Sequence record: PX068456.1
Source of the DNA: a phage
Strand: one strand, 5' to 3'
Length of the DNA stretch: 64,000 bases
Positions 1 through 64,000 of this stretch are shown here, piece after piece. Numbering within the stretch: position 1 is the stretch's first letter; every line of letters begins with the position of its first letter. Below the pieces are notes generated by a model. It did no database searches, was not told the origin of the DNA, and saw only the letters and a program-made list of their open reading frames with translations. The position numbers were made by a program, and so were the translations under genes.

Positions 1-57
1 CATTCTTGCGGTACTTCGTGGTATCTTTCAATCTAACAAATAAGAGAGGATTTTTAT

Positions 58-306
58 ATGCGTAAAGTAAATGTTGAAGTGCTTGAAAAATTTATAAACA
101 CTCGTGATTGTACTGTTGGTAAGGTTTATGAGGCTATTCTCCTTGAAGATGGAGATATTGTTCCTGCCCCGTATCACGCCTTTAATGGCCAGGTTAGCAA
201 AGTGGAAGGTGGTCTTGCTGTTTGCTTTATTGATGATGTAGGTGATGCTGTAGCTTTCCCTATCATTAACAAAGAAGATAAACTTAAAATTACAGAACTG
301 AACTAG
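58..306 (+). CDS. hypothetical protein (82 aa)
   Basis: ORF with upstream AGAGAGGA RBS-like motif; no recognisable motifs. Confidence 0.4.
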   Translation: MRKVNVEVLEKFINTRDCTVGKVYEAILLEDGDIVPAPYHAFNGQVSKVEGGLAVCFIDDVGDAVAFPIINKEDKLKITELN

Positions 307-334
307 TTGACTTTCTTTAAAAACAGTTTATAGT
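307..334 (+). promoter_or_regulatory. sigma70-like promoter candidate (TTGACT, ~16 nt spacer, TATAGT)
   Basis: read directly from sequence upstream of the TerC-like gene. Confidence 0.35.
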
Positions 335-383
335 ATACGACATAGAGCGGAGGATTGTCCTCCGCATTAAAGAGGAGAAAAGA

Positions 384-1361
384 ATGCAACTGGGTTTCCC
401 AATTATTGATGTGGTTGTTTTAGTGGGTATTTTAGTCTTGTCGATTTGTATTGATTTCTTTGGACACAGGGAAAACAAAGAAATTTCATTTAAATCTGCA
501 ATTGGCTGGTCAATTTTCTGGATTGGGGTATCATTAGCCTACTATGGTTTTGTATACTTCCAACACGGTGCTGATTTTGCGAGCTTGTTCTTGAGTGGGT
601 ATGTGTTGGAGAAATCTCTTTCTGTAGATAACTTAGTAGTATTTGTGGCAGTATTCGCAAGTTTTGGTATTAAAAGTACACACTTGCAACACAAGATTCT
701 ACTTTGGGGTATTGCAGGTGCGATTGTCTTCCGAGGTGTGTTTGTAGCAGTAGGTACTTACTTGTTGAGTTTGGGCTGGTATGTTAATATCTTCTTCGGT
801 GCGGTCATCCTTTTCTGTGCAGCTAAAATGGTATTCGCTGGAGATAATGACGCAGAAGTTGATTACTCTAAACACTGGGCTACTCGCATTGTTCGTAAGC
901 TGTTCCCTGTATCTGATCAGATGGATGGTGAGAAGTTCTTCACAATCAAAAATGGTGTTCGTGTAGCAACTCCTGCATTGGTTTGTGTGTTTGTAATGGA
1001 AATGGTTGACGTAATCTTTGCAGTAGACTCTGTTCCAGCAGTAATTGCAGTGACACAAGAACCTCTGCTTGTATTTTCTTCAATGCTGTGTGCAATTTTA
1101 GGTCTACGTGCTCTGTTCTTTGTCCTTAGTGTTGCACTGAAATATTTGGTTCATCTGGAGAAAGCAGTTATCGTAGTCCTGGTATTTGTGGGTGTAAAAC
1201 TGATGTATCACCCGTTTGCAGAAACTCTGCACGCAAAAATGAGTTTCCTGCCAGCACACATTGATCCGACGATCAGTATGTATATTGTGTTAGGTACTCT
1301 TGGGCTGGGTGTTATTGCAAGTTTAATCTTCCCTGAAAAAGAAGACCAGACTGTTGCTTAA
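384..1361 (+). CDS. terC: TerC-family integral membrane protein
   Basis: 325 aa, multiple hydrophobic helices, EKSLSVDNLVVF motif typical of the TerC family; RBS AAAGAGGAG. Confidence 0.65.
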   Translation: MQLGFPIIDVVVLVGILVLSICIDFFGHRENKEISFKSAIGWSIFWIGVSLAYYGFVYFQHGADFASLFLSGYVLEKSLSVDNLVVFVAVFASFGIKSTHLQHKILLWGIAGAIVFRGVFVAVGTYLLSLGWYVNIFFGAVILFCAAKMVFAGDNDAEVDYSKHWATRIVRKLFPVSDQMDGEKFFTIKNGVRVATPALVCVFVMEMVDVIFAVDSVPAVIAVTQEPLLVFSSMLCAILGLRALFFVLSVALKYLVHLEKAVIVVLVFVGVKLMYHPFAETLHAKMSFLPAHIDPTISMYIVLGTLGLGVIASLIFPEKEDQTVA

Positions 1362-1367
1362 TTCATT

Positions 1368-1390
1368 AAGCCCCTTCGGGGGCTTTGTTG
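1368..1390 (+). terminator. rho-independent terminator-like hairpin (AGCCCCTTCGGGGGCT + T-rich tail)
   Basis: GC stem with TTCG loop directly after the TerC-like stop. Confidence 0.5.
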
Positions 1391-1593
1391 AGGTGATCTG
1401 ATGGTGGTTTTACGTGTTCTTTGGATTCTGTTTGAAAATATTTGTTTTGCTTTAGGGCTATTTTGTTTGATTTTTATATTGACAACATATATTGATAACC
1501 ATACAATTACTATCAACAGGAACGGAGAACAGATGTATTGTTTCTCTAGAGATTTTAAAAATTGTGTTGAGACTTTAAATGAGAGGGTTACAA

Positions 1594-2184
1594 ATGAAAA
1601 ACATTAAATCTTTTATTGTTGCAGTTGTTTTAGGCAGTGCATTGCTGGTAGGTTGTGATGATTCTGAAAATGTACAAAACCAACGTTACCAACAAACACC
1701 AAATCAGATGGTAGATGAACAATATGTAAATCAACCTGCACCTCAAGTTGTTCAAGCAGCACCTGCACAACCTTCAACAGTTGTTGTGCAAGGAGGCGGC
1801 AGTGGTTCTTCTGGTGTAGGTGAGTTTGCTACAGGTATGCTTCTTGGTCATATGTTGAGTGGTAATAGTGGCGGTGGTGGTTATAGAGATGGTGGTAGCA
1901 ATACAACAGTTATTAATAACAACGCTGCTCCTACAACTAACAGTAAAGCATATACAACACAAAAGCATAGTTTTTATGATAAACAAGGGAATACATATAC
2001 AACCACTAAACAAAACACAATTAAGCAGCAAAGTGTACAAACGTATTCACGCCCATCAACAACAAAAGTGAATAGTAATTACTCTGCTCGTAAGTCTTAC
2101 TCAAGCCCTATTAGCTCTTATAGTAAGTCTTCGAAAAGTTATTCTTCGTCGAAACGTAGTTTTAGTAGCTCACGTCGTCGTTAA
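1594..2184 (+). CDS. putative lipoprotein, low-complexity S/Y/K-rich
   Basis: start moved to second ATG (RBS GAGAGGG); signal peptide ending in lipobox LLVGC; Ser/Gly/Tyr-rich body. Confidence 0.5.
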   Translation: MKNIKSFIVAVVLGSALLVGCDDSENVQNQRYQQTPNQMVDEQYVNQPAPQVVQAAPAQPSTVVVQGGGSGSSGVGEFATGMLLGHMLSGNSGGGGYRDGGSNTTVINNNAAPTTNSKAYTTQKHSFYDKQGNTYTTTKQNTIKQQSVQTYSRPSTTKVNSNYSARKSYSSPISSYSKSSKSYSSSKRSFSSSRRR

Positions 2185-2219
2185 TAATTTAATACAGATT
2201 AAATAAGAAGGAGAAACAG

Positions 2220-3071
2220 ATGAAACTAGAAGTTGGTAAAGTGTATCGCCTGGAAGGTTGGATCTTTAATCAAGAAATTCTTGAGAAGAATAAGGATGGT
2301 TTTGAGTTTGTTGGTACTACCAAAGAAAGTATGCACGATGACGAATACTGTAAATTCGTTGGTAAAAATACAGGTCAAGAACAATTTTGCTTTAAAAGCG
2401 CAATCGGTGATTATGCTTCTGTAATGCCAACGCCAGAAAAAACTTCGAAACAATATACTGTCTTTGGTGTAAAACTTGAAGAGCTTGTAGAACACCCACG
2501 TTTTGAAGAGTTTAAGGTTGCTGCAATGTGCAAGCATTCTGAAATTAAGATACATAATTTGTTTGATTTAGAAGATCGGTTTGATATCTTTATGTATGAT
2601 CGCAGGGGAAAGCATTTTGATGCAACGACTTCAAAATTTGCTGCAACAGAGGATATTAAAATCCTTGATGTTGATACCTTTCTTGAGAGTGTATCGTTTG
2701 TATTCATTCCTAAATGCAAAAAACGTAGTGATCATAAACGTGTGAAAGGAACTCCTCGTAAAAAACGTACTGTAAACAAAGCAACTTTGCACTTCACTTC
2801 TGGTGATAAATATACTCTCAAAGGGTTTGAAAGTGTTTTGTATGATGCTGGAACGGGTAATATCAAGTTTATCATTAAGGCAACCTACAAAGGTACGGTA
2901 TTGCACGAAGAGGCTGTTACACTACCTGTATTCGATATCTCTCGTGTTGAGGTACGGGGTGTTAAAGAGTCCTTCGATCTGGATTTCTTAACCACTAATG
3001 CTACTGGTTATGTTAATCTGGAAGCAGATGGAGCATTTATTACTACAAATTATTTAGATATGTTTGTTTAA
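2220..3071 (+). CDS. hypothetical protein (283 aa)
   Basis: ORF with AAGGAG RBS. Confidence 0.5.
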   Translation: MKLEVGKVYRLEGWIFNQEILEKNKDGFEFVGTTKESMHDDEYCKFVGKNTGQEQFCFKSAIGDYASVMPTPEKTSKQYTVFGVKLEELVEHPRFEEFKVAAMCKHSEIKIHNLFDLEDRFDIFMYDRRGKHFDATTSKFAATEDIKILDVDTFLESVSFVFIPKCKKRSDHKRVKGTPRKKRTVNKATLHFTSGDKYTLKGFESVLYDAGTGNIKFIIKATYKGTVLHEEAVTLPVFDISRVEVRGVKESFDLDFLTTNATGYVNLEADGAFITTNYLDMFV

Positions 3072-3139
3072 TACTTAATTTGTGTTATGATGGTGGTACA
3101 GAGGTATCACCATCTACTAAAGAATATGGAGGAAATTGA

Positions 3140-4243
3140 ATGTCCAGTCCTTTTATCAGTGCCGTAAAAAGCAAACCGTCTGAAATGAGTGTATTCACGG
3201 CAACAACAGAAAAAAGTAAGTCTTTGTTTGCTCCAAGTGCTATGGATGCAAGCCCTGTATATGCCCCTGCTGTTGCACGACCTGTACAAATGCTGCCTCC
3301 AATGTCTCGTGAAGAGATTGAACAAGTTGGTGCTGATGCAGGACTTACTCTTCGTAACCTTAATGCTGAAGTGCTTAAACACCAGCGTTCATCTCAGGGG
3401 GATGAAATGAGTGAACGTTTAACTGCACTTATTAAGCAAGCAAAGCAACTTGATCCTAATTCTATTAAACAATCTAAAGGCTTAGGTAAACTAGTTAAGA
3501 AAGTATTAGGTATGAAAGAAGATTTGTTTGGTGAATTTGACACCATCAATAATCGTATTGAAGGTTTGGTAAAGACACTCCAAACAGACTTGAAAAAAGA
3601 AGAAGATTCTTTACGATATCTGCAACGTTTAGAAGAGGCTATTGCAAAATATGCTCTTAGCTTAAACAGGGATATAGAGCTTCTAACAGCTACTTATGAA
3701 AAAGAAGAAGTTCGCCTTAATACACTACCTGAAAATGAAGTAGAAGAGCGTCAACGTACTCGTGATACTATGGATCTGCTTGAAATTCGTATTGCAGACC
3801 TGAAAGCCTTGCGTTTACTGTGTGTTCAGATGGGGCCACGTGTACAAAGTATGCAGAAAGTATCTGCAAGTTTGATGCGATCAGCCCGTAATATTGTGAA
3901 TAATGTTATTCCTGCTTACTCTGCAAACTTTTCTATGTATATTGAAAGTCTACGCCAGAAGAAAGCAGCCGATACACAGAACAATGTACTGAATGAATTT
4001 AATGCGGCTATTGCAATGGGTAGTGATCTGGCTGCACAAAACCAAATTGAAGCTACGCAACTTGCTAATCGTCAAGTATTGGATATTGAAACATTACGTC
4101 GCGATCAAGAAAACTTAGTTAAAATGTTGGAAGAAACTAACCGAATCAACACTGAAGCCCGTGCTGCTCGTATTGATTACATTCAAGAAGTGCAATCTCT
4201 TGAAGATGGTATGATTCAAACTGTTAAACGTGGTCTACTTTAA
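3140..4243 (+). CDS. coiled-coil protein, possibly TelA-like (toxic anion resistance family)
   Basis: 367 aa, predominantly helical/coiled-coil; assignment rests on size and on the TerC/TerD neighbourhood, not on a verified motif. Confidence 0.4.
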   Translation: MSSPFISAVKSKPSEMSVFTATTEKSKSLFAPSAMDASPVYAPAVARPVQMLPPMSREEIEQVGADAGLTLRNLNAEVLKHQRSSQGDEMSERLTALIKQAKQLDPNSIKQSKGLGKLVKKVLGMKEDLFGEFDTINNRIEGLVKTLQTDLKKEEDSLRYLQRLEEAIAKYALSLNRDIELLTATYEKEEVRLNTLPENEVEERQRTRDTMDLLEIRIADLKALRLLCVQMGPRVQSMQKVSASLMRSARNIVNNVIPAYSANFSMYIESLRQKKAADTQNNVLNEFNAAIAMGSDLAAQNQIEATQLANRQVLDIETLRRDQENLVKMLEETNRINTEARAARIDYIQEVQSLEDGMIQTVKRGLL

Positions 4244-4257
4244 GGAGAAATATATTA

Positions 4258-4463
4258 TGAATATTAAAATTTACAAACTGTCTGGTTCTATGATCGCTGT
4301 CCAGTATGACAATGAAGATCGTTATGTTCTCCTCCAGGATGCCTGGTTAGATGATCCTAATGTATTTACTGTCCTGCGAGAACTACGTTCTGTCTATACC
4401 TATTCTTCTAAAGATGGTTTTGATAGTTCAACGATGGAATTGGTAAAAGAGGAGAATGTGTAA
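4258..4463 (+). CDS. hypothetical small protein
   Basis: start placed at ATG after AAGGAGAAA RBS (ORF track started upstream). Confidence 0.4.
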
Positions 4464-4663
4464 TGAATAAAGATATTCACTTAACTCGTGAAGAATTACA
4501 AACCATTATGGAAGATGCTTTCATTGATGGTTGGAAACAAGGTCAAGAGTCAGATTGGTATGATGCCGAAGACTTTTTGTATTATCATATGACTGCACCT
4601 GTAGACGAGCAAACACATTCTGAAACAACTTTGGCTTTAATTGATCTTAAGGCTGGTGTATAA
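4463..4663 (+). CDS. hypothetical small protein carrying an ELQ-I-DAF-GWK-G motif
   Basis: RBS AAGAGGAG; start overlaps previous stop. Confidence 0.4.
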   Translation: MNKDIHLTREELQTIMEDAFIDGWKQGQESDWYDAEDFLYYHMTAPVDEQTHSETTLALIDLKAGV

Positions 4664-5226
4664 TGGGATGTTTTAGTTTCTTGTGCAAAGAGTCTGGTAA
4701 TGCTGCTCTTTCTACCTCTTTCGATGGTTCTCCTTGCTACCTATTTCTTTTGAAAGGTGGTAAAGTTGTTGAAGAGATGTATGGCAATTATGATAGCTAT
4801 GGTAGTGTTTTCTCTAATGAAGAAGATAAACATGGCAATCGTAAAAGATTTAAGTGGTCTATGCCTTGGGAAGAAGTTTGTAATTTGATGTTCTCTTCCG
4901 ATCTTGGAGATGGTATCGCTATGGTATTAGAAGAGCACTTTACAGGTGAGATCCCAACAGAAAGATCTGAAGAAGACCCTAACCAGGGTTGGGGTGATGG
5001 AGAAGAAGATCCAGATTGCTTCTTCAGCACTGAAAATAATAAATTTAAACGTGTTGACAATCCTTACCACAAAGTGCATAATACTTGCATTGAGACAGAA
5101 GAAGACTCAAAGCTAGAAATTGAAGATGATTTAGTTGTAACTATCTCTTTAAACGAGTTGCAAAAGATCACCAGAGAGGCTTTCTATTTAGGCTGGAGGG
5201 CAGGTAAAGGAGAAGACAGTGCTTAA
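4663..5226 (+). CDS. hypothetical acidic protein; C-terminus repeats the motif of the preceding ORF
   Basis: C-terminal SLNELQKITREAFYLGWRAGKGED resembles TREELQTIMEDAFIDGWKQGQE in the 4463-4663 ORF. Confidence 0.45.
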   Translation: MGCFSFLCKESGNAALSTSFDGSPCYLFLLKGGKVVEEMYGNYDSYGSVFSNEEDKHGNRKRFKWSMPWEEVCNLMFSSDLGDGIAMVLEEHFTGEIPTERSEEDPNQGWGDGEEDPDCFFSTENNKFKRVDNPYHKVHNTCIETEEDSKLEIEDDLVVTISLNELQKITREAFYLGWRAGKGEDSA

Positions 5227-5488
5227 ATTTAATATCAAAGACGATAAATCAGATGAACCTAAATGTTTTGGAGAACTTGACGCAGGTGATACATTCGTAT
5301 ATTATGTTGCGTATCAAGATTCTGGTTTAGATACGTTCAGAAACTTAGTGTTTATTAAAGTTAATACAAACCAAGCAATGTGTCTGAACGGTTCACAAAG
5401 AGGTCAACTTAGCTGTATTTCATATGATACAGAAATGGTAGAAGTGGATTTAGAAGTTACTAACATTACACTCAGAAAGGAGAAATAA
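5219..5488 (+). CDS. hypothetical protein (GTG start)
   Basis: RBS AAAGGAGAAG upstream of GTG. Confidence 0.4.
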   Translation: MLKFNIKDDKSDEPKCFGELDAGDTFVYYVAYQDSGLDTFRNLVFIKVNTNQAMCLNGSQRGQLSCISYDTEMVEVDLEVTNITLRKEK

Positions 5489-5489
5489 T

Positions 5490-6284
5490 ATGTCCAATAA
5501 AATCAGTCTTAAAAAACGTCAAGAAACTCTTACTGTATCTCTGCGTAAGAAAAAGATTAACGATGTTGTTCTTCGTGTCGGTAGCGCCTTAGATATTTCG
5601 GGTAGTATGTGTGAGCTGTATCGTGATGGCACTGTTAGTGATTTTGTAGGTAAACTGCTGCCGTTTGGTATGAAGTTTGATGACAATGCACAGATTGACA
5701 TGTGGGCTTTCAATAGTTCTTCTTTTGAACTGCCTCCTGCAACGGCTGATGTGTATGATGATTATGTCGGCTCTTGCATGTCTAATGTTTGCATCAATGG
5801 TGGTACTGCTTATGCTCCAGTAATGCAGGAGATCTATGATACATACTTCGGTAGTGTACCTATGAAAAATATTACACGCGAAGTCGTTGAGTATGAAGAA
5901 GTCCCAGCTAAGGGTTTCCTTGCTAAACTAACTGGTAAAAAAGAACTTGTAGAAGTAACACGTACTGTTGTAGAACAGGTTGTAGATACTGATGCACAAG
6001 TTGATCGTACTCCTGCAATGATTTTCTTCCAAACTGACGGGGAAAACATGGATACTTCAGCAGTACGTAGCTTACTGAACAAACACCGCAATACGCCTGT
6101 TTACTGGTTTATGGTTGGTGTAGGTAATGCAAACTTTAAATTCCTGAAAGACTTGGCAAAAGAGTACGATAATGTTGATTTTATCGGTATTGCAGATTTG
6201 TCCTTGTCTGATGAAGAACTTTACGATAAATTGTTATCTGAAGAGTTTGGTGAGTGGGTTAAAAAATTCGGAGCAAAAGCGTAA
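5490..6284 (+). CDS. von Willebrand factor A (vWA) domain protein with TerD-like N-terminal segment
   Basis: N-terminus ISLKK..TLTVSL parallels the TerD N-terminus; VVLRVGSALDISGSM looks like a MIDAS D-x-S-x-S motif. Confidence 0.5.
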   Translation: MSNKISLKKRQETLTVSLRKKKINDVVLRVGSALDISGSMCELYRDGTVSDFVGKLLPFGMKFDDNAQIDMWAFNSSSFELPPATADVYDDYVGSCMSNVCINGGTAYAPVMQEIYDTYFGSVPMKNITREVVEYEEVPAKGFLAKLTGKKELVEVTRTVVEQVVDTDAQVDRTPAMIFFQTDGENMDTSAVRSLLNKHRNTPVYWFMVGVGNANFKFLKDLAKEYDNVDFIGIADLSLSDEELYDKLLSEEFGEWVKKFGAKA

Positions 6285-6292
6285 AAAAAACG

Positions 6293-6320
6293 CTTGACTT
6301 TGTAGAAAAGATTAGTAAAA
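6293..6320 (+). promoter_or_regulatory. sigma70-like promoter candidate (TTGACT, 16 nt spacer, TAAAAT)
   Basis: read directly upstream of the TerD-like gene. Confidence 0.4.
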
Positions 6321-6358
6321 TAGACAACGTAAATTAACAACAAAGGAGATAATAAATT

Positions 6359-6955
6359 ATGACTCAGAAAATTTCCCTGAAAAAAGGTTCTAGCGAAAAA
6401 GTTTCTCTGAAAAAGATCGCACCAGCACTGAAACGCATTCGTCTGGAATTCTCTTGGAAATCTAACGAAAAACTGGATCTGGATGTTAGTGCTCTGATTT
6501 GCCGACACAATGCATCTGGTCTGCCGGAACTGTTGTCTCCTCGTCACCTGGTGTGCTACGCACAGAAATTTGATCCTGAACGTTCTACTTTTGCAGGTGA
6601 AGATGTTCGTGATGGTGTAGGACAGATGGAGCAGATTGATGTTACACTGGATAATATCTCTGCTGAAGCACAGGAAATTGCATTCGTAATTACTATTGAT
6701 GACGAAACGGGTAAGAAACGCCTTGGTCACGCTACCGAAGGTTTCCTTAAAATCTTCGATGATGAACGTAATGTTGAACTGCTGGACTTTGACTTCTTGG
6801 CTCCAGAACTTGCAGGTAACACCATTTGCCACGTTGCCTCCCTGGTGCGAGAAGATAGCGAATGGAAACTGAAAGCATATGGTGTAGGTAAAGCTGGGCT
6901 TGACATTTACGATGTAGTTAAAGCGTTTGGCGCTGGCGAAGATTGGTTCGAGTAA
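6359..6955 (+). CDS. terD: TerD-domain stress protein
   Basis: 198 aa; N-terminal ISLKKG..VSLKK and overall size typical of TerD/TerE/TerZ; strongly host-like codon usage (CTG, CGT). Confidence 0.65.
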   Translation: MTQKISLKKGSSEKVSLKKIAPALKRIRLEFSWKSNEKLDLDVSALICRHNASGLPELLSPRHLVCYAQKFDPERSTFAGEDVRDGVGQMEQIDVTLDNISAEAQEIAFVITIDDETGKKRLGHATEGFLKIFDDERNVELLDFDFLAPELAGNTICHVASLVREDSEWKLKAYGVGKAGLDIYDVVKAFGAGEDWFE

Positions 6956-6974
6956 TACATCAAGTAATAAATCA

Positions 6975-6998
6975 TAGCGCCCTTCGGGGCGCATATTT
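6975..6998 (+). terminator. rho-independent terminator-like hairpin (GCGCCCTTCGGGGCGC)
   Basis: perfect GC stem with TTCG loop after the TerD stop. Confidence 0.5.
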
Positions 6999-7019
6999 GA
7001 AATAAAAGAGGAGAAAACA

Positions 7020-7622
7020 ATGAGTATTACTTTAGAAGGTCAAAAACTTATTCGTAGCGGCAATTTTCTTGTAGATATTGACAACAATGAAGATTATGCT
7101 TTAGAAGTTAGTGATGTGCTGTTTGATGCTTTGCAGTCTGGTTTCAATTTTGAAGTTTATGAAGTAATCCGTGGAACTAAACTCAGAGAAACCCTTGGAT
7201 CATCTAGTGATGTTTATTCGGCAATCTGGCAATATTTCGGGTTAATGGAGGGTAAGACATATCTTACTGATAGTTATTCTGAAGATGTTGTTTATCTTGA
7301 TATGGAAGAGTTTCGTCGTCTGTTCAAAAGTGAAGAAAATGAAGAAGAGGGTGAACTTTTTGAAGGAATTACTCTCGAAGGTAATGTTGAAATTGTGTAT
7401 AAAGCAGGAAAAACATTCCACTTACGCGAGAACGGTAAAGCAAAAGTTGATTTTGTAAACAAGACAGTGACAACTGAACATAATTATCTTAAAGATGGTC
7501 AACCAGCTTTTGAACGTGTAAAAATTAAATTTAAAGTGTTGTCTGCACTAGTTACGGATCAAGAACGTATTGATTTTGTAGAAGATGGTGTAGTAACTCA
7601 TACAAAGGTTTACAATATCTAA
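7020..7622 (+). CDS. hypothetical protein (200 aa)
   Basis: ORF with AAAGAGGAG RBS. Confidence 0.5.
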   Translation: MSITLEGQKLIRSGNFLVDIDNNEDYALEVSDVLFDALQSGFNFEVYEVIRGTKLRETLGSSSDVYSAIWQYFGLMEGKTYLTDSYSEDVVYLDMEEFRRLFKSEENEEEGELFEGITLEGNVEIVYKAGKTFHLRENGKAKVDFVNKTVTTEHNYLKDGQPAFERVKIKFKVLSALVTDQERIDFVEDGVVTHTKVYNI

Positions 7623-7631
7623 CAGGGTGTA

Positions 7632-7655
7632 AGAGGGGGATTATCCCCCTCCACT
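7632..7655 (+). terminator. terminator-like hairpin (GAGGGGGATTATCCCCCTC)
   Basis: GC stem after stop of the 7020-7622 ORF. Confidence 0.45.
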
Positions 7656-7714
7656 TGCAAAATAGCCTCTTCTGTGTTACAATAAAAGTTCGTTTAACAA
7701 AATAGGAGGCAAGT

Positions 7715-8224
7715 TTGTCAATAAAAACCTTTGTCGCAATTGCGTTACTATCCTTAACTGCTTTTACATTTACACCTGTTGTGGCGCAAGCCGAAGCTGC
7801 AAACGTAAAAACTGCTAAAGTAGTTCACAAGTGTACAAAGCGTGATAGTAAAGAAAATCTATTAGCTTGTGCAATCTATGCAGAAAGTCGTAATCAAGGA
7901 AAGCGCGGTATGTCTGCTGTTGGTAATGTAGTATTGAATAGGGCGAGAGATTCATATTTCCCTGATACTATAAAAGAAGTTTTGTTTCAAAAAGGACAAT
8001 TCTCTTACACGAAGACATTCAACGTTATGGAACACGATAAGTGGAAAGACGCTAAAGCTATAGCAGAACGTCTACTTTATCTCGATAACCATTTTCCAGA
8101 ATTACGAATTGCATTAGATATTACAAAAGGAGCACTATACTTTAAAAAATCTACAATAAGAGCACACTGGGAAAAAGATATGGTTCTAGTGTACCGCTAC
8201 AAAGAACATCAATTCTATCGCTAA
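7715..8224 (+). CDS. secreted cell-wall hydrolase, SleB-like (candidate endolysin)
   Basis: TTG start after AGGAGG; N-terminal signal peptide (..TPVVAQAEA); AIYAESRNQG...AVGNVVLNR resembles the SleB-type hydrolase motif. Confidence 0.55.
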   Translation: MSIKTFVAIALLSLTAFTFTPVVAQAEAANVKTAKVVHKCTKRDSKENLLACAIYAESRNQGKRGMSAVGNVVLNRARDSYFPDTIKEVLFQKGQFSYTKTFNVMEHDKWKDAKAIAERLLYLDNHFPELRIALDITKGALYFKKSTIRAHWEKDMVLVYRYKEHQFYR

Positions 8225-8234
8225 GGAGATATAG

Positions 8235-8513
8235 ATGAAAGATGGCGTTATCGTTGCAAGTTATCTTGTTATTGGTCTTACAGAAGAGGATGTACATTAC
8301 ATTAGGAAACATTTAGAACAGTTTGCAATGATGTTCATCGAAGACGAAGACAATGTGGATGTTTATTCAATTGAAATGATCAATGATAACGTCTATCCTT
8401 GTATAGCTTTACGAGTCGATGAAGATGTTTGGGAACGTTTTTCACGTAGTCACGATAATGTTGAATGTTCTATGGTTATGTCACAAAACAACATACTGGG
8501 AGTGTTACACTGA
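8235..8513 (+). CDS. hypothetical protein
   Basis: ORF with AAGGAG RBS. Confidence 0.4.
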   Translation: MKDGVIVASYLVIGLTEEDVHYIRKHLEQFAMMFIEDEDNVDVYSIEMINDNVYPCIALRVDEDVWERFSRSHDNVECSMVMSQNNILGVLH

Positions 8514-8743
8514 TGGCTGATGTTATTGAAGTTAACTTTAAAACAAAAAAGAAAGTTGATAAGTATACAATCTTAAAAAATATTTGCGTTGTGTGCTTCA
8601 ATTCTGTAATATATGACTCACGTAAGGGCGAAAATGAAAATGAACCTTACATCCAGATTTCTAAAGGTAAAGGGCAGTGTATCTGCAAAAACTGCGCTGT
8701 AGCAATTAAGGAGGTTGTAGATGAAAACCATTGGGATCAATGA
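8513..8743 (+). CDS. hypothetical small protein with CxxC..CxxC zinc-ribbon-like motif
   Basis: start at ATG overlapping previous stop (TGATG); CVVC ... CICKNC. Confidence 0.4.
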   Translation: MADVIEVNFKTKKKVDKYTILKNICVVCFNSVIYDSRKGENENEPYIQISKGKGQCICKNCAVAIKEVVDENHWDQ

Positions 8744-8915
8744 TACTGGTGAAGTTGTAAAATCTTGGGATGATCTTAGTGGTATCCCTACAGATAAACT
8801 GATTAAACTGCGTGATGTTTGTCGTGATCATCTTAACGAAACATATAAAGAGTATATGGAAGCACGAGATCACAGTTTAGCTATCCAAATGGAACTCGCA
8901 AAACGTAATCAATAG
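8721..8915 (+). CDS. hypothetical small protein
   Basis: RBS AAGGAGG. Confidence 0.4.
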   Translation: MKTIGINDTGEVVKSWDDLSGIPTDKLIKLRDVCRDHLNETYKEYMEARDHSLAIQMELAKRNQ

Positions 8916-8972
8916 GTAAAACCATTTGGACTTTTTAGTCTAAAAATGCTAAAGTAATAATACGGAGGGAGT

Positions 8973-9536
8973 ATGATATTTCACATAACTCCCTATCTTT
9001 CTGGAGATATTGGAAAAGGTATCAATGACACAATAAGTGTCTTACCAGAAGATAGTTGGATTTGCCTAAGAGACATTGATACAATGTTTCTTCTTCCAGA
9101 ACAACCTGCTTGGTTGGAATCAATAGTCCGTTCAAATCCTGATTTTGATGTTCTTGGTGCATCTTGTAATAGATTGGGATCAACATATCAATTATTTAAT
9201 AATGAAAGAAGTGAAGATCCAAATATATTACACCACATTGAGATTGCAAAAAGAGCACATCTAGAATGGGGAAACTCAGTAGAGGAAGTACCTACAGATG
9301 CTATCTTAGCAGGATTCTTTCTTCTCTTTCGTAAGAGTCTGTGGAATGAAATCCCTTTTGAGGAAAGATCAATACAGTTTGATATAATTTTCTCTAAAGC
9401 ATTACACGCTAACAATAAAAGGCTAGGTTTACTACGTGGGTTATATTTATTTCACACATACCGTTTAGGTAATGATGATCCTAGAAAAGCTGTTTCACAC
9501 CTTTTACATTGTCAAGACATGAATAAAATTATTTAA
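8973..9536 (+). CDS. hypothetical protein, possibly glycosyltransferase-associated
   Basis: RBS GGAGGGAG; lies immediately upstream of the glycosyltransferase-like genes. Confidence 0.4.
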   Translation: MIFHITPYLSGDIGKGINDTISVLPEDSWICLRDIDTMFLLPEQPAWLESIVRSNPDFDVLGASCNRLGSTYQLFNNERSEDPNILHHIEIAKRAHLEWGNSVEEVPTDAILAGFFLLFRKSLWNEIPFEERSIQFDIIFSKALHANNKRLGLLRGLYLFHTYRLGNDDPRKAVSHLLHCQDMNKII

Positions 9537-9545
9537 GGAGTTATT

Positions 9546-10232
9546 TTGGAAAATACAAAAATTGGTGTTGGTGTTATTACTGTAGGTAAGCGTCCTCTTA
9601 AAGATTATCTTGTGACTGATCCTAATGCTACTTTTGTTGTACAGTATGATCGGGAACGAAAAGGTGTTGCATATGCCCGTAATGAACTGATGAAAAAGTT
9701 TTATGATGAAGGGTATGATTACTGGTTTATTTTTGATGATGATTGCTATCCGGTTGTGCCAGGTTGGGAAACATATTTTGTAAAACAGGCTAAGGAAAAT
9801 GGCTGGGATTTCTTTGGTATGCCTGAATATTTTAAAGATAAAGTAAAAGGTATTGAAGGTGAAGTGGTTATTTGGGAACTAGGTATGTGCCAGTTTGGTA
9901 TGTATTCCCGTGCAGTTATTGAGAAAGCTGGCTATTTCCGTTCATACACCCACGGTTATGGATATGAAGATGCAGAGTGGATTCAGCGCGTTCCACTGGC
10001 AGGTTTGAACCGAGGTATTCACGGCGTACCATGTCCTATTCGAATTATGGCGTTTATCCATCCTGACGATGTGTTTGGAGATAATCCTTTACCTTTTGCA
10101 AATCTGTCAAAAGAAGAGAAAGAACAGGGGATTGGTGTAAACTGGGAACAATATAAACAATCACTGGAGGATCTTCGCAATGGTAAAACTTTTATCTCTT
10201 ATGAGGAGGCTCAAAAATATGGTAAATCCTAA
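9546..10232 (+). CDS. glycosyltransferase-like protein (GT-A fold candidate)
   Basis: TTG start after AAGGAG; FDDDCYP (DxD-like) and GYGYEDAEW motifs. Confidence 0.45.
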   Translation: MENTKIGVGVITVGKRPLKDYLVTDPNATFVVQYDRERKGVAYARNELMKKFYDEGYDYWFIFDDDCYPVVPGWETYFVKQAKENGWDFFGMPEYFKDKVKGIEGEVVIWELGMCQFGMYSRAVIEKAGYFRSYTHGYGYEDAEWIQRVPLAGLNRGIHGVPCPIRIMAFIHPDDVFGDNPLPFANLSKEEKEQGIGVNWEQYKQSLEDLRNGKTFISYEEAQKYGKS

Positions 10233-11193
10233 TACTCCTGTACTTAAGTGTGATAATAAGTTAGGCAGTGGTTGTGATTACCATCGTATTGTAATGCCAT
10301 TTGCGGGAAATACGTTTAAGCCTAAGAAAGACGTTTTAGTTTTTAATAGAGTGTATTCTCGTGGATCAGACGAAGTTAAACGCCTGAAGGCACAAGGTGT
10401 TAAGATTATTGTTGATTTAGATGACTTTTATTCGCTTAATCCTGAACATTATATGGCTGGCGTATTTACTAATCACTCAAAGACTATTGTAGAGATGGTT
10501 AAGTTAGCAGATGTTGTTACTGTAACAACAGAATACCTAGCTTACAAAATTCGTCATTTAAATCGTAATGTTGTCGTTATTAGAAACGCACTACCTTACG
10601 ATGAAGGTCAATTTACTTTGACAAAAGACCGTTATTCTGACACGCCTATCGTTTGGGCTGGAGGAGCAAGCCATGAACCTGATTTATCTCTTGTAGCTAA
10701 CACATTTGATGATACGCTATTGACAATTGCAGGGTATGAAGTGTATCCTTCTGCACCTGTTGGAAATAATAGTCAGTATCTAACTACTGCGGAGTGGGTT
10801 AAAGTAAAACGTAAAATTCCAAATGCACAGTATAAACCAGCTATTAAAAATTTAGGTGAGTATATGTCTGTGTATGACGGTCACAGTATTGCAATTGCTC
10901 CTCTGGTAGATAATGACTTCAACAACTGTAAAAGCAATCTGAAGATTTTGGAAGCAGGTGCAAAGGGTCTTCCTATTATCTGTTCTCCTGTGCTGCCGTA
11001 CTTCAATCCTGTGGATGCAAAGGCTGTTATTTATGCAGACTCCAAAGCATCTTGGCATTATGAAGTTGTCAAGCTAATGAGGAACCCTAGATACACAGAA
11101 GATCGTGGTATGATGCTTGCAGAACACGTTCGTCTTAATTATAATCTTGCAGATGCCAATGAACTGCGTCGTCAAGTTATTGAAAGTCTTTAA
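10219..11193 (+). CDS. glycosyltransferase-like protein, paralog 1
   Basis: start moved to ATG with GAGGAGG RBS; shares VLTKDRYS..P.VWAG and YDGH.I.IAPLV.N.FNN.KSNLKILEAGAKGLP..CSP with the next ORF. Confidence 0.5.
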   Translation: MVNPNTPVLKCDNKLGSGCDYHRIVMPFAGNTFKPKKDVLVFNRVYSRGSDEVKRLKAQGVKIIVDLDDFYSLNPEHYMAGVFTNHSKTIVEMVKLADVVTVTTEYLAYKIRHLNRNVVVIRNALPYDEGQFTLTKDRYSDTPIVWAGGASHEPDLSLVANTFDDTLLTIAGYEVYPSAPVGNNSQYLTTAEWVKVKRKIPNAQYKPAIKNLGEYMSVYDGHSIAIAPLVDNDFNNCKSNLKILEAGAKGLPIICSPVLPYFNPVDAKAVIYADSKASWHYEVVKLMRNPRYTEDRGMMLAEHVRLNYNLADANELRRQVIESL

Positions 11194-11204
11194 CAAGGAG
11201 CCAT

Positions 11205-12149
11205 ATGCCTAATATTATTCTTGACACACGTGGACATGAAAGGTATAGTGTATGTGATTTTCATAGAATCATTTTGCCATATAAACGCAAACTGACCATT
11301 AATCCTAAGCATAATATTTTTGTGTTCAATGGAGTACCAACTCGTGGAAAGCCAGGTTTCCTGGCTCTTAAACAACTTGGGTTTAAATTGGTAATGGATC
11401 TGGATGATTCTTTAATTATTCCTGAAGGGCATATGTTGGAAGGATTATTTGAAAATCAAATCCGAGACGACCTAAAATGGTTCCTTGAAAGAAGCGATCT
11501 TGTAACTACAACAACTCCAGCATTAAAGGTTGAATTAAGCCAATACAATGATAATGTACATATTGTGCCTAACGGACTACCTTTTGATGAAGGGCAGTTT
11601 GTTCTTACTAAAGATCGTTATTCTAAAAGCCCACTGGTTTGGGCGGGAAGTGAAACACATAAACATGATTTAGCAATTCTTCCTACTTTTGGTAAAGATT
11701 TAACGTTATGTGGATTTCGTAGAGATCACGAAGAGTTAAGTAGTGCTCAATGGTTGCAAATTAAAGAAGAGATTCAACCAGATTGTGTTTATGAAGGTAT
11801 TCGTCCTTATGAGTGTTATATGGAGGCATACGATGGTCATCAAATCTCCATAGCTCCATTAGTAAATAATCATTTTAATAATGCCAAAAGTAATTTAAAA
11901 ATTCTTGAGGCTGGTGCTAAAGGTTTGCCACTCGTTTGTTCTCCACGAGAGAACTACTATACGGAAGAATTTAAAGATCTAATCTTCTTTGCTGATTCAG
12001 TTAAAGAGTGGAAAGATGTTGTAGAATACTTAATCGAATCTCCTGATGTTTGTATTGAGAAAGGATTAGCTCTTGCTAAGTATGTAAGAGATAACTACAA
12101 TATTGATGATTTAAATGAAACCCGCAGACTGCTTATCGAGGATTTATAA
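11205..12149 (+). CDS. glycosyltransferase-like protein, paralog 2
   Basis: tandem paralog of 10219-11193; KILEAGAKGLP resembles GT-B C-terminal motif. Confidence 0.5.
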   Translation: MPNIILDTRGHERYSVCDFHRIILPYKRKLTINPKHNIFVFNGVPTRGKPGFLALKQLGFKLVMDLDDSLIIPEGHMLEGLFENQIRDDLKWFLERSDLVTTTTPALKVELSQYNDNVHIVPNGLPFDEGQFVLTKDRYSKSPLVWAGSETHKHDLAILPTFGKDLTLCGFRRDHEELSSAQWLQIKEEIQPDCVYEGIRPYECYMEAYDGHQISIAPLVNNHFNNAKSNLKILEAGAKGLPLVCSPRENYYTEEFKDLIFFADSVKEWKDVVEYLIESPDVCIEKGLALAKYVRDNYNIDDLNETRRLLIEDL

Positions 12150-12418
12150 TGAACACTTTTGATTTTGAGTATAAACAAGATAATAAAGAACCTATTATTG
12201 TTGAAGTAGATTACTATTATGAAGAACCTAATCCTTTTTCACGAGAAAGTGATTGGGATTATTATGGTGGCCTTATTGTTGATGGTATTAGGTTCTATTC
12301 TGGTACAAAAGAACTTTTTGATATAGATATTTCACCATCGGAAATTGTTTACCAATTTAAGAAACATATGGAAGATTTGGAAATGCAATATATTATGGAG
12401 ACAAACGAATCATTTTAG
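12149..12418 (+). CDS. hypothetical small acidic protein
   Basis: ORF overlapping previous stop. Confidence 0.4.
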   Translation: MNTFDFEYKQDNKEPIIVEVDYYYEEPNPFSRESDWDYYGGLIVDGIRFYSGTKELFDIDISPSEIVYQFKKHMEDLEMQYIMETNESF

Positions 12419-12430
12419 TAGGAGAATCAT

Positions 12431-14203
12431 GTGTCTTATGTTGTAAATAAATATGGGTATAACATTGACCTAAGTCAAGAAGGACATACTGGGTGTCCTC
12501 GTTGTATGAAAGGAGGGCGTGATCGCTCACAAAACAATTTGATGGTATATGGCTTAGATGCCGATGAAGACCATCGAGGCGCACATTGTTTTTCTTGTGG
12601 CTTTACTATCCCTGATCAAAAATGGTTAAATGCACACGGCGAAGAAATTGAAGAGGAGGATATCTTGGGTAGTGAGTTTAATCCAGAAGTACATGATAAG
12701 CTAAAAGCCAGCACTGGAACTAATCCAAAAGGTTATCGCGGTATTCGTGAAGATATCTCTAAACCTTTCGGTGTACGCTATATGTACGATGAAGCTACTG
12801 GCGAAGTAATTTCAACATTATACCCTACAACTAAAGATTACAATATTGCTGGGTATAAACAACGTATCGATCCAAAAGATTTTTCACATCCTATTGGTGA
12901 AACAGGAAAGGATTGTGATCTTTTTGGGGAGTTTAAATATCGTAACCACAGCGGTACTATTCTAATCGTTGGTGGTGAACACGATATGCTGGCTGCAACA
13001 CAGATGCTAAAAGATTATAACAAGGGCGGTAAATATCCTGTTCCTGCTGTAGTATCTGGTACTTGTGGCGAAACATCTCTGCATAAGCAGCTTCAACATC
13101 GTTATAAATTTTTAGATCAATTTAAAAAGATTGTTCTGTGTATGGATAATGATGAAGCTGGACGTGCAGCAGTTGAGAAATGTGTTAAAATCTTACCACG
13201 TAATAAAGTTTATGTGATGGAACTAACGGATGTTAAAGATCCTAACCAGGCACTAGTAGAAGGAAAAATTGATCACTTTCTTGATCGTTTTTTCAAAGCT
13301 AAACTGTACACACCTGCTGGTGTTTATGCTTCTAACGTACTGTATGAAGCAGCCTTGGAATGCCTGGAAGCTAAAATGATCACCCTTCCTCCATTCATGC
13401 GTGTTGCTTCTAATATGTTAGGTGGAGGCTTGGTAGAAGAAGAAATTACTGTTATACTTGCAAAAACAAGTATCGGTAAAACACTGTTGGTTAACGAGAT
13501 TACAAAGCACATTATTCTTGCACACCCAGAACATACTCTTGGTATTTTATCTTTGGAGGCAACGTATAAGAAGTATTCTCGTAACTTACTGTCTTCATTC
13601 TTGCACATCCCTCTTCACCGTAAAACAAAAGAAGAGAAGGAAAAGATTTTAAAAGATAATGAAGAAAAGATTCGTGATTTTTACGAACGAGAAGATGGAA
13701 CACCACGTTTCTATGTTTGTGATGATCGTGGAGCTAACGTAGATGTGATTAAAGAGAAGGTTCTGGAAATGATTATTTATTTCGGAGTAACCATTCTTGT
13801 TATCGACCCTTATTCTGACTTGCTTTCTGGTATGGACGTGTCACAACAAGAGGAACTTGCGACGTGGCTCAAACGCATTATGAAAGAGTACGCAATTACC
13901 ATTGTTGTAATTTCACACGTTAAAAAGTCTTCTAACAATAGTAATGAACATATTGTAGAAGATGATGCAATGGGTAGTAGCTTCCTTGCTAAAGGTGCTG
14001 GTATCACAATTGCGCTGGAGCGTGATAAACAAGCTGAAGATCCTATGGAACGTAACCGCACATATTGCTACATCCTAAAGAACCGTGAGTTCTCAGAGAC
14101 TGGTGCAGCAGGTAGTTTCTTCTATGAGATTAAAACAGCGACACTTCACGATTACGATCAATACACAAGTAACCCAGAGAATATTCCTGATGGTTCTTAT
14201 TAA
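12431..14203 (+). CDS. DNA primase-helicase (zinc-ribbon + TOPRIM + DnaB-like helicase)
   Basis: GTG start after TAGGAG; CPRC...CFSCGF zinc ribbon; helicase Walker A AKTSIGKT and Walker B-like LVIDPYSD. Confidence 0.8.
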   Translation: MSYVVNKYGYNIDLSQEGHTGCPRCMKGGRDRSQNNLMVYGLDADEDHRGAHCFSCGFTIPDQKWLNAHGEEIEEEDILGSEFNPEVHDKLKASTGTNPKGYRGIREDISKPFGVRYMYDEATGEVISTLYPTTKDYNIAGYKQRIDPKDFSHPIGETGKDCDLFGEFKYRNHSGTILIVGGEHDMLAATQMLKDYNKGGKYPVPAVVSGTCGETSLHKQLQHRYKFLDQFKKIVLCMDNDEAGRAAVEKCVKILPRNKVYVMELTDVKDPNQALVEGKIDHFLDRFFKAKLYTPAGVYASNVLYEAALECLEAKMITLPPFMRVASNMLGGGLVEEEITVILAKTSIGKTLLVNEITKHIILAHPEHTLGILSLEATYKKYSRNLLSSFLHIPLHRKTKEEKEKILKDNEEKIRDFYEREDGTPRFYVCDDRGANVDVIKEKVLEMIIYFGVTILVIDPYSDLLSGMDVSQQEELATWLKRIMKEYAITIVVISHVKKSSNNSNEHIVEDDAMGSSFLAKGAGITIALERDKQAEDPMERNRTYCYILKNREFSETGAAGSFFYEIKTATLHDYDQYTSNPENIPDGSY

Positions 14204-14213
14204 GGAGAGAAAT

Positions 14214-14609
14214 ATGAAAGACAACGAAAATATCCTCTATGGGGTATCCCCTTCTGCGTTAGGGTATGATTATACGAAAACTATTGCCAAGTTTAAATTT
14301 CAAGATGGATCGGAGTTAGAACCATACGGTTATGCTTATGGCGAACATTTGTGGTTTGAGGATGGTTGCCTATACCTTCTCATTCAAACTACCAGTGGTT
14401 TTGTGGGAGAGCTTGTAGATCGCATGCTGAAAAATGTTAGTGATAAAGTTGTTCTTGATATCGCTAGTAAGGATGAAAACATTAATAACATTGTTTCCAC
14501 TTTTAGTGGCTTAACAGGAACAGTTAAAATTGACCGTGTAGGCTTGAGAAATACCAATGGTGTCCCTAATTGCCTTATTAAAGTACAATTAAGTGCTGAC
14601 AATAAATAA
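14214..14609 (+). CDS. hypothetical protein
   Basis: start placed at ATG after AAGGAGAG RBS (ORF track started upstream inside the helicase). Confidence 0.45.
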   Translation: MKDNENILYGVSPSALGYDYTKTIAKFKFQDGSELEPYGYAYGEHLWFEDGCLYLLIQTTSGFVGELVDRMLKNVSDKVVLDIASKDENINNIVSTFSGLTGTVKIDRVGLRNTNGVPNCLIKVQLSADNK

Positions 14610-14613
14610 CAAG

Positions 14614-14637
14614 AAGGGGCGAAAGCCCCTTTACAAA
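14614..14637 (+). terminator. terminator-like hairpin (AAGGGGCGAAAGCCCCTT)
   Basis: GC stem followed by T/A-rich tail. Confidence 0.45.
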
Positions 14638-14699
14638 ACAATTAATTTATGGTACAGTATTAACAAATTAAGACTTTAGAAATATTTTAAGGAGGGAGA

Positions 14700-17279
14700 A
14701 TGGGAGCTTTTACTTTCGACATTGAAAGTAACAACTTGCTTAATGACGAAAGTGTAGATTACTTGGCAAGTCCATATCGTTTAAAAGATAGTTTTGCAAT
14801 GCACTGTATTGTGTGTGAAAGTCATGATACTGGAGAGATTATTGCTTTCCATGATGGTGATAAATATCTTTTCGATGGTCGTCCGTATATTGAGACTGAC
14901 GGAAAGTATGAATACCGACTGGAGGAATATGAGCATTTAGAATATACCCATTTCCCTCTTAAAGATTTTCCTGATTTTGTAAATGGAACAGGTAAATTTA
15001 AAGGTAATTCAAACTATAAAATTACCAAAGTAGTTGGACACAACATCATTAACTTCGACTTACTGGCAATTAAATTATTTTTTAAACTCAACTACAGTAT
15101 TAAGTACAATACTTGGGGTAATAGTAACATTGAAATTTGTGATACTATGATCTTAAGTAAGACACTAAACCCTGATCGCTTCGGTGGTCATAGTCTGGCA
15201 GAGTTATCTAAGAAAGCTGGAGGGGATGTTAAAATTGATTTTAGAAAAAACATCCCTGAAACTGAAAGATTTAGAACATTTGCAGCAGATATGCTGTATT
15301 ACTGTATTTACGATAACAAAGCTAACACCGCAGTGTTCCGTTATTTGATGGAAGAGTGGGGTGATTATAATAAGTGGTCTGAACCATTTAACTTAGAACA
15401 ACGTGTAGCTGATATTATTACACGTCAAGAGCACCGTGGCTTTGCTTTCAATATGAAACAAGCAGAAGATAATATTCGTGATCTGGATGCTCGAATGGAA
15501 GCATGTCGTTTAGAGGCAGAACCTGTACTACCTCCTAAACCTGCTACTAAAGGTTATTTGAAATCATTCATTCCACCTAAACTACAGTTTAAAAAGAATG
15601 GTGAACCTTCAAGTAACATGATAAAGTTTGCAGAGAAACATTCTGGTGAACTTGTACAAAAAGAAGATGGTTGGTGGTTATTTGCATTAGGTAAAGAGTT
15701 TAAACTACCTATTCCAGCAGAAGAACCTATTTGTGATCCTACAGTACCTGCTACTTTAGACGACACTACACATATTAAAAATTGGTTAGTTGGTTTAGGT
15801 TGGAGTCCATCTGAATATAAAGATAAAGATATCACTCTTAAATCTGGCACTAAGATTAAGAAAGATGAAGCACAAATGGAGAAAGCTATTCGTGACTATG
15901 TTGATCAAACATTAGCATCTAACTTCTGCCAGGATAGATGTGATCATCTGGAGTGCACACCAGAAACTTTGGAATGGAAACTAAGAGATCGTATTGCTAA
16001 AGCTAAAGGTCGTGGTGTTAAAGTGCTTACTAACCCTTCCTTTACAAAAGGGCAAGAGAAGGATATTTGTCCTAACTTGGAAGCACTAGGTGAAAAGTTT
16101 CCTTACGCTACGCAGATTGTGCAGTATCTTACGTATAAACATCGTAGAAACTCTATTCTAGGTGGTGGTGCTGATTGGGAAGAGGATGAAGAGGATTACG
16201 ATAAAGGTTATCTGGCGGCAGTAAGGGCTGATGGTCGTATACCAACTCCTGCTGCAACGTGTGATGCAGCTACGTCTCGTATGAAACATAGGTTAGTAGC
16301 AAATATTCCACGTGTAACATCTCTGTACGGATATGAAATGCGTAACTTATTTGGTGTAGAAGTTCCAAAATACTTCCAAATTGGTTATGACTTTGATTCT
16401 CTTGAGGCAAAGATAGAATCACACTACTGTTGGCGGTACGAGCAGGAACCACACGAATATTGTAATGCTCTATTGTTGGAAAAACCTAATGATGTTCATA
16501 CAATGATGGCTCGACGTATTTCTGACACTATTGGTCGTAAGTTTGAACGAAGCCCTGCTAAATCTGTTAAGTATGGTATTACTTATGGTGCTCAAGCTGC
16601 AAAAGTAGCAAAAACTATTGGTAGTGATATGTATACAGGACAGCTTGTATACGATGCTTTCTGGGAAGCTGCAAAACCTCTTGCACTTCTTAAAGAACGT
16701 CTGCATGATTTTTGGGTTAAAACAGGTAAGAAATACATTCTTGGTATTGATGGTAGGAAAGTACCTACACGATCTGCACACGCAATACTTAACTCTCTGT
16801 TCCAGAGTGGTGGTGTTATTTGTGCAAAAAGAGCAATGGTTATCTACGATGATCTTATCGAAGAAGAAGGATTAGCTGTTGACTTTTTTGTTGATGACTG
16901 GAAAAATAAGTCATTCGTTCAACAAATGATTGCATATCACGATGAAGCACAGCTTGAAGTAACTCGTGATCTCGTGCATTTTAAATGGTTCTCTAAAGAA
17001 TCTTTAGGTTGGACTCAAGTTGATGATCCAGAAGAACAAAAGAAAATTGATAAAGAATGTTTGGATAAAGTTAACGCCTGGAAAGAAGAGGAAGAGAAAC
17101 GTACTGGCAAGATTTGGGCTAACGTACATGAATCTCCGAAAGGTGGTTGGTTTACAGCCTATAGTCGTGCTGGAGAGTTAGCATCTATCGCTGTTAATAA
17201 AGCTGGTGAGTATTACAATCTTAATGTACCTCTCACTGCTGGTTACGATGTTGGTAACTCATGGGCCAGTTGTCACTGA
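14700..17279 (+). CDS. DNA polymerase, family A, with 3'-5' exonuclease domain
   Basis: 859 aa; N-terminal FDIESNNL exo motif; RKFERSPAKSVKYGITYGAQ (motif B-like); HDEAQLEV (motif C). Confidence 0.85.
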   Translation: MGAFTFDIESNNLLNDESVDYLASPYRLKDSFAMHCIVCESHDTGEIIAFHDGDKYLFDGRPYIETDGKYEYRLEEYEHLEYTHFPLKDFPDFVNGTGKFKGNSNYKITKVVGHNIINFDLLAIKLFFKLNYSIKYNTWGNSNIEICDTMILSKTLNPDRFGGHSLAELSKKAGGDVKIDFRKNIPETERFRTFAADMLYYCIYDNKANTAVFRYLMEEWGDYNKWSEPFNLEQRVADIITRQEHRGFAFNMKQAEDNIRDLDARMEACRLEAEPVLPPKPATKGYLKSFIPPKLQFKKNGEPSSNMIKFAEKHSGELVQKEDGWWLFALGKEFKLPIPAEEPICDPTVPATLDDTTHIKNWLVGLGWSPSEYKDKDITLKSGTKIKKDEAQMEKAIRDYVDQTLASNFCQDRCDHLECTPETLEWKLRDRIAKAKGRGVKVLTNPSFTKGQEKDICPNLEALGEKFPYATQIVQYLTYKHRRNSILGGGADWEEDEEDYDKGYLAAVRADGRIPTPAATCDAATSRMKHRLVANIPRVTSLYGYEMRNLFGVEVPKYFQIGYDFDSLEAKIESHYCWRYEQEPHEYCNALLLEKPNDVHTMMARRISDTIGRKFERSPAKSVKYGITYGAQAAKVAKTIGSDMYTGQLVYDAFWEAAKPLALLKERLHDFWVKTGKKYILGIDGRKVPTRSAHAILNSLFQSGGVICAKRAMVIYDDLIEEEGLAVDFFVDDWKNKSFVQQMIAYHDEAQLEVTRDLVHFKWFSKESLGWTQVDDPEEQKKIDKECLDKVNAWKEEEEKRTGKIWANVHESPKGGWFTAYSRAGELASIAVNKAGEYYNLNVPLTAGYDVGNSWASCH

Positions 17280-17416
17280 CATCCCTTTGATTTTAAAGGA
17301 GTTTTTATGTGGGACAATCTATTATTGCCAAGGTTGTTCCACACTTTTAAACCATTTCATAATTAGATGTTTGAACATCTAGAATAACGCAAAGACCATA
17401 AGAGATAGGAGAAAAT

Positions 17417-18010
17417 ATGAATATTGAAGATCAAAAAGTACGCGCTTTAGAAGTATTACGTATGTGCCAACTGGTAGATCCGTTTGCAATTGTAGCTGGC
17501 GGCGCTGTACGTGATTGGCGATTAGAAACACCTGCGCAAGATATTGACATTTACTTGCGTATGCCTAACCACAATACAACCGTACTGGTAGAGAAATTTT
17601 TGATGTTGGGTGTTGGTGCACGTAATGTTAAACAACTTACTAAGCAAACAGAACACACTTATGCCGAACTACCACATTTGAAATGGGTATTTGAAGCATA
17701 CTATAAAGATCTTAAGTTTAACTTTATGATCATGGAAGAGGGTGTACGCAGTGAAATCGTATGGAACTTTGACGTAGCTATTTGCCTGTGTTACTGGGAT
17801 GGTCAAAATTATGTATATCATCCAGACTTTGACTTTGCATTGAAGACTAATATTTGCACTATTAATCACCGATACACAGGTAAAGAAGCACACGTCCGTA
17901 AAATGGCAGAACGTTTCCCTATGTTCCGCTTTGTAAAAGACGTTTTCATCCCCAAAGAACCAGAAGTACGTACACTGGATTCGTTTAACAACGAAGAATT
18001 TAAGATTTAA
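17417..18010 (+). CDS. minimal nucleotidyltransferase, CCA-adding-enzyme/poly(A) polymerase head-domain-like
   Basis: 197 aa; AIVAGGAVRDWRL...DIDIY matches the GGxVRD...DxD signature of class II tRNA nucleotidyltransferases. Confidence 0.55.
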   Translation: MNIEDQKVRALEVLRMCQLVDPFAIVAGGAVRDWRLETPAQDIDIYLRMPNHNTTVLVEKFLMLGVGARNVKQLTKQTEHTYAELPHLKWVFEAYYKDLKFNFMIMEEGVRSEIVWNFDVAICLCYWDGQNYVYHPDFDFALKTNICTINHRYTGKEAHVRKMAERFPMFRFVKDVFIPKEPEVRTLDSFNNEEFKI

Positions 18011-18013
18011 GTG

Positions 18014-18043
18014 TTGACAAACCTTACAATTATGTGTTATTAT
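18014..18043 (+). promoter_or_regulatory. sigma70-like promoter candidate (TTGACA, ~18 nt spacer, TATTAT)
   Basis: read directly from sequence. Confidence 0.3.
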
Positions 18044-18053
18044 GAGGACTTGA

Positions 18054-18452
18054 ATGACAGACAATCGTTCTAAAATCTTAGTCGAGACGTTCTATAGTAG
18101 AGAAACTAATCGTCTTGAACTAACTAAAAAAGATGTTGAACCTCAAGATAATACCTTTTTTATTCAAATACTATGTCTCTTTGGTGGATACAACCGTTTA
18201 ACAGTGCGGGTAGAAGACAAAGAGATATCTGAAACCACTATCACAAAACGTGATCTAATGCTACTACAGGACACAATACGAGATGTTTTGGACAATCCTG
18301 GAAAAGCAAAAGTAATTAACCTTGGTGGAGAAAAGATACAAATTCTCCATTTTGAAAGTGGTGAAATAGGATTTGGTATTGGTCTTGGTAAATACCTGTT
18401 GGAAGAAACTGACGCTACTCTTTTACGAGAGTTTTGTGTTAAAGTAATGTAA
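18054..18452 (+). CDS. hypothetical protein (132 aa)
   Basis: ORF. Confidence 0.45.
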   Translation: MTDNRSKILVETFYSRETNRLELTKKDVEPQDNTFFIQILCLFGGYNRLTVRVEDKEISETTITKRDLMLLQDTIRDVLDNPGKAKVINLGGEKIQILHFESGEIGFGIGLGKYLLEETDATLLREFCVKVM

Positions 18453-18468
18453 TTATAGAGGAGAATTT

Positions 18469-19416
18469 ATGCCAGTAATTAATTCTGAAATCGACCGCCG
18501 TACTAAAAAAGAAGCATTCTGGGCTGAAGGTATTGTCGAATATGTCAAACTAGATAAGTTTGATGAAATGAAAGTCTCTTATATTAAGGTTGCAGGTCAG
18601 CCAGATAAGAAAATTGAATCAACTCACAAAGCATCTCTGCTTATTAAAGAGAAAGGTGCTGGTGCTGATGATAAAGGTGTTTGGGTTAGCCTAGGTGAAG
18701 TTAAACTGCACCCAGAACATGAAAATCTGCAAGTTAAAGATGGTGATAAGTGGGTTACTATCGAAAAAGGTGTAGAACTAACTATGGATGTTAAACCTTC
18801 TGAATGGAATGGCAAAACATACTACAACTCCTCTAAAGGTAAAATCACTATTCTTTCAACAGAAGGTGTTCAGCAAGCGCAATCCTCCTCAAAAGGTGGA
18901 AATAAGCCATCTAATAACGACGGTAGCAAGCCTAACTACAAAAAACGTGATACCGTAGGGATTGAAACAGGACACGCTGTAAACGGCGCTCTGGAGCTTC
19001 TACGTGCTGGTGTGAAAGGTGATGCTTTCGACTTGGCTGGTGTGGTACAATCTGCAACTGTTACTCTGAAAGCTGAAATTGCTAAAGATCGTGGCGTTGA
19101 TGTAACTGACTATGATCTTGGTGCTTCAGTTGGACACGCAATTCTTAACGCTTGTCGTGATCATACAGGTAAAACTGTAACGGCAGAAGAGATTATTGAA
19201 GCTGCTCGTGAAGTTCTTGCTTTGTCTGATAAAGTAGCTGCTGCTATCCGTGGAATGTCTACCCCAGTACAAGAAGTTAAGAAAGAAACTAAAAAAGTAG
19301 AGAAGAAAGAGCCAGCACCGAAAGAACCAGAACCTGTTGTTCAAGATTTCGATGATGATATCCCATTTGCTCCTATTGGTTTGCAATATGGTCGAAACTT
19401 CCTGCACTGTTTCTAA
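18469..19416 (+). CDS. single-stranded DNA-binding protein (putative)
   Basis: acidic C-terminal tail DFDDDIPF typical of SSB; position within the replication module. Confidence 0.55.
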   Translation: MPVINSEIDRRTKKEAFWAEGIVEYVKLDKFDEMKVSYIKVAGQPDKKIESTHKASLLIKEKGAGADDKGVWVSLGEVKLHPEHENLQVKDGDKWVTIEKGVELTMDVKPSEWNGKTYYNSSKGKITILSTEGVQQAQSSSKGGNKPSNNDGSKPNYKKRDTVGIETGHAVNGALELLRAGVKGDAFDLAGVVQSATVTLKAEIAKDRGVDVTDYDLGASVGHAILNACRDHTGKTVTAEEIIEAAREVLALSDKVAAAIRGMSTPVQEVKKETKKVEKKEPAPKEPEPVVQDFDDDIPFAPIGLQYGRNFLHCF

Positions 19417-19440
19417 TAATTAAATATTGTGTGAATATAA

Positions 19441-19462
19441 GGAGCCTAACGGCTCCTTTTCT
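19441..19462 (+). terminator. terminator-like hairpin (GGAGCCTAACGGCTCC + TTTT)
   Basis: same GGAGCC..GGCTCC stem family as the 20.6 kb terminator. Confidence 0.45.
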
Positions 19463-19476
19463 TTGAAGGAGATATA

Positions 19477-20208
19477 ATGAGCGAATTTGTAAACAACACC
19501 GCATTAAACTACCTGCAAACCCTCGAAAGCAATAGTGTAGATTTGATTCTTACTGACCCACCATATGCTATTTCTCGTGACACAAATTTTCAATCTGGAG
19601 AGCCTACTGGAAAAGATACGGATAGATTCCGTGTATCTTACAACTTTGGTGACTGGGATGTTGTAGATATTCCTTACTTTAGAGAAGTATTCAAAGAAGC
19701 CTATAGGGTGCTTAGAAAAGGTGGCACTTGCATAGTTTGGTATGATATCTGGAAGATCCAGGAGCTACGTGAAATCCTTGAACCGCTTGGTTTTCGTATG
19801 TTCCGTACTATTGAATGGATTAAAACAAACCCTGTACCCATCAACAGTGGTGTTAACTACCTTAGTAACGCTAAAGAGATGGCTATTGTTTGTGTTAAAG
19901 GTTCGAAGCCAACCTTCAATGCTTCCTACCATAAGGGTGTGTTTGAGTATCCTATCTATCAAGGAGCAGATCGTTTTCATCCAACACAAAAACACTTGAC
20001 TTTGTTTTGTGACCTTATTAATATACATACCAACGAAGGAGATGTAGTCTTAGACTTCTTCTCTGGAAGTGCAACAACACAAATTGCGGCACTTTTAACA
20101 GGTAGAGAATACTTAGGCTGTGAAGCCGATGTAAATATTTTTAAGCAAGCGGAGGAACGACTAAATGAGTACACTGAACAGCAAAATCACCCTGAAAGCA
20201 CTGATTAA
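19477..20208 (+). CDS. DNA methyltransferase (amino-MTase, DPPY motif; N6-adenine or N4-cytosine)
   Basis: LILTDPPYA near the N-terminus and LDFFSGSATT (FxGxG-like AdoMet motif) near the C-terminus. Confidence 0.8.
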   Translation: MSEFVNNTALNYLQTLESNSVDLILTDPPYAISRDTNFQSGEPTGKDTDRFRVSYNFGDWDVVDIPYFREVFKEAYRVLRKGGTCIVWYDIWKIQELREILEPLGFRMFRTIEWIKTNPVPINSGVNYLSNAKEMAIVCVKGSKPTFNASYHKGVFEYPIYQGADRFHPTQKHLTLFCDLINIHTNEGDVVLDFFSGSATTQIAALLTGREYLGCEADVNIFKQAEERLNEYTEQQNHPESTD

Positions 20209-20596
20209 CAACGGTATGAATTTGGACTCTGGTCTGTCTCCAAAGATTTCTATGGCACGACTGGAACAAGTTACTGGTCTTCGTCAAGTAAGTAATGGCG
20301 GTAAGATTATTCGTGATGACGCTGTACCTTTTAATAAATTTCAGATTGAACGTCACTACGATCCTGTAACTGCAAGTCTTACTGGTGTAACTTTCTCAGG
20401 TTATCGTACTGCTGGATACCAACGTAAGGTTGTAGCTGAACGTATTAAGAGTCGCAAACAGAAAATTGCAACATTGAAGAAACTGGTAGAGAAAGATGTT
20501 TCAGAACTTCTTAACCTGTATGAAACTCTTGAGACAAAAGGTGAAAATCATAAACTCTTTTCTAAAGAAGATGTAAGCGTAATTTTCACTGATTAA
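20165..20596 (+). CDS. hypothetical protein (overlaps MTase 3' end)
   Basis: RBS GGAGGAA; 44-nt out-of-frame overlap. Confidence 0.4.
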   Translation: MSTLNSKITLKALINNGMNLDSGLSPKISMARLEQVTGLRQVSNGGKIIRDDAVPFNKFQIERHYDPVTASLTGVTFSGYRTAGYQRKVVAERIKSRKQKIATLKKLVEKDVSELLNLYETLETKGENHKLFSKEDVSVIFTD

Positions 20597-20607
20597 GATA
20601 AAAGAAA

Positions 20608-20630
20608 AGGAGCCTAATGGCTCCTTTTTT
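20608..20630. terminator. bidirectional terminator (AAGGAGCCTAATGGCTCCTTTTTT) at the convergence point of the two modules
   Basis: GC hairpin flanked by an A-run upstream and a T-run downstream, between the last plus-strand gene and the last minus-strand gene. Confidence 0.6.
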
Positions 20631-20631
20631 A

Positions 20632-23451
20632 TTAGTCGTAATATTTCAAACCTGTAATAAAGACTGATCCCCAATCGTACAAGCTGGAGTAGTTTATTGT
20701 CCAAGTAGATGCCGTACCAGAGAATACGTCACGAACAACGTCTCCGTTGGAATAGTAAACATCCACACCAGTATGTCCGTTCCTTGGTATAGTGAAGGAT
20801 ACTCCTCCTAAATTTCCAGGATACGTGCAGACATAAGGCGATCCAGCTTTTGATGTTTCTCCTGTAGAAGCACCTTCAAGCTGTGGCAACCAAACTGCAA
20901 GGTTACTAGTACCATCCCCAGCGAAAATCTCCGCACCAGTTGCATCCAAGGCAATTATTTCAAAACTTATGGAGGACTGTTTGGCTATCCCTGTTTTATG
21001 CAGAATAGCACGATACCAACCGTTGCCCATAGATATAATATTAGCTTCACTTCCTGTGAATGTACCTGCTGCTAAATCAAAAGTACCCTCATTAACTTCA
21101 GTTCCTGCTTTTAATCTTAGTTTGGCCTTAGTAATCCCGTTCGCTTTCAAGAAAACAGAGGCAGACCAGTTACGTCCGGCAGATATGTTGTACGCGTTAG
21201 TATATGTTGCAGTTAAGATATGACTACCAGAGGTTGTAGTCGGAGTTAATTTGAATACATTAGCAGTAGTTCCAGCCGGAGAGTTATCAGATGAAGCTGC
21301 AACAGTTAAGTTGGTCTTTACCCACGGGCTTGCACTTGTTAAGGCGTTGTTGACAAAAATTTGTGTAGCTGTGTTAGCTGTTACACGTCTACCTACAGGG
21401 GTAGTGCCAACATACTCCAACGGAGCAACCAAGGTGTTAGTGGCTACAAGTGTATCTCCAGAAGCACGAGCAAAAGAGTTCCCACCATTAACCTTAACAT
21501 CTGATGGAAGAGTTTCTTGCGTCAAATCATAGTCCATCACGACAGGTTTATCTTCTACTTTTCCTGCTGTAACGCTAACATTAAAACGTACTAAAGGAGA
21601 TAACACATCATTTGCTTCGTCATAATATGCAACATCAAATATCGTAGTACCTGCTGCAAAACCATATTGTTCTACTTGATCTGCATAGGTAAACGTATAA
21701 CTGTTCGTATTAAGCGTTTGTTCAGTTAATACAGATGCTGTTAAGACGTTAATATTACGGAAGTAGTGTTTACTATAACCTTGAGCATCCCATGCTAAGA
21801 TTGTATCTTGATTAGGTTGGGAAGTAGCTGTTGCTCCAGTTGGAACAGCCATATCAACCCAAACAGGTGACGTTGATGTTAGGTCTGTACCGTCTGCTGC
21901 TGATTTAGCAAGTTTTGTAGCTGCTGTCTGGTATACAGAAGAAATATAATGGATACGACCATCAATACCTTCTTCATAAACATAACCACTGTAACGTTCA
22001 GCACCATCTACCCAAGAACCAATGATAACATCATCACGTGCCGTAGAGATGGCTCTTTGTACATTTCTGTATTTCTGCCAATCCACACCATTAACTTCTA
22101 CACCATATAGATAAGAACGTCCTAGGATCTGCCAAACAATTTTTGCTTGAGAAGCAGGAACTATTGTACGCATCTTATCAAAGATAGCTATCGTAGCATC
22201 ATGGTAACGTGTAGTGTTACTGTATCTACCTGCAACAGTCGAAGATGCTGATACAGCATCATTTTCACCTTGTCCCCAAATAATCGCTTTAACCTTACTT
22301 GCATAAGGTGTGACTTTAGTGATAAAGTTAGTTAAGCATGGCCCGTCTGCTGTGTTATCCAGATCATACCAGTAGTTGTCTGGTGTACCTGTTCCGGCTT
22401 TATCATCTGCATATTTATCTGCTGCTGACGATCCAGAAGCTGTATTTAACGGGAGAACTTCAGCATTTGCTAAACCACGTTGCGTAGCATATGCATTACG
22501 GGCTGTTGTGCTACTCATTGCTGCTTTATTTGCACCAGATAGTTCTGTAAAGTGTGCATTTACGTTATCTTGTCCAGCAAAGACAATAACTTCTTTAATG
22601 AATGAATCATCTGTAGCTATTGAGTTATTAAAGATAACGGGTGCTGCTTTGGTGCTCTTAACGCTAATTTTAAGGTATGTTGGAGCAAACCCATAAAGAG
22701 GAATAGAGTCAGAGATATCAAAGTAAGCGTAAGTATTCGTGGTTGTTGTAGTCCACTGGACACTGTTATTACTTAAATCTAATACTTCTACAGTATAAGT
22801 ATCACCATCTAGCGGATCAGCTACATCCCAAGCAACACGAACGTCTCCGTAGCTGTTTGCCACGGCTGTTACATTAGAAATAACAGGAACAGCATTAACA
22901 CCTAAATAAGAACTATCAGAGGCCACCACTGTTCCTTGATAAGTTGCAGTGCAACCTATACGGCAACTGCCATCTTTAAGAGCAGTTATTAATCCTGTAG
23001 GACTTACAGTAGCTACTTCTGGATCTGTTGTGGTGTACGTAATTACCATATCTGGAAGGTCTTTAGCACCTTCTGGACTGATTGTAGCAACCAATTGTTG
23101 AGTAGTTCCTGCATCCATAGCAGACAGACTTTCAGTGTACACACTTAATTCTGAAGCATAGCCACCAGATTGATCAGTTAAGACAGCACCTAAATTATTT
23201 TTAGCTGTCATTATTGCATCAAAACCGCCTTCAGCAACAAACTCCATCATACCGTTATTATCTATAACCATTTTGGTATTATCTGAAGATGAAAAAGCTA
23301 TATCAAATAACGCACCATCTTCCGGTGAAACTGTGTATGTCAGTTGCTTTTTACTACCAACTATTGCAATACCAATAGAGGAAGTGGTTATAGATGTAGC
23401 TGTTACTACTGAAGCTGATGTTGTTGACATAAATAAAGGAATAGGATACAT
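20632..23451 (-). CDS. tail fiber/receptor-binding protein with Ig-like domain and SGNH/sialate-O-acetylesterase-like domain
   Basis: 939 aa; N-terminal Ig-like stretch; VIFAGQDNV and AIIWGQGENDA resemble SGNH esterase blocks. Confidence 0.55.
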   Translation of the reverse strand: MYPIPLFMSTTSASVVTATSITTSSIGIAIVGSKKQLTYTVSPEDGALFDIAFSSSDNTKMVIDNNGMMEFVAEGGFDAIMTAKNNLGAVLTDQSGGYASELSVYTESLSAMDAGTTQQLVATISPEGAKDLPDMVITYTTTDPEVATVSPTGLITALKDGSCRIGCTATYQGTVVASDSSYLGVNAVPVISNVTAVANSYGDVRVAWDVADPLDGDTYTVEVLDLSNNSVQWTTTTTNTYAYFDISDSIPLYGFAPTYLKISVKSTKAAPVIFNNSIATDDSFIKEVIVFAGQDNVNAHFTELSGANKAAMSSTTARNAYATQRGLANAEVLPLNTASGSSAADKYADDKAGTGTPDNYWYDLDNTADGPCLTNFITKVTPYASKVKAIIWGQGENDAVSASSTVAGRYSNTTRYHDATIAIFDKMRTIVPASQAKIVWQILGRSYLYGVEVNGVDWQKYRNVQRAISTARDDVIIGSWVDGAERYSGYVYEEGIDGRIHYISSVYQTAATKLAKSAADGTDLTSTSPVWVDMAVPTGATATSQPNQDTILAWDAQGYSKHYFRNINVLTASVLTEQTLNTNSYTFTYADQVEQYGFAAGTTIFDVAYYDEANDVLSPLVRFNVSVTAGKVEDKPVVMDYDLTQETLPSDVKVNGGNSFARASGDTLVATNTLVAPLEYVGTTPVGRRVTANTATQIFVNNALTSASPWVKTNLTVAASSDNSPAGTTANVFKLTPTTTSGSHILTATYTNAYNISAGRNWSASVFLKANGITKAKLRLKAGTEVNEGTFDLAAGTFTGSEANIISMGNGWYRAILHKTGIAKQSSISFEIIALDATGAEIFAGDGTSNLAVWLPQLEGASTGETSKAGSPYVCTYPGNLGGVSFTIPRNGHTGVDVYYSNGDVVRDVFSGTASTWTINYSSLYDWGSVFITGLKYYD

Positions 23452-23468
23452 TTAATCTCCTTAAATAA

Positions 23469-23486
23469 TAAGCCCCCGAAGGGGCT
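23469..23486 (-). terminator. terminator-like hairpin (AAGCCCCCGAAGGGGCTT)
   Basis: GC stem between two tail fiber genes. Confidence 0.4.
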
Positions 23487-23490
23487 TTGA

Positions 23491-25461
23491 TTATGTGCGT
23501 TTAGCAACAATAGCATCCACGTAATCGCCAACACCACAATATGTTAGTTGTAGTATTGTTACTCCGTTAGGATCTGTATTAATATCACTAGAACCAATTA
23601 CTTTGTAAGATGGATCTAAAGTAACAGTACGACCTCCAGTGGCATCTTGGATAAGATAAACTATTGCAGAGAATGGTTTAGGTTTTGTACTATCTTCGAC
23701 ACCAGGCCATGCTTTTATAGTAGCGTTACCAGTAAGATTCAACACATTCATGTTATGTGTTCCTGGAGGTGTCCAGTCACCTGTAACAGAATTGTTGGTA
23801 TATGCTGTAACCTCTATAAAATTAGTTGTTACTTTTGTTGGAACTATATCTTGACCATCTACAGAATTAGTGAGTTCTTCCCATGCCCCATCTTTACGAG
23901 CATAAGTCTTACCATCACTAGGTGCATCTGTGATACTAGGTAGTGTACCTTGAGAAGTCCAGACCGTTGCAGATGTTTTTAAGAACACCTCGCCAGTGGA
24001 GATATTAAAGGCATAATCACCTTGTTTACCATCACTAGAGATTGGATCTGTTGTTTTAACAATCCAAGTTGCACCGTCTGTACCGTTAGTACCAGCGTCA
24101 CCTTTCTCACCTTTTTCACCCTTATCACCTTTCAAACTACCCATATCTACATATTCAGCAGTTTGAGTTTGTTCATTATAGGTGTAAATGTAAAGATGAC
24201 CTGTATCTTCCGTCAGATAAGCATCACCGTAATTGGCTGTAGGAGGAAGCGCACTTGCAGACGCAACGTGTCCTTTTGCAGTGATTGGAGTACCAGCTAA
24301 ACGACCAACATTTGTCCACTCTGTGGCTCCTTGCAACCAGACCCAAAGTTCACTATTGATCAGATAACCATCACCCTCTTCTCCAGTTTGTGGTAGTTCA
24401 GAAGTGTTAGTCAGAATGTCAATAATGGTCAACCCTGCACCAGTTGGCCCCGTCAAGCCTTGTATACCCTGTTCACCTTGATCACCCTTGTCTCCCTTAT
24501 CACCTTTTTCTCCTTTCAGAGAGGCAATATATTCGTCAATAGTACCAACGTTACCAGCATTTAACCAGACTTGATAAGCTGAATCACCAGTGTTACCCTT
24601 ATCTCCTTTGTCGCCTTTATCTCCTTTTGGCCCCACTATAGCACCCATATTAATCCATTCTACACCGTTTGACACGTATAGATATGTACCAACACTCCAT
24701 GCTTGAGATGTGTTTCCATGAGATGCAGAAGGAAGATCTGAAACGGAATTAGCTGCGCCTTGGTAATCAAAACCATTAGCATTGTTACCTGGCACACCTT
24801 GTGGCCCCTCTGGGCCAGGCTCCCCTTTATCACCTTTAATTGAAGCAAGATAGTCTAGTTCTGTACCTTCATTTCCTGCTGCAAGCCATACTTCATAAGC
24901 AGATTTACCTTCTGGCCCCTGTGAGTTTACTTTTCTCCAAGCAGTACCATCCCAAGCATACATATTCTCGCCTACAATCCATGCATCCCCTGCATTGTTT
25001 CCACTTGTAGGTAATTGGTTGGTATTAGATAGTGTCCCTAATAGCTTTAATGGAGCACCTGGATCACCTTTTAAAGAAGCCAACCACTGTGTCTCAGTAC
25101 CTTGGAAACCATTGTCTACGGCAATCTGGTAAGCTGATTTACCAGCTTCTGGGATGGATTCTCTAAGATCTTCAATTTCAGCTTCAATAGCATCTAATTC
25201 TGATTCTATTTGAGCAATGTCATCTGCATTACCCACATTTTTCCAAGCTGTATCTGAAATCCCTCCAGTAGATGTAGGAGTAGAGTTAGCAGGTACAACT
25301 TTAGGTAGAGAACCTTTCCACTGATAGTAGTTACCGTCAGCTTCAAAGAGCAATGCTTCACGAGCATCTCTTAAGGTAAAACCACTTGCAAAACTTCTAC
25401 GCTTTCTATAGCGAGACTCTACCATGTCTGCAATGGCACTATTTGGACGTGTTAAAATCAC
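23491..25461 (-). CDS. tail fiber protein with collagen-like Gly-X-Y repeats
   Basis: GTG start after AAAGGAG; repeated GDKGDKGDKG, GEKGDKGDKGDQGEQGIQGLTGPTG, GDKGEKGEKGDAG tracts. Confidence 0.7.
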   Translation of the reverse strand: MILTRPNSAIADMVESRYRKRRSFASGFTLRDAREALLFEADGNYYQWKGSLPKVVPANSTPTSTGGISDTAWKNVGNADDIAQIESELDAIEAEIEDLRESIPEAGKSAYQIAVDNGFQGTETQWLASLKGDPGAPLKLLGTLSNTNQLPTSGNNAGDAWIVGENMYAWDGTAWRKVNSQGPEGKSAYEVWLAAGNEGTELDYLASIKGDKGEPGPEGPQGVPGNNANGFDYQGAANSVSDLPSASHGNTSQAWSVGTYLYVSNGVEWINMGAIVGPKGDKGDKGDKGNTGDSAYQVWLNAGNVGTIDEYIASLKGEKGDKGDKGDQGEQGIQGLTGPTGAGLTIIDILTNTSELPQTGEEGDGYLINSELWVWLQGATEWTNVGRLAGTPITAKGHVASASALPPTANYGDAYLTEDTGHLYIYTYNEQTQTAEYVDMGSLKGDKGEKGEKGDAGTNGTDGATWIVKTTDPISSDGKQGDYAFNISTGEVFLKTSATVWTSQGTLPSITDAPSDGKTYARKDGAWEELTNSVDGQDIVPTKVTTNFIEVTAYTNNSVTGDWTPPGTHNMNVLNLTGNATIKAWPGVEDSTKPKPFSAIVYLIQDATGGRTVTLDPSYKVIGSSDINTDPNGVTILQLTYCGVGDYVDAIVAKRT

Positions 25462-25479
25462 TTTACTACTCCTTTTATA

Positions 25480-25497
25480 AAGGGGCTTTCGCCCCTT
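25480..25497 (-). terminator. terminator-like hairpin (AAGGGGCTTTCGCCCCTT)
   Basis: GC stem. Confidence 0.4.
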
Positions 25498-25501
25498 TTA
25501 A

Positions 25502-27916
25502 TTAAGCATTATTGACAGTAACAAAAGTAACAGGGTTCAGAGCTTTAATTTGTGTATTCTCTGCTGTAGGTGTTACAATTGGATCTGCAATATCTATTGT
25601 GTACAAACTATTTGTCACATATGTAGCACGTGCTATAGTTGTCACAAGATCGCCGCCATTTGCACCTGCACCTGGAATAACAATCTTAGTACCTGCTGCT
25701 TTAGCGTAGCCATTACTAGCCCAGTTTAAAGCATTAGACTGTAGATAGGTTTGACCTGTAACAGTTGCTTTTATTTTCTCGTTGTCACTAAAGAAAGCAC
25801 CACCTACTGTAACAACATGTTTTTTACCGCTGGCACAATGAATAACTGTTCCAGTAGGGAAGTCACGCCCACCTGGGAATTCATCATAATCTGTAAAATA
25901 TTGTTCAGAAATAGTGGTTAAAACTGGCCCACGATGACCTGTACCATCAACAGCAGTTGGAACACCAAAGTTATTTCCAACCTGATCGCAACGATCCGTG
26001 TAGATTTTAGCAAAGGAAACTGTTGTTTCATCTCCGCTAAGTGCTGTACATCCTACCCACTTCATATATGTGAATTGGCTGCGAGCATAGAAACCGCCAC
26101 CACTTCCTTCTCCGCTTCCGTGTTGACCAATAAAGTCAATACTACGGCAACGAATATTATTAAAAGTAGAGCTAGATGGTAGCCCACGCCATTTAAAATC
26201 ATTACAATTGATGTTACTAACAATTGTAGAGTTTTCCCAGGCGTCTGATCCAGCCGTTGCAATCTCAATCGAAGATTCTGGAATATCCAAATTCTTAATT
26301 GTAAAGTTAATTGGTGGCCCCGCATATCTTCCACCGTTAACACCCCAGTCAATAAAGACCATGCGTGTTGAAACAGACGGATCATTAAGCAGATAACCAG
26401 TTAAACCATCAACTTCAAAGTCTTGGCATCCGTATAATGCAACACCACAAGTAGTTAAACCTGTACCTGTTGAAACTGCTGTGTTAGGATAAACTTCGTT
26501 ATCACGTATTGTGAAGTTTTTACCCATTTCAACGTGTAGACATTGACGGCAATTGTAAACTCTATTTCCAACGATACTGAAGTTACGTACATATTGTGAA
26601 TCAGGAGCATCAACACCATATGGGCCACTACCTGCTACACCAATACCAATACCCCAGTTTGCACCTTGTCCAGAAGCATCTACGTTAGCAATGTGGTTAT
26701 TCTCGATGATCAAACCTTCAGTGTAGTGTCTTTGAACTACGTTAAGTTCAATAGCATCACCTTTAATATCGTGAATATAGTTGTTAGAGTAACGCCCATA
26801 GGTCATTACTTCTCCAGTACCTTGTTGCAGGATCGCATATTTACAACCATACATTTCGTTGTAACTGAAGTCCAACGTACCTTCACTTGTCATTGCTTGC
26901 ATTAAGAATGCTGCTGTAGATGTTGCGTTGGAGAAGATATTACGATAGAATCGGCAATCACCACCTAACATCTTAACATAACATTTTTCAAAGCGAACGT
27001 TTTCAATCCAACAGGACACAGTAGAAATCATTGTTCCACCGTTACCAGTGAATGTACCACCATACCAACGAATACCAGACATAGCAATTGAGCTTGTGAA
27101 TCTATAATTCTTATCTGCTCGTACTTGAATGTTATTCGTGTTAGCGAAAGTAATGGTTTTTAGAATTGCTTGAGTATCATCGGTAACTCCATCACCAATT
27201 GCACCAAACTGCTCAGGCGTTACAAAGTATTGAGCTTGTAACAGGTTGCCTCCAGATGGAAGACCAACCATTGCTGCACCAGTGGTAGATGACAAAAGGT
27301 TTTTCTCTACGTAAGAAGTAGAGGCTGTTGTTTTACCAATAAAAGCAAACAATTTGTTAGGTAGACCAGTAGACGGATCTAAACCTAATGGTTCTGCCAG
27401 AATAATTTTACTATCTTTGATAGTAAATGCTTCACCCTGAATCTGAATTACACCGTTAATGGTGACAATAGCATTATCAAAGATATAAGGAGGACTGATT
27501 TCTGTTTCATATCCTGTAGCACCTTTAAAATACCAAGGATACACATCTGAAGCTAACTGTTCAGTTTTAAGAGCATACAGAGTCCAGTTACTGTCTCCTA
27601 CAGGTGTACCCTGCATAGGTACAGGGTTCGCAGTAGTGGCAGATGGAGCATAGTAGTACCCACTCAAGATACCGTTTTCAAAATAACGTAACTGGTTAAA
27701 TACAGTTTCAGTTGATCCTGCTGACCAAGCAACAGGACTCTTAAAGAAGAAGTTATCAACAAGTGCTTTACGCAGTGTAGGTATTAAACCTGTTTCGGTT
27801 TCTACAGTTGCTGTAGCATCCCCGTTAATAACATCATGCATCTGGTTAGACGAGAATATAACCAGATCAACACCTTGTTCTAGTGTCGTAGCAGGATATG
27901 TTGGAAAATTCGCCAT
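25502..27916 (-). CDS. tailspike protein with pectate-lyase-like parallel beta-helix (candidate depolymerase)
   Basis: 804 aa; QFGAIGDGVTDDTQAI motif typical of beta-helix glycosidases/lyases; repetitive N/G-rich strands. Confidence 0.6.
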   Translation of the reverse strand: MANFPTYPATTLEQGVDLVIFSSNQMHDVINGDATATVETETGLIPTLRKALVDNFFFKSPVAWSAGSTETVFNQLRYFENGILSGYYYAPSATTANPVPMQGTPVGDSNWTLYALKTEQLASDVYPWYFKGATGYETEISPPYIFDNAIVTINGVIQIQGEAFTIKDSKIILAEPLGLDPSTGLPNKLFAFIGKTTASTSYVEKNLLSSTTGAAMVGLPSGGNLLQAQYFVTPEQFGAIGDGVTDDTQAILKTITFANTNNIQVRADKNYRFTSSIAMSGIRWYGGTFTGNGGTMISTVSCWIENVRFEKCYVKMLGGDCRFYRNIFSNATSTAAFLMQAMTSEGTLDFSYNEMYGCKYAILQQGTGEVMTYGRYSNNYIHDIKGDAIELNVVQRHYTEGLIIENNHIANVDASGQGANWGIGIGVAGSGPYGVDAPDSQYVRNFSIVGNRVYNCRQCLHVEMGKNFTIRDNEVYPNTAVSTGTGLTTCGVALYGCQDFEVDGLTGYLLNDPSVSTRMVFIDWGVNGGRYAGPPINFTIKNLDIPESSIEIATAGSDAWENSTIVSNINCNDFKWRGLPSSSTFNNIRCRSIDFIGQHGSGEGSGGGFYARSQFTYMKWVGCTALSGDETTVSFAKIYTDRCDQVGNNFGVPTAVDGTGHRGPVLTTISEQYFTDYDEFPGGRDFPTGTVIHCASGKKHVVTVGGAFFSDNEKIKATVTGQTYLQSNALNWASNGYAKAAGTKIVIPGAGANGGDLVTTIARATYVTNSLYTIDIADPIVTPTAENTQIKALNPVTFVTVNNA

Positions 27917-28257
27917 TAATTTTTGTCCTTACTTTGTGTGCGCTTCGTAATCTCCTCTAGCATTAATTGAACAGGAGCATTTTTTAAATCCATTATTTTT
28001 TCAATCTTCTGTTCTAAGGCAGTATTATTTGCCATTAATGTAGAGTTGATCTGGTTAAGCATTTGAGCAAGTTCTGCTTTGGTAGCATAAGTGGATTCAA
28101 CAAACACCAACTTCTTTTCTAGTTCACGGTATTTGTCTTCCATTTTATCCAAATCACTTGCTATATCATCTATCTTCTGTTTGAAGACCACCCAGATTAC
28201 ACCAATAAGAGGGATAATCGCCTCTTTAGCGATATCCCATACTTCTGTTAGCTCCAT
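27916..28257 (-). CDS. small membrane-anchored coiled-coil protein
   Basis: one N-terminal hydrophobic helix (IIPLIGVIWVVF) followed by coiled coil. Confidence 0.4.
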   Translation of the reverse strand: MELTEVWDIAKEAIIPLIGVIWVVFKQKIDDIASDLDKMEDKYRELEKKLVFVESTYATKAELAQMLNQINSTLMANNTALEQKIEKIMDLKNAPVQLMLEEITKRTQSKDKN

Positions 28258-28266
28258 ACATTACCC

Positions 28267-28818
28267 CTATTTCTTAGGTCTTGTAGGCCAAGTTATATTA
28301 GGTGCATCTTCAACGTTAATTTGAATCAGTGTTGCACGATATAGTTTAACTTTTCCTAACCAATCTTTTTGTTCTTCAGATAAACCTTGTAATTCCTCTA
28401 AATCTTGAATTGCAGATATTTGATTTGTGGCCCAAGTTAATTCTTTTTCCATTTTAAGGTTGGCATCTTCTATTGCAAACCCATTATGAGAAATAAACTT
28501 ACCATTGTCATATTTCCACGATCCTAGATTGCTTTCTTCTTCTATCTTATCTGGAACATTGTATGTTACAAGAACAGTAAGACCAGCGGGAAAATATGTA
28601 GAAACATCTTTCGTAGCTGCAACAACTACATTGTTGTGATCTAGAGTTAAGAAATAGGCATCAGGGTAATTTTTGGATAAATATTTCTGAATTTCGTACC
28701 AATCATTACCATCTTTATCTTTAAGAAAACCAGCACCTATTGAAAGATAGATGACATTTTCTTCTGTCAATTCTGGTTGATATAGTTCAAAGCCAGTGTA
28801 AATAACATCTTTTTTCAT
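28267..28818 (-). CDS. hypothetical structural/assembly protein
   Basis: ORF in tail fiber region. Confidence 0.4.
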   Translation of the reverse strand: MKKDVIYTGFELYQPELTEENVIYLSIGAGFLKDKDGNDWYEIQKYLSKNYPDAYFLTLDHNNVVVAATKDVSTYFPAGLTVLVTYNVPDKIEEESNLGSWKYDNGKFISHNGFAIEDANLKMEKELTWATNQISAIQDLEELQGLSEEQKDWLGKVKLYRATLIQINVEDAPNITWPTRPKK

Positions 28819-28830
28819 GTGTTCTCCTTA

Positions 28831-29811
28831 CTAAACGTTGGTTACTGTTATCCACCTACCATTAATGTAATATTGTAGTGGGGCAGACCAATACCAAGCA
28901 CCACGAAGTTCTTTCTTATCACCAAAACCCCAGCCTGTGATCACGTGACCAGCATAGAAAGGAGATTCAGATACACCAGCTTTAATACGTGTACCTAAAC
29001 GGATAGAAGACACAACAGAGGAAACTCTATTGTTAATGTTATTAATTTGGCCTTGCAAGTTACTATTAACGTTGTTAATATTATTTTGCAGTGTACTTTG
29101 CAATGAGTTTAGTCTTGAGTTAAGATAATCTAATCTTACAAGAGCATTACCATTGCCAGTATCTTGACCAGAATTAGAACGAGGATTGTCTATTAAAACA
29201 TAACCTGCATCATACAAACGGACTCCACAAGATGTTCCTCCAGTAGATGGATTTATTCTATAAATATAGAGTTGACCACCTGCACCTGGTTCAGAAGACA
29301 TATTGCCTACTGTTTGTCCATTATAGTTTCTAAAAAATAATGTTGCAGGATCTGTAGCACCTGTACCACAAGTGTAAATATCACCTGCATAGATAGCACC
29401 ACCATTATCACGCTTAACAAGGACATTCCCTACAACTTGGTTTGATGTTGCGTCTGTAATGTTAGCTGATAAGTGATTATGGCTGTTATCTACGACTTGA
29501 ATAGATAATGTTACAGCAGCATTACCATTCCATGTAACTTCACCTGTAGCATCACCTGCCATTGTAATTTTAGTACCGACTATAGGAAGATATGTAGTAG
29601 GCAATGTTGGGAAGAATTCATCTTGCATATAACGAATCCAAGACCCAATATTGTTTAAGATCCAGTTCATTTCTTCACAAGTCATAATCTGACCAAAGTC
29701 CATACCGACATTACGGATGGTTTCTTTTGGTCTAATCTTGTTTGTGTTTCCCGTTCCTGGGAGGGTTACTGTTTGTGTCGCCCAGTCAGGGTAGTATTGT
29801 GGCTTTGCCAT
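28831..29811 (-). CDS. tail fiber-like protein
   Basis: N/Q/S-rich C-terminal region; position. Confidence 0.4.
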   Translation of the reverse strand: MAKPQYYPDWATQTVTLPGTGNTNKIRPKETIRNVGMDFGQIMTCEEMNWILNNIGSWIRYMQDEFFPTLPTTYLPIVGTKITMAGDATGEVTWNGNAAVTLSIQVVDNSHNHLSANITDATSNQVVGNVLVKRDNGGAIYAGDIYTCGTGATDPATLFFRNYNGQTVGNMSSEPGAGGQLYIYRINPSTGGTSCGVRLYDAGYVLIDNPRSNSGQDTGNGNALVRLDYLNSRLNSLQSTLQNNINNVNSNLQGQINNINNRVSSVVSSIRLGTRIKAGVSESPFYAGHVITGWGFGDKKELRGAWYWSAPLQYYINGRWITVTNV

Positions 29812-29824
29812 TAAGAGTAACTCC

Positions 29825-30454
29825 TTATTCTATTTGAGCTATCAGCATAGTCATTCGCCCTGTATCATCTCCTTCAGCCTCTGTGTAAAGAGAACCTAAA
29901 CCACCTATACCATGAGGTGGCTTTGTGGCATAATAGGAAGTGAAACCAAAGGCTGCACCCGCTTTCGCACCTAAGCGATAACTACTTAGGATCGGGAAAA
30001 CGTTAAGTAACTGTGCTACTGCCTGATCGGATTGTAGACACAAATTATAAAAGAATACGTCGAATGTTTTATTTAATCCAACGTATGTATTGATCGTTTC
30101 TTTTTCTGTTCCTGTAAAACGAGCGAACATATCAATGATATCATCTCGCGTACCAGAAGACGCAACACGATAAGCCCTGATTTTTAATATTGTACGATAC
30201 TCTTCATCCGTAGCACCATTTCTCTCCATCCCCATCTCTTCACCAATAAGATCTAAATACTTACCAGTTGCAGTAGAGATTAAGCGGTGTTTGGCAAGAT
30301 AGATCATTGCCTGATCTATCTTTTGTTTTTCGCTAGAAATGATATAGAGTAGTTTGACAATGTTCGGAGAAGATTTAAAATCTTCAATCAGTAGGTCTTT
30401 AACATCTTCATTGATACTATCCCACGTTGTCACATGGTCAACACTCACTGCCAT
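29825..30454 (-). CDS. baseplate/tail component (putative)
   Basis: position only. Confidence 0.35.
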   Translation of the reverse strand: MAVSVDHVTTWDSINEDVKDLLIEDFKSSPNIVKLLYIISSEKQKIDQAMIYLAKHRLISTATGKYLDLIGEEMGMERNGATDEEYRTILKIRAYRVASSGTRDDIIDMFARFTGTEKETINTYVGLNKTFDVFFYNLCLQSDQAVAQLLNVFPILSSYRLGAKAGAAFGFTSYYATKPPHGIGGLGSLYTEAEGDDTGRMTMLIAQIE

Positions 30455-30456
30455 TT

Positions 30457-31944
30457 TTAGACTCCGTACTCGTAGGAAATATTATCAAGGTCAAAGGATG
30501 GTACAACATTGTACGCTGGAGTGATATCTCCCTCATTATATTTACTGTCATCCTCAGTATTAAGTTTAACATAAACACGGAGAGAAGTCAAGCGTCCGAA
30601 CGCAAGTGCAGAATAAATTACACCTTTTATCTGGTCGTTAGTTACTGTTGACCCTAATTCAAAATAAGCCTGTAAGTTTGCAAGAGCAGAAACAATATTT
30701 TCTCTTTCTGTTGTACTTAACACACTACCATTACCAGTTTGATATACCAGTTTAAGTGAGTATTCCGCATTATCACCAGGAGAAAAACGAATTACTTCTT
30801 GACCACCATCTTCTGTTACGATAGTAATTGCTGTCGTACCATAAGTTAATGTGTTAATAGGCTTAGTATTATAAATAACCTGTGCAACTTCTTCTGCTGT
30901 ACCACCGTACACAATAGTTTGGAATGTCATAGCTGGAGCATGTTCCTGATCGTGTAGTGTAGGGTTATCATAAATCTTAACCTTTGTCACACCATCTGTC
31001 AGTAATAGAGCTTTAACAATAGCAGCACGAGTAGCAGCATTAGCTTCATCCATATTATCATTGAAACGAGAACGGAATTCTGCATCTGTTTCAACATCTG
31101 TACCTGGAGAGAACGGATAGAAGTTACCTGTATCTAAAAAGCCTGTAAACGTTGAAGAAATACCTGTAATACTTTCTGTACCTACTGGATTATAACCAAC
31201 ATCTGAACACGTAACTGGAATTTCACTCCATTTTGTACCAATTGCAATGGATGCATAAAATTTCACTGGTGTTACTAGACCTATTGGGTTAACATTATCT
31301 TCTGGATTATAACCCATATAAACATTACTAGCATCATTCCATACTAAAGCACGATCTGTTGTTGATACGTTAGCTTTAATGAAATTCGTGAGATCTACAA
31401 TAAAGTTTGTATTGCTAGGACTTAGTGTTTTACTGTTAAGACCACCATCAATAGCACTTTGAATGTAGAAAGTAATAGAAGTTTCACCAGAAGCTGTTGC
31501 GTTTGCTTTAGAAATGGTATATGCTCCAATCTTAGCATTCAACATTGTTGGTGCACTGACATAATATGTCAAATCGTTATCGGCATTAAAATAAACATCT
31601 GTGCTTAGTTCATAAGTCCAAGCTGCCTTATTGTTAGATTTAACATAAGCATAACCACTACCAGCAGAAGCAGCTTTACGATAAAAACCTCTTTTAGAGA
31701 AGATTTCATCAAGGTAAATACCTTCTGCACCATCTAAGGTTTGGGTATTGTAAACACCTTGCATACCTTCCCAAAGGGTGTAATCTGTATATGCAATAAT
31801 ACGAAACAGTTGACCAAAGACAGTATCTTCAGATGTAGCTGTATCTGCACCGAAAGTGTTTTTCAATGCTGTCATATAATTATTTAAAATATCATCAAAC
31901 GTTGGAATGACAAAACCAGCATCTGTTAAACCATAATCTGCCAT
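30457..31944 (-). CDS. baseplate component (putative)
   Basis: 495 aa; position only. Confidence 0.35.
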   Translation of the reverse strand: MADYGLTDAGFVIPTFDDILNNYMTALKNTFGADTATSEDTVFGQLFRIIAYTDYTLWEGMQGVYNTQTLDGAEGIYLDEIFSKRGFYRKAASAGSGYAYVKSNNKAAWTYELSTDVYFNADNDLTYYVSAPTMLNAKIGAYTISKANATASGETSITFYIQSAIDGGLNSKTLSPSNTNFIVDLTNFIKANVSTTDRALVWNDASNVYMGYNPEDNVNPIGLVTPVKFYASIAIGTKWSEIPVTCSDVGYNPVGTESITGISSTFTGFLDTGNFYPFSPGTDVETDAEFRSRFNDNMDEANAATRAAIVKALLLTDGVTKVKIYDNPTLHDQEHAPAMTFQTIVYGGTAEEVAQVIYNTKPINTLTYGTTAITIVTEDGGQEVIRFSPGDNAEYSLKLVYQTGNGSVLSTTERENIVSALANLQAYFELGSTVTNDQIKGVIYSALAFGRLTSLRVYVKLNTEDDSKYNEGDITPAYNVVPSFDLDNISYEYGV

Positions 31945-32189
31945 TAGTTATCCTCCTTATCAGGGGCAGGTGATCTGCCCCAACGTAAATCTATTAAATT
32001 CTTCATTAGTCTGGATGGTGTGATCATAAAAACAAAAGCCCAGCCCATCCATTCAGGAATTTCTTTATCAATTCCCAAATAAATAAACATACTGGACATA
32101 ACAATCATACCAATAGCATTCCAAACTTTAGTAGAGCTGACTTTATTATCAGGATATGTACAAAACATTCCGATTAAAAACTTTCTCAT
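31944..32189 (-). CDS. small two-helix membrane protein (holin-like candidate)
   Basis: 81 aa; two hydrophobic segments (NAIGMIVMSSMFIYLGI, WMGWAFVFMI), charged C-terminus. Confidence 0.4.
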   Translation of the reverse strand: MRKFLIGMFCTYPDNKVSSTKVWNAIGMIVMSSMFIYLGIDKEIPEWMGWAFVFMITPSRLMKNLIDLRWGRSPAPDKEDN

Positions 32190-32494
32190 AGTGCGTTCTC
32201 ATTACTTTTTAAATCACGAGATACAGCTAATTCCCCAAGGTCTACAGAACCCGCTGAATGCACAAGTACAGCAGCACTAAGACTAATGGCAGTAGTACCT
32301 GGGGCAATATCAGCAGGTAGGGAATACGCCCTTTGCGTCTCCTTATCATAGATAACCTTATACCCACCCAAATCCACACCAACTGAGAAGTAAATAACCT
32401 CATTCTGCTTAACGCCAAAATGCCGAGCAATGGCTTGCTTATTGGTTAATATTCCAGTGGAACCTTTACCGCCTTGGGAGAATAATTCGTTCAT
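32186..32494 (-). CDS. hypothetical protein
   Basis: ORF. Confidence 0.4.
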   Translation of the reverse strand: MNELFSQGGKGSTGILTNKQAIARHFGVKQNEVIYFSVGVDLGGYKVIYDKETQRAYSLPADIAPGTTAISLSAAVLVHSAGSVDLGELAVSRDLKSNENAL

Positions 32495-32518
32495 AAGTAC
32501 CTCTTTGTTTTTCTAGGA

Positions 32519-32538
32519 AACCCCTCCGAAGAGGGGTT
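32519..32538 (-). terminator. terminator-like hairpin (AACCCCTCCGAAGAGGGGTT)
   Basis: GC stem. Confidence 0.4.
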
Positions 32539-32543
32539 AGTGA

Positions 32544-34616
32544 TTAAATAACATCAATAAGAGACATCCTTATAGCTTTCTGTGTAAGACCTGTTGTCCA
32601 TCCTACTTCTGTTGCGTCTGCCGAGCCTATTTCCCAAACACGCATCTCTGCTATTTCTATGGTATCAGTAGCATTAGTCACTGGGCCTACCGTTATCGTG
32701 AACGATGTGGCCGTGTCGTCGATAATAAAGTTTATTATAGAAGTATTCCATCCTGACGCGGTAGACTGGTAAGTCACACTACCGTTTACTTTTACTGTTA
32801 TCGGCCCCGCGAAAGTAACGGCGAGAGCAAATCTTGTTCTTGAGTTAGGTTTAGAAAGCGATATTGACGCTTTATCATAATTGCCGCCAGTTGAGCATTT
32901 TAAAGACGATCCACTACGCACTGCCGCAGTAGACGTGCTCCATACTCCGTTTATATATGTCCAGCTATAAGGTGCATTTCCCGTGGTATTGAGGGTGTTA
33001 AATGTTCCAGCTAAACCAAGTTTATCTGTATTCTGAAATGCAGAATACATTTTGAAAAGGTCGTCATCATACGCCGTTGTTTTTGCGATAGTGCCTTGGA
33101 ACATGACAGACTCTGTTAGACGACCTGTGGTTGTTGTTCCGAGTTGTGCATCAAGCACCGAGTCACTGCATATAATGCCGGAAATATTCGCTCGCAGTAC
33201 CCTTGCTCTATTTAAGGTGCTGAGCACTGGTGTGTAACCACCTGACCCGGCTTCGTGAGCCTCAAATCCTTTAATATTTAACTTATAAATACTTCCTGTG
33301 AAATTATCTGCGCGGAAGTAAGCGCCACGAATAAGTTCCCCATAAGCATTAGATATGTTCAGTGAGTAAACTTCCGTAGACCCTTCCAAGTGGAACATGC
33401 TGTCCTGCATATTTTCAGCGACAGGGTTCTCGATGATAATATCTCTCCCTGGTCCTACATACATAAAACCTTTATACTGAAACCCGTGTATATTGCGTAA
33501 ACGCATTACAAAAGTCCCCCAGTACGAACTACCTCGCTGGATAGCGTACCCATAACCAGTGTTGGCATTCTTACCAGTTAATCCATAAGCCTCAAAGTCG
33601 TCAACATCTATGAGTACGTTACCGCCTTGCGGTCTAAAACCACCCTGTTTAAATCCAAAGCTACGACACCCTTTCATCCTGAAGTGGGTGGTATTGACAA
33701 CGTTTACCGCAACATCTGATGTATCAGCAGCGGCTGCTGATGCTTCGGTGCTATATGTGCGTCCGAACTGTATATTTTCCAGGGTAATTGAACGGGTAAA
33801 CCCTGTGCTATCAGGGTTGCCGTCGTCCACTCCGATATTGAATACTCTGTCGTCGTCAGTCCAGATAGTCCCTCCAGCATTCTCATCATATACTGCTGGT
33901 CTGTCGCAATATATGCGAATCTTATCGCATGTATTTTTACTCAATTCAGTAGTGGACAGTTTAAAAGTCATCCATGAAGGTAAAAGAATATTTCCAATAT
34001 TATTGGCTTTAGCATATGCCAAAGCCGCGTTAAATTCAGTATCTGCGAGATAATCTTTATTAGCATTTGCCGGTATGAAATCTGCAAGGGATAGCACATC
34101 TCTTAATGAAAATTTACTATTCCTTAATGGTAAAACTGATGAAGTCAGATCTGCTCTTAATGATGCATCACCAACACTAACCCAAGCACCTAGAGCAATC
34201 CCACCAGTAGCGTCTGGTGTTGAGTCAGAAGCAACCGTTTTCGGCAGATCACCACCCCACGTATAGCACTGCCCACCAGCGATATGCCAAACAGCATCAG
34301 TATTATTATTTAATGTAGCACCCTCCTCAAAGCTACCATCAACAAGTGTTAACCCCGCTTCAGCAAGACTACGACACCACTGTTCACGATCATTAAGAAG
34401 ATTGTTATTCAACTCTTCCTGAACAGTATTACCATTTGAGGATTGTATTAAATCTGCTCCATCTGTATCTTTCAACTGGGTGGCTAAAACCACCCCAGTG
34501 TCAGTAAGAAAGTTAGAAACTGTGCTTTTAACAGTTTTATCAGGTTGATCTAAAACCAGGTAATCTGAACCATTAACTTTTGATGTTTCCGGTAAATTAG
34601 TAATTGTAGTTGACAT
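32544..34616 (-). CDS. tailspike/tail fiber protein (second beta-helix-like RBP)
   Basis: 690 aa; shares an N-terminal W.G.LPK.V...STP..TGGI...AW motif with the collagen-like fiber. Confidence 0.5.
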   Translation of the reverse strand: MSTTITNLPETSKVNGSDYLVLDQPDKTVKSTVSNFLTDTGVVLATQLKDTDGADLIQSSNGNTVQEELNNNLLNDREQWCRSLAEAGLTLVDGSFEEGATLNNNTDAVWHIAGGQCYTWGGDLPKTVASDSTPDATGGIALGAWVSVGDASLRADLTSSVLPLRNSKFSLRDVLSLADFIPANANKDYLADTEFNAALAYAKANNIGNILLPSWMTFKLSTTELSKNTCDKIRIYCDRPAVYDENAGGTIWTDDDRVFNIGVDDGNPDSTGFTRSITLENIQFGRTYSTEASAAAADTSDVAVNVVNTTHFRMKGCRSFGFKQGGFRPQGGNVLIDVDDFEAYGLTGKNANTGYGYAIQRGSSYWGTFVMRLRNIHGFQYKGFMYVGPGRDIIIENPVAENMQDSMFHLEGSTEVYSLNISNAYGELIRGAYFRADNFTGSIYKLNIKGFEAHEAGSGGYTPVLSTLNRARVLRANISGIICSDSVLDAQLGTTTTGRLTESVMFQGTIAKTTAYDDDLFKMYSAFQNTDKLGLAGTFNTLNTTGNAPYSWTYINGVWSTSTAAVRSGSSLKCSTGGNYDKASISLSKPNSRTRFALAVTFAGPITVKVNGSVTYQSTASGWNTSIINFIIDDTATSFTITVGPVTNATDTIEIAEMRVWEIGSADATEVGWTTGLTQKAIRMSLIDVI

Positions 34617-34624
34617 TTTTACTC

Positions 34625-36784
34625 CTATATATAAAATTTTTGTGTTGTTACTAAATCTTCTCCAGATTTAGTGGCTAATGTAATTCCACTTAGGGTGGCA
34701 ATCTCAACATTTACCTGTTTAAGAGTGATATCTTGCAAGTAGCAATTCAAAGGCACATTACCCATATAAAACACTTGGGATTTTGAATTAAGAACAGTTA
34801 TTGAATCATGCATTATTTGTGGGTAAGCCCATATGTATTGATATAAACCAACAAACTTCTGGTCATTCAATACAATATTGCCTATAATCATTTTCCACAA
34901 ATATGTTCTATAGTTTGATTCAGGATCAAAGCCATATAATGGTGCTAGAGTTGCATCTGGAACAAACCCTGCAAGATAATGTATCTTATCGTAACTAAAA
35001 CCTAATTGCTCATTAGGTATTGTGATAGCGTCGAAAGATCTTTCCATCTTACCTTCCAACAACCAATCATAACATTCTGAACAATAAAAGTCAAAGTTTT
35101 CTGGGATATAATAATCTTTAGGGAAGTTAACAAACTCCATCATACCATTACCCAAAATGGATGGCACAAATGGTAACAATGTAACTTTAGCTCCAGGATA
35201 TGCTAATCTGGTATCTGTTGCAAATTTAGCAACACGCAGTCCTAATGTTTTAGAAAGGAATGCATAATATTCATCATATGGCGTACCAGTTTTATAATTT
35301 TTAACTGTACCAACATCTTGTGCATACAATCCAGTTTCATTATTAAATGCAACTTTGGTTGTATAATCATAAATACACGGTAGATTGGTAGCTGTGTTAT
35401 ACCACCACCACGGTTCACCAACCTGAATAATAACCGGAAGATCATTAGCAGCGGATATAGAAGCTATCTTATTTATTACACCTTGTAAATAATTCATCCC
35501 TTCATCAATTGAAGGAGATAAAACATAACTTGGTGGCTCATAACCTGTAGCAGCAAGATCATCATTCCAAGTATGTTGTACCCATTCTACAGGACACACT
35601 GTACTCATAAGTTCAAAACTTAAGGAGTTCATTACTGTGTAGCCCATAGCTTTTGCATTAGCGTGGAAATTATCAAACCAGGCTTCTGTTGCTGGGTTTA
35701 AATATTCTGTTCTATTCAAAGCCCATTTATTAGATCCAGCATCCCAACTAAATTGATAATAGTGTGACATACCATTATAATGGTTAATCATATCTCTATA
35801 ACCTAATCTATAGGTGTTAGAAATAACTCGCTCTGGGGTTAGGTTATACATATCATCATAAGATGTACACATTCTTATGGTGTGTGCTGGAACATTTAAA
35901 TTACCCATATTCATCATACTATAACCCGTATCAGGTTCCAGTATGGTAAACTTAAAGGAAAGATCCTCATTGTCTACAGGAATAATATCTTCAATTTCTT
36001 GATACCTTGTGGAGATCAAGGAGAAGAACATATTATCTATCTGTGTAGTGTCAACAACAATATCATTTTCTGGCCCAGATTTTAAATTTGAGAAATCTAA
36101 TTTTATTGTTGCTGTTTTACCATCCTCTGAAACTTCTTCTGCATAAAAGTTTAGAGATACATAATGGACTGTTTCATCCTTCAGTGTCACTGTTAAGGAT
36201 GGCAGTAATTTTTCTTCTTTTAACCCAGGAACACCTTGACTAAGTTCCATTTTAAACCAAAGTTTTTCTTTACTTAAGTCAGAATGTTCTTGGTAGCCTA
36301 ATCCTTTGTGATCATATTTATCGTAAGTTGACCAAATAATCCCAGCAAGACCAGCCACTGTCCTATTAACCATTCTTGCTGTGAAAGAATCACCATTAGA
36401 GATAATAGAACAACTCTCTGTTGCTTGAGAATCTATTGTCCAAAACTTAGGATCAAACATTCTAGACTTCACAACAGGCCAAGTTAGCGGGGTTGTATTC
36501 GATTGATTAGTCGTAATAACACAACGAATTTCTTCATTGATCATCATGTTATTTTGACTTATGCTAGTAATCTCAAGAGTAAAATAAAGATCTAAAGAGT
36601 TTGCCGGACGTTCATATACATCAACCACTACAGTAGCAGAATCTGCATCAGAAGGGAACGTTACTGTTCCCTGTTTAGCTACATAATCTCTACCAGCGAC
36701 CGCCGTTCCATCGACGGTCTTATAGCTGAATGAACTGGCATTTACTCTCGTATTTCGAGTTACAGTAAAAATAGCCTGTTTCAT
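34625..36784 (-). CDS. large virion structural protein
   Basis: 719 aa; position. Confidence 0.45.
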   Translation of the reverse strand: MKQAIFTVTRNTRVNASSFSYKTVDGTAVAGRDYVAKQGTVTFPSDADSATVVVDVYERPANSLDLYFTLEITSISQNNMMINEEIRCVITTNQSNTTPLTWPVVKSRMFDPKFWTIDSQATESCSIISNGDSFTARMVNRTVAGLAGIIWSTYDKYDHKGLGYQEHSDLSKEKLWFKMELSQGVPGLKEEKLLPSLTVTLKDETVHYVSLNFYAEEVSEDGKTATIKLDFSNLKSGPENDIVVDTTQIDNMFFSLISTRYQEIEDIIPVDNEDLSFKFTILEPDTGYSMMNMGNLNVPAHTIRMCTSYDDMYNLTPERVISNTYRLGYRDMINHYNGMSHYYQFSWDAGSNKWALNRTEYLNPATEAWFDNFHANAKAMGYTVMNSLSFELMSTVCPVEWVQHTWNDDLAATGYEPPSYVLSPSIDEGMNYLQGVINKIASISAANDLPVIIQVGEPWWWYNTATNLPCIYDYTTKVAFNNETGLYAQDVGTVKNYKTGTPYDEYYAFLSKTLGLRVAKFATDTRLAYPGAKVTLLPFVPSILGNGMMEFVNFPKDYYIPENFDFYCSECYDWLLEGKMERSFDAITIPNEQLGFSYDKIHYLAGFVPDATLAPLYGFDPESNYRTYLWKMIIGNIVLNDQKFVGLYQYIWAYPQIMHDSITVLNSKSQVFYMGNVPLNCYLQDITLKQVNVEIATLSGITLATKSGEDLVTTQKFYI

Positions 36785-36792
36785 TATTTTCC

Positions 36793-39669
36793 TTATTTGG
36801 TTACATCAACACTAATATCATTCATAGTTAGAACAGTTAGTGTTGGTATGTTACTATTATCCAAAATTGGTAAAGCGTTTTGAGGGTTTAGTTTACGATA
36901 CAAGGCATATAAACCAAAACCACGTAATAGTTCTCCAGCATGGAAACCAAAGAACATTCCGTTATCTGAATCTGGGCGTGGTGCAACACTCCAGGAACCA
37001 TTCATCGGATGGTTAGGGGAAAGCACAATATAGTTTTGCTGAATCAGATCAAAACATCTGTCTGCTACAATACCAATGTTTGGAATTTGTGAATCATAAC
37101 CTGCCAAGCCCATGATTGAACAACCTGCCATAAACAGTGCAGACATATGACTAGTAAAGTCATCTATAGGTGCAAGAACTGTACCATCTGGATTAAAGAT
37201 AGTTGGTGTTCTTCCATCATTATTGTCTTGGAACCATTTAAGATAGTTGATCCAATTTTTACAAACTGTTACTAGTTTTTCAGGAGGTGTTTCTCCTCTT
37301 TGTACAAGTTCGTATACAGCATGACAAGCACAGTAGAATGCACGAGCTTCATAACCATCCCACGCTTTTTCATTCCAGTGTTTCATTGTGAACGTATTTG
37401 GTTCACCGTATTTTCTTGCATCCCAACGATCCCACACATACGCTTGTGCCATAGGCCCAGGCATCACAGGATCGAATGTGTTATAAAACCACATTTGAGA
37501 ATCATACAAGAAATTGATACTGTTATTTAAACGCGTCCAATCAATATCTCTACCTGCAAAACAGTATAAGGAAGGGTATTGGTATCCTGGGTATGGAATA
37601 CCACGCCAACCATCATACAATGCAGTGTTTGGGTCACTGATATTAGAGAATGGAATTATTCCTGGTGTGTAATTAAGACTATTTAACTTATAGTCAATAA
37701 TAGTACAATCACCTAACTTAGCAGTATGAGGACTTGAAGCCTGTACAGTGATACGGAAGTACATGGTATAATCATCACCAGAAGATGACGAATATCTTTC
37801 AGGTACATCGTTAATACAATAGAAATCTATTGTTCCTGTTAAACCATTGACAGGAGCCGTATCGAGAACTAAATTTACCTGATCTACAGCAGTAAGGTTT
37901 ATTGCTGAAGGTTTAGGATCTGTTTCTGGATGATTAGGCTGGTAAGCACTTAACTTAAAATCAGAAGCTGATAAAGTCTTCGTACTCCATACCCCTTGCG
38001 TTTTAGGAAGCATAGCCCACCATCTCCAACCTTGAGCATCCGTGATAGTCATGTTAAAGTCATCTTCATATGTTCTATATGTAATAGACTTAACATTAGC
38101 TTTTGATGTAGGAGTTAACCAAAAACCAACAGTAACACCACCATCCGTATCCATTGATGCGGTAACAATCTGGTCATTATTAGTTCCAACAATGCCTGTT
38201 ACATACTTAAATTGTACCACAGTATTGCTACCCCAGTCAACAATAATTCGCGGATCTGCGATAATATATGTTCCACCATTCGGAGGGGTGCTTCTCATAA
38301 AGCTGGATAATGGAATATCCATGCTTGTCATATTAGCTGTACCCAGTGGTAAGCCACAGCGGTAAGTTACTGTGTTATTTTCATCTTTGGTTTTACTTAG
38401 TTCCAACTCTGGACGGAAAAGAATACCATGTCCTGCGTCATCTACACCTTGAAACTGAACTCGTAACTTAGAGTTCTGATCAACTTTAAACCAAATGGCT
38501 TGCTGTTCTAATGTTGTTTGAGCAGCAACATCTTGCCTAATAACAATATAACCTAAAGTATCTCTTGAATATTTAGGTATTGCTGTAGATGGATACGAAT
38601 AATCGTAAGAGATGCCATCTGTAAACGGAATAGTTGCATATGTAGACTTACGGAAGAATTTATCAAACATATCAATGTTTGAGTAATCTTGACACACTAG
38701 CAGTGAAGACTGCCAGCATAGCCAATATTTTCTTTCTCCTGTAATTTGGTACATCAAGTAATTAGCATCACACCACCAAGTTTCGGCATCTGACGCATTA
38801 TCCTGAAAGCCCATTTCTACCGGAACGTTAACTGGTCTGTTATGCCACATAGTGTTACGCTCCATTAAATAACCACCGTGTTCAACAGGGTTACAAGTCG
38901 CGTAGTTAAATTTATATGTACCGTTTACAGAAGTATTTTTTAGTTGAACTGTTCCGTATTGAGATGTTGGAAAACCTTCTTCTAAGATATTTCCATCCCA
39001 ATCAACTTTACGTCCTAGACGATCAATGATCCAATCAACATCCCATTGATCTCCATTCTTAGACCAATCTGTTGTTCCATCTGCATTAACAGCATATACT
39101 GTAGCGTTTACAGAGTTCCATCCTAGATTACCATTAAAAGCAAACCATGCTTTATCAAGGTATTCTCCCCAATGTGGAGCACCATGAGGAATAACTGTTC
39201 TACCGTTAGTCCACGTCATTAAGCTACCCTTAAAACCTCCGTGTGTAGGGTAGCCATCATCTGTAAGAGGATAGTGTGCAAGACGTGGTTCTTTACCGTT
39301 AATAATCCAGTTAGGGCGATATTTTGCTGGCGGATCTGGTATAGGTTGACCACCAAAGAAGTAATCTATATAGGCTTGCCAATATTTTTTAGCAGAGTCT
39401 AAATACTTTGTATCGCCGGAAGCCAGGTATGCATAAGCGCAACCAAGAATAAGCACGGATTGACCTTCTGTTGTAGCATCCCCGTTTGGTTGCCCTTCTT
39501 GAGCAGTCCAGTTTATAAAGTGTCTGTTATTAGCTAGAACGTTTTGTGGGTTTAATACATAGTGTTGCACTGTAGGATCTACAGTTAAACCTGTATTACG
39601 ATCTAAGAACTGAATATGTCCATCGATCAGTTGAAAAACATTGTCAATTCTGTGCTTAATTCTTGACAT
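36793..39669 (-). CDS. large virion structural protein (baseplate/fiber-associated)
   Basis: 958 aa; position. Confidence 0.45.
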   Translation of the reverse strand: MSRIKHRIDNVFQLIDGHIQFLDRNTGLTVDPTVQHYVLNPQNVLANNRHFINWTAQEGQPNGDATTEGQSVLILGCAYAYLASGDTKYLDSAKKYWQAYIDYFFGGQPIPDPPAKYRPNWIINGKEPRLAHYPLTDDGYPTHGGFKGSLMTWTNGRTVIPHGAPHWGEYLDKAWFAFNGNLGWNSVNATVYAVNADGTTDWSKNGDQWDVDWIIDRLGRKVDWDGNILEEGFPTSQYGTVQLKNTSVNGTYKFNYATCNPVEHGGYLMERNTMWHNRPVNVPVEMGFQDNASDAETWWCDANYLMYQITGERKYWLCWQSSLLVCQDYSNIDMFDKFFRKSTYATIPFTDGISYDYSYPSTAIPKYSRDTLGYIVIRQDVAAQTTLEQQAIWFKVDQNSKLRVQFQGVDDAGHGILFRPELELSKTKDENNTVTYRCGLPLGTANMTSMDIPLSSFMRSTPPNGGTYIIADPRIIVDWGSNTVVQFKYVTGIVGTNNDQIVTASMDTDGGVTVGFWLTPTSKANVKSITYRTYEDDFNMTITDAQGWRWWAMLPKTQGVWSTKTLSASDFKLSAYQPNHPETDPKPSAINLTAVDQVNLVLDTAPVNGLTGTIDFYCINDVPERYSSSSGDDYTMYFRITVQASSPHTAKLGDCTIIDYKLNSLNYTPGIIPFSNISDPNTALYDGWRGIPYPGYQYPSLYCFAGRDIDWTRLNNSINFLYDSQMWFYNTFDPVMPGPMAQAYVWDRWDARKYGEPNTFTMKHWNEKAWDGYEARAFYCACHAVYELVQRGETPPEKLVTVCKNWINYLKWFQDNNDGRTPTIFNPDGTVLAPIDDFTSHMSALFMAGCSIMGLAGYDSQIPNIGIVADRCFDLIQQNYIVLSPNHPMNGSWSVAPRPDSDNGMFFGFHAGELLRGFGLYALYRKLNPQNALPILDNSNIPTLTVLTMNDISVDVTK

Positions 39670-40142
39670 TAAATCACTCCTGCCATCACTAAACTACCTA
39701 TCCAGGTAGCTCCATTATCATAACTAACAAATTCAAAAATATCTGTAGCTCCCTGTTTATAACTCAAAACAGGAGCGCGACCAAAACTCCATTTAACAGA
39801 TTGAGGCCACGTTACTTTATTTGCTCCACTGCCTTGACGTAGGGATAGCGTAAAGTTTTGAACAATGTTAGTTGTAACTGGAACATTACTAAATGAAATA
39901 CTGCAAGTTGGACTAGATAAAGTGGCAGAGAAATACTCTGCCGTGCTAATATCTAAAGCTAGGGTATTTGTGACAGTACCCCTTGCAGAAAGACGATTTC
40001 GTGTAACACCAGCACCCGCAAGAAGAACACGTAATGATGTTTTCTTAGTGATGCCTGATTGATCTGTTACAAAATAATCTGTGTCTGAAACAGATGTTGT
40101 TACAGGTAGATCAGACACCTTGATTGTAGTTAAATCAGCCAT
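39669..40142 (-). CDS. baseplate component (putative)
   Basis: position. Confidence 0.35.
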   Translation of the reverse strand: MADLTTIKVSDLPVTTSVSDTDYFVTDQSGITKKTSLRVLLAGAGVTRNRLSARGTVTNTLALDISTAEYFSATLSSPTCSISFSNVPVTTNIVQNFTLSLRQGSGANKVTWPQSVKWSFGRAPVLSYKQGATDIFEFVSYDNGATWIGSLVMAGVI

Positions 40143-40770
40143 TATTATTTGTAGCTCCCATTGTTGCTGTTATAGCATAGTTGTAATTGGTTGCAAGACC
40201 TTTATTGGCTTCGTTAACAAGGTATTTTTCAAGCAATGCCTCGTTAGACCACTCATTCCACCAAGTAGAATAAGTATCTTTCGGAAGACCAACAATGTTA
40301 ATAAAGCGATAGAGTCTATTTGCAGATTCAACAATTTCAAATGCTTCACAAGTGATTGCTGCATTATCATCACCAGCTTCTGGATAGATATATTCTTCAG
40401 ACGGCTGCGTACTGAACAGCGCACTAACAACTTGTTCACCAACTGTAACAGTAACGTTCATTGAGTAATACCTATCATCTCTATCATAAGAGGACGTGTA
40501 TGAATTAATATTATCTATATAAACATTACTTGCGATAGTTGATAAGAAAATGCGATCAACAATCTCTTTCTTCTTGGCAACACCAATAATCTCTTGTAGA
40601 TATGGAACCCCAAAATTAGAATTGAGGAACCATTCTCCACGGAAAGTTCTAAGTGTTATTCCAAGCGTCTGTGCTGCAATTTCACTTTTAGTTGTGGTTA
40701 GTGTTAAATCACCATCCACCATTATTAAATCGTTAGAACCATCAAGTTTTAAATCAAATGGTATTCCCAT
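40135..40770 (-). CDS. baseplate component (putative)
   Basis: position. Confidence 0.35.
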   Translation of the reverse strand: MGIPFDLKLDGSNDLIMVDGDLTLTTTKSEIAAQTLGITLRTFRGEWFLNSNFGVPYLQEIIGVAKKKEIVDRIFLSTIASNVYIDNINSYTSSYDRDDRYYSMNVTVTVGEQVVSALFSTQPSEEYIYPEAGDDNAAITCEAFEIVESANRLYRFINIVGLPKDTYSTWWNEWSNEALLEKYLVNEANKGLATNYNYAITATMGATNNNG

Positions 40771-40773
40771 CTG

Positions 40774-41511
40774 TTAACCTCCATTTGGTTTGTCGGAAGT
40801 AACAGTGCTACCACCAGTTTCAACACCGCGTACAGGGTGTGTATGTGTGTGTAAACCAATGCCACCACTATCTTTCATACGACCGTCAGGTGTGATTGTT
40901 AAACCGTTTAAATTTACAGTACCACCTTTATATGTCATAGTCCCGCCTTGCAGTGTAAGTTTTCCTCCTCCTGCATCAGTAAGAACGATACTGTTTGGTG
41001 TCATATCTATTTTCATACCTTGTGTGTTGTACACAGATATATTACCGTTAGGATCAAACGAAGCGTAAGTTTGCTTATTATTTGAGATAACAACTTTTTC
41101 AGAATCTACTTCTTCAGAAGAATCTGTAGCTGTTGCTATCTTAGGAATAAAACAGGCTGGATACAAACCACAAGGTTGAATTAATGTTCCGCTACTGGCT
41201 GTATCTCCGTCTGTCTGGAAAGCATTCGACGGATCTCTTTCTGAAAAGACAACAACACCAATATCTCCTGCTTTAATTGGAAATGAAATTCTACCTGTAC
41301 CACCACCATTTACCATAAAAGGAACATCGTGGAATGTTGGGTAATCTATTTCATCTTCAGTCGATCTGGTATTTTTTACGATAGATTCTAAAGTTACTGT
41401 CTTAGATCCATAATCTACACCAATTACCCTTACAGGTAAAGATGTATGTACTTCCGCAACTTGCTCGTTGATTAATCCACGGATTGCTGTTACAAAATTT
41501 AAAGCATCCAT
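40774..41511 (-). CDS. baseplate hub/spike-like protein (putative)
   Basis: Gly-rich C-terminal strands; position. Confidence 0.35.
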   Translation of the reverse strand: MDALNFVTAIRGLINEQVAEVHTSLPVRVIGVDYGSKTVTLESIVKNTRSTEDEIDYPTFHDVPFMVNGGGTGRISFPIKAGDIGVVVFSERDPSNAFQTDGDTASSGTLIQPCGLYPACFIPKIATATDSSEEVDSEKVVISNNKQTYASFDPNGNISVYNTQGMKIDMTPNSIVLTDAGGGKLTLQGGTMTYKGGTVNLNGLTITPDGRMKDSGGIGLHTHTHPVRGVETGGSTVTSDKPNGG

Positions 41512-41513
41512 TT

Positions 41514-42524
41514 CTAGCCCTTCTTAATAATTGCAGATACAGATACAGACTCTACTTCAGTTGTCCAGTCTTTACCTTCCCTATCTCCTGTATGAACAAC
41601 AGATACTACCTTAAAACCACCATCGTAGTTATGGCTCTTGAGCCAAACAGTTTTTTCTGGTAAGATAGCACCGTTCATCTCACATCTGAACTTAACACCA
41701 TCTGTAGGCTTTTTAGCTTTCTTAGAAGATTTAGTTACTTTTTGTGTCGGTTTAATATCGTTGTGGAAAGGTTCTGGACTACCAATTAAACCTGTTTCTG
41801 CACTAATATATGCGCATCTTGCACTAGACATTTGTGATCTTGGTGTTACGTAAACAGATCCGTCTTGTATTGATACATTATGATCAATACCTTTACAGAT
41901 ACTTTCTAAGTAATGTGATGTGTTCCCACACATAGCTGTTGCAGATGATAAAGTTTTCTCTGTGTCTACGTGAATATTACCTTCTGTAGTACCCAAGTCT
42001 TTAACTAAATCTTTAACAACCTTACTTACTTTTGTACCTTTCGGATAACTTCTGCTTGTCCTTGCTTCGGAGATGTTAATACCACCATCCAGACAATGTA
42101 ACACTGTACGTCTGTCTGTATTGTTAAAGGTATCACTCACCCACTGCACCGTTCCCTTAAAGATCATAATTAACTCTTGACCTTCATAACCTACCGCTAA
42201 AGCAACAGCCAAGTTGTTACGAATACCTTTGTTAATATAATTAACAGTATCATCACTTAGGTTATAAATAGTTATCTCGGCTTGATTAGGATCTTTATTA
42301 TTATCTTTTCTTATTGTGAAAGATATTTGGTGCTCCGTAATAACATACAAATTAGGGGTTGATTTTTTAGCATCCCCTAGTTTAGTATCTAAGTCTACTG
42401 TAGATTTGAAAGAGGAATTTTTTGTCCTTTTTTCTTTAGTATTAGTAGCTGTACCTATTAACAGTTTGTATGCTCTGTTTAGATTGGGTGCAGGAGCTTT
42501 TGTGTAATTTCTTTCTTCTGCCAT
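41514..42524 (-). CDS. tail/baseplate protein (putative)
   Basis: position. Confidence 0.35.
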   Translation of the reverse strand: MAEERNYTKAPAPNLNRAYKLLIGTATNTKEKRTKNSSFKSTVDLDTKLGDAKKSTPNLYVITEHQISFTIRKDNNKDPNQAEITIYNLSDDTVNYINKGIRNNLAVALAVGYEGQELIMIFKGTVQWVSDTFNNTDRRTVLHCLDGGINISEARTSRSYPKGTKVSKVVKDLVKDLGTTEGNIHVDTEKTLSSATAMCGNTSHYLESICKGIDHNVSIQDGSVYVTPRSQMSSARCAYISAETGLIGSPEPFHNDIKPTQKVTKSSKKAKKPTDGVKFRCEMNGAILPEKTVWLKSHNYDGGFKVVSVVHTGDREGKDWTTEVESVSVSAIIKKG

Positions 42525-42540
42525 TTAAAAACTCCTTTTA

Positions 42541-42960
42541 TCATGCTTGATATGGAAGAGCGTCGATATAAACCAAAGCAAATCTTTTATCTACACCTGT
42601 GTCATAGTAATTAGGTCTACCGTTTATTTTAACAGTATCTACCAAATAGAGTTGACCATCCGGCACAGATTCTATATACTTATATGGTTCTAGAAGATCT
42701 AAACCATTGGTTACTTTAAAAGTTACACTAGGGTTGTCTCCTGATAATCCTAATTGCATTTGCCACGCTTGATCTCTTGTATTCCATCTCAAACGTATAT
42801 CATAATCTACTCCATCGAGAGTTACCGTATATGTTTGGTCTGGGTACTGTTCTGTAGGTAAGTACCAAGAATAATAACCTAAATTTCGATCAATAAATAC
42901 TGCATTGTAGCCACTATTAGATGTGCTTCTACTGATCTTTGAATAAGATGAAATAGCCAA
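42541..42960 (-). CDS. hypothetical structural protein
   Basis: position. Confidence 0.35.
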   Translation of the reverse strand: MAISSYSKISRSTSNSGYNAVFIDRNLGYYSWYLPTEQYPDQTYTVTLDGVDYDIRLRWNTRDQAWQMQLGLSGDNPSVTFKVTNGLDLLEPYKYIESVPDGQLYLVDTVKINGRPNYYDTGVDKRFALVYIDALPYQA

Positions 42961-42971
42961 AAATTTTCTCC

Positions 42972-43682
42972 TTATTTTTTACCATCTGCACTGTGATCAC
43001 TAAGATGTTCTGTACCAGTTGCTTTCCCTGTTCTTGCATCCAAATCAGCATCTGGACTAGTACCTTTCTTGTTTTTAACACCTGTATTCTTATTTGGTTT
43101 TGTCTTAAGTGCAATAGCATTTGTTTCCCCGTAGGAAACTAATCTTACTTGTTCAAATTCCAAGTCAAATTGCATTGCATATTCTGTTTGATATTCATAT
43201 GATATGCCTTTCAAAATAACATTCTCATACACCTTATGTTCTGTTATTAAAATGATAGGCTGTCTTTCATCAAATATTTTATCTAAGTAAGTAATTGCTT
43301 GACTGATACGAGTACCGTTAACACCAGCACTATATAGCATATCTCGCATTAATCTTACAGGTGTCTCTGTAATCATTCCTGATAAAGAGAAAGTATTATT
43401 CTTAACTTGAACGTGATCCGATACATTAGCACCATTTTCTACAGGATAACTAGTTACATCTGCTTGACGTTTTACGCCGATATTTGGAACAGCATCAAAA
43501 ACTATAGCTTGGTAGTTTTGAATATATTGATCACTTGCACTATTGTAAACACTTGCTAAAATACAAAAACCGTTCTCCCCTTTCACAGTAGAGGCAGAGT
43601 TATTTGTGTTTTTTGTAGAATTTATATCTTGTTCCGCTTTATAAACCGCTTGAACGTGTTGTTCTGGAGTGTTTGCTGCCAT
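42972..43682 (-). CDS. hypothetical structural protein
   Basis: position. Confidence 0.35.
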   Translation of the reverse strand: MAANTPEQHVQAVYKAEQDINSTKNTNNSASTVKGENGFCILASVYNSASDQYIQNYQAIVFDAVPNIGVKRQADVTSYPVENGANVSDHVQVKNNTFSLSGMITETPVRLMRDMLYSAGVNGTRISQAITYLDKIFDERQPIILITEHKVYENVILKGISYEYQTEYAMQFDLEFEQVRLVSYGETNAIALKTKPNKNTGVKNKKGTSPDADLDARTGKATGTEHLSDHSADGKK

Positions 43683-43729
43683 ATAATTTTACCTCTTAAT
43701 GTGATAAGAAACATTCTCCCTTATCACTC

Positions 43730-43760
43730 ATTTTATCACGAAAAACAACTCTTTGTCAAG
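43730..43760 (-). promoter_or_regulatory. sigma70-like promoter candidate on minus strand (TTGACA ... ATAAAAT)
   Basis: read on the reverse complement, downstream of the tape-measure terminator. Confidence 0.35.
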
Positions 43761-43767
43761 ACAAATA

Positions 43768-43792
43768 AAAAGCCCCGCCGAAGCGAGGCTTT
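43768..43792 (-). terminator. terminator-like hairpin after tape measure gene
   Basis: GC-rich imperfect hairpin AAAGCCCCGCCGAAGCGAGGCTTT. Confidence 0.4.
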
Positions 43793-43797
43793 ATGCA

Positions 43798-45777
43798 TTA
43801 ACCACCAGTAGAAGATTGTCCACTGCTTAACTGAAGAGTTAAACCTTGTGAGAAGTTACTAAAACTGGTATTCATTGTCGCATCTAGATAATTACTAAAA
43901 CCATAACCATCTGGAATAACATTAATCTGGAATGCGTTGTCTGGGATAACAACCGTATTCTCTAGACTTAACGGTACTGGAACACCTTGGCGTGGTGTTA
44001 GCATAGATGCTGTTAAATCAGGTCTATTGTAACCAATACTAGAAGCACTTGGATTTAAGGCACTAGTTAAGAAACTACTATCAAAGTCACCTAAAGGTTG
44101 ATTTTCAGGTTTATGTTGATCTCTTCCAATAGGCCAATAAGCCCAAGGATTACCACCAACCTGTGCATCATACCCATACTGCGTACCATTATAATAATCT
44201 CTTACAGCTTCTTTAGTATTGTTTTTTGGCCCAACCTTATTGGAAAAATCAAGGAAATATTTTGCAATTTTTGCAAGGCTACTTACAATACTACCAGACA
44301 TTTCACCAAGACCACGAGCAGCTTCTTGGAAAGTTTTCATATTTTCTGCAAAATCTGGTGCAGATTTTAAACCATCCATAAAACCTACAAGTAAGTTATT
44401 GGTAAAACCTTCTCCTGCTGCACTAATTTCTGCTCTTAGTTTAACAAAATCTTGTGCTGCTTTGATGTTTTCATCGTTAAGAGTTGCTCCTGAATTTTTT
44501 AACATATCCAAGACTTTCATGTACTCTTTACCGTTATCCAAAAACATACGTTGGTAGTGCATTAAGTCATCACCAAGGTTTTCCATCAAACGACCAATTT
44601 GCGCGGAGTTCATTCCTCTTTTTTGACCTTCATTAACAAGTGCTTGAACAAAGTCTAGAGGTCTGTTCTGGAATTTAGCAACATCTTCTTTCGACCAACC
44701 AAATTGGTTCATGATTTCATTAATACCACTATCTCCACCTTTCCATTTACCTGATTTTTCATCAAATTCAGAGTGGAGTACAGTATTACCTAAACGTTCA
44801 CGAACGTCTTTAATATTGTCAATGGCTTTAATAATGCTGGCAGAGTCTACACCGTTCATTTCACCCCAAGTACGCATTGTTAAAATTGCGTTAGGGTTTA
44901 CCTGTACGTTCTGACCACCTTTACTAACCATATTAATACGTTCTGCCGCCGCTGTAATATTTTCAGCTATTTTGCTTATACCTTGATATAAACCAGCACC
45001 TAAAAGAGCAGCACCAAACATAGCAGGGTTAAGAGCAATAGCAGCATTACCTACACCAGATAGCTTACGTTGTCTATCTCGTTGTCTTGCTTCTTTCTCT
45101 CTTCTTTGCTGACGTTCGAAATCCTTTCTTTCTCTTTCTCGGATACGCTGTCTTCTTTTATCTTCTGCTTCTTGCAGACGGGCAATTCTACGTCTAGCTC
45201 TCTCTTCATCAAGAAGTTGTGCATTCTTCTCTTTATGAGATCTGCGTAGTTCTTCTAACTGTCTAGCCAAAGTATTATTCATTTGTTGGCTAGTGATCAC
45301 ACCTTTACGATAAAGTTCAACAGTTTCTTCTACAATCTTTTTAGATTTTTCTAGAATTCTGCTGTCTGCTTTTGTAAAAGGCATAGCTTTAAAACTAAAA
45401 TCGTCTTGCTTCATATTAGCAAGTGCTGCACGTTTAGCGGCGGCTTCTGCGGCTCTTTCCTCTGGTGTTTTACGTCCTCCAGAAGATCCAGAACCACCTC
45501 TACCACTTCCTCCTTTTCCACCACCGCTTGAACCTCCGGTTGGTGGGATTGGTGGAGGATTACCGCCGCCAAGACCTGACATTTGCTGCCTTATTCTTTT
45601 AGCATACTCTTCCATACTTTTAAATTGACGACGCATTTTAGTCATATTTAAAGATGGTTCAATAGATTCTGTAAAAGTTTTAAGGTTTTTAATTGCGTCT
45701 TTAGTATTTTTTAAACTGTCTTTATCTACAGTAAACGTTACTGTATTCTTAATCTTGGAAGTGTTAATTTCTAACAA
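43798..45777 (-). CDS. tail tape measure protein
   Basis: 659 aa, long coiled-coil, Arg/Glu-rich repeat stretch and Gly-rich tract; located after tube/chaperone genes. Confidence 0.65.
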   Translation of the reverse strand: MLEINTSKIKNTVTFTVDKDSLKNTKDAIKNLKTFTESIEPSLNMTKMRRQFKSMEEYAKRIRQQMSGLGGGNPPPIPPTGGSSGGGKGGSGRGGSGSSGGRKTPEERAAEAAAKRAALANMKQDDFSFKAMPFTKADSRILEKSKKIVEETVELYRKGVITSQQMNNTLARQLEELRRSHKEKNAQLLDEERARRRIARLQEAEDKRRQRIRERERKDFERQQRREKEARQRDRQRKLSGVGNAAIALNPAMFGAALLGAGLYQGISKIAENITAAAERINMVSKGGQNVQVNPNAILTMRTWGEMNGVDSASIIKAIDNIKDVRERLGNTVLHSEFDEKSGKWKGGDSGINEIMNQFGWSKEDVAKFQNRPLDFVQALVNEGQKRGMNSAQIGRLMENLGDDLMHYQRMFLDNGKEYMKVLDMLKNSGATLNDENIKAAQDFVKLRAEISAAGEGFTNNLLVGFMDGLKSAPDFAENMKTFQEAARGLGEMSGSIVSSLAKIAKYFLDFSNKVGPKNNTKEAVRDYYNGTQYGYDAQVGGNPWAYWPIGRDQHKPENQPLGDFDSSFLTSALNPSASSIGYNRPDLTASMLTPRQGVPVPLSLENTVVIPDNAFQINVIPDGYGFSNYLDATMNTSFSNFSQGLTLQLSSGQSSTGG

Positions 45778-45796
45778 GGGTAATCCTCCGTATTAC

Positions 45797-46024
45797 TTAT
45801 GAATCTGGAATTAATTTTTTCATAGCCGTATCCAGTTCTCTTATTGTTCTCTGTTGACCACGTTTAATATCCGCATCTTTAACGTGAAGATCTTGTACAT
45901 AGTCTTCAAATGTTAAATATTCATAAATTTTAAGTAGATAATCTACACCATAATTATCTAACGAGGACAAGGTTTCGGAGGTATTCTTAATTACCTTACA
46001 AAGAATTACTTCATACCATGTCAA
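45797..46024 (-). CDS. tail assembly chaperone-like small protein (putative)
   Basis: position between tube and tape measure. Confidence 0.35.
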   Translation of the reverse strand: MTWYEVILCKVIKNTSETLSSLDNYGVDYLLKIYEYLTFEDYVQDLHVKDADIKRGQQRTIRELDTAMKKLIPDS

Positions 46025-46071
46025 GCTAAGGGTTTGTGAGGCAATTTCAATTGCTGATTTAATTGCCGGAC

Positions 46072-46554
46072 TTAACTCTTCGCTAGAGTCTCTATTCCTT
46101 GAAATTGGGTCAACAGTTTTCCGAAACCTCGTTTGAAAAAAGGGGCATAGTTCACCTCAAGAACTTTTGCAGCTAAGTCAACAACTAATTCTGGGTGAGC
46201 AAAAAACAATTCATCAAAATTATCGGAAACACTGTGTCCTGCTTCTGTGTAAACTTCATCTAAAATTTTACGTAAGAATGCAGCTAAGTTTTTTTCTTCC
46301 AGACCACTGAATAATTGGATCAGTGCCATAGCAATACGAGCTTCTAGATCTTCGTCTGCTGACATAAGAGCAGTATTATACATTGTCATAGGAACAGCCA
46401 GTACACTACCTAGTTCTGGAATCCTTTCAAAAACTTTAGTCGGACTCCACTTGAGAACTCTAAATTTTACACTGCGTCCTTCATCCAGATCAATTTCAAC
46501 CATTACTTCTGGACGAGCAAATTTTGCAATAGTATTATCTTTTTGTTGTTCCAT
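46072..46554 (-). CDS. tail assembly chaperone-like protein (putative)
   Basis: position. Confidence 0.35.
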   Translation of the reverse strand: MEQQKDNTIAKFARPEVMVEIDLDEGRSVKFRVLKWSPTKVFERIPELGSVLAVPMTMYNTALMSADEDLEARIAMALIQLFSGLEEKNLAAFLRKILDEVYTEAGHSVSDNFDELFFAHPELVVDLAAKVLEVNYAPFFKRGFGKLLTQFQGIETLAKS

Positions 46555-46573
46555 TATTTCCTCTCTTTAAAAA

Positions 46574-46593
46574 TAAAGGGCATTTCTGCCCTT
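46574..46593 (-). terminator. terminator-like hairpin (AAAGGGCATTTCTGCCCTTT)
   Basis: GC stem. Confidence 0.4.
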
Positions 46594-46597
46594 TTTA

Positions 46598-47077
46598 TTA
46601 CTGAATAGTTAGAGCACTAATAGAGTTAAGTGCGTTAACACCAACACCTACAGTAGAACGAAGTAGGCTTGCATCTTTAAGACCAATTACCCATTGGTTT
46701 TCTTGAATAGTTTCACCAATAGTATCGTCCGGTTGGCTTTGAATCCAACCAATTGTGCTGATATAATATCCGCGAGGGTCTTCTAGATATACGCTAAATG
46801 CTACTTGACGAGTAGAATACATCGTTTGTGCATAAGCAGCAAGAACTTCGTTTGCTGGGGAAGTACGTTGCAGTGACATTGTTAGCGTACCTAAACGGTT
46901 ACGACTAAGCGCCAAGGAAACGTCACCATCAGTACCTGAATATGGGTTGATGATATCGTTAGTTTTGTTAATAACAATTTTGGTATCTGCGGCGAAACCC
47001 CAAGGTTCCCAACCACCCAAAGACAGGATTACTTGAGAAGGATCATAGGCCATTACGCCAGTAAGCATTTTATCCAA
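46598..47077 (-). CDS. tail tube protein (putative)
   Basis: 159 aa, directly downstream of the sheath-like gene. Confidence 0.45.
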   Translation of the reverse strand: MDKMLTGVMAYDPSQVILSLGGWEPWGFAADTKIVINKTNDIINPYSGTDGDVSLALSRNRLGTLTMSLQRTSPANEVLAAYAQTMYSTRQVAFSVYLEDPRGYYISTIGWIQSQPDDTIGETIQENQWVIGLKDASLLRSTVGVGVNALNSISALTIQ

Positions 47078-47109
47078 AGTGGATCTCCTTTTATACTACT
47101 TTTCATATA

Positions 47110-47127
47110 AGCGGGGTTTCCCCCGCT
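47110..47127 (-). terminator. terminator-like hairpin (AGCGGGGTTTCCCCCGCT)
   Basis: GC stem. Confidence 0.4.
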
Positions 47128-47135
47128 GCTTTTAA

Positions 47136-48542
47136 TTATGAAGATACAGTAGAGCTATTGGAATTCTGGCTATTTGCAGTGCGGTTCGTCAGAACGTTTA
47201 CCTGCACTTTAACATAGTGGAAGAATCCAGCATATACGTATTCAATAACCATACCATCAACCAAACGTGCATTGATTTGAGCATCAGTCATATCTGCACG
47301 AGATGGGATATAGATAGTAGGTTTAAGGCTTACCAGAAGTCCTGTTTCCTCTGAAGTTACTACCTCATTGGCAATAGAACCATTGTTAATACCTACTTGG
47401 ATTGGGTTTGCAGTAACAGCCTGACGAATCAAAGCAAGACCAGCAGAAGTTGCTCTAACACCACTACCAAGCATAGATTGCTGTTTAAATAGAGCGAACA
47501 GAGATTCTTCTACGCGAGCTTTGAACCACAGAGCGTGTACCACATAGTCAACATAGAAACCACTAACCATGAAACCATCACGGTAGAACAGAACACCGTG
47601 TTCTTTACGGTAAATATTACCATTCTGTTGAACGATAAAGTTTTCTGCTGTCTGACCAAGTTTTTCAATCTCGATACCAACAAGGGTTTTACCATGCAGG
47701 GTAGTAGTACCTGGTGTTGCAGAGCAGATAGAACCAACTACAGCAGCTTCTGGGAACACTGTATCAGCGTTAGTCATCCACAATGCCATACAAGTGTTAT
47801 TGTAGCCCATATCACCTAAGCGTTCTAGAATGTTATCTTCTTGTTTAGTTAGAACACCTGGTTGCGAGGTAGAGAAGAAATACACTTTATCGTGCTCTTC
47901 TACATAACCTGCTAGATCGATAATATCTTGTTCTGCGTGAGAATCAGATAGTAACCAGAACCAACTGTTTTCATAATCTGCAATTTTAGCAATATCTTCT
48001 AAGATATCATTTGCATATTCTACTTTAGTTGTGAATCCTGAACTATCCATAGTAGCGTATTTACCTGCAACTGGGGTTACAGTGATAACACTACCATCGT
48101 TTGACACAGTGAAGAATTCTTTATACACCATGTCTGCGTTGATCATTTCTGTTAAACCAACAACAATCTCTTGAGCAGTTGCAGTATCATCGGCAACAAA
48201 CTTGAAGTCCTTGCTTTTTGAATTTGCTTTAATAGTGATAACGTAAGTTGCACTATCTTCAACTACTGGAGTTAGAGTTGTTTTAGAAACATCACGCTTA
48301 CCGACGATAACTTGTTCTGGTGCGAACAGACCGTCAAATAGTAGTTTTGCCATTTTATAAGCTGGATCGGCAGTGCCAAAACCTGCTTGCAGAAGTGCGT
48401 CTGAAGAAGTGAAATAATCTACAAGATTGCCAGTAACGTTATGCCCTGTAAGAATTAGAGGGATATCAAACTGTGTTTCACTAATTGAAGTAGCACCGTA
48501 GGTAAGGGTTACGGAAACTACCTTATCACGAAAAGTTGCCAT
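47136..48542 (-). CDS. tail sheath protein (putative)
   Basis: 468 aa; gene order sheath-tube-chaperones-tape measure. Confidence 0.5.
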   Translation of the reverse strand: MATFRDKVVSVTLTYGATSISETQFDIPLILTGHNVTGNLVDYFTSSDALLQAGFGTADPAYKMAKLLFDGLFAPEQVIVGKRDVSKTTLTPVVEDSATYVITIKANSKSKDFKFVADDTATAQEIVVGLTEMINADMVYKEFFTVSNDGSVITVTPVAGKYATMDSSGFTTKVEYANDILEDIAKIADYENSWFWLLSDSHAEQDIIDLAGYVEEHDKVYFFSTSQPGVLTKQEDNILERLGDMGYNNTCMALWMTNADTVFPEAAVVGSICSATPGTTTLHGKTLVGIEIEKLGQTAENFIVQQNGNIYRKEHGVLFYRDGFMVSGFYVDYVVHALWFKARVEESLFALFKQQSMLGSGVRATSAGLALIRQAVTANPIQVGINNGSIANEVVTSEETGLLVSLKPTIYIPSRADMTDAQINARLVDGMVIEYVYAGFFHYVKVQVNVLTNRTANSQNSNSSTVSS

Positions 48543-48562
48543 TTATGCTCCTGTTAGAAACT

Positions 48563-49264
48563 TTATTCCAATGAATTATCCGTTGGGATATACTTAATTA
48601 ATGATCCATCATCAGTCGTCGTAAAGTAATAAGTTTTACTTCTGTGAGCAACAATGTAAATCTTATCCAAAGGAAGATCTATTGGAGTAGGATCATCGTA
48701 ATCATCTCTGAACGAATGAATGTTCATATTAATTGCTTCAATTTCGGTAGTTACTAAATCCTCAATAACCATCGTAGTATTGAATGTAAGAAATATTCTC
48801 GCTCTTTGTTCAGTTTTATCTCCATCCAGAACAGTGTTAGCCTGTGCAACATTTGTTGCAGACAAGAAGCTAATACCTTTGGAATAAAGATACTGGTATT
48901 TTAATTCATCTGCACCACGAAGTGCCGCAAGAACATAACTTAAAAGTGTCATTGGTCTTCCTCTAAAAGCCATAAGTTCTATTTCATACTTATTGTCCAT
49001 TAGATATGAAAACGCATCTTCACTAAAAGAATATTTTTGTGACCAACCACCTGAATCATCAGATGATACAATACGTAATGTCAGATATGGGGTTGTTGGT
49101 TTAACAAATGGCTTATCCATAACATAAACCGGAAGCCCCACGAGTCTTTGTAAGAACTTAGCGATATTTATTAATATCGTATTTTCATACAATTCAATTT
49201 GTTCGTAGATATTAGCCAAAATTACCACCCTCCTCAGAATAAGAATAGGTGTTATTCTGGTCAT
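48563..49264 (-). CDS. neck/tail completion protein (putative)
   Basis: position. Confidence 0.35.
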   Translation of the reverse strand: MTRITPILILRRVVILANIYEQIELYENTILINIAKFLQRLVGLPVYVMDKPFVKPTTPYLTLRIVSSDDSGGWSQKYSFSEDAFSYLMDNKYEIELMAFRGRPMTLLSYVLAALRGADELKYQYLYSKGISFLSATNVAQANTVLDGDKTEQRARIFLTFNTTMVIEDLVTTEIEAINMNIHSFRDDYDDPTPIDLPLDKIYIVAHRSKTYYFTTTDDGSLIKYIPTDNSLE

Positions 49265-49628
49265 CTAGAATAGCAACACAATGTGTGTGTATTAAGAAAG
49301 ATGTTCTTGTCCAATCTTTCAAAGAATAAATGGAAAACCATTGTCCATCTATTAGTATTTGGTCAGATAATTGGTCTGATCCTTGCTGAATGCCTCTGAT
49401 TTCTGTTTTTGTCCAGAAGCTATATTGTGCCTTAGATCTGTATCCTTCTGGCAGTGCTTGAAGTGTTCTACCTGATATTGGTTGCAAACTTGCAGCCTCT
49501 ATTGTAAAGTCTTCATATGCTACTGTATTACCCATATTGGAAATTGGCGAATCAGGATCTTGAACATAGGTTCTTTTACGACCCTGATACGTTGTAAGAT
49601 CAAGGAGAGTAAATTGGTCTAATAGCAT
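49212..49628 (-). CDS. head-tail joining protein (putative)
   Basis: position. Confidence 0.35.
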   Translation of the reverse strand: MLLDQFTLLDLTTYQGRKRTYVQDPDSPISNMGNTVAYEDFTIEAASLQPISGRTLQALPEGYRSKAQYSFWTKTEIRGIQQGSDQLSDQILIDGQWFSIYSLKDWTRTSFLIHTHCVAILDDQNNTYSYSEEGGNFG

Positions 49629-49672
49629 TGTATCTCCTTTTTAGTATACATCAAAAACAGACTTATTGCAAG

Positions 49673-50161
49673 TTATTTTTTAGAACGACCCTTCTTGATT
49701 TCTGATTCAATACTGTTAATTAAGTGTCCAGTATCAATAAGAATATGAGAAGAGTAGTTACCTTTATCTCTACGGATTTTAATAGTCACAGGAGATAGTG
49801 GTCTATAACGTTGCAGAGCAATCGCTTTAGCAATAGATTCTCGTGAAACTTTTGCAATAGGTTCAAAGGCAGCTAAACCCCTTCCACGAAGTAAATAATT
49901 TCTAAACACTTCATCAAAATGTTTAGGTATTTCTTTGCTGGCGTGGACTGCACCATCCGTTAAAAACGGACGTGCAGGAGTATTGTTTGTTTCATTACCA
50001 AACTGTTGTATGGCAGCAATTGCAGGGATAGTGAGATCTGATTCTGGATGGCGAACAGCAGTAAGAAAACCAGCATCTATTTCTATATTATCCAGAGCCA
50101 GCATTTTACTAAAATATTCATCTAACGACATATCATCGCCACGTTTGATCTCACATTTCAT
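49673..50161 (-). CDS. head-tail connector protein (putative)
   Basis: position. Confidence 0.35.
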   Translation of the reverse strand: MKCEIKRGDDMSLDEYFSKMLALDNIEIDAGFLTAVRHPESDLTIPAIAAIQQFGNETNNTPARPFLTDGAVHASKEIPKHFDEVFRNYLLRGRGLAAFEPIAKVSRESIAKAIALQRYRPLSPVTIKIRRDKGNYSSHILIDTGHLINSIESEIKKGRSKK

Positions 50162-50709
50162 TATTTATCCCTTCTGTAGTAACCAATGGGGCCATAGTTT
50201 CTGGCATACTTGATATTTCTCGTATGTCGATCTACACTGCCAACACCACCTAAACCATTTACTGAATTAGGATCACTGTTGACACGATCAATTTCACGAG
50301 CATCAACACCACCAACTAATACTTTACTCGTTACACCTCTACCAGAAGTACAACCAGGTATCATCATATCACCATCAAGATATCCTTTATAGATATTTTC
50401 CCAAGGTGAGATGTATTCTGTCTGTCCAGTACCAAAGGTTACTTCAACCTGTACTTCGCCAACTTTCTCTTTTCTAGAAAGAGCACCACCTGTCTGTGTA
50501 TTATGATTTAGTACGTCTGTATTCCACAAGTATTCAAGTACAGAGATCAGACTGTTCCACAGTACGGCACATTTATTGGCATCATCATTCCCTAGCACAT
50601 CTATCCACGTTTGAATGATCTGTTCAATCATTGCATCAGGAAGTGTTTCTTGTGAAGGATTAAACACCAATATACGGATCATAGGTACAAGGTCACTAGC
50701 TACAAGCAT
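50161..50709 (-). CDS. head completion protein (putative)
   Basis: position. Confidence 0.35.
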   Translation of the reverse strand: MLVASDLVPMIRILVFNPSQETLPDAMIEQIIQTWIDVLGNDDANKCAVLWNSLISVLEYLWNTDVLNHNTQTGGALSRKEKVGEVQVEVTFGTGQTEYISPWENIYKGYLDGDMMIPGCTSGRGVTSKVLVGGVDAREIDRVNSDPNSVNGLGGVGSVDRHTRNIKYARNYGPIGYYRRDK

Positions 50710-50721
50710 GTAAACCTCCTA

Positions 50722-51090
50722 TTACTTTTTAGTGCGCTGTGCACGTTTCTTTGCTGGTGTGTCTACTGTTTTAACTTCAATTTTATCTTGCTTTTTTAAT
50801 TCTACAGGTGCATAATCTTCATAGCTAACGAGATAGTAGCCAGGATGTTCTTCACTTCCGAAAGGATGAACCTGAATTCCTGTCTCTTCACGTAGACGAA
50901 CTAAGAAGTGAATGAAGTTACCGCCAAGGGCTACTCTACCATCTGTAGTATAGAATGACATAGGTGGAGCAACACTAAGTGTCTTACCTGCATCTAATGC
51001 AGGAGATAGTGAAGCAAAATCCATAATCATTTCATGGTAGCTAAAATATGTTTTCAGTACAGCGTTACCCATAATCGTGTTTCCTCTCAT
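50722..51090 (-). CDS. hypothetical head-associated protein
   Basis: position. Confidence 0.35.
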   Translation of the reverse strand: MRGNTIMGNAVLKTYFSYHEMIMDFASLSPALDAGKTLSVAPPMSFYTTDGRVALGGNFIHFLVRLREETGIQVHPFGSEEHPGYYLVSYEDYAPVELKKQDKIEVKTVDTPAKKRAQRTKK

Positions 51091-51115
51091 TGTTAGTGGG
51101 ACACATAATAAAAAA

Positions 51116-51138
51116 GCCCACCCGCAAGGGGCAGGCTT
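51116..51138 (-). terminator. terminator-like hairpin after capsid gene
   Basis: AGCCCACCCGCAAGGGGCAGGCT stem. Confidence 0.45.
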
Positions 51139-51157
51139 TTTAGAATCCCGTTAAGGA

Positions 51158-60557: not shown

Positions 60558-60633
60558 TGGTCAGTGCGGCAGGACTCGAACCTGCGACCCGAAGCATCCA
60601 AAGCTCCCACGCTACCAACTGCGCTACGCACTG
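60558..60633 (-). tRNA. tRNA-Pro(UGG): tRNA-Pro (anticodon TGG)
   Basis: acceptor CAGTGCG/CGCACTG, D arm GCGC-AGTTGGTA-GCGT, anticodon loop TTTGGAT, T arm GCAGG-TTCGAGT-CCTGC. Confidence 0.7.
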
Positions 60634-60640
60634 TAAATAC

Positions 60641-60715
60641 TGGCTGGAGATCTAGGAATCGAACCTAGTCATCACGACTTCAAAGGCCGTTGCCTTCCCA
60701 CTAGGCTAATCTCCA
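60641..60715 (-). tRNA. tRNA-Gln(UUG): tRNA-Gln (anticodon TTG)
   Basis: acceptor TGGAGAT/ATCTCCA, anticodon stem ACGGC/GTCGT loop CTTTGAA, T arm CTAGG-TTCGATT-CCTAG. Confidence 0.7.
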
Positions 60716-60814
60716 ATAAAACTAAAAATCACTTAAAAAGAACCGCTAGAGTTTGAAGGAGAAAACCATGAGCGAAAAGAGAAATTTTCTCTAGCGATTC
60801 CATTTAAATAATCT

Positions 60815-60889
60815 TGGAGCGAGTAACAGGACTTGAACCTGCACCTGGAGGGTGGAAACCTCATATGCTACCATTAACACTATACCCGC
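60815..60889 (-). tRNA. tRNA-Gly(UCC): tRNA-Gly (anticodon TCC)
   Basis: acceptor GCGGGTA/TACTCGC, anticodon loop TTTCCAC, T arm GCAGG-TTCAAGT-CCTGT. Confidence 0.65.
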
Positions 60890-60944
60890 TTAACAATATT
60901 ACTCTAACATATTATTAGCCCCTTTGTCAAGAGGCTTTTGATAT

Positions 60945-61268
60945 TTATTTTAAAATAGTAGATGCACCACGTCTGTTTAGATATGCAATAGTAAAATCCA
61001 AATCACCTATTTCTTCAGGTTCCCACTGACCTTCTAAACCATAACAAGAACAATGATATGCGTGTACTTCATAAAACAAAGATGTTTTCATATCATAAAA
61101 ATAAACGTGAGATTCACCTTCATAATATGCACAATCATAAGTGGCAGAAAGAATTACAATGTTATCCTTATCTAACTCTACTTCATAATATCTTTCAACA
61201 TCTTCAATATCATCAAAACCATCGAAAACATTGATATTAAAATATTTCTCTAACTCTTTTTCTGTCAC
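60945..61268 (-). CDS. hypothetical protein embedded in the tRNA cluster
   Basis: 107-aa ORF between tRNA-Gly and tRNA-Thr. Confidence 0.4.
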   Translation of the reverse strand: MTEKELEKYFNINVFDGFDDIEDVERYYEVELDKDNIVILSATYDCAYYEGESHVYFYDMKTSLFYEVHAYHCSCYGLEGQWEPEEIGDLDFTIAYLNRRGASTILK

Positions 61269-61291
61269 ATATACTCCTTTAGAGTTAAAAT

Positions 61292-61366
61292 TGGTGCTCC
61301 CACAAGGACTCGAACCCTGATAAGTTGCTTACAAGGCAACCGTAATAGCCGTTATACGATAGGAGC
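61292..61366 (-). tRNA. tRNA-Thr(UGU): tRNA-Thr (anticodon TGT)
   Basis: acceptor GCTCCTA/TGGGAGC, anticodon stem GTTGC/GCAAC loop CTTGTAA, T arm CAGGG-TTCGAGT-CCTTG. Confidence 0.7.
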
Positions 61367-61445
61367 AAAATATTTGCTTGGTAGGATTTGATACCTACAA
61401 TTCTAGAAAATTCTAGAGGTTTCTATTAACTCTACAAGCACTATT

Positions 61446-61530
61446 TGGCGATGGATCAAGGATTTGAACCTTGCTAGAACTTTCGTTCACGGATTAACAG
61501 TCCGTCGCCCAACCACTAGGCCAATCCATC
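61446..61530 (-). tRNA. tRNA with Asn anticodon (GTT) but an unusually long, hairpin-forming variable region
   Basis: acceptor GATGGAT/ATCCATC perfect, anticodon arm ACGGA-CTGTTAA-TCCGT, 15-nt variable region GAACGAAAGTTCTAG, T arm CAAGG-TTCAAAT-CCTTG. Confidence 0.5.
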
Positions 61531-61537
61531 TTTAATT

Positions 61538-61623
61538 TGGTGCAGGTAGTTGGACTCGAACCAACGAAGCCCCGAAGGGCAGGAGATTTACAGTCTCCAG
61601 CAATTGCCGCTATGCGATACCTA
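61538..61623 (-). tRNA. tRNA-Tyr(GUA): tRNA-Tyr (anticodon GTA), type II
   Basis: acceptor GTAGGTA/TACCTGC, anticodon stem GGAGA/TCTCC loop CTGTAAA, long variable arm, T arm GTTGG-TTCGAGT-CCAAC. Confidence 0.7.
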
Positions 61624-61629
61624 CGTGTT

Positions 61630-61705
61630 TGGTACATCGTGAAGGATTCGAACCTTCGACCTTGGAGTTAAAAGCCCCTTGCTCTACCAACTAAGCTAAC
61701 GATGT
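61630..61705 (-). tRNA. tRNA-Lys(UUU): tRNA-Lys (anticodon TTT)
   Basis: acceptor ACATCGT/ACGATGT perfect, D arm GCTT-AGTTGGTA-GAGC, anticodon loop CTTTTAA, T arm GAAGG-TTCGAAT-CCTTC. Confidence 0.7.
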
Positions 61706-61838
61706 ATAAATTATCTTTAAAATAGCCAGTGTTTGCGGCACTTGACTATGAAGTATTAGGGTATCGGTAAGATGGTGGAGGCCATCTGCCGAAAGTTTAC
61801 TCTATTAAAGTAAGATTACAAGCTACATTAAAGATAAC

Positions 61839-61924
61839 TTGGCGGTAGATGTAGGACTTGAACCTACACGCCGTTTCCGACGACAGTTTAGCAAACTGTT
61901 GTGGCTACCATTTCACCAATCTAC
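61839..61924 (-). tRNA. tRNA-Ser(GCU): tRNA-Ser (anticodon GCT), type II
   Basis: acceptor GGTAGAT/ATCTACC perfect, anticodon stem ACAGT/ACTGT loop TTGCTAA, long variable arm, T arm GTAGG-TTCAAGT-CCTAC. Confidence 0.7.
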
Positions 61925-61933
61925 CGTTCTTAA

Positions 61934-62086
61934 TTATTCAAAACAACCGGAATCTTTTTGTTCTGCTTTTACCATACGAATATTTTTACCATCTTCAGAT
62001 TGTTGAAGATTAGAATACTCATAAACAACTTTATTATCTACAATCTTAACTCCGGTAACAACCTGTCCAATAGTTTTATAATTCAT
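61934..62086 (-). CDS. hypothetical small protein embedded in the tRNA cluster
   Basis: start moved to internal ATG with AGGAG RBS so that it does not overlap the tRNA-Ser(TGA) gene. Confidence 0.3.
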   Translation of the reverse strand: MNYKTIGQVVTGVKIVDNKVVYEYSNLQQSEDGKNIRMVKAEQKDSGCFE

Positions 62087-62104
62087 AAAGCTCCTAGTTG
62101 AATT

Positions 62105-62194
62105 TGGAGGAAGATAATGGAGTCGAACCATCACCGTATCGCTACAATGGGCCAGGGTTCAAACCTGGTTGCGCACCGCTGCGCCCTACCTTCC
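62105..62194 (-). tRNA. tRNA-Ser(UGA): tRNA-Ser (anticodon TGA), type II
   Basis: acceptor GGAAGGT/ATCTTCC, anticodon stem CCAGG/CCTGG loop TTTGAAC, long variable arm, T arm GATGG-TTCGACT-CCATT. Confidence 0.6.
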
Positions 62195-62257
62195 CGTTAT
62201 CATACTTTAAATCTAACATAAAACTATCTTGCTTGTCAAGTAGTTTTTAAAACTTTT

Positions 62258-62339
62258 TGGTCGGGGTGACAGGATTCGAACCTGCATACTCCAATTACTC
62301 GGTTAACGCCTGATTAGAAGTCAGGTGAGATACACCCCG
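62258..62339 (-). tRNA. atypical tRNA-like gene with Arg anticodon (TCT); no recognisable D arm, 23-nt region between anticodon and T arms
   Basis: acceptor CGGGGTG/CACCCCG perfect, anticodon arm CCTGA-CTTCTAA-TCAGG, T arm GCAGG-TTCGAAT-CCTGT. Confidence 0.45.
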
Positions 62340-62411
62340 TTTTCACAGTAACTATAACAAAAAACTAAGTGAATGTCAAGATATTTTTACTAAAATTATT
62401 ATTTAAATTGA

Positions 62412-62517
62412 AGCCTAGTTATGGAATCGAACCATATTTCGTATTTAGTTAGACAAAGCGGTCTAACATATTTTTCAGGCTTTGATGGCCTCGGAATTAC
62501 CAAATACCCTACTAGGC
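62412..62517 (-). ncRNA. tRNA-like element of ~106 nt (canonical T arm and matching acceptor halves, oversized body)
   Basis: T arm TATGG-TTCGATT-CCATA and perfect acceptor GCCTAGT/ACTAGGC about 100 nt apart; internal 7-bp hairpin GTTAGAC..GTCTAAC; no confident anticodon arm. Confidence 0.25.
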
Positions 62518-62519
62518 GT

Positions 62520-62605
62520 TGGTGCAAGTGGAGGGATTCGAACCCTCAATCATTTAAGCGTTGCGTTTTAAGCACAATGTGTATCACCAATTCCACCACA
62601 CTTGC
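62520..62605 (-). tRNA. tRNA-Leu(UAA): tRNA-Leu (anticodon TAA), type II
   Basis: acceptor GCAAGTG/CACTTGC perfect, anticodon stem TTGTG/CGCAA loop CTTAAAA, long variable arm, T arm GAGGG-TTCGAAT-CCCTC. Confidence 0.7.
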
Positions 62606-62719
62606 ATATAGGAGATGCATAGCACCTCCTTTTAAATGGTGGTTCCCCAGGGTTACAATCCCTGCCCTCGACACTTATGAGGTGTGCGCTCTCGTCAGTG
62701 AGCTATGGAACCTTGAATA

Positions 62720-62986
62720 TTAAGCATACTGGGTCATTTCGCCAGCTTCGCGTTTCTCCAGAAGAACTGTAATCAAAGCAATAGCTGCTTCTTCTTCGTG
62801 AGGCAGCCCCATTTCATCCAGAAGAGCAAGGAAGTCAATTACCAAACTTTCTGTTTTAAGGCTCACGCTACCATTTTCGTTTTCAGTAAGAACTGATTCA
62901 GGTTCAAAAATAAAGATTGCTCCACCTTTATTATCAATCAATACGTGCTTCTCAATCAGTTCTTTACCATAAGTACGTTCTGTCAT
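62720..62986 (-). CDS. hypothetical protein
   Basis: 88-aa ORF. Confidence 0.4.
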   Translation of the reverse strand: MTERTYGKELIEKHVLIDNKGGAIFIFEPESVLTENENGSVSLKTESLVIDFLALLDEMGLPHEEEAAIALITVLLEKREAGEMTQYA

Positions 62987-63166
62987 AGTTTTCTCCTTTT
63001 TGTTTAACTTGTGCTTATCTTAGCAAATAACTAGCTATGTTGTCAACTAGTTTTTACAATATTTTTTCTTGATCTGTAACCTAGTGTATAACCGCATACA
63101 AAAGATACAATAGCAATAAAAACAGATAAGCCAAAAATAATTTCTGTAGACATACTGTTTCCTTAA

Positions 63167-63388
63167 TTATGTGAAATCTAATTCCTCCTCTGGTGCTGTG
63201 TAATTTAGAAGAAGATCAGTTACACTTTGATGTTGATAAACCCTTTCGGGACTGTCATCGAATGCCAAACTTGTACAAATCGAGCATAGATCCGACTCTT
63301 GAATATTACCATTCCTGTCTCTACGGGAATGATTAGTCAAGTGTCTGTTACAGGCTCGGCAACGAAAATAAAAATTATGTTGTTTCAT
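63167..63388 (-). CDS. hypothetical Cys-rich small protein (zinc-finger-like)
   Basis: CRACNRH ... CSIC pairs of cysteines. Confidence 0.4.
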   Translation of the reverse strand: MKQHNFYFRCRACNRHLTNHSRRDRNGNIQESDLCSICTSLAFDDSPERVYQHQSVTDLLLNYTAPEEELDFT

Positions 63389-63459
63389 AAATCCTTCGTG
63401 AAGCCCATCCAGGGCAGTTGTAGGCTCTCCTTACCTTAATCTTATCACGAAGTTTTTAT

Positions 63460-64000
63460 TTAGTCAACCTGGATGGTTCCCATAGTACGAAGAACCTCTA
63501 CGTCAACACGGTTGCGGATATCAGTAAATGTTTCATCACGTCCTTCTACTTGTGGTGTAATAACCTTACCATTCTTGAAGATAACTTGTAACTCATTGTC
63601 TTCATCCTGGATATCTTTAAAAGAAAGATTATCTACAAGAGAAAGATTACCATTGGTATCCTTAACAACCTTAATAAAACCTTTTGCAGAGCGTTTACCA
63701 GGATCAGTTTTAGGCTCCTTACTTACCAAAATTTCGTGTTCACCGATGATGCTACCTGTTGCTTTAACAGCAAAACCAAAAGTATCTCGTGTATTGAACT
63801 GATAAGTATAACTACCAACACCAAATACAATATTGGAAGCTGCAAAACCTTTCTTCTTCAGTCGGCGTAAGATCTCGTGTTCTCGTTCAACAGTAATAGA
63901 ATCACCATAAATCATACCGATATGCTGATCAAGAACCTTGTAGCCTTTTCGGTTGATAGTACCACCAAACACTTCCCAAAGGATTTGAATAGAACCTACT
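63460..64000 (-). CDS. nicotinamide phosphoribosyltransferase (NAMPT/NadV-like), C-terminal part; gene continues beyond the window
   Basis: IVFGVGSYTYQ..TRDTFGFAVKAT..DPGKRSAKG..VIFKNGKV matches the conserved C-terminal region of NAMPT; the in-frame ORF is open to the window edge. Confidence 0.6.
   Translation of the reverse strand, partial: VGSIQILWEVFGGTINRKGYKVLDQHIGMIYGDSITVEREHEILRRLKKKGFAASNIVFGVGSYTYQFNTRDTFGFAVKATGSIIGEHEILVSKEPKTDPGKRSAKGFIKVVKDTNGNLSLVDNLSFKDIQDEDNELQVIFKNGKVITPQVEGRDETFTDIRNRVDVEVLRTMGTIQVD

Follow-up and report, generated by a model that had tools for sequence, protein, structure and literature searches.

A conserved TerC, TelA, vWA and TerD gene set resident in a phi92-like virulent phage

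What might a set of genes named for tellurite resistance do for a virulent phage, and how unusual is its presence there? The question is raised by a 64,000-nucleotide stretch of phage DNA (PX068456.1; here, the window) that belongs to a phi92-like E. coli phage of the genus Justusliebigvirus and has 99% identity with several deposited phages. A sequence-only reading had assigned four of its products to the TerC, TelA, vWA and TerD families and had presented the set as unusual in a lytic phage. The open reading frames were located at the coordinates proposed, and profile searches bore out the assignments: all four products exceeded the curated Pfam cut-offs that were applied (TerC, 27.8 bits; TelA, 30 bits; vWA-TerF-like, 29.4 bits; TerD, 25.3 bits). 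The premise of rarity was wrong: PhiPsa374, phiKp34 and jumbo phages have the set, and GenBank and PHROGs record its genes. In GenBank records of Justusliebigvirus all four genes are annotated, the annotations speaking of tellurite-resistance proteins, and TerC, TelA, vWA and TerD have already been described in virulent phages (GenBank, PHROGs, several papers). PHROGs places the TerC and TelA families in the class "moron, auxiliary metabolic gene and host takeover" and lists the vWA and TerD families as of unknown function. We conclude that this phi92-like virulent phage has a resident Ter module, in which a polytopic TerC/Alx protein is accompanied by TelA, a vWA/MIDAS protein and TerD, all three soluble. 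The set is real and conserved, and is probably strongly expressed.

The Ter products and the genes between them

All features described here lie on the + strand. The first Ter gene (384..1361) encodes a 325-amino acid inner-membrane protein of the TerC family, Alx subfamily (Pfam TerC, E = 1.2e-38, 133 bits; NCBIfam TIGR03718 TerC/Alx, 322.8 bits, cut-off 246.4). Its hydropathy profile is polytopic, and the EKSLSVDNLVVF motif noticed in the sequence-only reading was found in its translation. As in E. coli Alx and other TerC/Alx proteins, both signature motifs are kept, as the pair SVDN (residue 80) and DSVPA (residue 215). Unlike E. coli alx, the phage gene is embedded with those for TelA, vWA and TerD and has neither a riboswitch nor a pH-responsive leader: in the 5' leader predicted for the TerC mRNA lies a short, stable stem-loop (343..369; core GCGGAGGA/UCCUCCGC; -15 kcal/mol, z = -4.4 vs shuffles) that matched no Rfam family. 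At this position phAPEC8 has a leader hairpin with another sequence (-14.3 kcal/mol, z = -3.2). The gap before TerC contains a sigma-70-like promoter candidate (307..334; TTGACT-16-TATAGT, 10/12 in a consensus scan); such candidates are consensus matches, and their density is at chance level across the region as a whole. At the same position before TerC, phAPEC8 has an author-annotated host-dependent promoter.

The TelA-family product (3140..4243; 367 amino acids) matches Pfam TelA over profile positions 13-330 of 332 (5.1e-34, 118 bits) and belongs to phrog_5890, "tellurite resistance". It is predicted to be soluble and all-helical; no hydrophobic segment was detected, and the AlphaFold2 model, which is of low confidence (pLDDT 59), has very long helices. 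When this model was compared with the PDB by Foldseek, no match below 1e-3 was obtained.

The vWA gene (5490..6284) encodes a stand-alone vWA/MIDAS protein of 264 amino acids and of the TerF C-terminal type (Pfam vWA-TerF-like, 1.2e-38, 134 bits), which aligns with the C-terminal half of plasmid TerF. Its MIDAS motif is complete (invariant D35-x-S37-G-S39, T106 and D183). The AlphaFold2 model (pLDDT 90.8) matched vWA domains in Foldseek (those of CMG2, copine BON1 and integrins, ~1e-6); it has a beta-hairpin insertion of ~40 residues (strands 125-139 and 151-165), and residues 7-20 are helical. The N terminus of this protein had been said to mimic TerD. A resemblance was indeed detected, both by BLASTP (11/20 identities, E = 0.087) and by profile-profile comparison (E = 7e-5, probability 63%, 34 columns). 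The motif in question is invariant across vWA-TerF-like proteins, bacterial as well as phage, and occupies the TerD-vWA linker in two-domain TerF proteins. Hence the TerD-like N terminus is a trait of the whole family, and mimicry specific to the phage was rejected.

The quartet spans 6.5 kb with seven lineage-specific open reading frames in between, whereas jumbo-phage and plasmid cassettes are contiguous; the interleaved small frames and the lipoprotein of the earlier reading are present. A small predicted membrane protein of 68 amino acids with a single hydrophobic segment (1401..1607; phrog_17591) has a phAPEC8 homologue and is annotated in KMB37. The next frame (1594..2184), whose start is MKNIKSFIVAVVLGSALLVGC, encodes a 196-amino acid lipoprotein with an LVGC lipobox (Cys21, Asp at +2), which is probably kept in the inner membrane. 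Its mature part is low-complexity and rich in S, Q, T and G, its homologues occur in phAPEC8, 05F01 and the distant relative L003, and no Pfam family was found. The 283-amino acid product of 2220..3071 (phrog_27504) had no noteworthy match among Pfam and PADLOC families, and its C-terminal part alone is common to the subfamily. TelA is followed by a frame of 68 amino acids (4257..4463; phrog_26823; annotated in KMB37) and by a 66-amino acid protein (4463..4663), neither with a Pfam family; homologues of the latter are found 3' of TelA in this subfamily, directly after it in 05F01 and two small frames later in phAPEC8. Next come a 187-amino acid protein (4663..5226; phrog_14928; dN/dS 0.158) restricted to the Justusliebigvirus/Phapecoctavirus clade, and an 89-amino acid protein (5219..5488; dN/dS 0.21) whose gene stays beside that for vWA within this subfamily: its homologues adjoin vWA in phAPEC8, which has two copies, and in 05F01 and L003.

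TerD, expression signals and 3' neighbours

The 198-amino acid TerD-domain protein (6359..6955; Pfam TerD, 5.1e-28, 98 bits) matched PDB entries 2KXT (8e-15) and 3IBZ (3e-13). In this lineage the acidic motif of its calcium site has partly degenerated, which weakens a simple calcium-sensor picture. A sigma-70-like promoter candidate (6294..6321; TTGACT-16-TAAAAT, 10/12 in the consensus scan) precedes the gene, with a strong ribosome-binding site, AAAGGAGA, 3' of it. The host-optimised codons that had been remarked on in TerD were confirmed (codon adaptation index 0.531, compared with 0.14-0.40 in its neighbours), and the expectation of high expression holds. Among the 63 window frames of at least 80 amino acids (Sharp-Li E. 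coli index; mean 0.294, sd 0.09), TerD ranks third, behind the major head and head-decoration genes alone, and its codon bias is kept in phAPEC8 (0.535 vs 0.16-0.37) and in a 153-kb relative. TerD is thus predicted to be very highly expressed, in amounts that may be comparable to those of capsid proteins. Directly 3' of its stop codon, a GC-rich hairpin with a UUCG loop (6977..6992; -14.8 kcal/mol, z = -3.5) is a candidate 3' stabiliser or weak terminator; in phAPEC8, a different GC hairpin is found in the same place after TerD.

The assignment of the set to the early region is plausible, judging from the promoter candidates, the annotated host-dependent promoter of phAPEC8, the co-orientation of the Ter genes with replication and nucleotide-metabolism genes, and the early expression of Ter genes in the unrelated phage EmPhiS. 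Host RNA polymerase would transcribe the Ter genes early from sigma-70-type promoters.

The slot after TerD is occupied by a genus-specific 200-amino acid protein (7020..7622) that is found in close relatives only, is missing in phAPEC8 and matched no Pfam, NCBIfam or PADLOC family; in other cassettes the slot holds an unrelated gene X, to which no known family was assigned, or a Band_7 gene. Further downstream (7715..8224) lies a SleB-type cell-wall hydrolase (Pfam Hydrolase_2, 7.4e-20) with an N-terminal signal sequence, a hydrophobic segment ending VAQA|E. Twelve related viral loci have such a hydrolase after TerD (L009-L011 and L013-L021; L012 is outside the count because that locus ends at the vWA gene). 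The secreted hydrolase and the predicted inner-membrane lipoprotein are both envelope-directed neighbours of the Ter genes.

Conservation and distribution of the set

The module is conserved throughout the subfamily, with copies in all Stephanstirmvirinae relatives found. The four Ter genes are under purifying selection, with dN/dS of 0.09-0.15 against phAPEC8 (TerC, 0.147; TelA, 0.086; TerD, 0.135) at dS near saturation, dS of TerD being below that of the other Ter genes. TelA and TerD lie within 8 kb of the vWA gene in 23 of 30 IMG/VR loci, and the same quartet recurs in jumbo phages, PhiPsa374-like phages and Burkholderia conjugative plasmids. The TerC slot varies by lineage (Alx or DUF475 type), while TelA, vWA and TerD are constant; the window has the Alx type and most phage cassettes the DUF475 type. 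Compact cassettes have TelA-vWA gaps of 4-25 nt and, after TerD, the fifth gene X that the window lacks. The module is cut by the left edge of the window; relatives have HAD, PRTase_3 and Macro genes a short way upstream (PRTase_3, 1e-41, and HAD at 0.2-2.4 kb), and one locus (L026) has PRTase_3 and HAD inside the cassette.

The same four families are found in PhiPsa374 (terC gp11, terD gp12, terF gp13, telA gp15), in phiKp34 of Klebsiella and in Caulobacter and Acinetobacter jumbo phages, which are strictly lytic, large phages; some other virulent-phage sets include PRTase and HAD genes. They also make up the TelA-vWA-TerC(DUF475)-TerD-X cassette of Burkholderia/Caballeronia conjugative plasmids, which hold the closest non-phage vWA homologues (37% identity), but there the genes adjoin one another without interruption, with a DUF475-type TerC and a conserved gene X after TerD. 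The terZABCDEF/terXYW cluster of IncHI plasmids (R478 type), which confers resistance to tellurite and colicins and phage inhibition, shares with this phage TerC, proteins of the TerD family, the vWA domain seen in TerF and, as linked genes, PRTase and HAD. TelA is missing from that cluster, whereas TerB, TerA, TerZ and TerE, which belong to the plasmid operon that gives the phenotype, were not found in the phage set, nor were TerW/X/Y, ATP-grasp, HpcH aldolase and StiP. The phage vWA protein is stand-alone, while R478-type TerF is a vWA domain fused to TerD (identity <30%).

The PHROGs "moron" category of TelA and TerC and the GenBank names would suit a passenger recently taken from a host, which confers tellurite resistance on the host or decays without a role in infection. 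We strongly disfavour this reading and consider it very improbable. No DNA match to the Ter genes was found in 5,426 complete E. coli genomes; TerD has ~27% identity with Klebsiella and Streptomyces TerD, and vWA at most 37% with plasmid vWA proteins. Gene order is conserved across genera under the selection described above, and TerD keeps its codon adaptation at 80% protein identity. In addition, the phage is virulent, and TerB, TerA, TerZ and TerE are missing from its set.

Possible roles in the infected cell

The best explanation, which we hold to be moderately probable, is that an early-made Ter complex at the membrane conditions the envelope and ions of the infected cell and makes the cell refractory. 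TelA, vWA and TerD would assemble around TerC at the inner face of the membrane; TelA and vWA may work as a pair, since compact cassettes leave almost no gap between their genes. The complex would change divalent-cation handling and envelope properties, and the most likely benefit would be a cell refractory until lysis to further envelope insults, namely superinfecting phages, colicins and envelope-active stress. PRTase_3 and HAD, upstream in relatives, probably supply the metabolite arm, of nucleoside-like type, that has been proposed for Ter systems. A plasmid ter cluster has been reported to cause phage inhibition and colicin resistance (Whelan 1995), deletion of terC in Klebsiella led to larger plaques and lower resistance to phage, Zn and Mn, and superinfection exclusion was proposed for phage Ter systems by Iyer et al. 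The authors of the PhiPsa374 study state that the function of its Ter genes is unknown, and the literature yielded no experiment on a phage Ter gene. No PADLOC defence model matched the set. The lack of TerB, TerA, TerZ and TerE, the degenerate acidic motif of TerD and the low-confidence TelA model also count against this explanation.

Alternatively, the set could serve not exclusion but metal homeostasis, as an auxiliary unit that keeps cytoplasmic metal suited to phage enzymes such as the adjacent ribonucleotide reductases. TerC/Alx would export Mn2+ or a related divalent cation, and TerD and the MIDAS protein would buffer or sense cations. E. coli Alx and Bacillus TerC proteins export Mn2+, the phage TerC clears the curated threshold for the Alx "metal homeostasis" subfamily, the MIDAS site of vWA is intact, and class III ribonucleotide reductase genes adjoin the module in relatives. 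Zn and Mn resistance in Klebsiella depends in part on terC, and both metals induce the operon, but in one study TerC was dispensable for metal stress. Moreover, one transporter gene would suffice for export, and stand-alone Alx genes do occur in other phages. The degenerate acidic motif of TerD and the interchangeable TerC subtype beside constant TelA, vWA and TerD also argue against this role, which we regard as unlikely.

In Klebsiella, tolerance to the envelope-active agents polymyxin B and cetylpyridinium chloride requires TerC, and the envelope is where tellurite stress acts (Klebsiella TerC study). These data would also suit a device for membrane integrity or counter-defence. It would hold the inner membrane intact and energised against abortive-infection effectors of the host or envelope enzymes of the phage itself, so that lysis does not come too early and its timing is set. 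The sequence-only reading had suggested membrane or stress remodelling, or the countering of abortive infection; these suggestions are reasonable, and computation does not separate them from superinfection exclusion. The conservation of TerD beside the secreted SleB-type hydrolase in the 12 viral loci points towards membrane integrity, as does the Band_7/SPFH membrane-scaffold gene that follows TerD in distant relatives. The TelA model weakly resembles BAR-type and ClyA-type membrane-binding helical bundles, but the resemblance is non-significant and the model poor. We judge this device improbable; the presence of the same cassette on conjugative plasmids misfits a role in lysis timing.

Gene identities and layout of the Ter core

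The sequence-only reading had placed four Ter-type genes near the start of the window, and profile searches bore out each assignment. TerC (384-1361) matched Pfam PF03741 at 133.1 bits (cut-off 27.8) over profile positions 2-177 of 178, TelA (3140-4243) matched PF05816 at 118.3 bits (cut-off 30; positions 13-330 of 332), the vWA protein (5490-6284) matched the vWA-TerF-like family PF10138 at 133.8 bits (cut-off 29.4), and TerD (6359-6955) matched PF02342 at 98.2 bits (cut-off 25.3). The quartet lies within 6.6 kb on one strand and represents the membrane-linked core of Ter systems. TerC is polytopic, as its several hydrophobic segments show, and has the motifs SVDN (residue 80) and DSVPA (residue 215); the stretch EKSLSVDNLVVF quoted in the earlier reading is present in its translation as part of the kept signature motifs. 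Paired acidic motifs of this type define the TerC family. No hydrophobic segments are found in TelA, the vWA protein or TerD. The AlphaFold2 model of TelA was all-helical and poor (mean pLDDT 59), and a sequence search of the PDB returned no match for this protein. Foldseek matches of the model to designed helical bundles, BAR/F-BAR domains and AhlC/ClyA had E values above 1e-3 and TM-scores of 0.2-0.3, and no fold assignment was drawn from them.

The vWA protein was modeled with a mean pLDDT of 90.8 from a 41-sequence alignment, in which the residues of a complete MIDAS (DxSxS, T, D), D35, S37, S39, T106 and D183, show no or almost no variation. The solved structures nearest to the model are the vWA domains of CMG2, copine BON1 and integrin I (Foldseek, ~1e-6). 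Compared with the shortest bacterial homologues the protein carries an insertion of ~40 residues, and the model predicts a long beta-hairpin arm. It is a stand-alone protein of 264 amino acids without the N-terminal TerD fusion of TerF; such stand-alone forms are common in the vWA-TerF-like family. Its N terminus had been described as mimicking TerD. The similarity is real (11 of 20 residues identical by BLASTP; hhalign E value of 7e-5 over 34 columns), but it is not a mimicry specific to the phage. It is confined to an N-terminal motif of ~35 residues, K-I-S-L-x-K ... S-L-x-K, encoded at 5490-5550 in the vWA gene and at 6359-6420 in the TerD gene. Every aligned stand-alone vWA-TerF-like protein, bacterial ones included, keeps this motif, and in two-domain TerF proteins it lies where the TerD domain is linked to the vWA domain; it is thus a property of the family. 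The motif shared by the vWA protein and TerD could, for example, be a common docking peptide. The vWA model puts it in a helix. The start of the protein in solved TerD structures is a beta strand.

The left edge of the window cuts the Ter module. In E. coli phage KMB37, which is 99% identical, the genes upstream of window position 1 are, in order, an AAA ATPase, two small ORFs, a HAD hydrolase, PRTase_3, a Macro-domain protein and two small ORFs, followed by TerC (AAA ATPase, HAD, PRTase_3 and Macro genes at L001 612-2827 and L002 805-4588, two loci retrieved for comparison). PRTase_3 (Pfam, 1.1e-41) and HAD thus lie outside the window; relatives with 99% identity have them 0.2-2.4 kb upstream of position 1. 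Both genes are also kept in phage phAPEC8 and Klebsiella phage 05F01, and in L026, an unrelated viral contig of 198 kb, they are located within the cassette, flanked by TerC and TerD. According to another paper's summary of the study by Anantharaman, Iyer and Aravind (2012), PRTase and HAD enzymes make up a nucleoside-like metabolite arm of Ter systems. The Macro domain upstream of TerC is closest to that of the DarG antitoxin (2e-13, under the family cut-off). Several unrelated phages also have genes of NAD/ADP-ribose metabolism no more than a few kb from their Ter cassette; these encode a PARP with WGR, NMNAT-Nudix with NAMPT, an "ADP-ribosylation" protein and Macro (comparison loci L004 13777-15057, L005 13411-16186, L007 5335-6615 and L002 805-1539). 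These neighbors may be a coincidence of early-region content or may be linked to the proposed nucleotide-derived metabolite.

Seven ORFs interleaved with the window Ter genes are subfamily- or genus-specific, and none of them is present in compact cassettes outside the subfamily. Three of the seven are common to the subfamily: a lipoprotein, a 66-aa ORF after TelA and an 89-aa ORF beside the vWA gene. The lipoprotein, already recognized as such from the sequence, is the ORF starting at 1594; it has the lipobox LVGC with the cysteine at residue 21 and an aspartate at position +2. In E. coli lipoproteins, aspartate at this position causes retention in the inner membrane. A SleB-type cell-wall hydrolase (7715-8224) always follows TerD in the subfamily. 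It has an apparent cleavable Sec signal peptide (…TPVVAQA|EAANV) and is labeled endolysin in RefSeq. As a secreted protein encoded in an early-oriented block, it may instead be an envelope-remodeling enzyme.

Predicted expression and acidic loop of TerD

The codons of TerD had been called host-optimized, unlike those of its neighbors, and the codon adaptation index (CAI) agrees: 0.531 for TerD and 0.14-0.40 for the neighboring genes (Sharp-Li E. coli weights; mean of 0.294 and s.d. of 0.09 over 63 ORFs in the window). Only two ORFs, those of the major head and head-decoration proteins (PHROGs), have a higher CAI; the tail sheath gene is below TerD. The same bias is seen in phAPEC8, whose TerD is 81% identical at the protein level (CAI of 0.535, neighbors 0.16-0.37), and in a distant 153-kb relative, where TerD again has the highest CAI of its region. 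The codon bias is not a trace of recent transfer. TerD also has a lower synonymous divergence (dS) than the remaining Ter genes, as expected if its synonymous sites are under selection. The gap upstream of TerD contains a strong ribosome-binding site and a sigma-70-like promoter match, TTGACT-16-TAAAAT, and a stable GC hairpin follows the stop codon; in phAPEC8 a hairpin of different sequence occupies the same place. Taken together, the codon adaptation, promoter match, ribosome-binding site and hairpin argue strongly that TerD is highly expressed. On the minus strand a mechanical ORF of 257 aa (6221-6994) runs antisense to TerD; it is unannotated in KMB37 and phAPEC8 and probably a shadow ORF cast by the TerD frame with its strong codon bias.

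The sigma-70-like match upstream of TerC is followed by a stable leader hairpin, for which an Rfam search of the upstream region (E up to 1) found no riboswitch or leader family. Since the promoter scan as a whole gave matches at chance density, the TerC and TerD promoter sites are candidates only. At the same position before TerC, the authors of the phAPEC8 genome annotated a host-dependent promoter, and a hairpin of different sequence is also present there. The Ter genes are co-oriented with nucleotide-metabolism and replication genes, and an unrelated phage expresses its Ter genes early, according to a preprint. From the promoter and hairpin, the phAPEC8 annotation, the co-orientation and this precedent, we infer that the Ter block belongs to the early region.

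Window TerD matches the solved structures of Klebsiella and Streptomyces TerD (2KXT, 8.4e-15; 3IBZ, 3.2e-13). Two elements, the acidic GDN(R/L)TGEGDGDDE and DLDxSA, form the canonical calcium-binding motif of TerD, as in the Klebsiella structure. In an alignment with the Klebsiella protein, DLDxSA is kept in window TerD as DLDVSA, whereas the canonical acidic loop GDNRTGEGDGDDE is replaced by GED-VRDGVGQME (GDD-VRDGTGSME in phAPEC8), with the loss of several acidic positions. This TerD lineage may therefore differ in calcium binding. A distant phage copy of TerD, in comparison locus L005, retains the canonical loop GDNLTGAGSGDDE.

Compact cassettes and the TerC slot

Searches by tblastn found TerD in 144, TelA in 245 and window-type TerC in 177 phage records. 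As a synteny comparison with related phages showed, the order TerC ... TelA ... vWA, TerD, SleB-type hydrolase is fixed within Stephanstirmvirinae. Between the window and phAPEC8, dN/dS is 0.09-0.15 for all four Ter genes, with dS near saturation. Acquisition from E. coli in recent times was considered and rejected, as no megablast match was obtained in 5,426 E. coli genomes. Read with the dN/dS values and the conserved codon bias of TerD, this effectively rules out that the genes are passengers picked up recently.

With the vWA alignment as query, IMG/VR yielded 30 loci, 23 of which have TelA and TerD within 8 kb and usually TerC too. The four genes adjoin one another in contigs of jumbo phages and on a conjugative plasmid from Burkholderia, arranged as TelA-vWA-TerC-TerD or TerC-TelA-vWA-TerD. 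Only 4-25 nt separate TelA from vWA in these contiguous cassettes, which suggests that the two proteins are a stoichiometric pair. Directly after TerD, the compact cassettes of jumbo phages and of the Burkholderia plasmid carry a conserved fifth gene, here gene X (L004 11553-12338, L005 12466-13347 and L040 10608-11585; also in L023, L026, L029, L032 and L033). Its product, 260-325 aa long, has a proline-rich N terminus and, as read from its sequence, a probably helical C terminus; it matched no Pfam family and no solved structure. The idea that gene X is a TelA paralogue was dropped (hhalign probability of 9%, no PDB match). The window lineage is without gene X and has in that slot an unrelated 200-aa ORF (7020-7622). 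This ORF was also considered as a hidden TerD paralogue or gene X and rejected, given that it had no Pfam or NCBIfam match and iterative searches reached close relatives only. In two distant relatives, a Band_7/SPFH membrane-scaffold gene directly follows TerD (L003 11712-12632 and L021 7850-8770).

The TerC slot is filled in different ways. Window TerC belongs to the Alx or "metal homeostasis" subfamily (NCBIfam TIGR03718, 322.8 bits, cut-off 246.4, positions 6-302 of 303), and this type occupies the slot in Justusliebigvirus and Phapecoctavirus. Most phage and plasmid cassettes have in the same slot a DUF475-type member of the TerC superfamily; this is so in Stephanstirmvirinae-like phages outside these two genera, in jumbo phages and on plasmids (384-1361 of the window against L003 5410-6471, L007 12512-13576 and L040 8775-9797). 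No pairwise similarity was detectable between the Alx-type TerC of the window clade and the DUF475-type protein. Judged from these comparisons, the difference is a swap within the TerC superfamily, and the cassette seems to need some TerC-like membrane protein rather than one particular type. Among Phapecoctavirus records, TerC is 95% identical to that of the window in some and 71% in others, which suggests allele exchange of TerC between genera.

Possible roles, known systems and phage background

The canonical terZABCDEF operon includes TerB and the TerD paralogues TerZ, TerA and TerE. All ORFs scanned in the first 12 kb of the window (1-12 kb) lacked TerB and yielded a single TerD domain. 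Because TerB and the TerD paralogues are missing, the window module is not a member of the canonical operon. It fits the broad Ter system, composed of a membrane core and a metabolite arm, with a reduced core: the window has the core, and the PRTase/HAD arm lies upstream in relatives. None of the PADLOC-DB 2.0 defense models gave a relevant match for nine proteins of the region. Ter modules of this kind have been annotated before. GenBank records of the same genus label the genes TerC, toxic anion resistance protein, vWA found in TerF C-terminus and TerD; PHROGs places TerC and TelA in its host-takeover category; phage PhiPsa374 has terC, terD, terF and telA, the same families as the window, described with unknown function, and phiKp34 has the same Ter cluster. 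Papers on this phage subfamily merely list the Ter genes or leave them unmentioned. In view of these labels, entries and descriptions, the module is a correct rediscovery. This analysis adds figures for the codon adaptation of TerD, which is at capsid level, as well as the swap of TerC subtype, the metabolite arm upstream of the window, the compact cassette with gene X shared with plasmids, and the rereading of the vWA N-terminal motif as family-wide.

The plasmid ter cluster inhibits phages and confers colicin resistance besides tellurite resistance (Whelan 1995, as cited in later papers). Deletion of terC in Klebsiella leads to larger plaques and to lower resistance to some phages, Zn and Mn, and tolerance to envelope-active agents needs TerC. 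Iyer and colleagues proposed that phage Ter systems act against superinfecting phages. On balance we lean slightly toward a family of explanations in which abundant TerD and the TelA-vWA pair, made early, would assemble on TerC; the resulting complex would condition the envelope and cation handling of the infected cell, which would then resist further insults. The main rivals are metal homeostasis alone, which strikes us as an unlikely role, and maintenance of membrane integrity or counter-defense, in our judgment slightly less likely still. Conditioning, metal homeostasis and membrane integrity or counter-defense are not mutually exclusive.

A more tentative proposal, on the doubtful side in our estimate, starts from the compact cassettes. 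There, TelA-vWA-TerC-TerD, usually with gene X, would be a self-contained mobile-element exclusion device of large phages and conjugative plasmids, with a mechanism distinct from that of terZABCDEF. An abundant TerD lattice, organized by a TelA-vWA pair on a TerC-family membrane anchor, would keep rival DNA or toxins from entering. In this scheme the window version would be derived, its lineage having swapped TerC for the Alx-type paralogue, lost gene X and gained lineage-specific envelope genes.

Few bacterial "stress" genes of unexplained mechanism are as widespread as the Ter genes, which are linked to Klebsiella virulence plasmids and E. coli O157. The genomic observation itself adds little, the same set having been described in other virulent phages. 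Here, strong selection maintains a minimal version of four genes in a strictly lytic E. coli phage that is genetically tractable, and with TerD apparently made at capsid-like levels, as its codons suggest, the phage offers a convenient system for studying Ter core function.

The first 8 kb of the window is 99.0%-99.4% identical over its full length to E. coli phages EC.P2, W22, ECGD1 and KMB37, and 80%-90% identical to about seventy further phages. KMB37 is classified in Stephanstirmvirinae, genus Justusliebigvirus, that is, among phi92-like myoviruses of ~148 kb. Positions 1-20.6 kb of the window carry plus-strand genes, including primase/helicase and DNA polymerase; in the remainder, structural genes, with tail sheath, major head and head-decoration among them, form a block on the minus strand. 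A run of four glycosyltransferase-like genes lies downstream of the Ter genes, at 8973-12149. Two of them, 10180-11193 and 11205-12149, look like paralogues with similar translations, and 9546-10232 has a weak match (7e-5, under the cut-off) to the TET-associated glycosyltransferase family. Five "Campylobacter phage" records (MG065639, MG065645, MG065656, MG065689 and MG065650), whose host is given as Campylobacter jejuni, share 98% identity with these E. coli phages across the whole 8 kb; they are likely mislabeled or derived from contaminating coliphages.

Follow-up and report, generated by a model that had tools for sequence, protein, structure and literature searches.

The stretch of phage DNA analysed here (the window, 64 kb long, GC 38.1%) belongs to a phage with a genome of ~148 kb. 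Escherichia phage EC.P2 shares 99.8% identity with it, and many further Justusliebigvirus (phi92-like, Stephanstirmvirinae) myophages, all isolated on E. coli, share 97–99%. On its plus strand, an ATG-to-TAA open reading frame at 6359–6955 encodes a TerD-domain protein (Pfam TerD, E = 5e-28). The ortholog in phage phi92, gp172, is 99.5% identical and is annotated there as a 'putative stress protein'. This annotation is already known, as are the presence of Ter modules in phages and the codon-bias phenomenon with which we deal below. A TerD that is 99.5% identical to that of the window also occurs in five 'Campylobacter phage' records (e.g. MG065645.1; host listed as Campylobacter jejuni), and one 'Pseudomonas phage' and one 'Serratia phage' record also fall in the group. 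The host labels of these records may be wrong or may reflect contamination.

In the window, terD is linked to genes for a TerC-family membrane protein (384–1361, plus strand), a TelA-family protein (3140–4243, plus strand) and a vWA protein resembling TerF (5490–6284, plus strand), the last being its upstream neighbour. In relatives, HAD, PRTase and macro-domain genes lie directly upstream of the region that the window covers. The TerD protein scores 98.2 bits against Pfam PF02342 (cutoff 25.3) over profile positions 3–178 of 187, and it matches the PDB TerD sequences 2KXT (Klebsiella; E = 8e-15) and 3IBZ (E = 3e-13). An AlphaFold model (mean pLDDT 77.9, pTM 0.79) retrieved 3IBZ, 2KXT and 2QZ7 in Foldseek with probability 1.0 and TM scores of 0.66–0.76, and a TerD beta-sandwich fold is predicted for the phage protein. 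The canonical acidic Ca2+-binding loop of TerD, reportedly described by NMR for the Klebsiella protein, is said to read GDNxTGEGDGDDE or GDN(R/L)TG(E/A)GDGDDE. The phage segment aligned to that loop is GEDVRDGVGQMEQ, in which only three of the six acidic positions remain; the DLD motif is kept. The variant, G(E/D/A)DVRDGxGxMEx, is conserved across the phage clade, and loop residues 68–87 have a pLDDT below 50 in the model. Given this replaced loop, Ca2+ binding by the phage TerD may be altered.

The intergenic gaps on either side of terD (GC content 0.24 and 0.38) are among the few larger ones. A sigma-70-like promoter candidate, TTGACT-16-TAAAAT (6294–6321, plus strand; 10/12 consensus positions), lies in the 74-nt gap 5' of the gene, and a Shine-Dalgarno sequence, AAAGGAGA (6343–6350, plus strand), stands 8 nt 5' of the ATG with a duplex energy of -8.7 kcal/mol. 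On the 3' side, a GC-rich hairpin with a UUCG loop, GCGCCC-TTCG-GGGCGC (6977–6992, plus strand; fold z = -2.97), has a weak T-tract and is a candidate terminator or 3' mRNA stabiliser. From this arrangement terD looks like its own small transcription unit. Promoter-like sites were not enriched over shuffled sequence (29 found vs 27.3 expected), nor were hits in the terminator scan, and consensus matches are therefore used as weak context only. The Shine-Dalgarno duplex energy of terD is ordinary (rank 28 of 75), and neither this energy nor the folding of the start region sets the three codon-adapted genes described below apart from the rest. A different GC hairpin is found 3' of terD in the related phage phAPEC8. 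That phage also has a perfect sigma-70 consensus, TTGACA-16-TATAAT (phAPEC8 6648–6676), inside a small ORF ~325 nt upstream of terD; two additional small ORFs separate its vWA gene from terD, and it lacks the gene at 7020–7622 of the window. The latter, which follows terD on its 3' side, was considered as a TerD paralog and rejected (BLASTP E = 0.86, no Pfam match).

A minus-strand ORF of 257 aa (6221–6994), longer than terD itself, spans the whole gene in phase with its codons. It stays open because TerD is encoded without TTA, CTA and TCA codons; phAPEC8 has it only in interrupted form and Klebsiella phage 05F01 not at all, and we reject it as a gene and regard it as a by-product. There is a practical side to this, as longest-ORF gene calling picks the antisense frame in place of terD here, and callers of this type can miscall the gene.

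Codon adaptation was scored for 75 curated genes of the window, using codon adaptation index (CAI) weights derived from 31 E. coli MG1655 genes (ribosomal-protein, EF-Tu, EF-G and RpoA genes; 5,222 codons). The top three were the HK97-type major capsid protein (51158–52159, minus strand; Pfam Phage_cap_E, E = 9e-40; phi92 gp124) at 0.661, the trimeric cement/decoration protein (52181–52573, minus strand; PHROG head-decoration family; phi92 gp123) at 0.645, and TerD at 0.622, followed by a fourth gene at 0.540. When the protein sequences were held fixed and synonymous codons were drawn anew according to the combined usage of the remaining genes, the expected CAI was ~0.37–0.38 (0.382 for TerD), and the observed values corresponded to z scores of 9.8, 5.9 and 6.5 for capsid, cement and TerD. 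The preliminary description had singled out these three genes as codon-usage islands, and their coordinates, identities and CAI ranks of 1–3 bear this out; the per-gene scoring of CAI that it had suggested gave a clear deviation. Across the complete EC.P2 genome, the same three genes take ranks 1–3 of 239 ORFs (mean CAI 0.367, SD 0.083), with TerD ~3.1 SD above the mean. A principal component analysis of relative synonymous codon usage, which makes no reference to a host, gave the same picture: PC1 (26% of the variance, SD 1.98) loads positively on CGT and CTG and negatively on AGA and TTA, and its highest scores belong to capsid (4.45), cement (4.09) and TerD (4.03). Wright's Nc did not single TerD out, which indicates that its bias is directional, towards host codons, while its strength as such is not extreme. 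Strong use of host-preferred codons is thus confined to three of the ~240 genes, and TerD is the only non-structural gene among them.

Among the structural genes, the order of CAI follows the expected copy number (capsid > cement > scaffold, sheath, tube), which supports CAI as a proxy for abundance in this phage. A second tier holds the putative scaffold protein (phi92 gp122; 52592–53707, minus strand; CAI 0.530), the tail sheath (phi92 gp130; 47136–48542, minus strand; CAI 0.498, z = 5.2) and the vWA gene next to terD (CAI 0.515, z = 4.1). As this neighbour is raised, the earlier statement that TerD is unlike its neighbours is only partly true. The TerC gene has a CAI of 0.435 (z = 2.8) and the TelA gene one of 0.382. 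When scoring was based on EC.P2, the vWA and TerC genes reached z scores of 4.6 and 3.5, and a gene outside the window and upstream of the Ter module (EC.P2 129046–130206), encoding a 385-aa protein annotated in phage KMB37 as 'ATPase or Zn metalloprotease', had a CAI of 0.50 (z = 5.6). The raised values of these three genes indicate that genes of the Ter region as a group lean to host codons. Rank 4 in the window is held by a plus-strand gene at 18469–19416 (315 aa, phrog_4477; CAI 0.540, and 0.610 in phAPEC8), located beside replication genes. Its product has no Pfam match and no PDB sequence match, and is a candidate for a second abundant non-structural protein. At the other end, the lowest CAI of the window (0.171, z = -3.8; GC3 unusual at 0.41) belongs to a 66-aa minus-strand ORF at 58922–59122 that overlaps 59058–59378 and may not be a real gene.

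CTG accounts for 15 of the 21 Leu codons of TerD, 17 of 23 in the capsid gene and 11 of 15 in the cement gene (71–74%), compared with 193 of 1489 elsewhere (13%), an enrichment with p = 2e-9 to 7e-11. The three genes are also enriched in CAG and avoid TTA, CTA, ACA, CAA, AGA and ATA; in TerD, the codons TTA, CTA, TCA, ATA, AGA and CAA are missing entirely. The richness in CTG, CGT, GGT and AAA that had been described for these genes therefore needs to be narrowed: CTG stands, but CGT, GGT and AAA are majority codons throughout the phage (45%, 61% and 75%), and none of them reaches significance by itself in TerD. The suggestion of a host with CTG-biased codon usage agrees with what we found, as the related phages infect E. 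coli, a host whose ribosomal-protein genes use CTG for 80% of their Leu codons. Local GC richness was likewise confirmed. TerD (0.442), capsid (0.458) and cement (0.448) have the highest GC content among real genes, compared with 0.381 for the window, and fall in the 96.7th–99.7th percentile of same-length segments. In TerD, codon positions 1 (0.61 vs 0.50) and 3 (0.36 vs 0.26) contribute equally to the GC excess, while GC at position 2 is not raised. The excess at position 1 results from amino-acid content together with CTG.

Large phages, including T4-like phages, carry tRNA sets that complement host-rare codons. The phage described here is similar in that its tRNAs match the A-ending codons of its bulk genes: a cluster of 16 tRNA genes (59836–62712, minus strand) includes several with U34 anticodons cognate to TTA, CTA, CAA, ACA, CCA, GGA and TCA. 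Unlike the bulk genes, TerD, capsid and cement opt out of the phage tRNAs and use host-optimal codons. The codons read by the phage U34 tRNAs are the very ones that TerD shuns most, occupying 4 of its 65 eligible sites (6%), which is the lowest share of all 75 genes (median 37%). With so little use of them, translation of TerD should rely on abundant host tRNAs. Three of the 16 tRNAs have a CAT anticodon, and among these there may be a tRNA-Ile that carries lysidine and reads ATA. This codon has a frequency of 10.5 per 1000 in the bulk of the phage genes but does not occur in TerD, capsid or cement. The equivalent cluster of phAPEC8 has 11 annotated tRNAs, including a tRNA-Arg that is missing from the window.

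Other parts of the window, namely the tailspikes at 23.9–25.2 kb and 32.2–34.0 kb and the tRNA cluster, are GC-rich but not codon-adapted. The tailspike regions (32186–34616 and 23491–25461, both on the minus strand) have a GC content of 0.42–0.44, like TerD, with CAI z scores of -4.8 and -1.0. Here the window differs even from EC.P2. No single phage record covers more than 43% of 31900–34700, and the matches to it include 54 Salmonella phage records. Judged by such patterns, the tailspike regions look like mosaic, horizontally swapped receptor-binding modules, and the tailspike gene at 32544–34616 (GC-rich, CAI z = -4.8, patchy matches) provides a contrast case of exchanged DNA. The GC-rich islands have three separate causes, which are translational selection, mosaic tailspikes and tRNA genes.

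The bias is shared with relatives. In phAPEC8, the CAI is 0.649 for TerD, 0.671 for capsid and 0.652 for cement, and the CAI of orthologs is strongly correlated across the two genera (Spearman 0.85). Over 57 ortholog pairs between the window and phAPEC8, dS calculated by the Nei-Gojobori method is mostly 1.2 to >2.5; synonymous sites are near saturation above 1, so that only the ranks of dS are meaningful. TerD (0.96, sixth lowest of 57), capsid (0.79) and cement (0.52) are all among the six lowest, and CAI is negatively correlated with dS (rho -0.35, p = 0.015). Conserved CAI combined with low dS is the signature expected of purifying selection on synonymous sites. In the more distant phage 05F01, an unclassified Klebsiella member of Stephanstirmvirinae, TerD has a CAI of 0.469, which places it in the upper tier and level with the sheath (0.446), with capsid at 0.614 and decoration at 0.506. 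This weaker bias indicates that the extreme adaptation of TerD is confined to the lineages of phi92 and phAPEC8. The ter operon of a Klebsiella plasmid has its highest CAI in terD (0.613) and terE (0.591), compared with 0.35–0.50 for terZ, terA, terB, terC and terF and 0.31–0.50 for all its other genes, which suggests that the TerD component is the abundant one in bacteria too.

Translational selection, driven by a requirement for very large, stoichiometric quantities of TerD, is in our assessment the probable cause of the bias. With CAI as a proxy, codon usage indicates that TerD is probably an abundant protein, and very high expression comparable to that of the capsid protein, as proposed in the preliminary description, is plausible and the best-supported reading. 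For phages like phi92 and phAPEC8, a literature search yielded no data on expression, the proteome or ribosome profiling, and nothing specific on TerD or codon usage. In the mechanism that we propose, terD would be an old member of the phage Ter-like module (TerC, TelA, vWA-TerF-like and TerD, with PRTase/HAD upstream), passed on by vertical descent. Selection would have shifted its synonymous codons to those of abundant E. coli tRNAs (CTG, CAG, CGT and others) and off the A-ending, AGA and ATA codons that are favoured by the AT-rich bulk of the phage and partly served by phage tRNAs, leaving a signature that it shares with no genes other than those of capsid and cement, the most abundant proteins of the virion. 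TerD would then be required in stoichiometric rather than catalytic amounts, be expressed from its own small transcription unit and be translated mainly with host tRNAs, and, as an abundant part of a Ter-type superinfection or stress system, it could bind a ligand or Ca2+ or act beneath the membrane.

Host-like codons could also have been brought along by a recent horizontal transfer of terD from an E. coli host or plasmid, an origin that had been raised earlier as an alternative. The local GC richness of the gene (0.442 vs 0.381) would fit such a donor, and enterobacterial plasmids often carry ter operons (a tblastn search gave matches in 2,246 plasmid records). However, a blastn search with the DNA of terD, distant mode included, found no match in 5,426 complete E. 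coli genomes (20,395 replicon records), the protein is only 30–32% identical to plasmid and bacterial TerD, and the E value of its match to 2KXT is no better than 8e-15. All close homologs (72–99% identity) are on phage-sized contigs of ~150 kb, and the next nearest are ~50% identical. The gene is present in 144 phage records, none of the relatives found lacks it, and it is syntenic in three phage lineages, i.e. Justusliebigvirus, Phapecoctavirus (phAPEC8, 81% identity) and Klebsiella phage 05F01 (48%). Its GC3 of 0.36 differs from the ~0.49 of plasmid and enterobacterial terD, and the truly mosaic tailspikes of this phage are GC-rich yet low in CAI, unlike terD. By these sequence comparisons, terD is not a recent acquisition from the host, and we consider transfer of this type extremely unlikely. 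An artefact of amino-acid composition or regional GC is hardly credible either. The many Gly, Ala, Asp, Glu and Val residues of TerD are reflected in the high GC of its gene at codon position 1 (0.61), but resampling with the protein fixed still leaves it at z = 6.5, and the artefact is excluded by this control. Moreover, GC3s and CAI are weakly related (rho 0.20, p = 0.08), genes of similar GC3 (32544–34616, 27916–28257 and 32186–32494) have a low CAI, and the intergenic DNA on either side of terD is not GC-rich (0.24 and 0.38). The bias is real, conserved and independent of amino-acid content.

Selection at the nucleotide level, apart from translation, might act through an antisense gene at 6221–6994, through mRNA structure or stability, or through the avoidance of motifs. 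The 257-aa antisense ORF does cover all of terD, and the start region of terD is weakly structured (MFE -3.0 vs a median of -6.5). Yet the missing TTA, CTA and TCA codons explain the antisense ORF fully, its reading frame is interrupted in phAPEC8 and has no counterpart in 05F01, and the codons preferred in terD are exactly those of E. coli ribosomal-protein genes; we judge selection of this kind very improbable. The timing of translation, rather than abundance, is another potential cause: if TerD were translated right after infection, before the phage tRNAs build up, codons that depend on these tRNAs would be avoided. The lowest use of phage-U34-tRNA codons among the 75 genes (6% vs a median of 37%), the sigma-70-like promoter 5' of terD and the position of the gene inside a replication/nucleotide-metabolism block are consistent with early translation, as is the higher median CAI of plus-strand genes compared with minus-strand genes of the window (0.424 vs 0.349, p = 0.01). 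In contrast, the putative early small-ORF arm of EC.P2 shows no greater adaptation to the host than the structural block does (p = 0.6), most neighbours of terD in the same block have a CAI of 0.3–0.45, and the late capsid and cement genes share the signature of TerD. Timing may be a contributor, but alone it is insufficient to make TerD an outlier, and as the main explanation it is unlikely.

Translational selection for abundant protein is in line with an earlier report that abundant phage structural proteins use host-preferred codons while the rest of the genome is biased differently (Lucks et al., 2008; PMC2266997). Capsid, cement and, to a lesser extent, scaffold, sheath and tube of the present phage follow this pattern. 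The difference is that the top class here includes TerD, which is not among the components modelled in the cryo-EM structure of the phi92 virion (PMC13450770). Compared with the enterobacterial terZABCDEF operon (tellurite, phage and colicin resistance), the phage system shares the TerD domain and fold, the linkage to TerC, TelA and vWA-TerF, and the presence of TerD (terD and terE on the plasmid) among the most codon-adapted genes. It differs in that the phage TerD is ~31% identical, exists as a single copy instead of 3–5 paralogs, has a variant acidic loop and belongs to a myophage of strictly lytic type. Ter systems have been described in jumbo and related tailed phages, where exclusion of rival phages or stress tolerance was proposed as their role (Iyer et al., 2021; PMC7824862). 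The set found here, i.e. PRTase, HAD, TerC, TelA, TerF-type vWA and TerD, is the same, and an exclusion role could apply. That work deals with gene content rather than with TerD expression or codon adaptation, and the present phage, at ~148 kb, is not a jumbo phage. In the searchable literature, we found no report of TerD standing alone among non-structural genes with capsid-level codon adaptation, nor of the parallel with terD and terE.

The codon signature that TerD shares with the capsid gene, combined with that of terD and terE in the bacterial operon, implies that TerD is needed in bulk. Such a need would argue for a stoichiometric role in binding, buffering or scaffolding over a catalytic or regulatory one, which is a testable prediction. 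A more detailed version is tentative and, in our view, doubtful as it stands. In this version, TerD would reach a capsid-like copy number because it acts stoichiometrically, either by soaking up or buffering Ca2+ or a nucleoside-like signal made by the Ter PRTase/HAD proteins, or as the bulk subunit of a sub-membrane TelA/vWA/TerC assembly that remodels the envelope or excludes superinfecting phages.

Overall, the finding is of modest interest and offers a cheap, testable clue to how TerD acts. The clue bears on the biochemical role of the TerD domain, whose ter operons are widespread on enterobacterial plasmids. If the tentative, more detailed version were true, the same need for dosage would explain why bacteria carry 3–5 TerD paralogs with terD and terE as the best codon-adapted among them, and phi92-like phages would provide a tractable single-copy system for the study of TerD function.

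What the first reader, a model, noticed from the sequence alone, without database searches (positions are those of the whole stretch)
17417..18010. Minimal CCA-adding-enzyme-like nucleotidyltransferase encoded alongside a large tRNA cluster
The 197-aa product carries the GGAVRD...DIDIY signature of class II tRNA nucleotidyltransferases/poly(A) polymerases but is less than half the size of bacterial CCA enzymes (head domain only). Together with the 17-18 phage tRNAs it suggests tRNA 3'-end maintenance or repair, possibly against host tRNA-targeting defences, or an unrelated nucleotidyltransferase activity.
Basis: partly seen in the sequence, partly recalled or inferred. Interest (0 to 1): 0.6.

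Follow-up and report, generated by a model that had tools for sequence, protein, structure and literature searches.

The report
Stand-alone Gad2-type phage nucleotidyltransferase
The gene is real and encodes a small enzyme whose fold comes from the catalytic head of tRNA CCA-adding enzymes, but it lacks what makes those enzymes CCA-specific, is not tied to the phage's tRNAs, and is best filed with Gad2, a phage protein that disarms the bacterial Gabija defence by a mechanism still unknown.

Summary
The ORF 17417-18010 (+, 197 aa) is real. It is gp158 of a phi92-like E. coli myophage, already annotated "nucleotidyltransferase". It carries GGAVRD…DIDIY. [quoted passage not shown]

It is not a CCA-adding enzyme. 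Motif B (RRD) occurs in 0 of 75 family members and motif D (EDxxR) in 4 of 75. The tRNA-binding body and tail are absent. The Pfam and NCBIfam cut-offs are missed.

The tRNA link fails. The 16 tRNA genes lie 42 kb away on the other strand and all encode their own CCA. Homologues occur in a phage with no tRNAs, and 10 of 11 related loci have no tRNA nearby.

The gene sits in the replication operon (DNA polymerase, this gene, gp157, gp156), and relatives lie among replication and nucleotide-metabolism genes.

The precomputed Pfam assignment is PF26128 "Gad2". A profile-profile comparison with true Gad2 proteins gives 95.9% probability over 113 columns. Gad2's mechanism is unknown, and two relatives are toxic when expressed.

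Verdict: a new, shorter member of a known but mechanistically unsolved phage enzyme family. Interest is moderate.

The parts
17417..18010 (+). Coding sequence of the 197-aa stand-alone Gad2-type (PF26128 / phrog_1614) nucleotidyltransferase, equal to Phi92_gp158
   Evidence: ORF. Region is 96.9% identical at nucleotide level to phi92, where the gene is annotated nucleotidyltransferase. phrog_1614 E 3e-34. Confident precomputed Pfam hit PF26128:Gad2 for the 99%-identical P0001. AF2 pLDDT 91.9.
17404..17408 (+). Ribosome-binding site AGGAG, 8 nt before the ATG
   Evidence: Sequence read directly. The same site is annotated as an RBS in phi92.
17495..17554 (+). Motif A of the Pol-beta/class II nucleotidyltransferase fold: A27-G28-G29-A-V-R32-D33-W34 … D42-I-D44-I-Y46 (glycine turn plus the two metal-binding aspartates)
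   Evidence: G28, G29, W34, D42 and D44 are invariant in 75 family members. A27, A30, R32 and D33 are at least 90% conserved. This is the only stretch that the family profile aligns to PDB CCA enzymes by sequence.
17693..17695 (+). E93, candidate third metal-binding carboxylate on strand 88-96
   Evidence: Acidic in 53 of 75 family members. It lies on a beta strand of the model. Its assignment as the third carboxylate is an inference from the Pol-beta fold topology.
17768..17800 (+). F118-D-V-A-I-C-L-C-Y-W-D128. By my reading this is the position of class II motif B (RRDFTINA), but without RRD. It matches Gad2's invariant FDFTVCMG..D
   Evidence: RRD is found in 0 of 75 family members. hhalign pairs window F118, D119, C123 and D128 with Gad2 invariant F106, D107, C111 and D116. 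The equivalence to motif B is by eye against the E. coli Cca sequence, not a computed alignment.
17888..17920 (+). Helix 158-166 with H159 and nearly invariant K162, followed by F167-P168. I read it as the counterpart of the class II neck helix that carries motif D, but EDxxR is absent
   Evidence: K162 is K in 71 of 75 members, position 159 is H or Y in 74 of 75, and F167 is F or Y in 75 of 75. Helix in the model. EDxxR is found in 4 of 75 members and not in the window protein. The positional equivalence is an inference.
14700..17279 (+). Upstream gene of the same operon: family A DNA polymerase (intein-free allele)
   Evidence: phrog_17 and phrog_16667. PF00476. 99% identical to phi92 gp159 apart from a 244-aa insertion in phi92.
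18054..19416 (+). Downstream conserved neighbours gp157 (18054-18452, phrog_16560) and gp156 (18469-19416, phrog_4477; called an SSB in some records)
   Evidence: The order polymerase, NTase, gp157, gp156 is kept in phi92 and phAPEC8. gp157 and gp156 are not found next to family members outside Stephanstirmvirinae.

Best explanation
The gene encodes a stand-alone, probably active nucleotidyltransferase. Its fold derives from the catalytic head (and, on my reading, the first neck helices) of class II tRNA nucleotidyltransferases and poly(A) polymerases. It has lost their CCA-templating motifs and their tRNA-binding domains.

It belongs to a large phage-specific family (phrog_1614; Pfam PF26128 'Gad2'). 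The only member of that family with a known biological role is Gad2, a 400-aa Bacillus-phage protein that neutralises the Gabija (GajA/GajB) defence.

In this phi92-like phage it is a conserved gene of the DNA-replication operon and is not functionally linked to the tRNA cluster.

Shown: gene reality, purifying selection, fold class, intact GG/DxD/E site, loss of motifs B and D, homology to the Gad2 N-terminal domain, and the replication or nucleotide-metabolism gene context.

Inferred mechanism, held at roughly one in three: it uses two-metal chemistry to add nucleotides, without a template, to a free 3'-OH of a nucleic acid. It does this with no CCA specificity and possibly no ribose discrimination. 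By doing so it protects phage replication from, or disarms, a host nuclease defence of the Gabija/OLD type. It would not be maturing or repairing tRNA.
For: Gene and conservation:
- ORF, RBS and conservation.

Fold:
- AF2 model has pLDDT 91.9 and pTM 0.86.
- Foldseek top 44 PDB hits are all class II CCA-, A- or CC-adding enzymes or PAP I.

Active site:
- G28, G29, D42 and D44 are invariant, and E93 is acidic in 53 of 75 members.

Link to Gad2:
- The precomputed Pfam hit of the 99%-identical P0001 is PF26128:Gad2, in the unmarked class (E ≤1e-5). The same family is precomputed for every one of the 120 listed true Gad2 homologues.
- hhalign of the family against verified B. laterosporus Gad2 gives 93% probability, E 3e-7, 114 columns.
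- hhalign against a 35-sequence Gad2 alignment gives 95.9%, E 5.5e-9, 113 columns.
- Against E. coli Cca the result is only 25% over 43 columns.
- Gad2 is necessary for SPbetaL7 to escape Gabija, and it has a predicted NTase domain (bioRxiv 10.1101/2023.05.01.538930).

Context:
- The gene lies directly after DNA polymerase A in phi92, phAPEC8 and fHe-Kpn01.
- In nine other loci it lies among genes such as polymerase, helicase, RNR, ThyX, dNMP kinase, ligase, methylases and a T7 gp5.9-like gene.

Toxicity:
- SPbetaL7 Gad2 and fHe-Kpn01 Gp22 (same phrog_1614, E 1.3e-39) are toxic on expression.
Against: - Homology to Gad2 is remote (19-24% identity in the hhalign alignments) and covers only the N-terminal NTase domain. 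The window protein lacks Gad2's roughly 250-residue C-terminal part, which may be what targets Gabija.
- Several Gad2-invariant residues differ (S36, H92, H131, N132, Q134).
- Gad2 genes sit in a variable anti-defence locus of Firmicutes prophages. This gene is present in every phi92-like record found and in a fixed place in phi92 and phAPEC8, which fits a housekeeping replication role as well as counter-defence.
- No substrate is known for any family member. Gad2's own mechanism was still undescribed in February 2026 (PMC12904381).
- The local Pfam copy did not contain or report PF26128, so that assignment rests on precomputed hits.
- The third carboxylate is not strictly conserved in the family.
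Confidence: 0.55

Rival explanations
1. Minimal CCA-adding or tRNA 3'-end repair enzyme. It would rebuild damaged 3' ends of phage or host tRNAs, for example after attack by a tRNA-targeting defence.
For: - The class II tRNA nucleotidyltransferase fold is the best structural match.
- Motif A, GGAVRD…DID, is typical of class II.
- The phage carries 16 tRNAs.
- One metagenomic relative (L012) lies 3-7 kb from a 22-tRNA cluster.
- Another relative (L009) lies 4 kb from Rnl1-type RNA ligase and kinase/HD genes.
Against: - RRD occurs in 0 of 75 members and EDxxR in 4 of 75. These motifs select ribonucleotides and template C and A in class II enzymes (established knowledge).
- There is no body or tail for tRNA binding: 197 aa against 412 aa.
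- PF01743 scores 20.1 bits, below its 23-bit cut-off. The CCA equivalog models score about 14 bits against cut-offs of 281-290.
- All 16 tRNA genes encode CCA.
- The tRNAs are 42 kb away on the other strand.
- A phage with a homologue has 0 tRNAs, and 10 of 11 loci have no tRNA within 5-8 kb.
- The host already has Cca.
Confidence: 0.1
2. Mini poly(A)-polymerase-like RNA tailing enzyme for host takeover. It would add untemplated tails to host RNAs and mark them for exonucleolytic decay. That would shut off the host and feed ribonucleotides to the phage's deoxynucleotide supply.
For: - All characterised class II relatives act on RNA 3' ends (established knowledge).
- Relatives lie next to RNR, ThyX, dNMP kinase, dUTPase and 5'-nucleotidase genes.
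- Overexpression toxicity of Gp22 and of SPbetaL7 Gad2 fits promiscuous RNA modification.
Against: - No RNA-binding C-terminal region is present. PAP I needs its body and C-terminal parts for RNA binding (established knowledge).
- There is no experimental link between any family member and RNA.
- The idea does not explain Gad2's specific anti-Gabija phenotype.
- The adjacency to nucleotide-metabolism genes is loose, and such genes are typical of phage early regions in general.
Confidence: 0.15
3. Protein- or small-molecule-directed nucleotidyltransferase. It would nucleotidylylate a host defence or replication protein, as MntA does to HepT, or make a nucleotide product that interferes with nucleotide-sensing defences such as GajA.
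For: - Gad2 acts against a protein complex by an unknown, presumably enzymatic route.
- The absence of nucleic-acid-binding domains fits a non-polymer acceptor.
Against: - The structural match is clearly best to RNA-end-extending class II enzymes and not to protein or small-molecule NTases.
- No partner or target can be identified from context. gp157 and gp156 co-occur only within Stephanstirmvirinae.
Confidence: 0.12
4. Catalytically dead structural or regulatory accessory of the phage replisome that merely keeps an NTase fold.
For: - Fixed position right after DNA polymerase in several phage groups.
- The third carboxylate is not strictly conserved, being acidic in 53 of 75 members.
- ICP1 carries a truncated 137-aa form.
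Against: - GG and DxD are invariant in 75 of 75 diverse members, and R32, D33 and K162 are nearly invariant. That is the pattern of a working active site.
- The window protein itself has all three acidic residues.
Confidence: 0.05

Closest known systems
Gad2 (Gabija anti-defence 2; Pfam PF26128), Bacillus phage SPbetaL7 ORF_159 and the Brevibacillus laterosporus prophage homologue
   Same: - The N-terminal nucleotidyltransferase domain is homologous: hhalign 95.9%, E 5.5e-9, 113 columns.
- Shared elements are AGG, DxDxY, a conserved Q or N on the following strand, FD..C…D, and F138/F128.
- The Pfam assignment is the same.
- Both are encoded by phages or prophages.
- Relatives of both are toxic on expression.
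   Different: - Gad2 is about 390-430 aa with a conserved C-terminal part of roughly 250 aa that is absent here.
- Gad2 has GGTITS where this family has GGA(P/V)RDW.
- Gad2 lies in a variable anti-defence locus of Firmicutes prophages, whereas this gene lies in the replication operon of a virulent E. coli myophage.
- Anti-Gabija activity is untested here.
Class II tRNA nucleotidyltransferases and bacterial poly(A) polymerase I (Pfam PF01743 PolyA_pol head domain; e.g. PDB 3aql, 4wby, 3h37, 1miv)
   Same: - Motif A, GGxVRD…DxD, is shared.
- A probable third carboxylate is present.
   Different: - No motif B (RRD) and no motif D (EDxxR).
- No body or tail domains, at less than half the length.
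- Below the Pfam and NCBIfam cut-offs.
- Sequence similarity is confined to about 40 residues.
Small 'nucleotidyltransferase / tRNA nucleotidyltransferase' proteins of Autographiviridae (phrog_1614), e.g. Klebsiella phage fHe-Kpn01 Gp22, Pectobacterium phages PP2 and DU_PP_II, Pseudomonas phage LKD16
   Same: - fHe-Kpn01 Gp22 is in the same PHROG.
- Similar size, about 165-215 aa, and similar predicted fold.
- fHe-Kpn01 Gp22 lies directly downstream of DNA polymerase A.
- The function of all of them is unknown (PMC7291057, PMC7693777).
   Different: - Direct profile-to-sequence alignment with Gp22 covers only motif A, at 76% probability over 28 columns.
- These phages are T7-like or phiKMV-like, which as a rule carry no tRNA genes (established knowledge, not scanned here).
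- Gp22 is reported to be toxic in E. coli, which is untested here.
PDB 2la3, Streptococcus pneumoniae NP_344798.1 (191 aa, 'CCA-adding enzyme head domain')
   Different: - Only 9% sequence identity.
- It is bacterial, not phage-encoded.
- It is not detected by the family profile.
- It is deposited as an 'Uncharacterized protein'.

Membership tests
Class II CCA-adding enzyme (tRNA nucleotidyltransferase) | Motif A: GGxVRD … DxD (glycine turn and two metal-binding carboxylates) | tested here: met
   GGAVRD at aa 28-33 and DID at aa 42-44. The pattern GG[AS].R[DN] occurs in 74 of 75 family members and DxD in 75 of 75.
Class II CCA-adding enzyme (tRNA nucleotidyltransferase) | Motif B: RRD (ribose 2'-OH recognition) | tested here: not met
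   RRD occurs in 0 of 75 family members and not in the window protein. The Pfam PolyA_pol match stops at profile position 67 of 126. My recollection is that motif B lies in the unmatched second half of that model.
Class II CCA-adding enzyme (tRNA nucleotidyltransferase) | Motif D: EDxxR (amino-acid template selecting CTP and ATP) | tested here: not met
   EDxxR occurs in 4 of 75 family members, at chance level, and is absent from the window protein. The helix I take to be equivalent carries conserved H/Y159 and K162 instead.
Class II CCA-adding enzyme (tRNA nucleotidyltransferase) | Body and tail domains that bind the tRNA acceptor/T-arm; total length about 350-450 aa | tested here: not met
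   197 aa against 412 aa for E. coli Cca. Family lengths run from 174 to 228 aa with a median of 195.
Class II CCA-adding enzyme (tRNA nucleotidyltransferase) | Passes the curated family models (Pfam PF01743 gathering score; NCBIfam CCA equivalogs) | tested here: not met
   PF01743 scores 20.1 bits against a cut-off of 23. TIGR03671 scores 13.7 against 281.3. NF009814 scores 13.8 against 290.
Class II CCA-adding enzyme (tRNA nucleotidyltransferase) | Adds C, C and A to tRNA 3' ends | not testable with these tools
   This needs an in vitro assay with tRNA lacking CCA.
Gad2 family (Pfam PF26128) | Significant match to the family model or profile over the nucleotidyltransferase domain | tested here: met
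   The precomputed PF26128:Gad2 hit for the 99%-identical P0001 is in the unmarked class, E ≤1e-5. hhalign against Gad2 alignment A2 gives 95.9%, E 5.5e-9, 113 columns. The local hmmscan did not list PF26128, so its library probably lacks that model.
Gad2 family (Pfam PF26128) | Full Gad2 architecture: about 400 aa, an N-terminal NTase domain plus a conserved C-terminal region | tested here: not met
   The window protein ends near the end of the NTase domain. True Gad2 homologues are 357-474 aa, with invariant residues out to position 349 and nearly invariant ones out to 380.
Gad2 family (Pfam PF26128) | Gad2-invariant residues of the NTase domain | tested here: inconclusive
   Read from the hhalign pairing. 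Kept: A30, G31, G32, D45, D47, Y49, I102, F106, D107, C111, D116, F128. Changed: S36 to D, Q89 to N (Q in most of the family), H92 to I, H131 to A, N132 to L, Q134 to T.
Gad2 family (Pfam PF26128) | Neutralises Gabija defence | not testable with these tools
   This needs plaque assays on hosts with and without Gabija, using knockout or trans-expression.
PHROG 1614 (phage 'nucleotidyltransferase') | Significant match to the PHROG profile over most of the protein | tested here: met
   E 3.1e-34 with residues 7-193 on profile positions 20-206 of 268. fHe-Kpn01 Gp22 matches the same PHROG at E 1.3e-39.

The most novel reading that the evidence does not exclude
The roughly 190-aa stand-alone domain could be the catalytic core of a very widespread phage counter-defence enzyme. 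The family has at least 483 clusters at 50% identity and occurs in coliphages, vibriophages including ICP1, a cyanophage and many uncultured phages. Gad2 would then be only a Firmicutes-specific, extended version. Its chemistry would be untemplated nucleotide addition to DNA or RNA 3' ends by a class II NTase stripped of ribose and base selectivity. That chemistry would blind or disarm end-sensing OLD-family nucleases such as Gabija. If so, the small 'tRNA nucleotidyltransferase' genes annotated in T7-like and phiKMV-like phages would be anti-defence genes rather than tRNA enzymes.
Probability: 0.2. Interest if true: 0.7.

Novelty: new member of a known kind. Interest (0 to 1): 0.4.

Why it matters
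These small phage genes are routinely labelled "tRNA nucleotidyltransferase / poly(A) polymerase". That label invites the wrong idea that they service phage tRNAs.

This work shows three things. The family lacks the CCA-specific motifs. It does not track tRNA genes. Its nearest characterised relative by sequence is the anti-Gabija protein Gad2. The question therefore shifts from tRNA biology to counter-defence or replication-linked nucleotidyl transfer.

Gad2's mechanism is unsolved. A 197-aa, well-folding version from a tractable E. coli phage would be a convenient object for finding the substrate of this enzyme family. The finding itself is modest, because the gene was already annotated, the family is already in PHROGs and Pfam, and no new mechanism is demonstrated here.

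Tried and rejected
- **Sequence search against PDB chains.** The single protein found nothing relevant. The family profile hit class II enzymes only at motif A, at E 0.013.
- **Word-indexed protein search.** With the single protein it found only its own cluster. The exhaustive HMMER search was needed to find the family.
- **Need for de novo CCA addition to phage tRNAs.** Rejected, because all 16 tRNA genes encode CCA.
- **Physical or phyletic linkage to tRNA genes.** Rejected. Only 1 of 11 related loci has tRNAs nearby. ICP1 was scanned only partly (first 50 kb and the gene's 9.7-kb region, 0 tRNAs), so no claim is made about its whole genome.
- **A partner protein.** gp157 and gp156 accompany the gene only in Stephanstirmvirinae, so they are not a general partner.
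- **KP34 as a carrier.** No family member lies in its first 25 kb. fHe-Kpn01 does carry one.
- **P0059 as a true Gad2.** This 400-aa protein has a C-terminal family domain, but its N-terminal region is a different repeated module and it has no Bacillus phage hits.
- **Link between OLD-family tRNases and CCA ends.** P2 OLD cuts the anticodon arm, not the 3' end, so this gives no support for CCA repair.
- **Literature on the Gad2 mechanism.** None was found. It was still listed as unknown in 2026. The final Nature version of the Gad2 paper and the Emajogi preprint were not readable.
- **Residue-level structural superposition on CCA enzymes.** Not possible, because model coordinates are not exposed. 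The mapping of motifs B and D therefore rests on sequence patterns and secondary structure.

Full report
**1. The observation**

An ATG-initiated ORF runs from 17417 to 18010 on the + strand and encodes 197 aa. AGGAG lies 8 nt upstream of the start. The product reads …VAGGAVRDWRLETPAQDIDIYL…, so the quoted signature is present at aa 28-33 and 42-46.

The window is a phi92-like Justusliebigvirus, an E. coli myophage of the Stephanstirmvirinae. The 1.5-kb region around the gene is 96-98% identical to about 56 phage records. The ORF is Phi92_gp158, which RefSeq annotates as "nucleotidyltransferase" and some GenBank records as "putative tRNA nucleotidyl transferase/poly(A) polymerase".

The gene is under purifying selection. 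Against phi92 there are 13 synonymous and 3 non-synonymous codon differences.

The tRNA cluster is not "alongside". ARAGORN finds 16 tRNA genes at 59836-62712 on the minus strand, 42 kb away and beyond the structural module.

**2. What the protein is**

*Curated models.* They give only weak support for a CCA enzyme:
- Pfam PolyA_pol head (PF01743) scores 20.1 bits, below its 23-bit gathering score, and matches only residues 26-89.
- The NCBIfam CCA equivalogs score about 14 bits against cut-offs of 281-290.
- PHROGs places the protein firmly in phrog_1614, "nucleotidyltransferase", at E 3e-34.

*The family.* An exhaustive HMMER search finds 483 cluster representatives at E ≤1e-3. Nearly all are 175-230 aa. 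An alignment of 75 of them (A1) shows this conservation:
- Invariant: G28, G29, W34, D42, D44.
- At least 90% conserved: Q6, A10, A27, A30, R32, D33, A40, Y82, K162.
- E93 is acidic in 53 of 75 members.

*Structure.* AlphaFold2 run on this alignment gives a confident model, with pLDDT 91.9 and pTM 0.86.
- The 44 best Foldseek hits in the PDB are all class II CCA-, CC- or A-adding enzymes or E. coli poly(A) polymerase I.
- All other Pol-beta-fold enzymes score ≤8.0.

The resemblance to class II enzymes is therefore specific and not merely generic Pol-beta.

**3. Why it is not a CCA-adding enzyme**

- Motif B (RRD) occurs in 0 of 75 family members.
- Motif D (EDxxR), the amino-acid template for C and A, occurs in 4 of 75 members and not in this protein.
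- By eye against E. coli Cca, the stretch where motif B would sit reads F118-DVAICLCYWD, and the helix where motif D would sit carries conserved H/Y159 and K162. This mapping is an inference, because model coordinates could not be superposed.
- The body and tail that hold the tRNA are missing: 197 aa against 412 aa.
- Sequence profiles align to PDB CCA enzymes and to E. coli Cca only over about 40 residues around motif A.

**4. Why it is not tied to the tRNAs**

- All 16 phage tRNA genes already encode their 3' CCA.
- Vibrio phage 384E50-1, a 47-kb Zobellviridae phage, has a clear homologue and no tRNA genes.
- Of 11 related loci scanned, 10 have no tRNA within 5-8 kb. The exception, L012, has a 22-tRNA cluster 3-7 kb away.
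- Structurally similar small proteins are common in T7-like and phiKMV-like phages. One of them, fHe-Kpn01 Gp22, belongs to the same PHROG.

**5. Genomic context**

In the window the order is primase/helicase, gp160, DNA polymerase A (14700-17279), this gene, gp157, gp156, and a DNA methyltransferase, all on the + strand.

The order polymerase, NTase, gp157, gp156 is kept in phAPEC8. In fHe-Kpn01 the related Gp22 overlaps the end of the DNA polymerase gene.

Elsewhere, family members lie in these settings:
- Downstream of DNA polymerase and before RNR in a cyanophage.
- In the polymerase, helicase and FEN block of the Zobellviridae phage.
- Among ThyX, RNR, dNMP kinase, dUTPase, dCMP deaminase, ligase, methylases, a T7 gp5.9-like gene, or Rnl1 plus a kinase/HD gene in metagenomic contigs.
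- In ICP1, as a truncated 137-aa form near the DNA ligase gene.

The common setting is the early replication and nucleotide-metabolism region.

**6. The closest characterised relative**

The precomputed Pfam assignment for the 99%-identical cluster representative P0001 is PF26128. The context tool names that family "Gad2" and reports the hit in its confident class.

Gad2 is the second Gabija anti-defence protein. According to bioRxiv 10.1101/2023.05.01.538930:
- It is a 400-aa protein of Bacillus phage SPbetaL7.
- It has an AlphaFold-predicted nucleotidyltransferase domain.
- It is toxic when expressed.
- Its deletion makes the phage Gabija-sensitive.
- A Brevibacillus laterosporus homologue blocks Gabija.

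I took that verified homologue's sequence from the paper's Supplementary Table 10. The comparisons were:
- Family profile against the verified homologue: 93% probability, E 3e-7, 114 columns.
- Family profile against an alignment of 35 true Gad2 homologues (A2): 95.9%, E 5.5e-9, 113 columns, pairing window residues 22-152 with Gad2 residues 25-142.
- Shared elements: AGG, DxDxY, a conserved Q or N on the next strand, F-D-x-x-x-C…D, and a conserved F.

True Gad2 proteins are 357-474 aa and carry a conserved C-terminal part that is absent here. Several Gad2-invariant residues also differ. The window protein is thus a short, stand-alone relative of the Gad2 catalytic domain and not a full Gad2. 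Gad2's mechanism was still listed as unknown in February 2026 (PMC12904381).

**7. Mechanism**

*Shown:* the fold, the intact GG/DxD/E site, the loss of CCA-specific motifs, the Gad2 homology, the gene context, and the toxicity of two relatives (PMC7291057).

*Inferred:* the enzyme transfers nucleotides to a free 3'-OH without a CCA template. With RRD gone, it perhaps does so without discriminating ribo- from deoxyribonucleotides.

I favour a role in protecting replication from, or disarming, a Gabija/OLD-type nuclease defence. I hold this at about one in three. The rivals are:
- tRNA 3'-end repair (about 0.1).
- PAP-like tailing of host RNA to drive decay and nucleotide recycling (about 0.15).
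- Nucleotidylylation of a protein, or synthesis of a nucleotide product (about 0.12).
- A dead structural fold (about 0.05).

**8. Novelty and score**

The gene is already annotated, and the family already sits in PHROGs and Pfam. What this work adds is the following:
- The "tRNA nucleotidyltransferase" label is unsupported.
- The tRNA association is not real.
- The informative relative is Gad2.

I class the finding as a new member of a known kind and score its interest at 0.4.

Noticed in passing
window 14700-17279 (junction near 16428-16433); L001 4966-8280: The window's DNA polymerase A (859 aa) is an insertion-free allele. phi92 gp159 (1104 aa) is 99% identical to it but carries a 244-aa insertion between …ESHYC and CWRYEQ…. 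The flanking cysteines make it look like an intein. Other relatives are annotated with a split polymerase or an HNH insertion nearby.
   Followed up: partly
window 18014-18043 (+): A near-consensus sigma-70-type promoter (TTGACA, 18-nt spacer, TATTAT, with an extended TG; 11 of 12 matches) sits in the 43-bp gap between the NTase stop and the gp157 start. gp157 and gp156 may therefore have their own host-polymerase promoter.
   Followed up: no
window 59836-62712 (-): The 16 phage tRNAs all encode CCA. They include Thr(UGU), Gly(UCC), Met(CAU) and Pro(UGG), four of the five species reported as preferred targets of the P2 OLD tRNase (bioRxiv 10.64898/2026.07.10.737580). This fits the view of phage tRNAs as decoys or replacements against tRNA-cleaving defences.
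   Followed up: no
L012 8001-8888 and 518-4850: A metagenomic family member (P0095) has a C-terminal extension of about 100 aa, 295 aa in all. It lies 3-7 kb from a 22-tRNA cluster on the opposite strand. It is the only one of 11 loci with tRNAs nearby.
   Followed up: no
proteins P0059, P0099, P0078: Some family members are fused to an N-terminal module with no identified function. The module starts M(K)xRVxSPxHSxxIQxALFxAGYxW and occurs once or twice before the NTase domain. It could be a targeting domain.
   Followed up: no
L009 3189-5215 and 8001-9767: In one metagenomic phage contig the family member lies 3-5 kb downstream of a T4 Rnl1-type RNA ligase and a kinase/HD gene, an RNA-repair-like pair. 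It lies just upstream of a 5'-nucleotidase gene and a gene with a dGTP_diPhyd_N domain.
   Followed up: no
L004 4959-5372 (Vibrio phage ICP1 GP223/ORF223): ICP1 carries a truncated 137-aa version of the family (phrog_10174 type), covering only residues 3-126 of the window protein. It lies near the DNA ligase gene.
   Followed up: no

Follow-up and report, generated by a model that had tools for sequence, protein, structure and literature searches.

Does a phage that carries several tail fibers and spikes mount them on one common dock and aim them in turn at one glycan? The question is raised by a gene block within a window of 64,000 nucleotides of phage DNA, in which the first-pass annotation had read four fiber and spike genes, two of them with a shared N-terminal attachment motif, and had proposed an esterase and a lyase acting in sequence. 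All four ORFs are present where it had placed them, on the minus strand like every feature located below: ORF1 at 20632-23451, ORF2 at 23491-25461, ORF3 at 25502-27916, and ORF4 at 32544-34616. Its domain calls for the four proteins were correct at fold level when checked with Pfam, Foldseek, and AF2. A megablast search returned 28 records that match 80% or more of the region with 95-99% identity, and those inspected were all Justusliebigvirus; gene order is one-to-one with phi92 gp140-gp153 and also with PaulScherrer, KMB37, and ECGD1. Judged by its sequence, the source phage is a Justusliebigvirus (phi92-like) E. coli myophage. The region is the known "Swiss-army-knife" set of tail fibers and tailspikes of phi92-like phages and is ordinary overall; the sole new item in it is the rare head on the ORF4 spike. 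We put at about 80% the probability of the reading developed here: a phi92-type host-recognition module with a multi-glycan display, with tiers of anchor, TD2 domain (PF18668), and head in the ORF4 slot, and with an SGNH domain in ORF1 that most likely has no esterase role.

A single minus-strand late-gene block encodes the baseplate wedge together with up to eight fiber and spike proteins, and their joint display would allow one virion to engage several surface glycans. "At least four" receptor-binding proteins was thus right as to several distinct fibers and spikes but an undercount, since the module adds orthologs of gp140, gp141, gp142, and gp147. The gp147 ortholog (28831-29811; assigned by synteny and annotation; PHROG 4465) is a short tail fiber; gp147 is fiber III in the cryo-EM of phi92 (PMC13450770), and by published inference the ortholog would touch the LPS core. 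The gp142 ortholog (34625-36784) combines Calx-beta, an N4-sheath N-domain, and a TIM barrel (Pfam PF23845, E 1.3e-81; PF23844, E 5.6e-21); its PDB matches are N4 gp65 for the N-domain and N4 gp64 for the TIM barrel, and it has a GMSHY motif at 35759-35773. Genetics identified gp142 as the NGR-glycan-binding protein of the genus, and NGR dependence is also a trait of N4 (bioRxiv 10.64898/2026.04.02.716166); the ortholog would bind the NGR glycan. The gp141 ortholog (36793-39669; 958 aa; PHROG 2871, "tail protein") gave no Pfam and no PDB sequence match. The gp140 ortholog (39669-40142; 157 aa; PHROG 9017) is a small tail fiber protein whose residues 9-46 align with residues 5-42 of the ORF4 anchor (BLASTP, 37% identity, E 7e-4 in a 15-protein database).

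The closest known system is the multivalent adsorption apparatus of phi92, as far as it is described in Schwarzer et al. 2012 and PMC13450770, with which the present phage, known from its genes alone, has gene-for-gene synteny. ORF3 is ~98% identical to gp150, the first 200 residues of ORF2 are near-identical to gp151, and the two phages have the same 54-residue anchor in the ORF4 slot. They differ in that phi92 carries an endosialidase in this slot (gp143) where the present phage has TD2 and a beta-helix spike, in that the phi92 ortholog of ORF1 is fragmented and ends at residue 628 whereas ORF1 is intact at 939 aa, and in that phi92 lacks an orphan TD1 ORF found here. Three sets of fibers are seen on the phi92 virion by cryo-EM, two of them assigned: fiber I to gp143, an inferred assignment, and fiber III to gp147 (PMC13450770).

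ORF2, the ortholog of gp151, is a protein of 656 aa with a GTG start and a full-length match to PHROG 15437, "tail fiber protein." The reading of it as a collagen-repeat fiber was borne out: residues 210-465 (24067-24834) hold four Gly-X-Y runs of 6, 6, 9, and 7 triplets, a run of 9 was matched in 0 of 2000 shuffles, and the Pfam Collagen score of 34.4 bits (E 1.9e-8) exceeds the cut-off of 27.2. Between the runs lie three copies of G(K/D)SAY(Q/E)...LAS(L/I)KG. Where such a fiber sits on the virion bears on the count of receptor-binding proteins, as ORF2, and perhaps ORF1, could instead be a fiber or decoration protein of the head, neck, or whiskers, leaving fewer baseplate receptor-binding proteins in the interval. 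The collagen-like runs fit this alternative, as does a weak foldon-like Fibritin_C match in ORF2 (E 5e-4 to 1.4e-3, below cut-off). In phi92, gp151 and gp140 are reported to be similar to gp52, a head spike protein of phage Pa223, and the predicted models of gp150 and gp151 do not fit the fiber II density (PMC13450770). The N-terminal Ig domains of ORF1, moreover, are like those that lambda gpV-type major tail proteins carry (by the phi92 annotation and PHROG "major tail protein" matches). Nevertheless, the ORF1 and ORF2 genes lie within the tail-fiber block directly after the colanidase gene, the TD2 domain that ORF2 carries is not known outside tailspikes and tail fibers, and the ORF2 C-terminus matches tail fiber PHROG families; we consider a placement away from the baseplate unlikely.

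The proposed attachment motif, Y.W.G.LPK.V...STP..TGGI...AW, does occur in both proteins; translated in six frames, the whole window contains it exactly twice, at 25243-25326 (ORF2 residues 45-72) and 34182-34265 (ORF4 residues 118-145). Both lie within matches to Pfam PF18668 (Tail_spike_N; cut-off 25 bits), at the very start of ORF2 (residues 11-77; 25231-25431; 75.2 bits, E 4.2e-21) and at residues 93-150 of ORF4 (34167-34340; 67.1 bits, E 1.5e-18). Direct alignment of the N-terminal parts of ORF2 and ORF4, a check that had been suggested, gave 38% identity over 84 residues (BLASTP, E 2e-10), and PDB sequence matches of the domain are to CBA120 TSP1/3/4 and G7C gp63.1 (4OJ5, 5W6F, 5W6H, 4QNL). 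On these alignments, the motif common to ORF2 and ORF4 is the TD2 domain of CBA120/G7C-type tailspikes, a case of true homology and a resemblance well above what chance would give.

ORF4 (690 aa) is a tailspike in an exchangeable slot, placed by synteny with phi92 gp142-gp143-gp144. Its residues 1-54 (34455-34616) are a genus-conserved anchor, near-identical in phi92 gp143, PaulScherrer, ECGD1, and KMB37, and they are the piece common to all five ORF4-slot alleles compared, two of which are without TD2. DNA identity of ORF4 to phi92 is restricted to nt 1-152. The stretch nt 1-470 has 90% identity to same-genus phages, a 48-kb siphovirus contig matches nt 358-2073 at 89.5%, and the two stretches overlap at codons 120-157. 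Because these identities meet there, the crossover looks to have fallen inside the TD2 motif, a placement based on one close donor-like contig together with the distribution of allele end-points: similarity stops at residues 157-161 in 25 of 38 alleles.

These boundaries bear on whether TD2 is a common baseplate dock, with ORF2 and ORF4 plugging into equivalent sockets and only their downstream parts differing. The domain is shared by both proteins near the N-terminus; in ORF2 it begins at residue 11, leaving no room ahead for an anchor, so that it could be the docking surface of ORF2; and the GenBank note for phi92 describes the gp151 N-terminal domain as a potential binding domain. However, PF18668 is absent from phi92 gp143 and from the KMB37 allele, though both occupy the ORF4 slot and share the 54-residue N-terminus. 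Solved structures show very different N-terminal anchors ahead of the domain, and in 71 other proteins it starts 8 to 379 residues from the N-terminus, after unrelated anchors. In Ackermannviridae, furthermore, the docking contact is TD1 to XD3 and not TD2 (bioRxiv 10.1101/2024.03.21.586117). The dock is for us quite improbable. Of the baseplate-docking module with swapped heads that had been proposed, then, the homologous module and the swapped heads stand, whereas the role of dock is not supported. Two anchor-bearing alleles lack the motif, the apparent crossover lies inside it, and in 25 of 38 alleles divergence sets in immediately behind it; TD2 therefore has the look of a portable neck and a joint for recombination, not of a proven dock. 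The spike in this slot would have three tiers, a genus-fixed 54-residue anchor that presumably attaches to the virion, a linker with TD2, and a head. Since TD2 is conserved across unrelated phages, it would offer a landing site for homologous recombination, through which heads would move between myo-, sipho-, and podoviruses. The principle of head exchange is already published for this genus (PMC10408124).

The same comparison separates the module from the branched complex of Kuttervirus CBA120 (TSP1-4) and Gamaleyavirus G7C (gp63.1/gp66). The TD2 domains of ORF2 and ORF4 are homologous to CBA120 TSP1 residues ~99-160, and the predicted beta-helix head architecture of ORF4 is shared with the CBA120 tailspikes. 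TSP1 residues 1-95 have their homolog in a separate ORF of 102 aa (32186-32494) that consists of TD1 (D1) of CBA120-type tailspikes and nothing else (4OJ5 residues 1-95, E 4e-49; 4QNL residues 1-94, E 7e-44). Spikes of the CBA120 type begin with a TD1-TD2 tandem, whereas here the two domains are on different polypeptides: ORF2 begins with TD2, and in ORF4 a different N-terminus of 90 residues, with the genus-specific anchor, precedes TD2. The orphan TD1 ORF, which has a 157-nt internal deletion in ECGD1 and KMB37 and is absent from phi92, is probably the relic of a lost second spike gene. Pfam detected no T4 gp10-like XD branching domains in the module proteins scanned, with N-terminal parts searched to E 1, a search that a remote fold-level relative might escape. 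With no XD domains detected by Pfam and no TD1-TD2 tandem in the module proteins, there is no sign that spikes branch off one another as in an Ackermannviridae-type complex.

The ORF4 head (residues 165-690; 32547-34124) is predicted by AF2 and Foldseek to be a right-handed beta-helix with a C-terminal CBM-like beta-sandwich. The AF2 monomer model has a mean pLDDT of 68 and a pTM of 0.49, with the C-terminal domain at ~90 and strands throughout residues 174-484 at a pLDDT of mostly 60-89. Foldseek matched CBA120 TSP1/3/4, Klebsiella K2 depolymerases, and the Sf6 and HK620 spikes with a probability of 1.0, as well as CBM22/35. The earlier call of a second spike at this position thus agrees with the structure prediction, a model of moderate confidence. 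O-antigen tailspikes of the P22/Sf6/HK620 type and Klebsiella capsule depolymerases share this predicted build of right-handed beta-helix and C-terminal beta-sandwich, but the ORF4 head has no sequence similarity to any characterized spike. Its invariant acidic residues are D264, D265, D298, D301, E342, E401, E427, E452, and E455, none of which was placed in an active site.

The head is rare. Searches of 50,697 phage records, 5,426 E. coli genomes, and 185,579 species genomes gave no match to it, and IMG/VR contained two relatives at 25-27% identity. Its homologs (P0001-P0011) are all metagenome-derived and come from sipho-, podo-, and Mu-like phages. The same head is found on a Mu-like Aeromonas prophage, and a 56%-identical head forms the tailspike of a P22-like podovirus, fused to the P22 head-binding domain. 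ORF4 would be the serotype-specific spike in the one freely exchanged slot, and an O-antigen or a capsule is the most likely target for binding and cleavage by its beta-helix head. The head may found an uncharacterized depolymerase-spike family that is exchanged among four virion architectures.

ORF1 (939 aa) is the ortholog of phi92 gp152/gp153, is 97.5% identical to its PaulScherrer and KMB37 orthologs, and matches PHROG families annotated "tail protein." Its domains run in the order Ig-like, FN3-like, SGNH-fold (N4 gp65-like), FN3-like, and a beta-sandwich C-terminal extension. The Ig-like domain is Big_2 (residues 113-170; 22942-23115; PF02368, E 6.8e-14, 52 bits against a cut-off of 22.8). 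The SGNH/SASA-type esterase-fold domain (residues ~285-525; 21877-22599) matches in family profiles N4 gp65 (9LC0_I, E 5e-57), 2APJ, 7KMM, 1ZMB, and 9H4U, and by Foldseek GDSL esterases, PatB, Axe2, and PAF-AH at a probability of 1.0 and N4 gp65 at E 3e-17; FN3 domains were matched as well. In the SGNH domain the model has a confidence of 70-90 for most blocks of 10 residues but falls below 60 in places. Pfam SASA is matched by 19 of 22 relatives of the domain at E up to 0.01, and ORF1 itself falls below the gathering score (16.8-17.1 bits against 24.8, E ~0.005). The C-terminal third of the protein, a variable extension (residues 629-939; 20635-21567) with a PHROG family of its own, 11600, and a low-confidence, beta-sandwich-rich model, is missing in ECGD1, which has a 628-aa form, and in phi92, where the ORF1 ortholog is split over three frames with a 74-aa deletion. 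Directly 3′ of the ORF1 stop, where two directions of transcription converge, is a terminator-like hairpin (20605-20628; a 10-bp stem followed by a T run; a consensus match only).

The Ig and SGNH folds read at the outset for this fiber are there, but its catalytic-looking blocks lack a conserved active-site residue: the block I catalytic serine is replaced by Asp295 (FAGQ-D-NVNAH; codon verified at 22567-22569). Among ~71 aligned family domains this column has S in 53, D in 4, and A in 3, with GQDN in ORF1. An Asp295 equivalent is kept in all six of the myoviral orthologs aligned (41-85% identical), and N4 gp65-like fused proteins have Ser. Blocks II (ASGSS) and III (WGQGEND) and the block V His (RIHY) of ORF1 match the family consensus, and in a neighboring lineage blocks II, III, and V have decayed further. 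The ORF1 domain matches both SGNH-like repeats of gp65 in the N4 sheath (gp65/gp64; PDB 9LC0, 9YF4), the first of which has Ser at the nucleophile position where ORF1 has Asp. N4 carries these domains in a single fused sheath protein of 1382 aa that surrounds the podovirus tail, whereas here they are split between ORF1 and the gp142 ortholog, at opposite ends of a myovirus fiber module. Because the nucleophilic Ser is replaced by Asp, the ORF1 SGNH domain is most likely a glycan-binding or structural module and not an acetylesterase. It may be a "dead-esterase lectin," a glycan binder descended from an N4 gp65-like esterase, or else an Asp-based variant, as the aligned sequences suggest. Asp can be the nucleophile in other hydrolase superfamilies, and ORF1, which keeps blocks II, III, and V, might still be active to some degree.

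ORF3 (804 aa), the gp150 ortholog in PHROG 6117, "colanic acid degradation," is a colanic-acid-degrading tailspike. Over residues 180-804 it matches the crystallized phi92 gp150 (PDB 6E0V) along the whole length at 1417 bits, with about a dozen differences. According to PMC13450770, which cites Xu et al. 2025, this colanidase hydrolyzes the beta-1,4 glucose-fucose bond, and recombinant gp150 alone degrades colanic acid. The spike had been described as pectate-lyase-like; the beta-helix holds, but the relation to pectate lyase is one of fold only (a weak Pfam match, E 0.009), and hydrolysis by gp150, as reported by way of that citing source, speaks against a lyase. ORF3 would cut colanic acid, an activity shown for its phi92 counterpart.

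The suggested sequence of deacetylation and depolymerization found no functional link between ORF1 and ORF3, as the ORF1 ortholog is broken in phi92 and shortened in ECGD1; in both phages the annotation gives the colanidase gene its full 2415 nt. Colanic acid carries O-acetyl groups, and this, the SGNH fold, and retained blocks II (GSS), III (WGQGEND), and V (His) speak for ORF1 as an active O-acetylesterase that strips acetyls from colanic acid or another glycan ahead of the ORF3 depolymerase. Deacetylating tail fibers do exist (e.g., G7C gp63.1, as cited in PMC8594841), but with Asp for Ser in block I, a SASA score under the cut-off, a phi92 ortholog in three frames with a 74-aa deletion beside an annotated intact gp150, colanic acid degraded by recombinant gp150 alone (Xu et al. 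2025, via the citing source), and a closest structural relative, N4 gp65, that is a receptor-binding sheath protein, we regard such an esterase as very improbable.

Two further readings, an ORF1 SGNH domain of the dead-esterase-lectin or Asp-variant kind and an ORF4 head that represents an uncharacterized depolymerase family, have together, in our estimate, slightly less than even odds. The Ser-to-Asp change cautions against the label "tail carbohydrate esterase" for ORF1 orthologs, and fold-level similarity by itself is poor ground for pathways of deacetylation plus cleavage. ORF4 provides, at nucleotide resolution, a clean worked example of a broad-host-range phage re-arming one spike slot, in which the anchor stays fixed and the source of the head may be a siphovirus, a podovirus, or a Mu-like prophage. 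For the engineering of phi92-like phages, new heads would be graftable after residue 157-161. If the family assignment of the ORF4 head is true, these spikes would recognize a glycan not yet linked to any phage, because the head is absent from the sequenced phage genomes searched and yet is swapped among four virion architectures.

The fibre region is a known phi92-type multivalent adsorption module. A megablast search of 50,697 phage records returned 28 with at least 80% coverage of the region at 95–99% identity. [quoted passage not shown] The orthologs are the small tail fibre protein gp140 (157 aa; 39669–40142, minus strand); the tail protein gp141 (958 aa; 36793–39669, minus), which had no match in a PDB sequence search; gp142 (719 aa; 34625–36784, minus); ORF4 in the gp143 slot (690 aa; 32544–34616, minus); gp144 (81 aa; 31944–32189); the baseplate wedge proteins gp145 and gp146 (30457–31944 and 29825–30454); the short fibre gp147 (28831–29811, minus); the chaperone gp148 (28267–28818); gp149 (113 aa; 27916–28257); gp150, here ORF3 (804 aa; 25502–27916, minus); gp151, here ORF2 (656 aa, GTG start; 23491–25461, minus); and gp152/gp153, here ORF1 (939 aa; 20632–23451, minus). 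ORF1 to ORF4, the four fibre and spike genes of the first-pass annotation, are present exactly where it placed them, all on the minus strand. Its count of at least four receptor-binding proteins is correct, though an undercount, and the general statement was already known from phi92. [quoted passage not shown] A sigma-70 promoter scan performed at shuffle level (42 found, 42.5 expected) and was disregarded. Outside the module, the DNA polymerase gene (14700–17279, plus strand; 859 aa) lacks an intein; the annotation of its PaulScherrer ortholog includes one, inserted as 735 nt, and the KMB37 gene has the same length as here, 2580 nt.

We examined the motif Y.W.G.LPK.V...STP..TGGI...AW, which had been taken for a common baseplate-docking module of ORF2 and ORF4 with swapped heads. 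The 64-kb window, translated in six frames, contains exactly two copies of it, at 25243–25326 and 34182–34265. The two copies are homologous and not a chance likeness: Pfam PF18668 (Tail_spike_N) scores 75.2 bits in ORF2 and 67.1 bits in ORF4 against a cut-off of 25, and the two proteins align directly with 38% identity over 84 residues (E = 2e-10). PF18668 is the second tandem N-terminal domain (TD2, or D2) of CBA120 TSP1, TSP3, and TSP4 and of G7C gp63.1; the docking contact in Ackermannviridae is made by TD1 with XD3 of the partner spike (bioRxiv 10.1101/2024.03.21.586117). A docking role for the motif was not borne out at the ORF4 slot. Residues 1–54 of ORF4 (MSTTITNLPETSKVNGSDYLVLDQPDKTVKSTVSNFLTDTGVVLATQLKDTDGA) are near-identical in all five gp143-slot alleles aligned, and two of these (the phi92 endosialidase and KMB37) lack PF18668, the anchor running directly into unrelated sequence. 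Since the anchor alone is common to the five alleles, it is this 54-residue segment, rather than the motif, that is fixed at the slot and, judging from the alignment, likely attaches ORF4 to the virion. The N-terminal parts of ORF1, ORF3, ORF4, and gp140 gave nothing useful in Pfam and, notably, no gp10-like branching domain.

The swapping of heads, by contrast with the docking role, was upheld. At the DNA level, nucleotides 1–470 of ORF4 are ∼90% identical to PaulScherrer and ECGD1, the match to phi92 covers nucleotides 1–152 only, and that to KMB37 covers nucleotides 1–178 only. Nucleotides 358–2073 match, with 89.5% identity, a siphovirus-like contig of 48 kb whose genes include those for a tape measure protein and an NlpC/P60 tail protein. 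This tract and the one in common with PaulScherrer and ECGD1 overlap at codons 120–157, precisely the motif; of 38 database alleles with the same anchor, 25 lose similarity to ORF4 at residues 157–161. Moreover, PF18668 lies anywhere from 8 to 379 residues from the N terminus, behind unrelated anchors, in 71 other proteins. The motif is thus best seen, on these comparisons, as a portable neck domain; conserved across families, PF18668 would be the joint for head exchange. The general anchor-versus-head principle has been published, including for Justusliebigvirus (PMC10408124).

The head of ORF4, downstream of TD2, is a rare, uncharacterised spike head. None of the 50,697 phage records covers ORF4 beyond its first 32%. 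Bacterial genomes were searched for the head with negative results, both in 5,426 complete E. coli genomes and in 185,579 species-representative genomes, and so yielded no prophage clue to the host glycan. Pfam did not match it even at E values up to 10, and IMG/VR contained just two relatives (25–27% identity). A large protein collection yielded eleven, among them proteins from phi92-like metagenomic contigs (P0001, 95% identical to ORF4), from the siphovirus-like contig (P0002, 92% over the head), from a P22-like podovirus in which the head is fused to a P22 head-binding domain (P0006, a tailspike, 56%), and from an Aeromonas metagenome-assembled genome, adjoining Mu-type baseplate genes (P0007, 55%). 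The AlphaFold model (mean pLDDT 68) has a right-handed β-helix at residues ∼174–484 and a confident C-terminal β-sandwich (pLDDT ∼90); its Foldseek matches include CBA120 tailspikes, Klebsiella K2 depolymerases, the Sf6 and HK620 spikes, and CBM22/CBM35 modules. Because of this predicted fold and the P22-like context, the head is most likely a depolymerase for O-antigen or capsule.

In ORF2, PF18668 (residues 11–77) is the very first element, and there it may still have a docking role. A coiled-coil stretch follows, together with three copies of a G(K/D)SAY...LAS(L/I)KG unit and four Gly-X-Y runs of 6, 6, 9, and 7 triplets. The longest was reached in none of 2000 shuffles, so the proposed collagen repeats hold. 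phi92 gp151 is near-identical to ORF2 over the first 200 residues, and the C terminus gave nothing useful in Pfam. ORF2 and ORF1 are separated by 39 nt, and in this gap is a GC-rich terminator-like hairpin (23470–23487, minus strand), so ORF1 may be expressed at a lower level than the other genes of the fibre operon or separately from them.

A 102-aa ORF at 32186–32494 (minus strand) consists of nothing but TD1 (D1) of CBA120 TSP1 and G7C gp63.1, with ∼88% identity to residues 1–95 of PDB entry 4OJ5 (E = 4e-49). In ECGD1 and KMB37 a 157-nt deletion shifts its reading frame, and phi92 lacks it altogether. It is probably what remains of a second tailspike gene that was lost. That it forms a split spike N terminus with the TD2-first ORF2 was rejected as unsupported, because relatives without an intact TD1 ORF have an unchanged ORF2 and the genes lie 7 kb apart. 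Separately, residues 9–46 of gp140 (39669–40142, minus strand) resemble residues 5–42 of ORF4 (38 residues, 37% identical; E = 7e-4 against a database of 15 proteins), a hint that both proteins attach to sites of one kind. In PHROG 7760 an ORF4-like N terminus is joined to a gp140-like C terminus.

ORF1 had been described as an Ig-domain fibre with an SGNH-esterase-like domain. Pfam confirmed the Ig domain (Big_2). The isolated esterase domain scored 17 bits, short of the 24.8 that SASA requires, so that Pfam alone did not find it, and a word-indexed protein search with the domain alone returned just two near-identical fragments. HMMER, run exhaustively over 1.84 billion representatives, found 78 relatives. 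SASA matches 19 of the 22 sampled, their profile matches N4 gp65 (E = 5e-57) and the esterases 2APJ, 7KMM, and 1ZMB, and the AlphaFold model of ORF1 (pLDDT 58 overall; 70–90 in most 10-residue blocks of the SGNH domain, with dips below 60) gave Foldseek matches to N4 gp65, GDSL esterases, PatB, Axe2, and PAF acetylhydrolase. The description therefore stands at the level of fold but not of the active site, where the catalytic Ser is replaced by Asp295 (codon 22567–22569); the lack of conserved active-site residues was an outcome that the first-pass annotation had itself named as refuting its reading. The family consensus of block I is F-A-G-Q-S-N-A-x-G-H, with Ser at the nucleophile position in 53 of ∼71 aligned domains; ORF1 has FAGQDNVNAH. 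Asp occupies the position in every myoviral ortholog examined, including those with 85% identity and an Av-05-like group (41–43%, GGDN) in which blocks II, III, and V are further decayed. Ser is kept in N4 gp65-like fused proteins, and blocks II (GSS), III (WGQGEND), and V (His) are intact in Justusliebigvirus. A sequencing error was rejected because every ortholog inspected has the same codon. Residual esterase activity is rather unlikely; the best reading of the sequences is that the domain would be an esterase-derived glycan-binding or structural module.

The isolated C-terminal part of ORF1 had no Pfam match even at E values up to 10, and this 311-residue extension is optional, because the phi92 and ECGD1 forms end at residue 628. 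ECGD1 has an intact 628-aa form; in the phi92 reference (NC_023693, 19321–20983; annotated as gp152 and gp153) the ortholog lies in three frames and lacks residues 199–272 (74 residues), which reflects either old sequencing errors or true loss of the gene in the type phage as a pseudogene. The gene looks dispensable from these comparisons. Elsewhere, on Stephanstirmvirinae-sized contigs (143–156 kb), the Ig-like N terminus (55–73% identical; P0233–P0251) is joined to RCC1/β-propeller sequence instead of SGNH, making the ORF1 locus a second exchangeable slot.

ORF3, called a pectate-lyase-like β-helix, aligns over residues 180–804 end to end with phi92 gp150 (PDB 6E0V, ∼98% identity). The fold is right, but “lyase” is wrong: gp150 is reported to hydrolyse the β-1,4 glucose–fucose bond of colanic acid (Xu et al. 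2025, via PMC13450770). The suggestion that ORF1 and ORF3 deacetylate and then depolymerise a glycan in sequence found no support and has four points against it. The ORF1 domain lacks the nucleophile Ser, its nearest structural relative is the N4 receptor-binding sheath, and relatives with a colanidase gene annotated as full length have a broken or shortened ORF1 gene. Recombinant gp150 reportedly degrades colanic acid by itself (Xu et al. 2025, via PMC13450770). The published receptor logic of the genus also differs: the gp142 ortholog binds NGR glycan (bioRxiv 10.64898/2026.04.02.716166), the short fibre contacts the LPS core, and the variable spike deals with O-antigen or capsule. GMSHY, the reported signature of NGR-glycan binding common to the gp142 ortholog and N4 gp65, is present at 35759–35773 in the window’s gp142 ortholog (34625–36784, minus strand), which lies just beyond the interval of the first-pass annotation. 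N4 gp65 resembles gp142-like parts (N-domain and TIM barrel) fused to ORF1-like parts (SGNH), whereas in this phage these lie at opposite ends of the fibre module.

The first-pass observation is thus confirmed, and its interpretation in part. The window contributes a new allele at the exchangeable spike slot. To the known module the analysis adds a crossover inside PF18668, a conserved Asp replacing the SGNH nucleophile, and an orphan TD1 ORF decaying across relatives.
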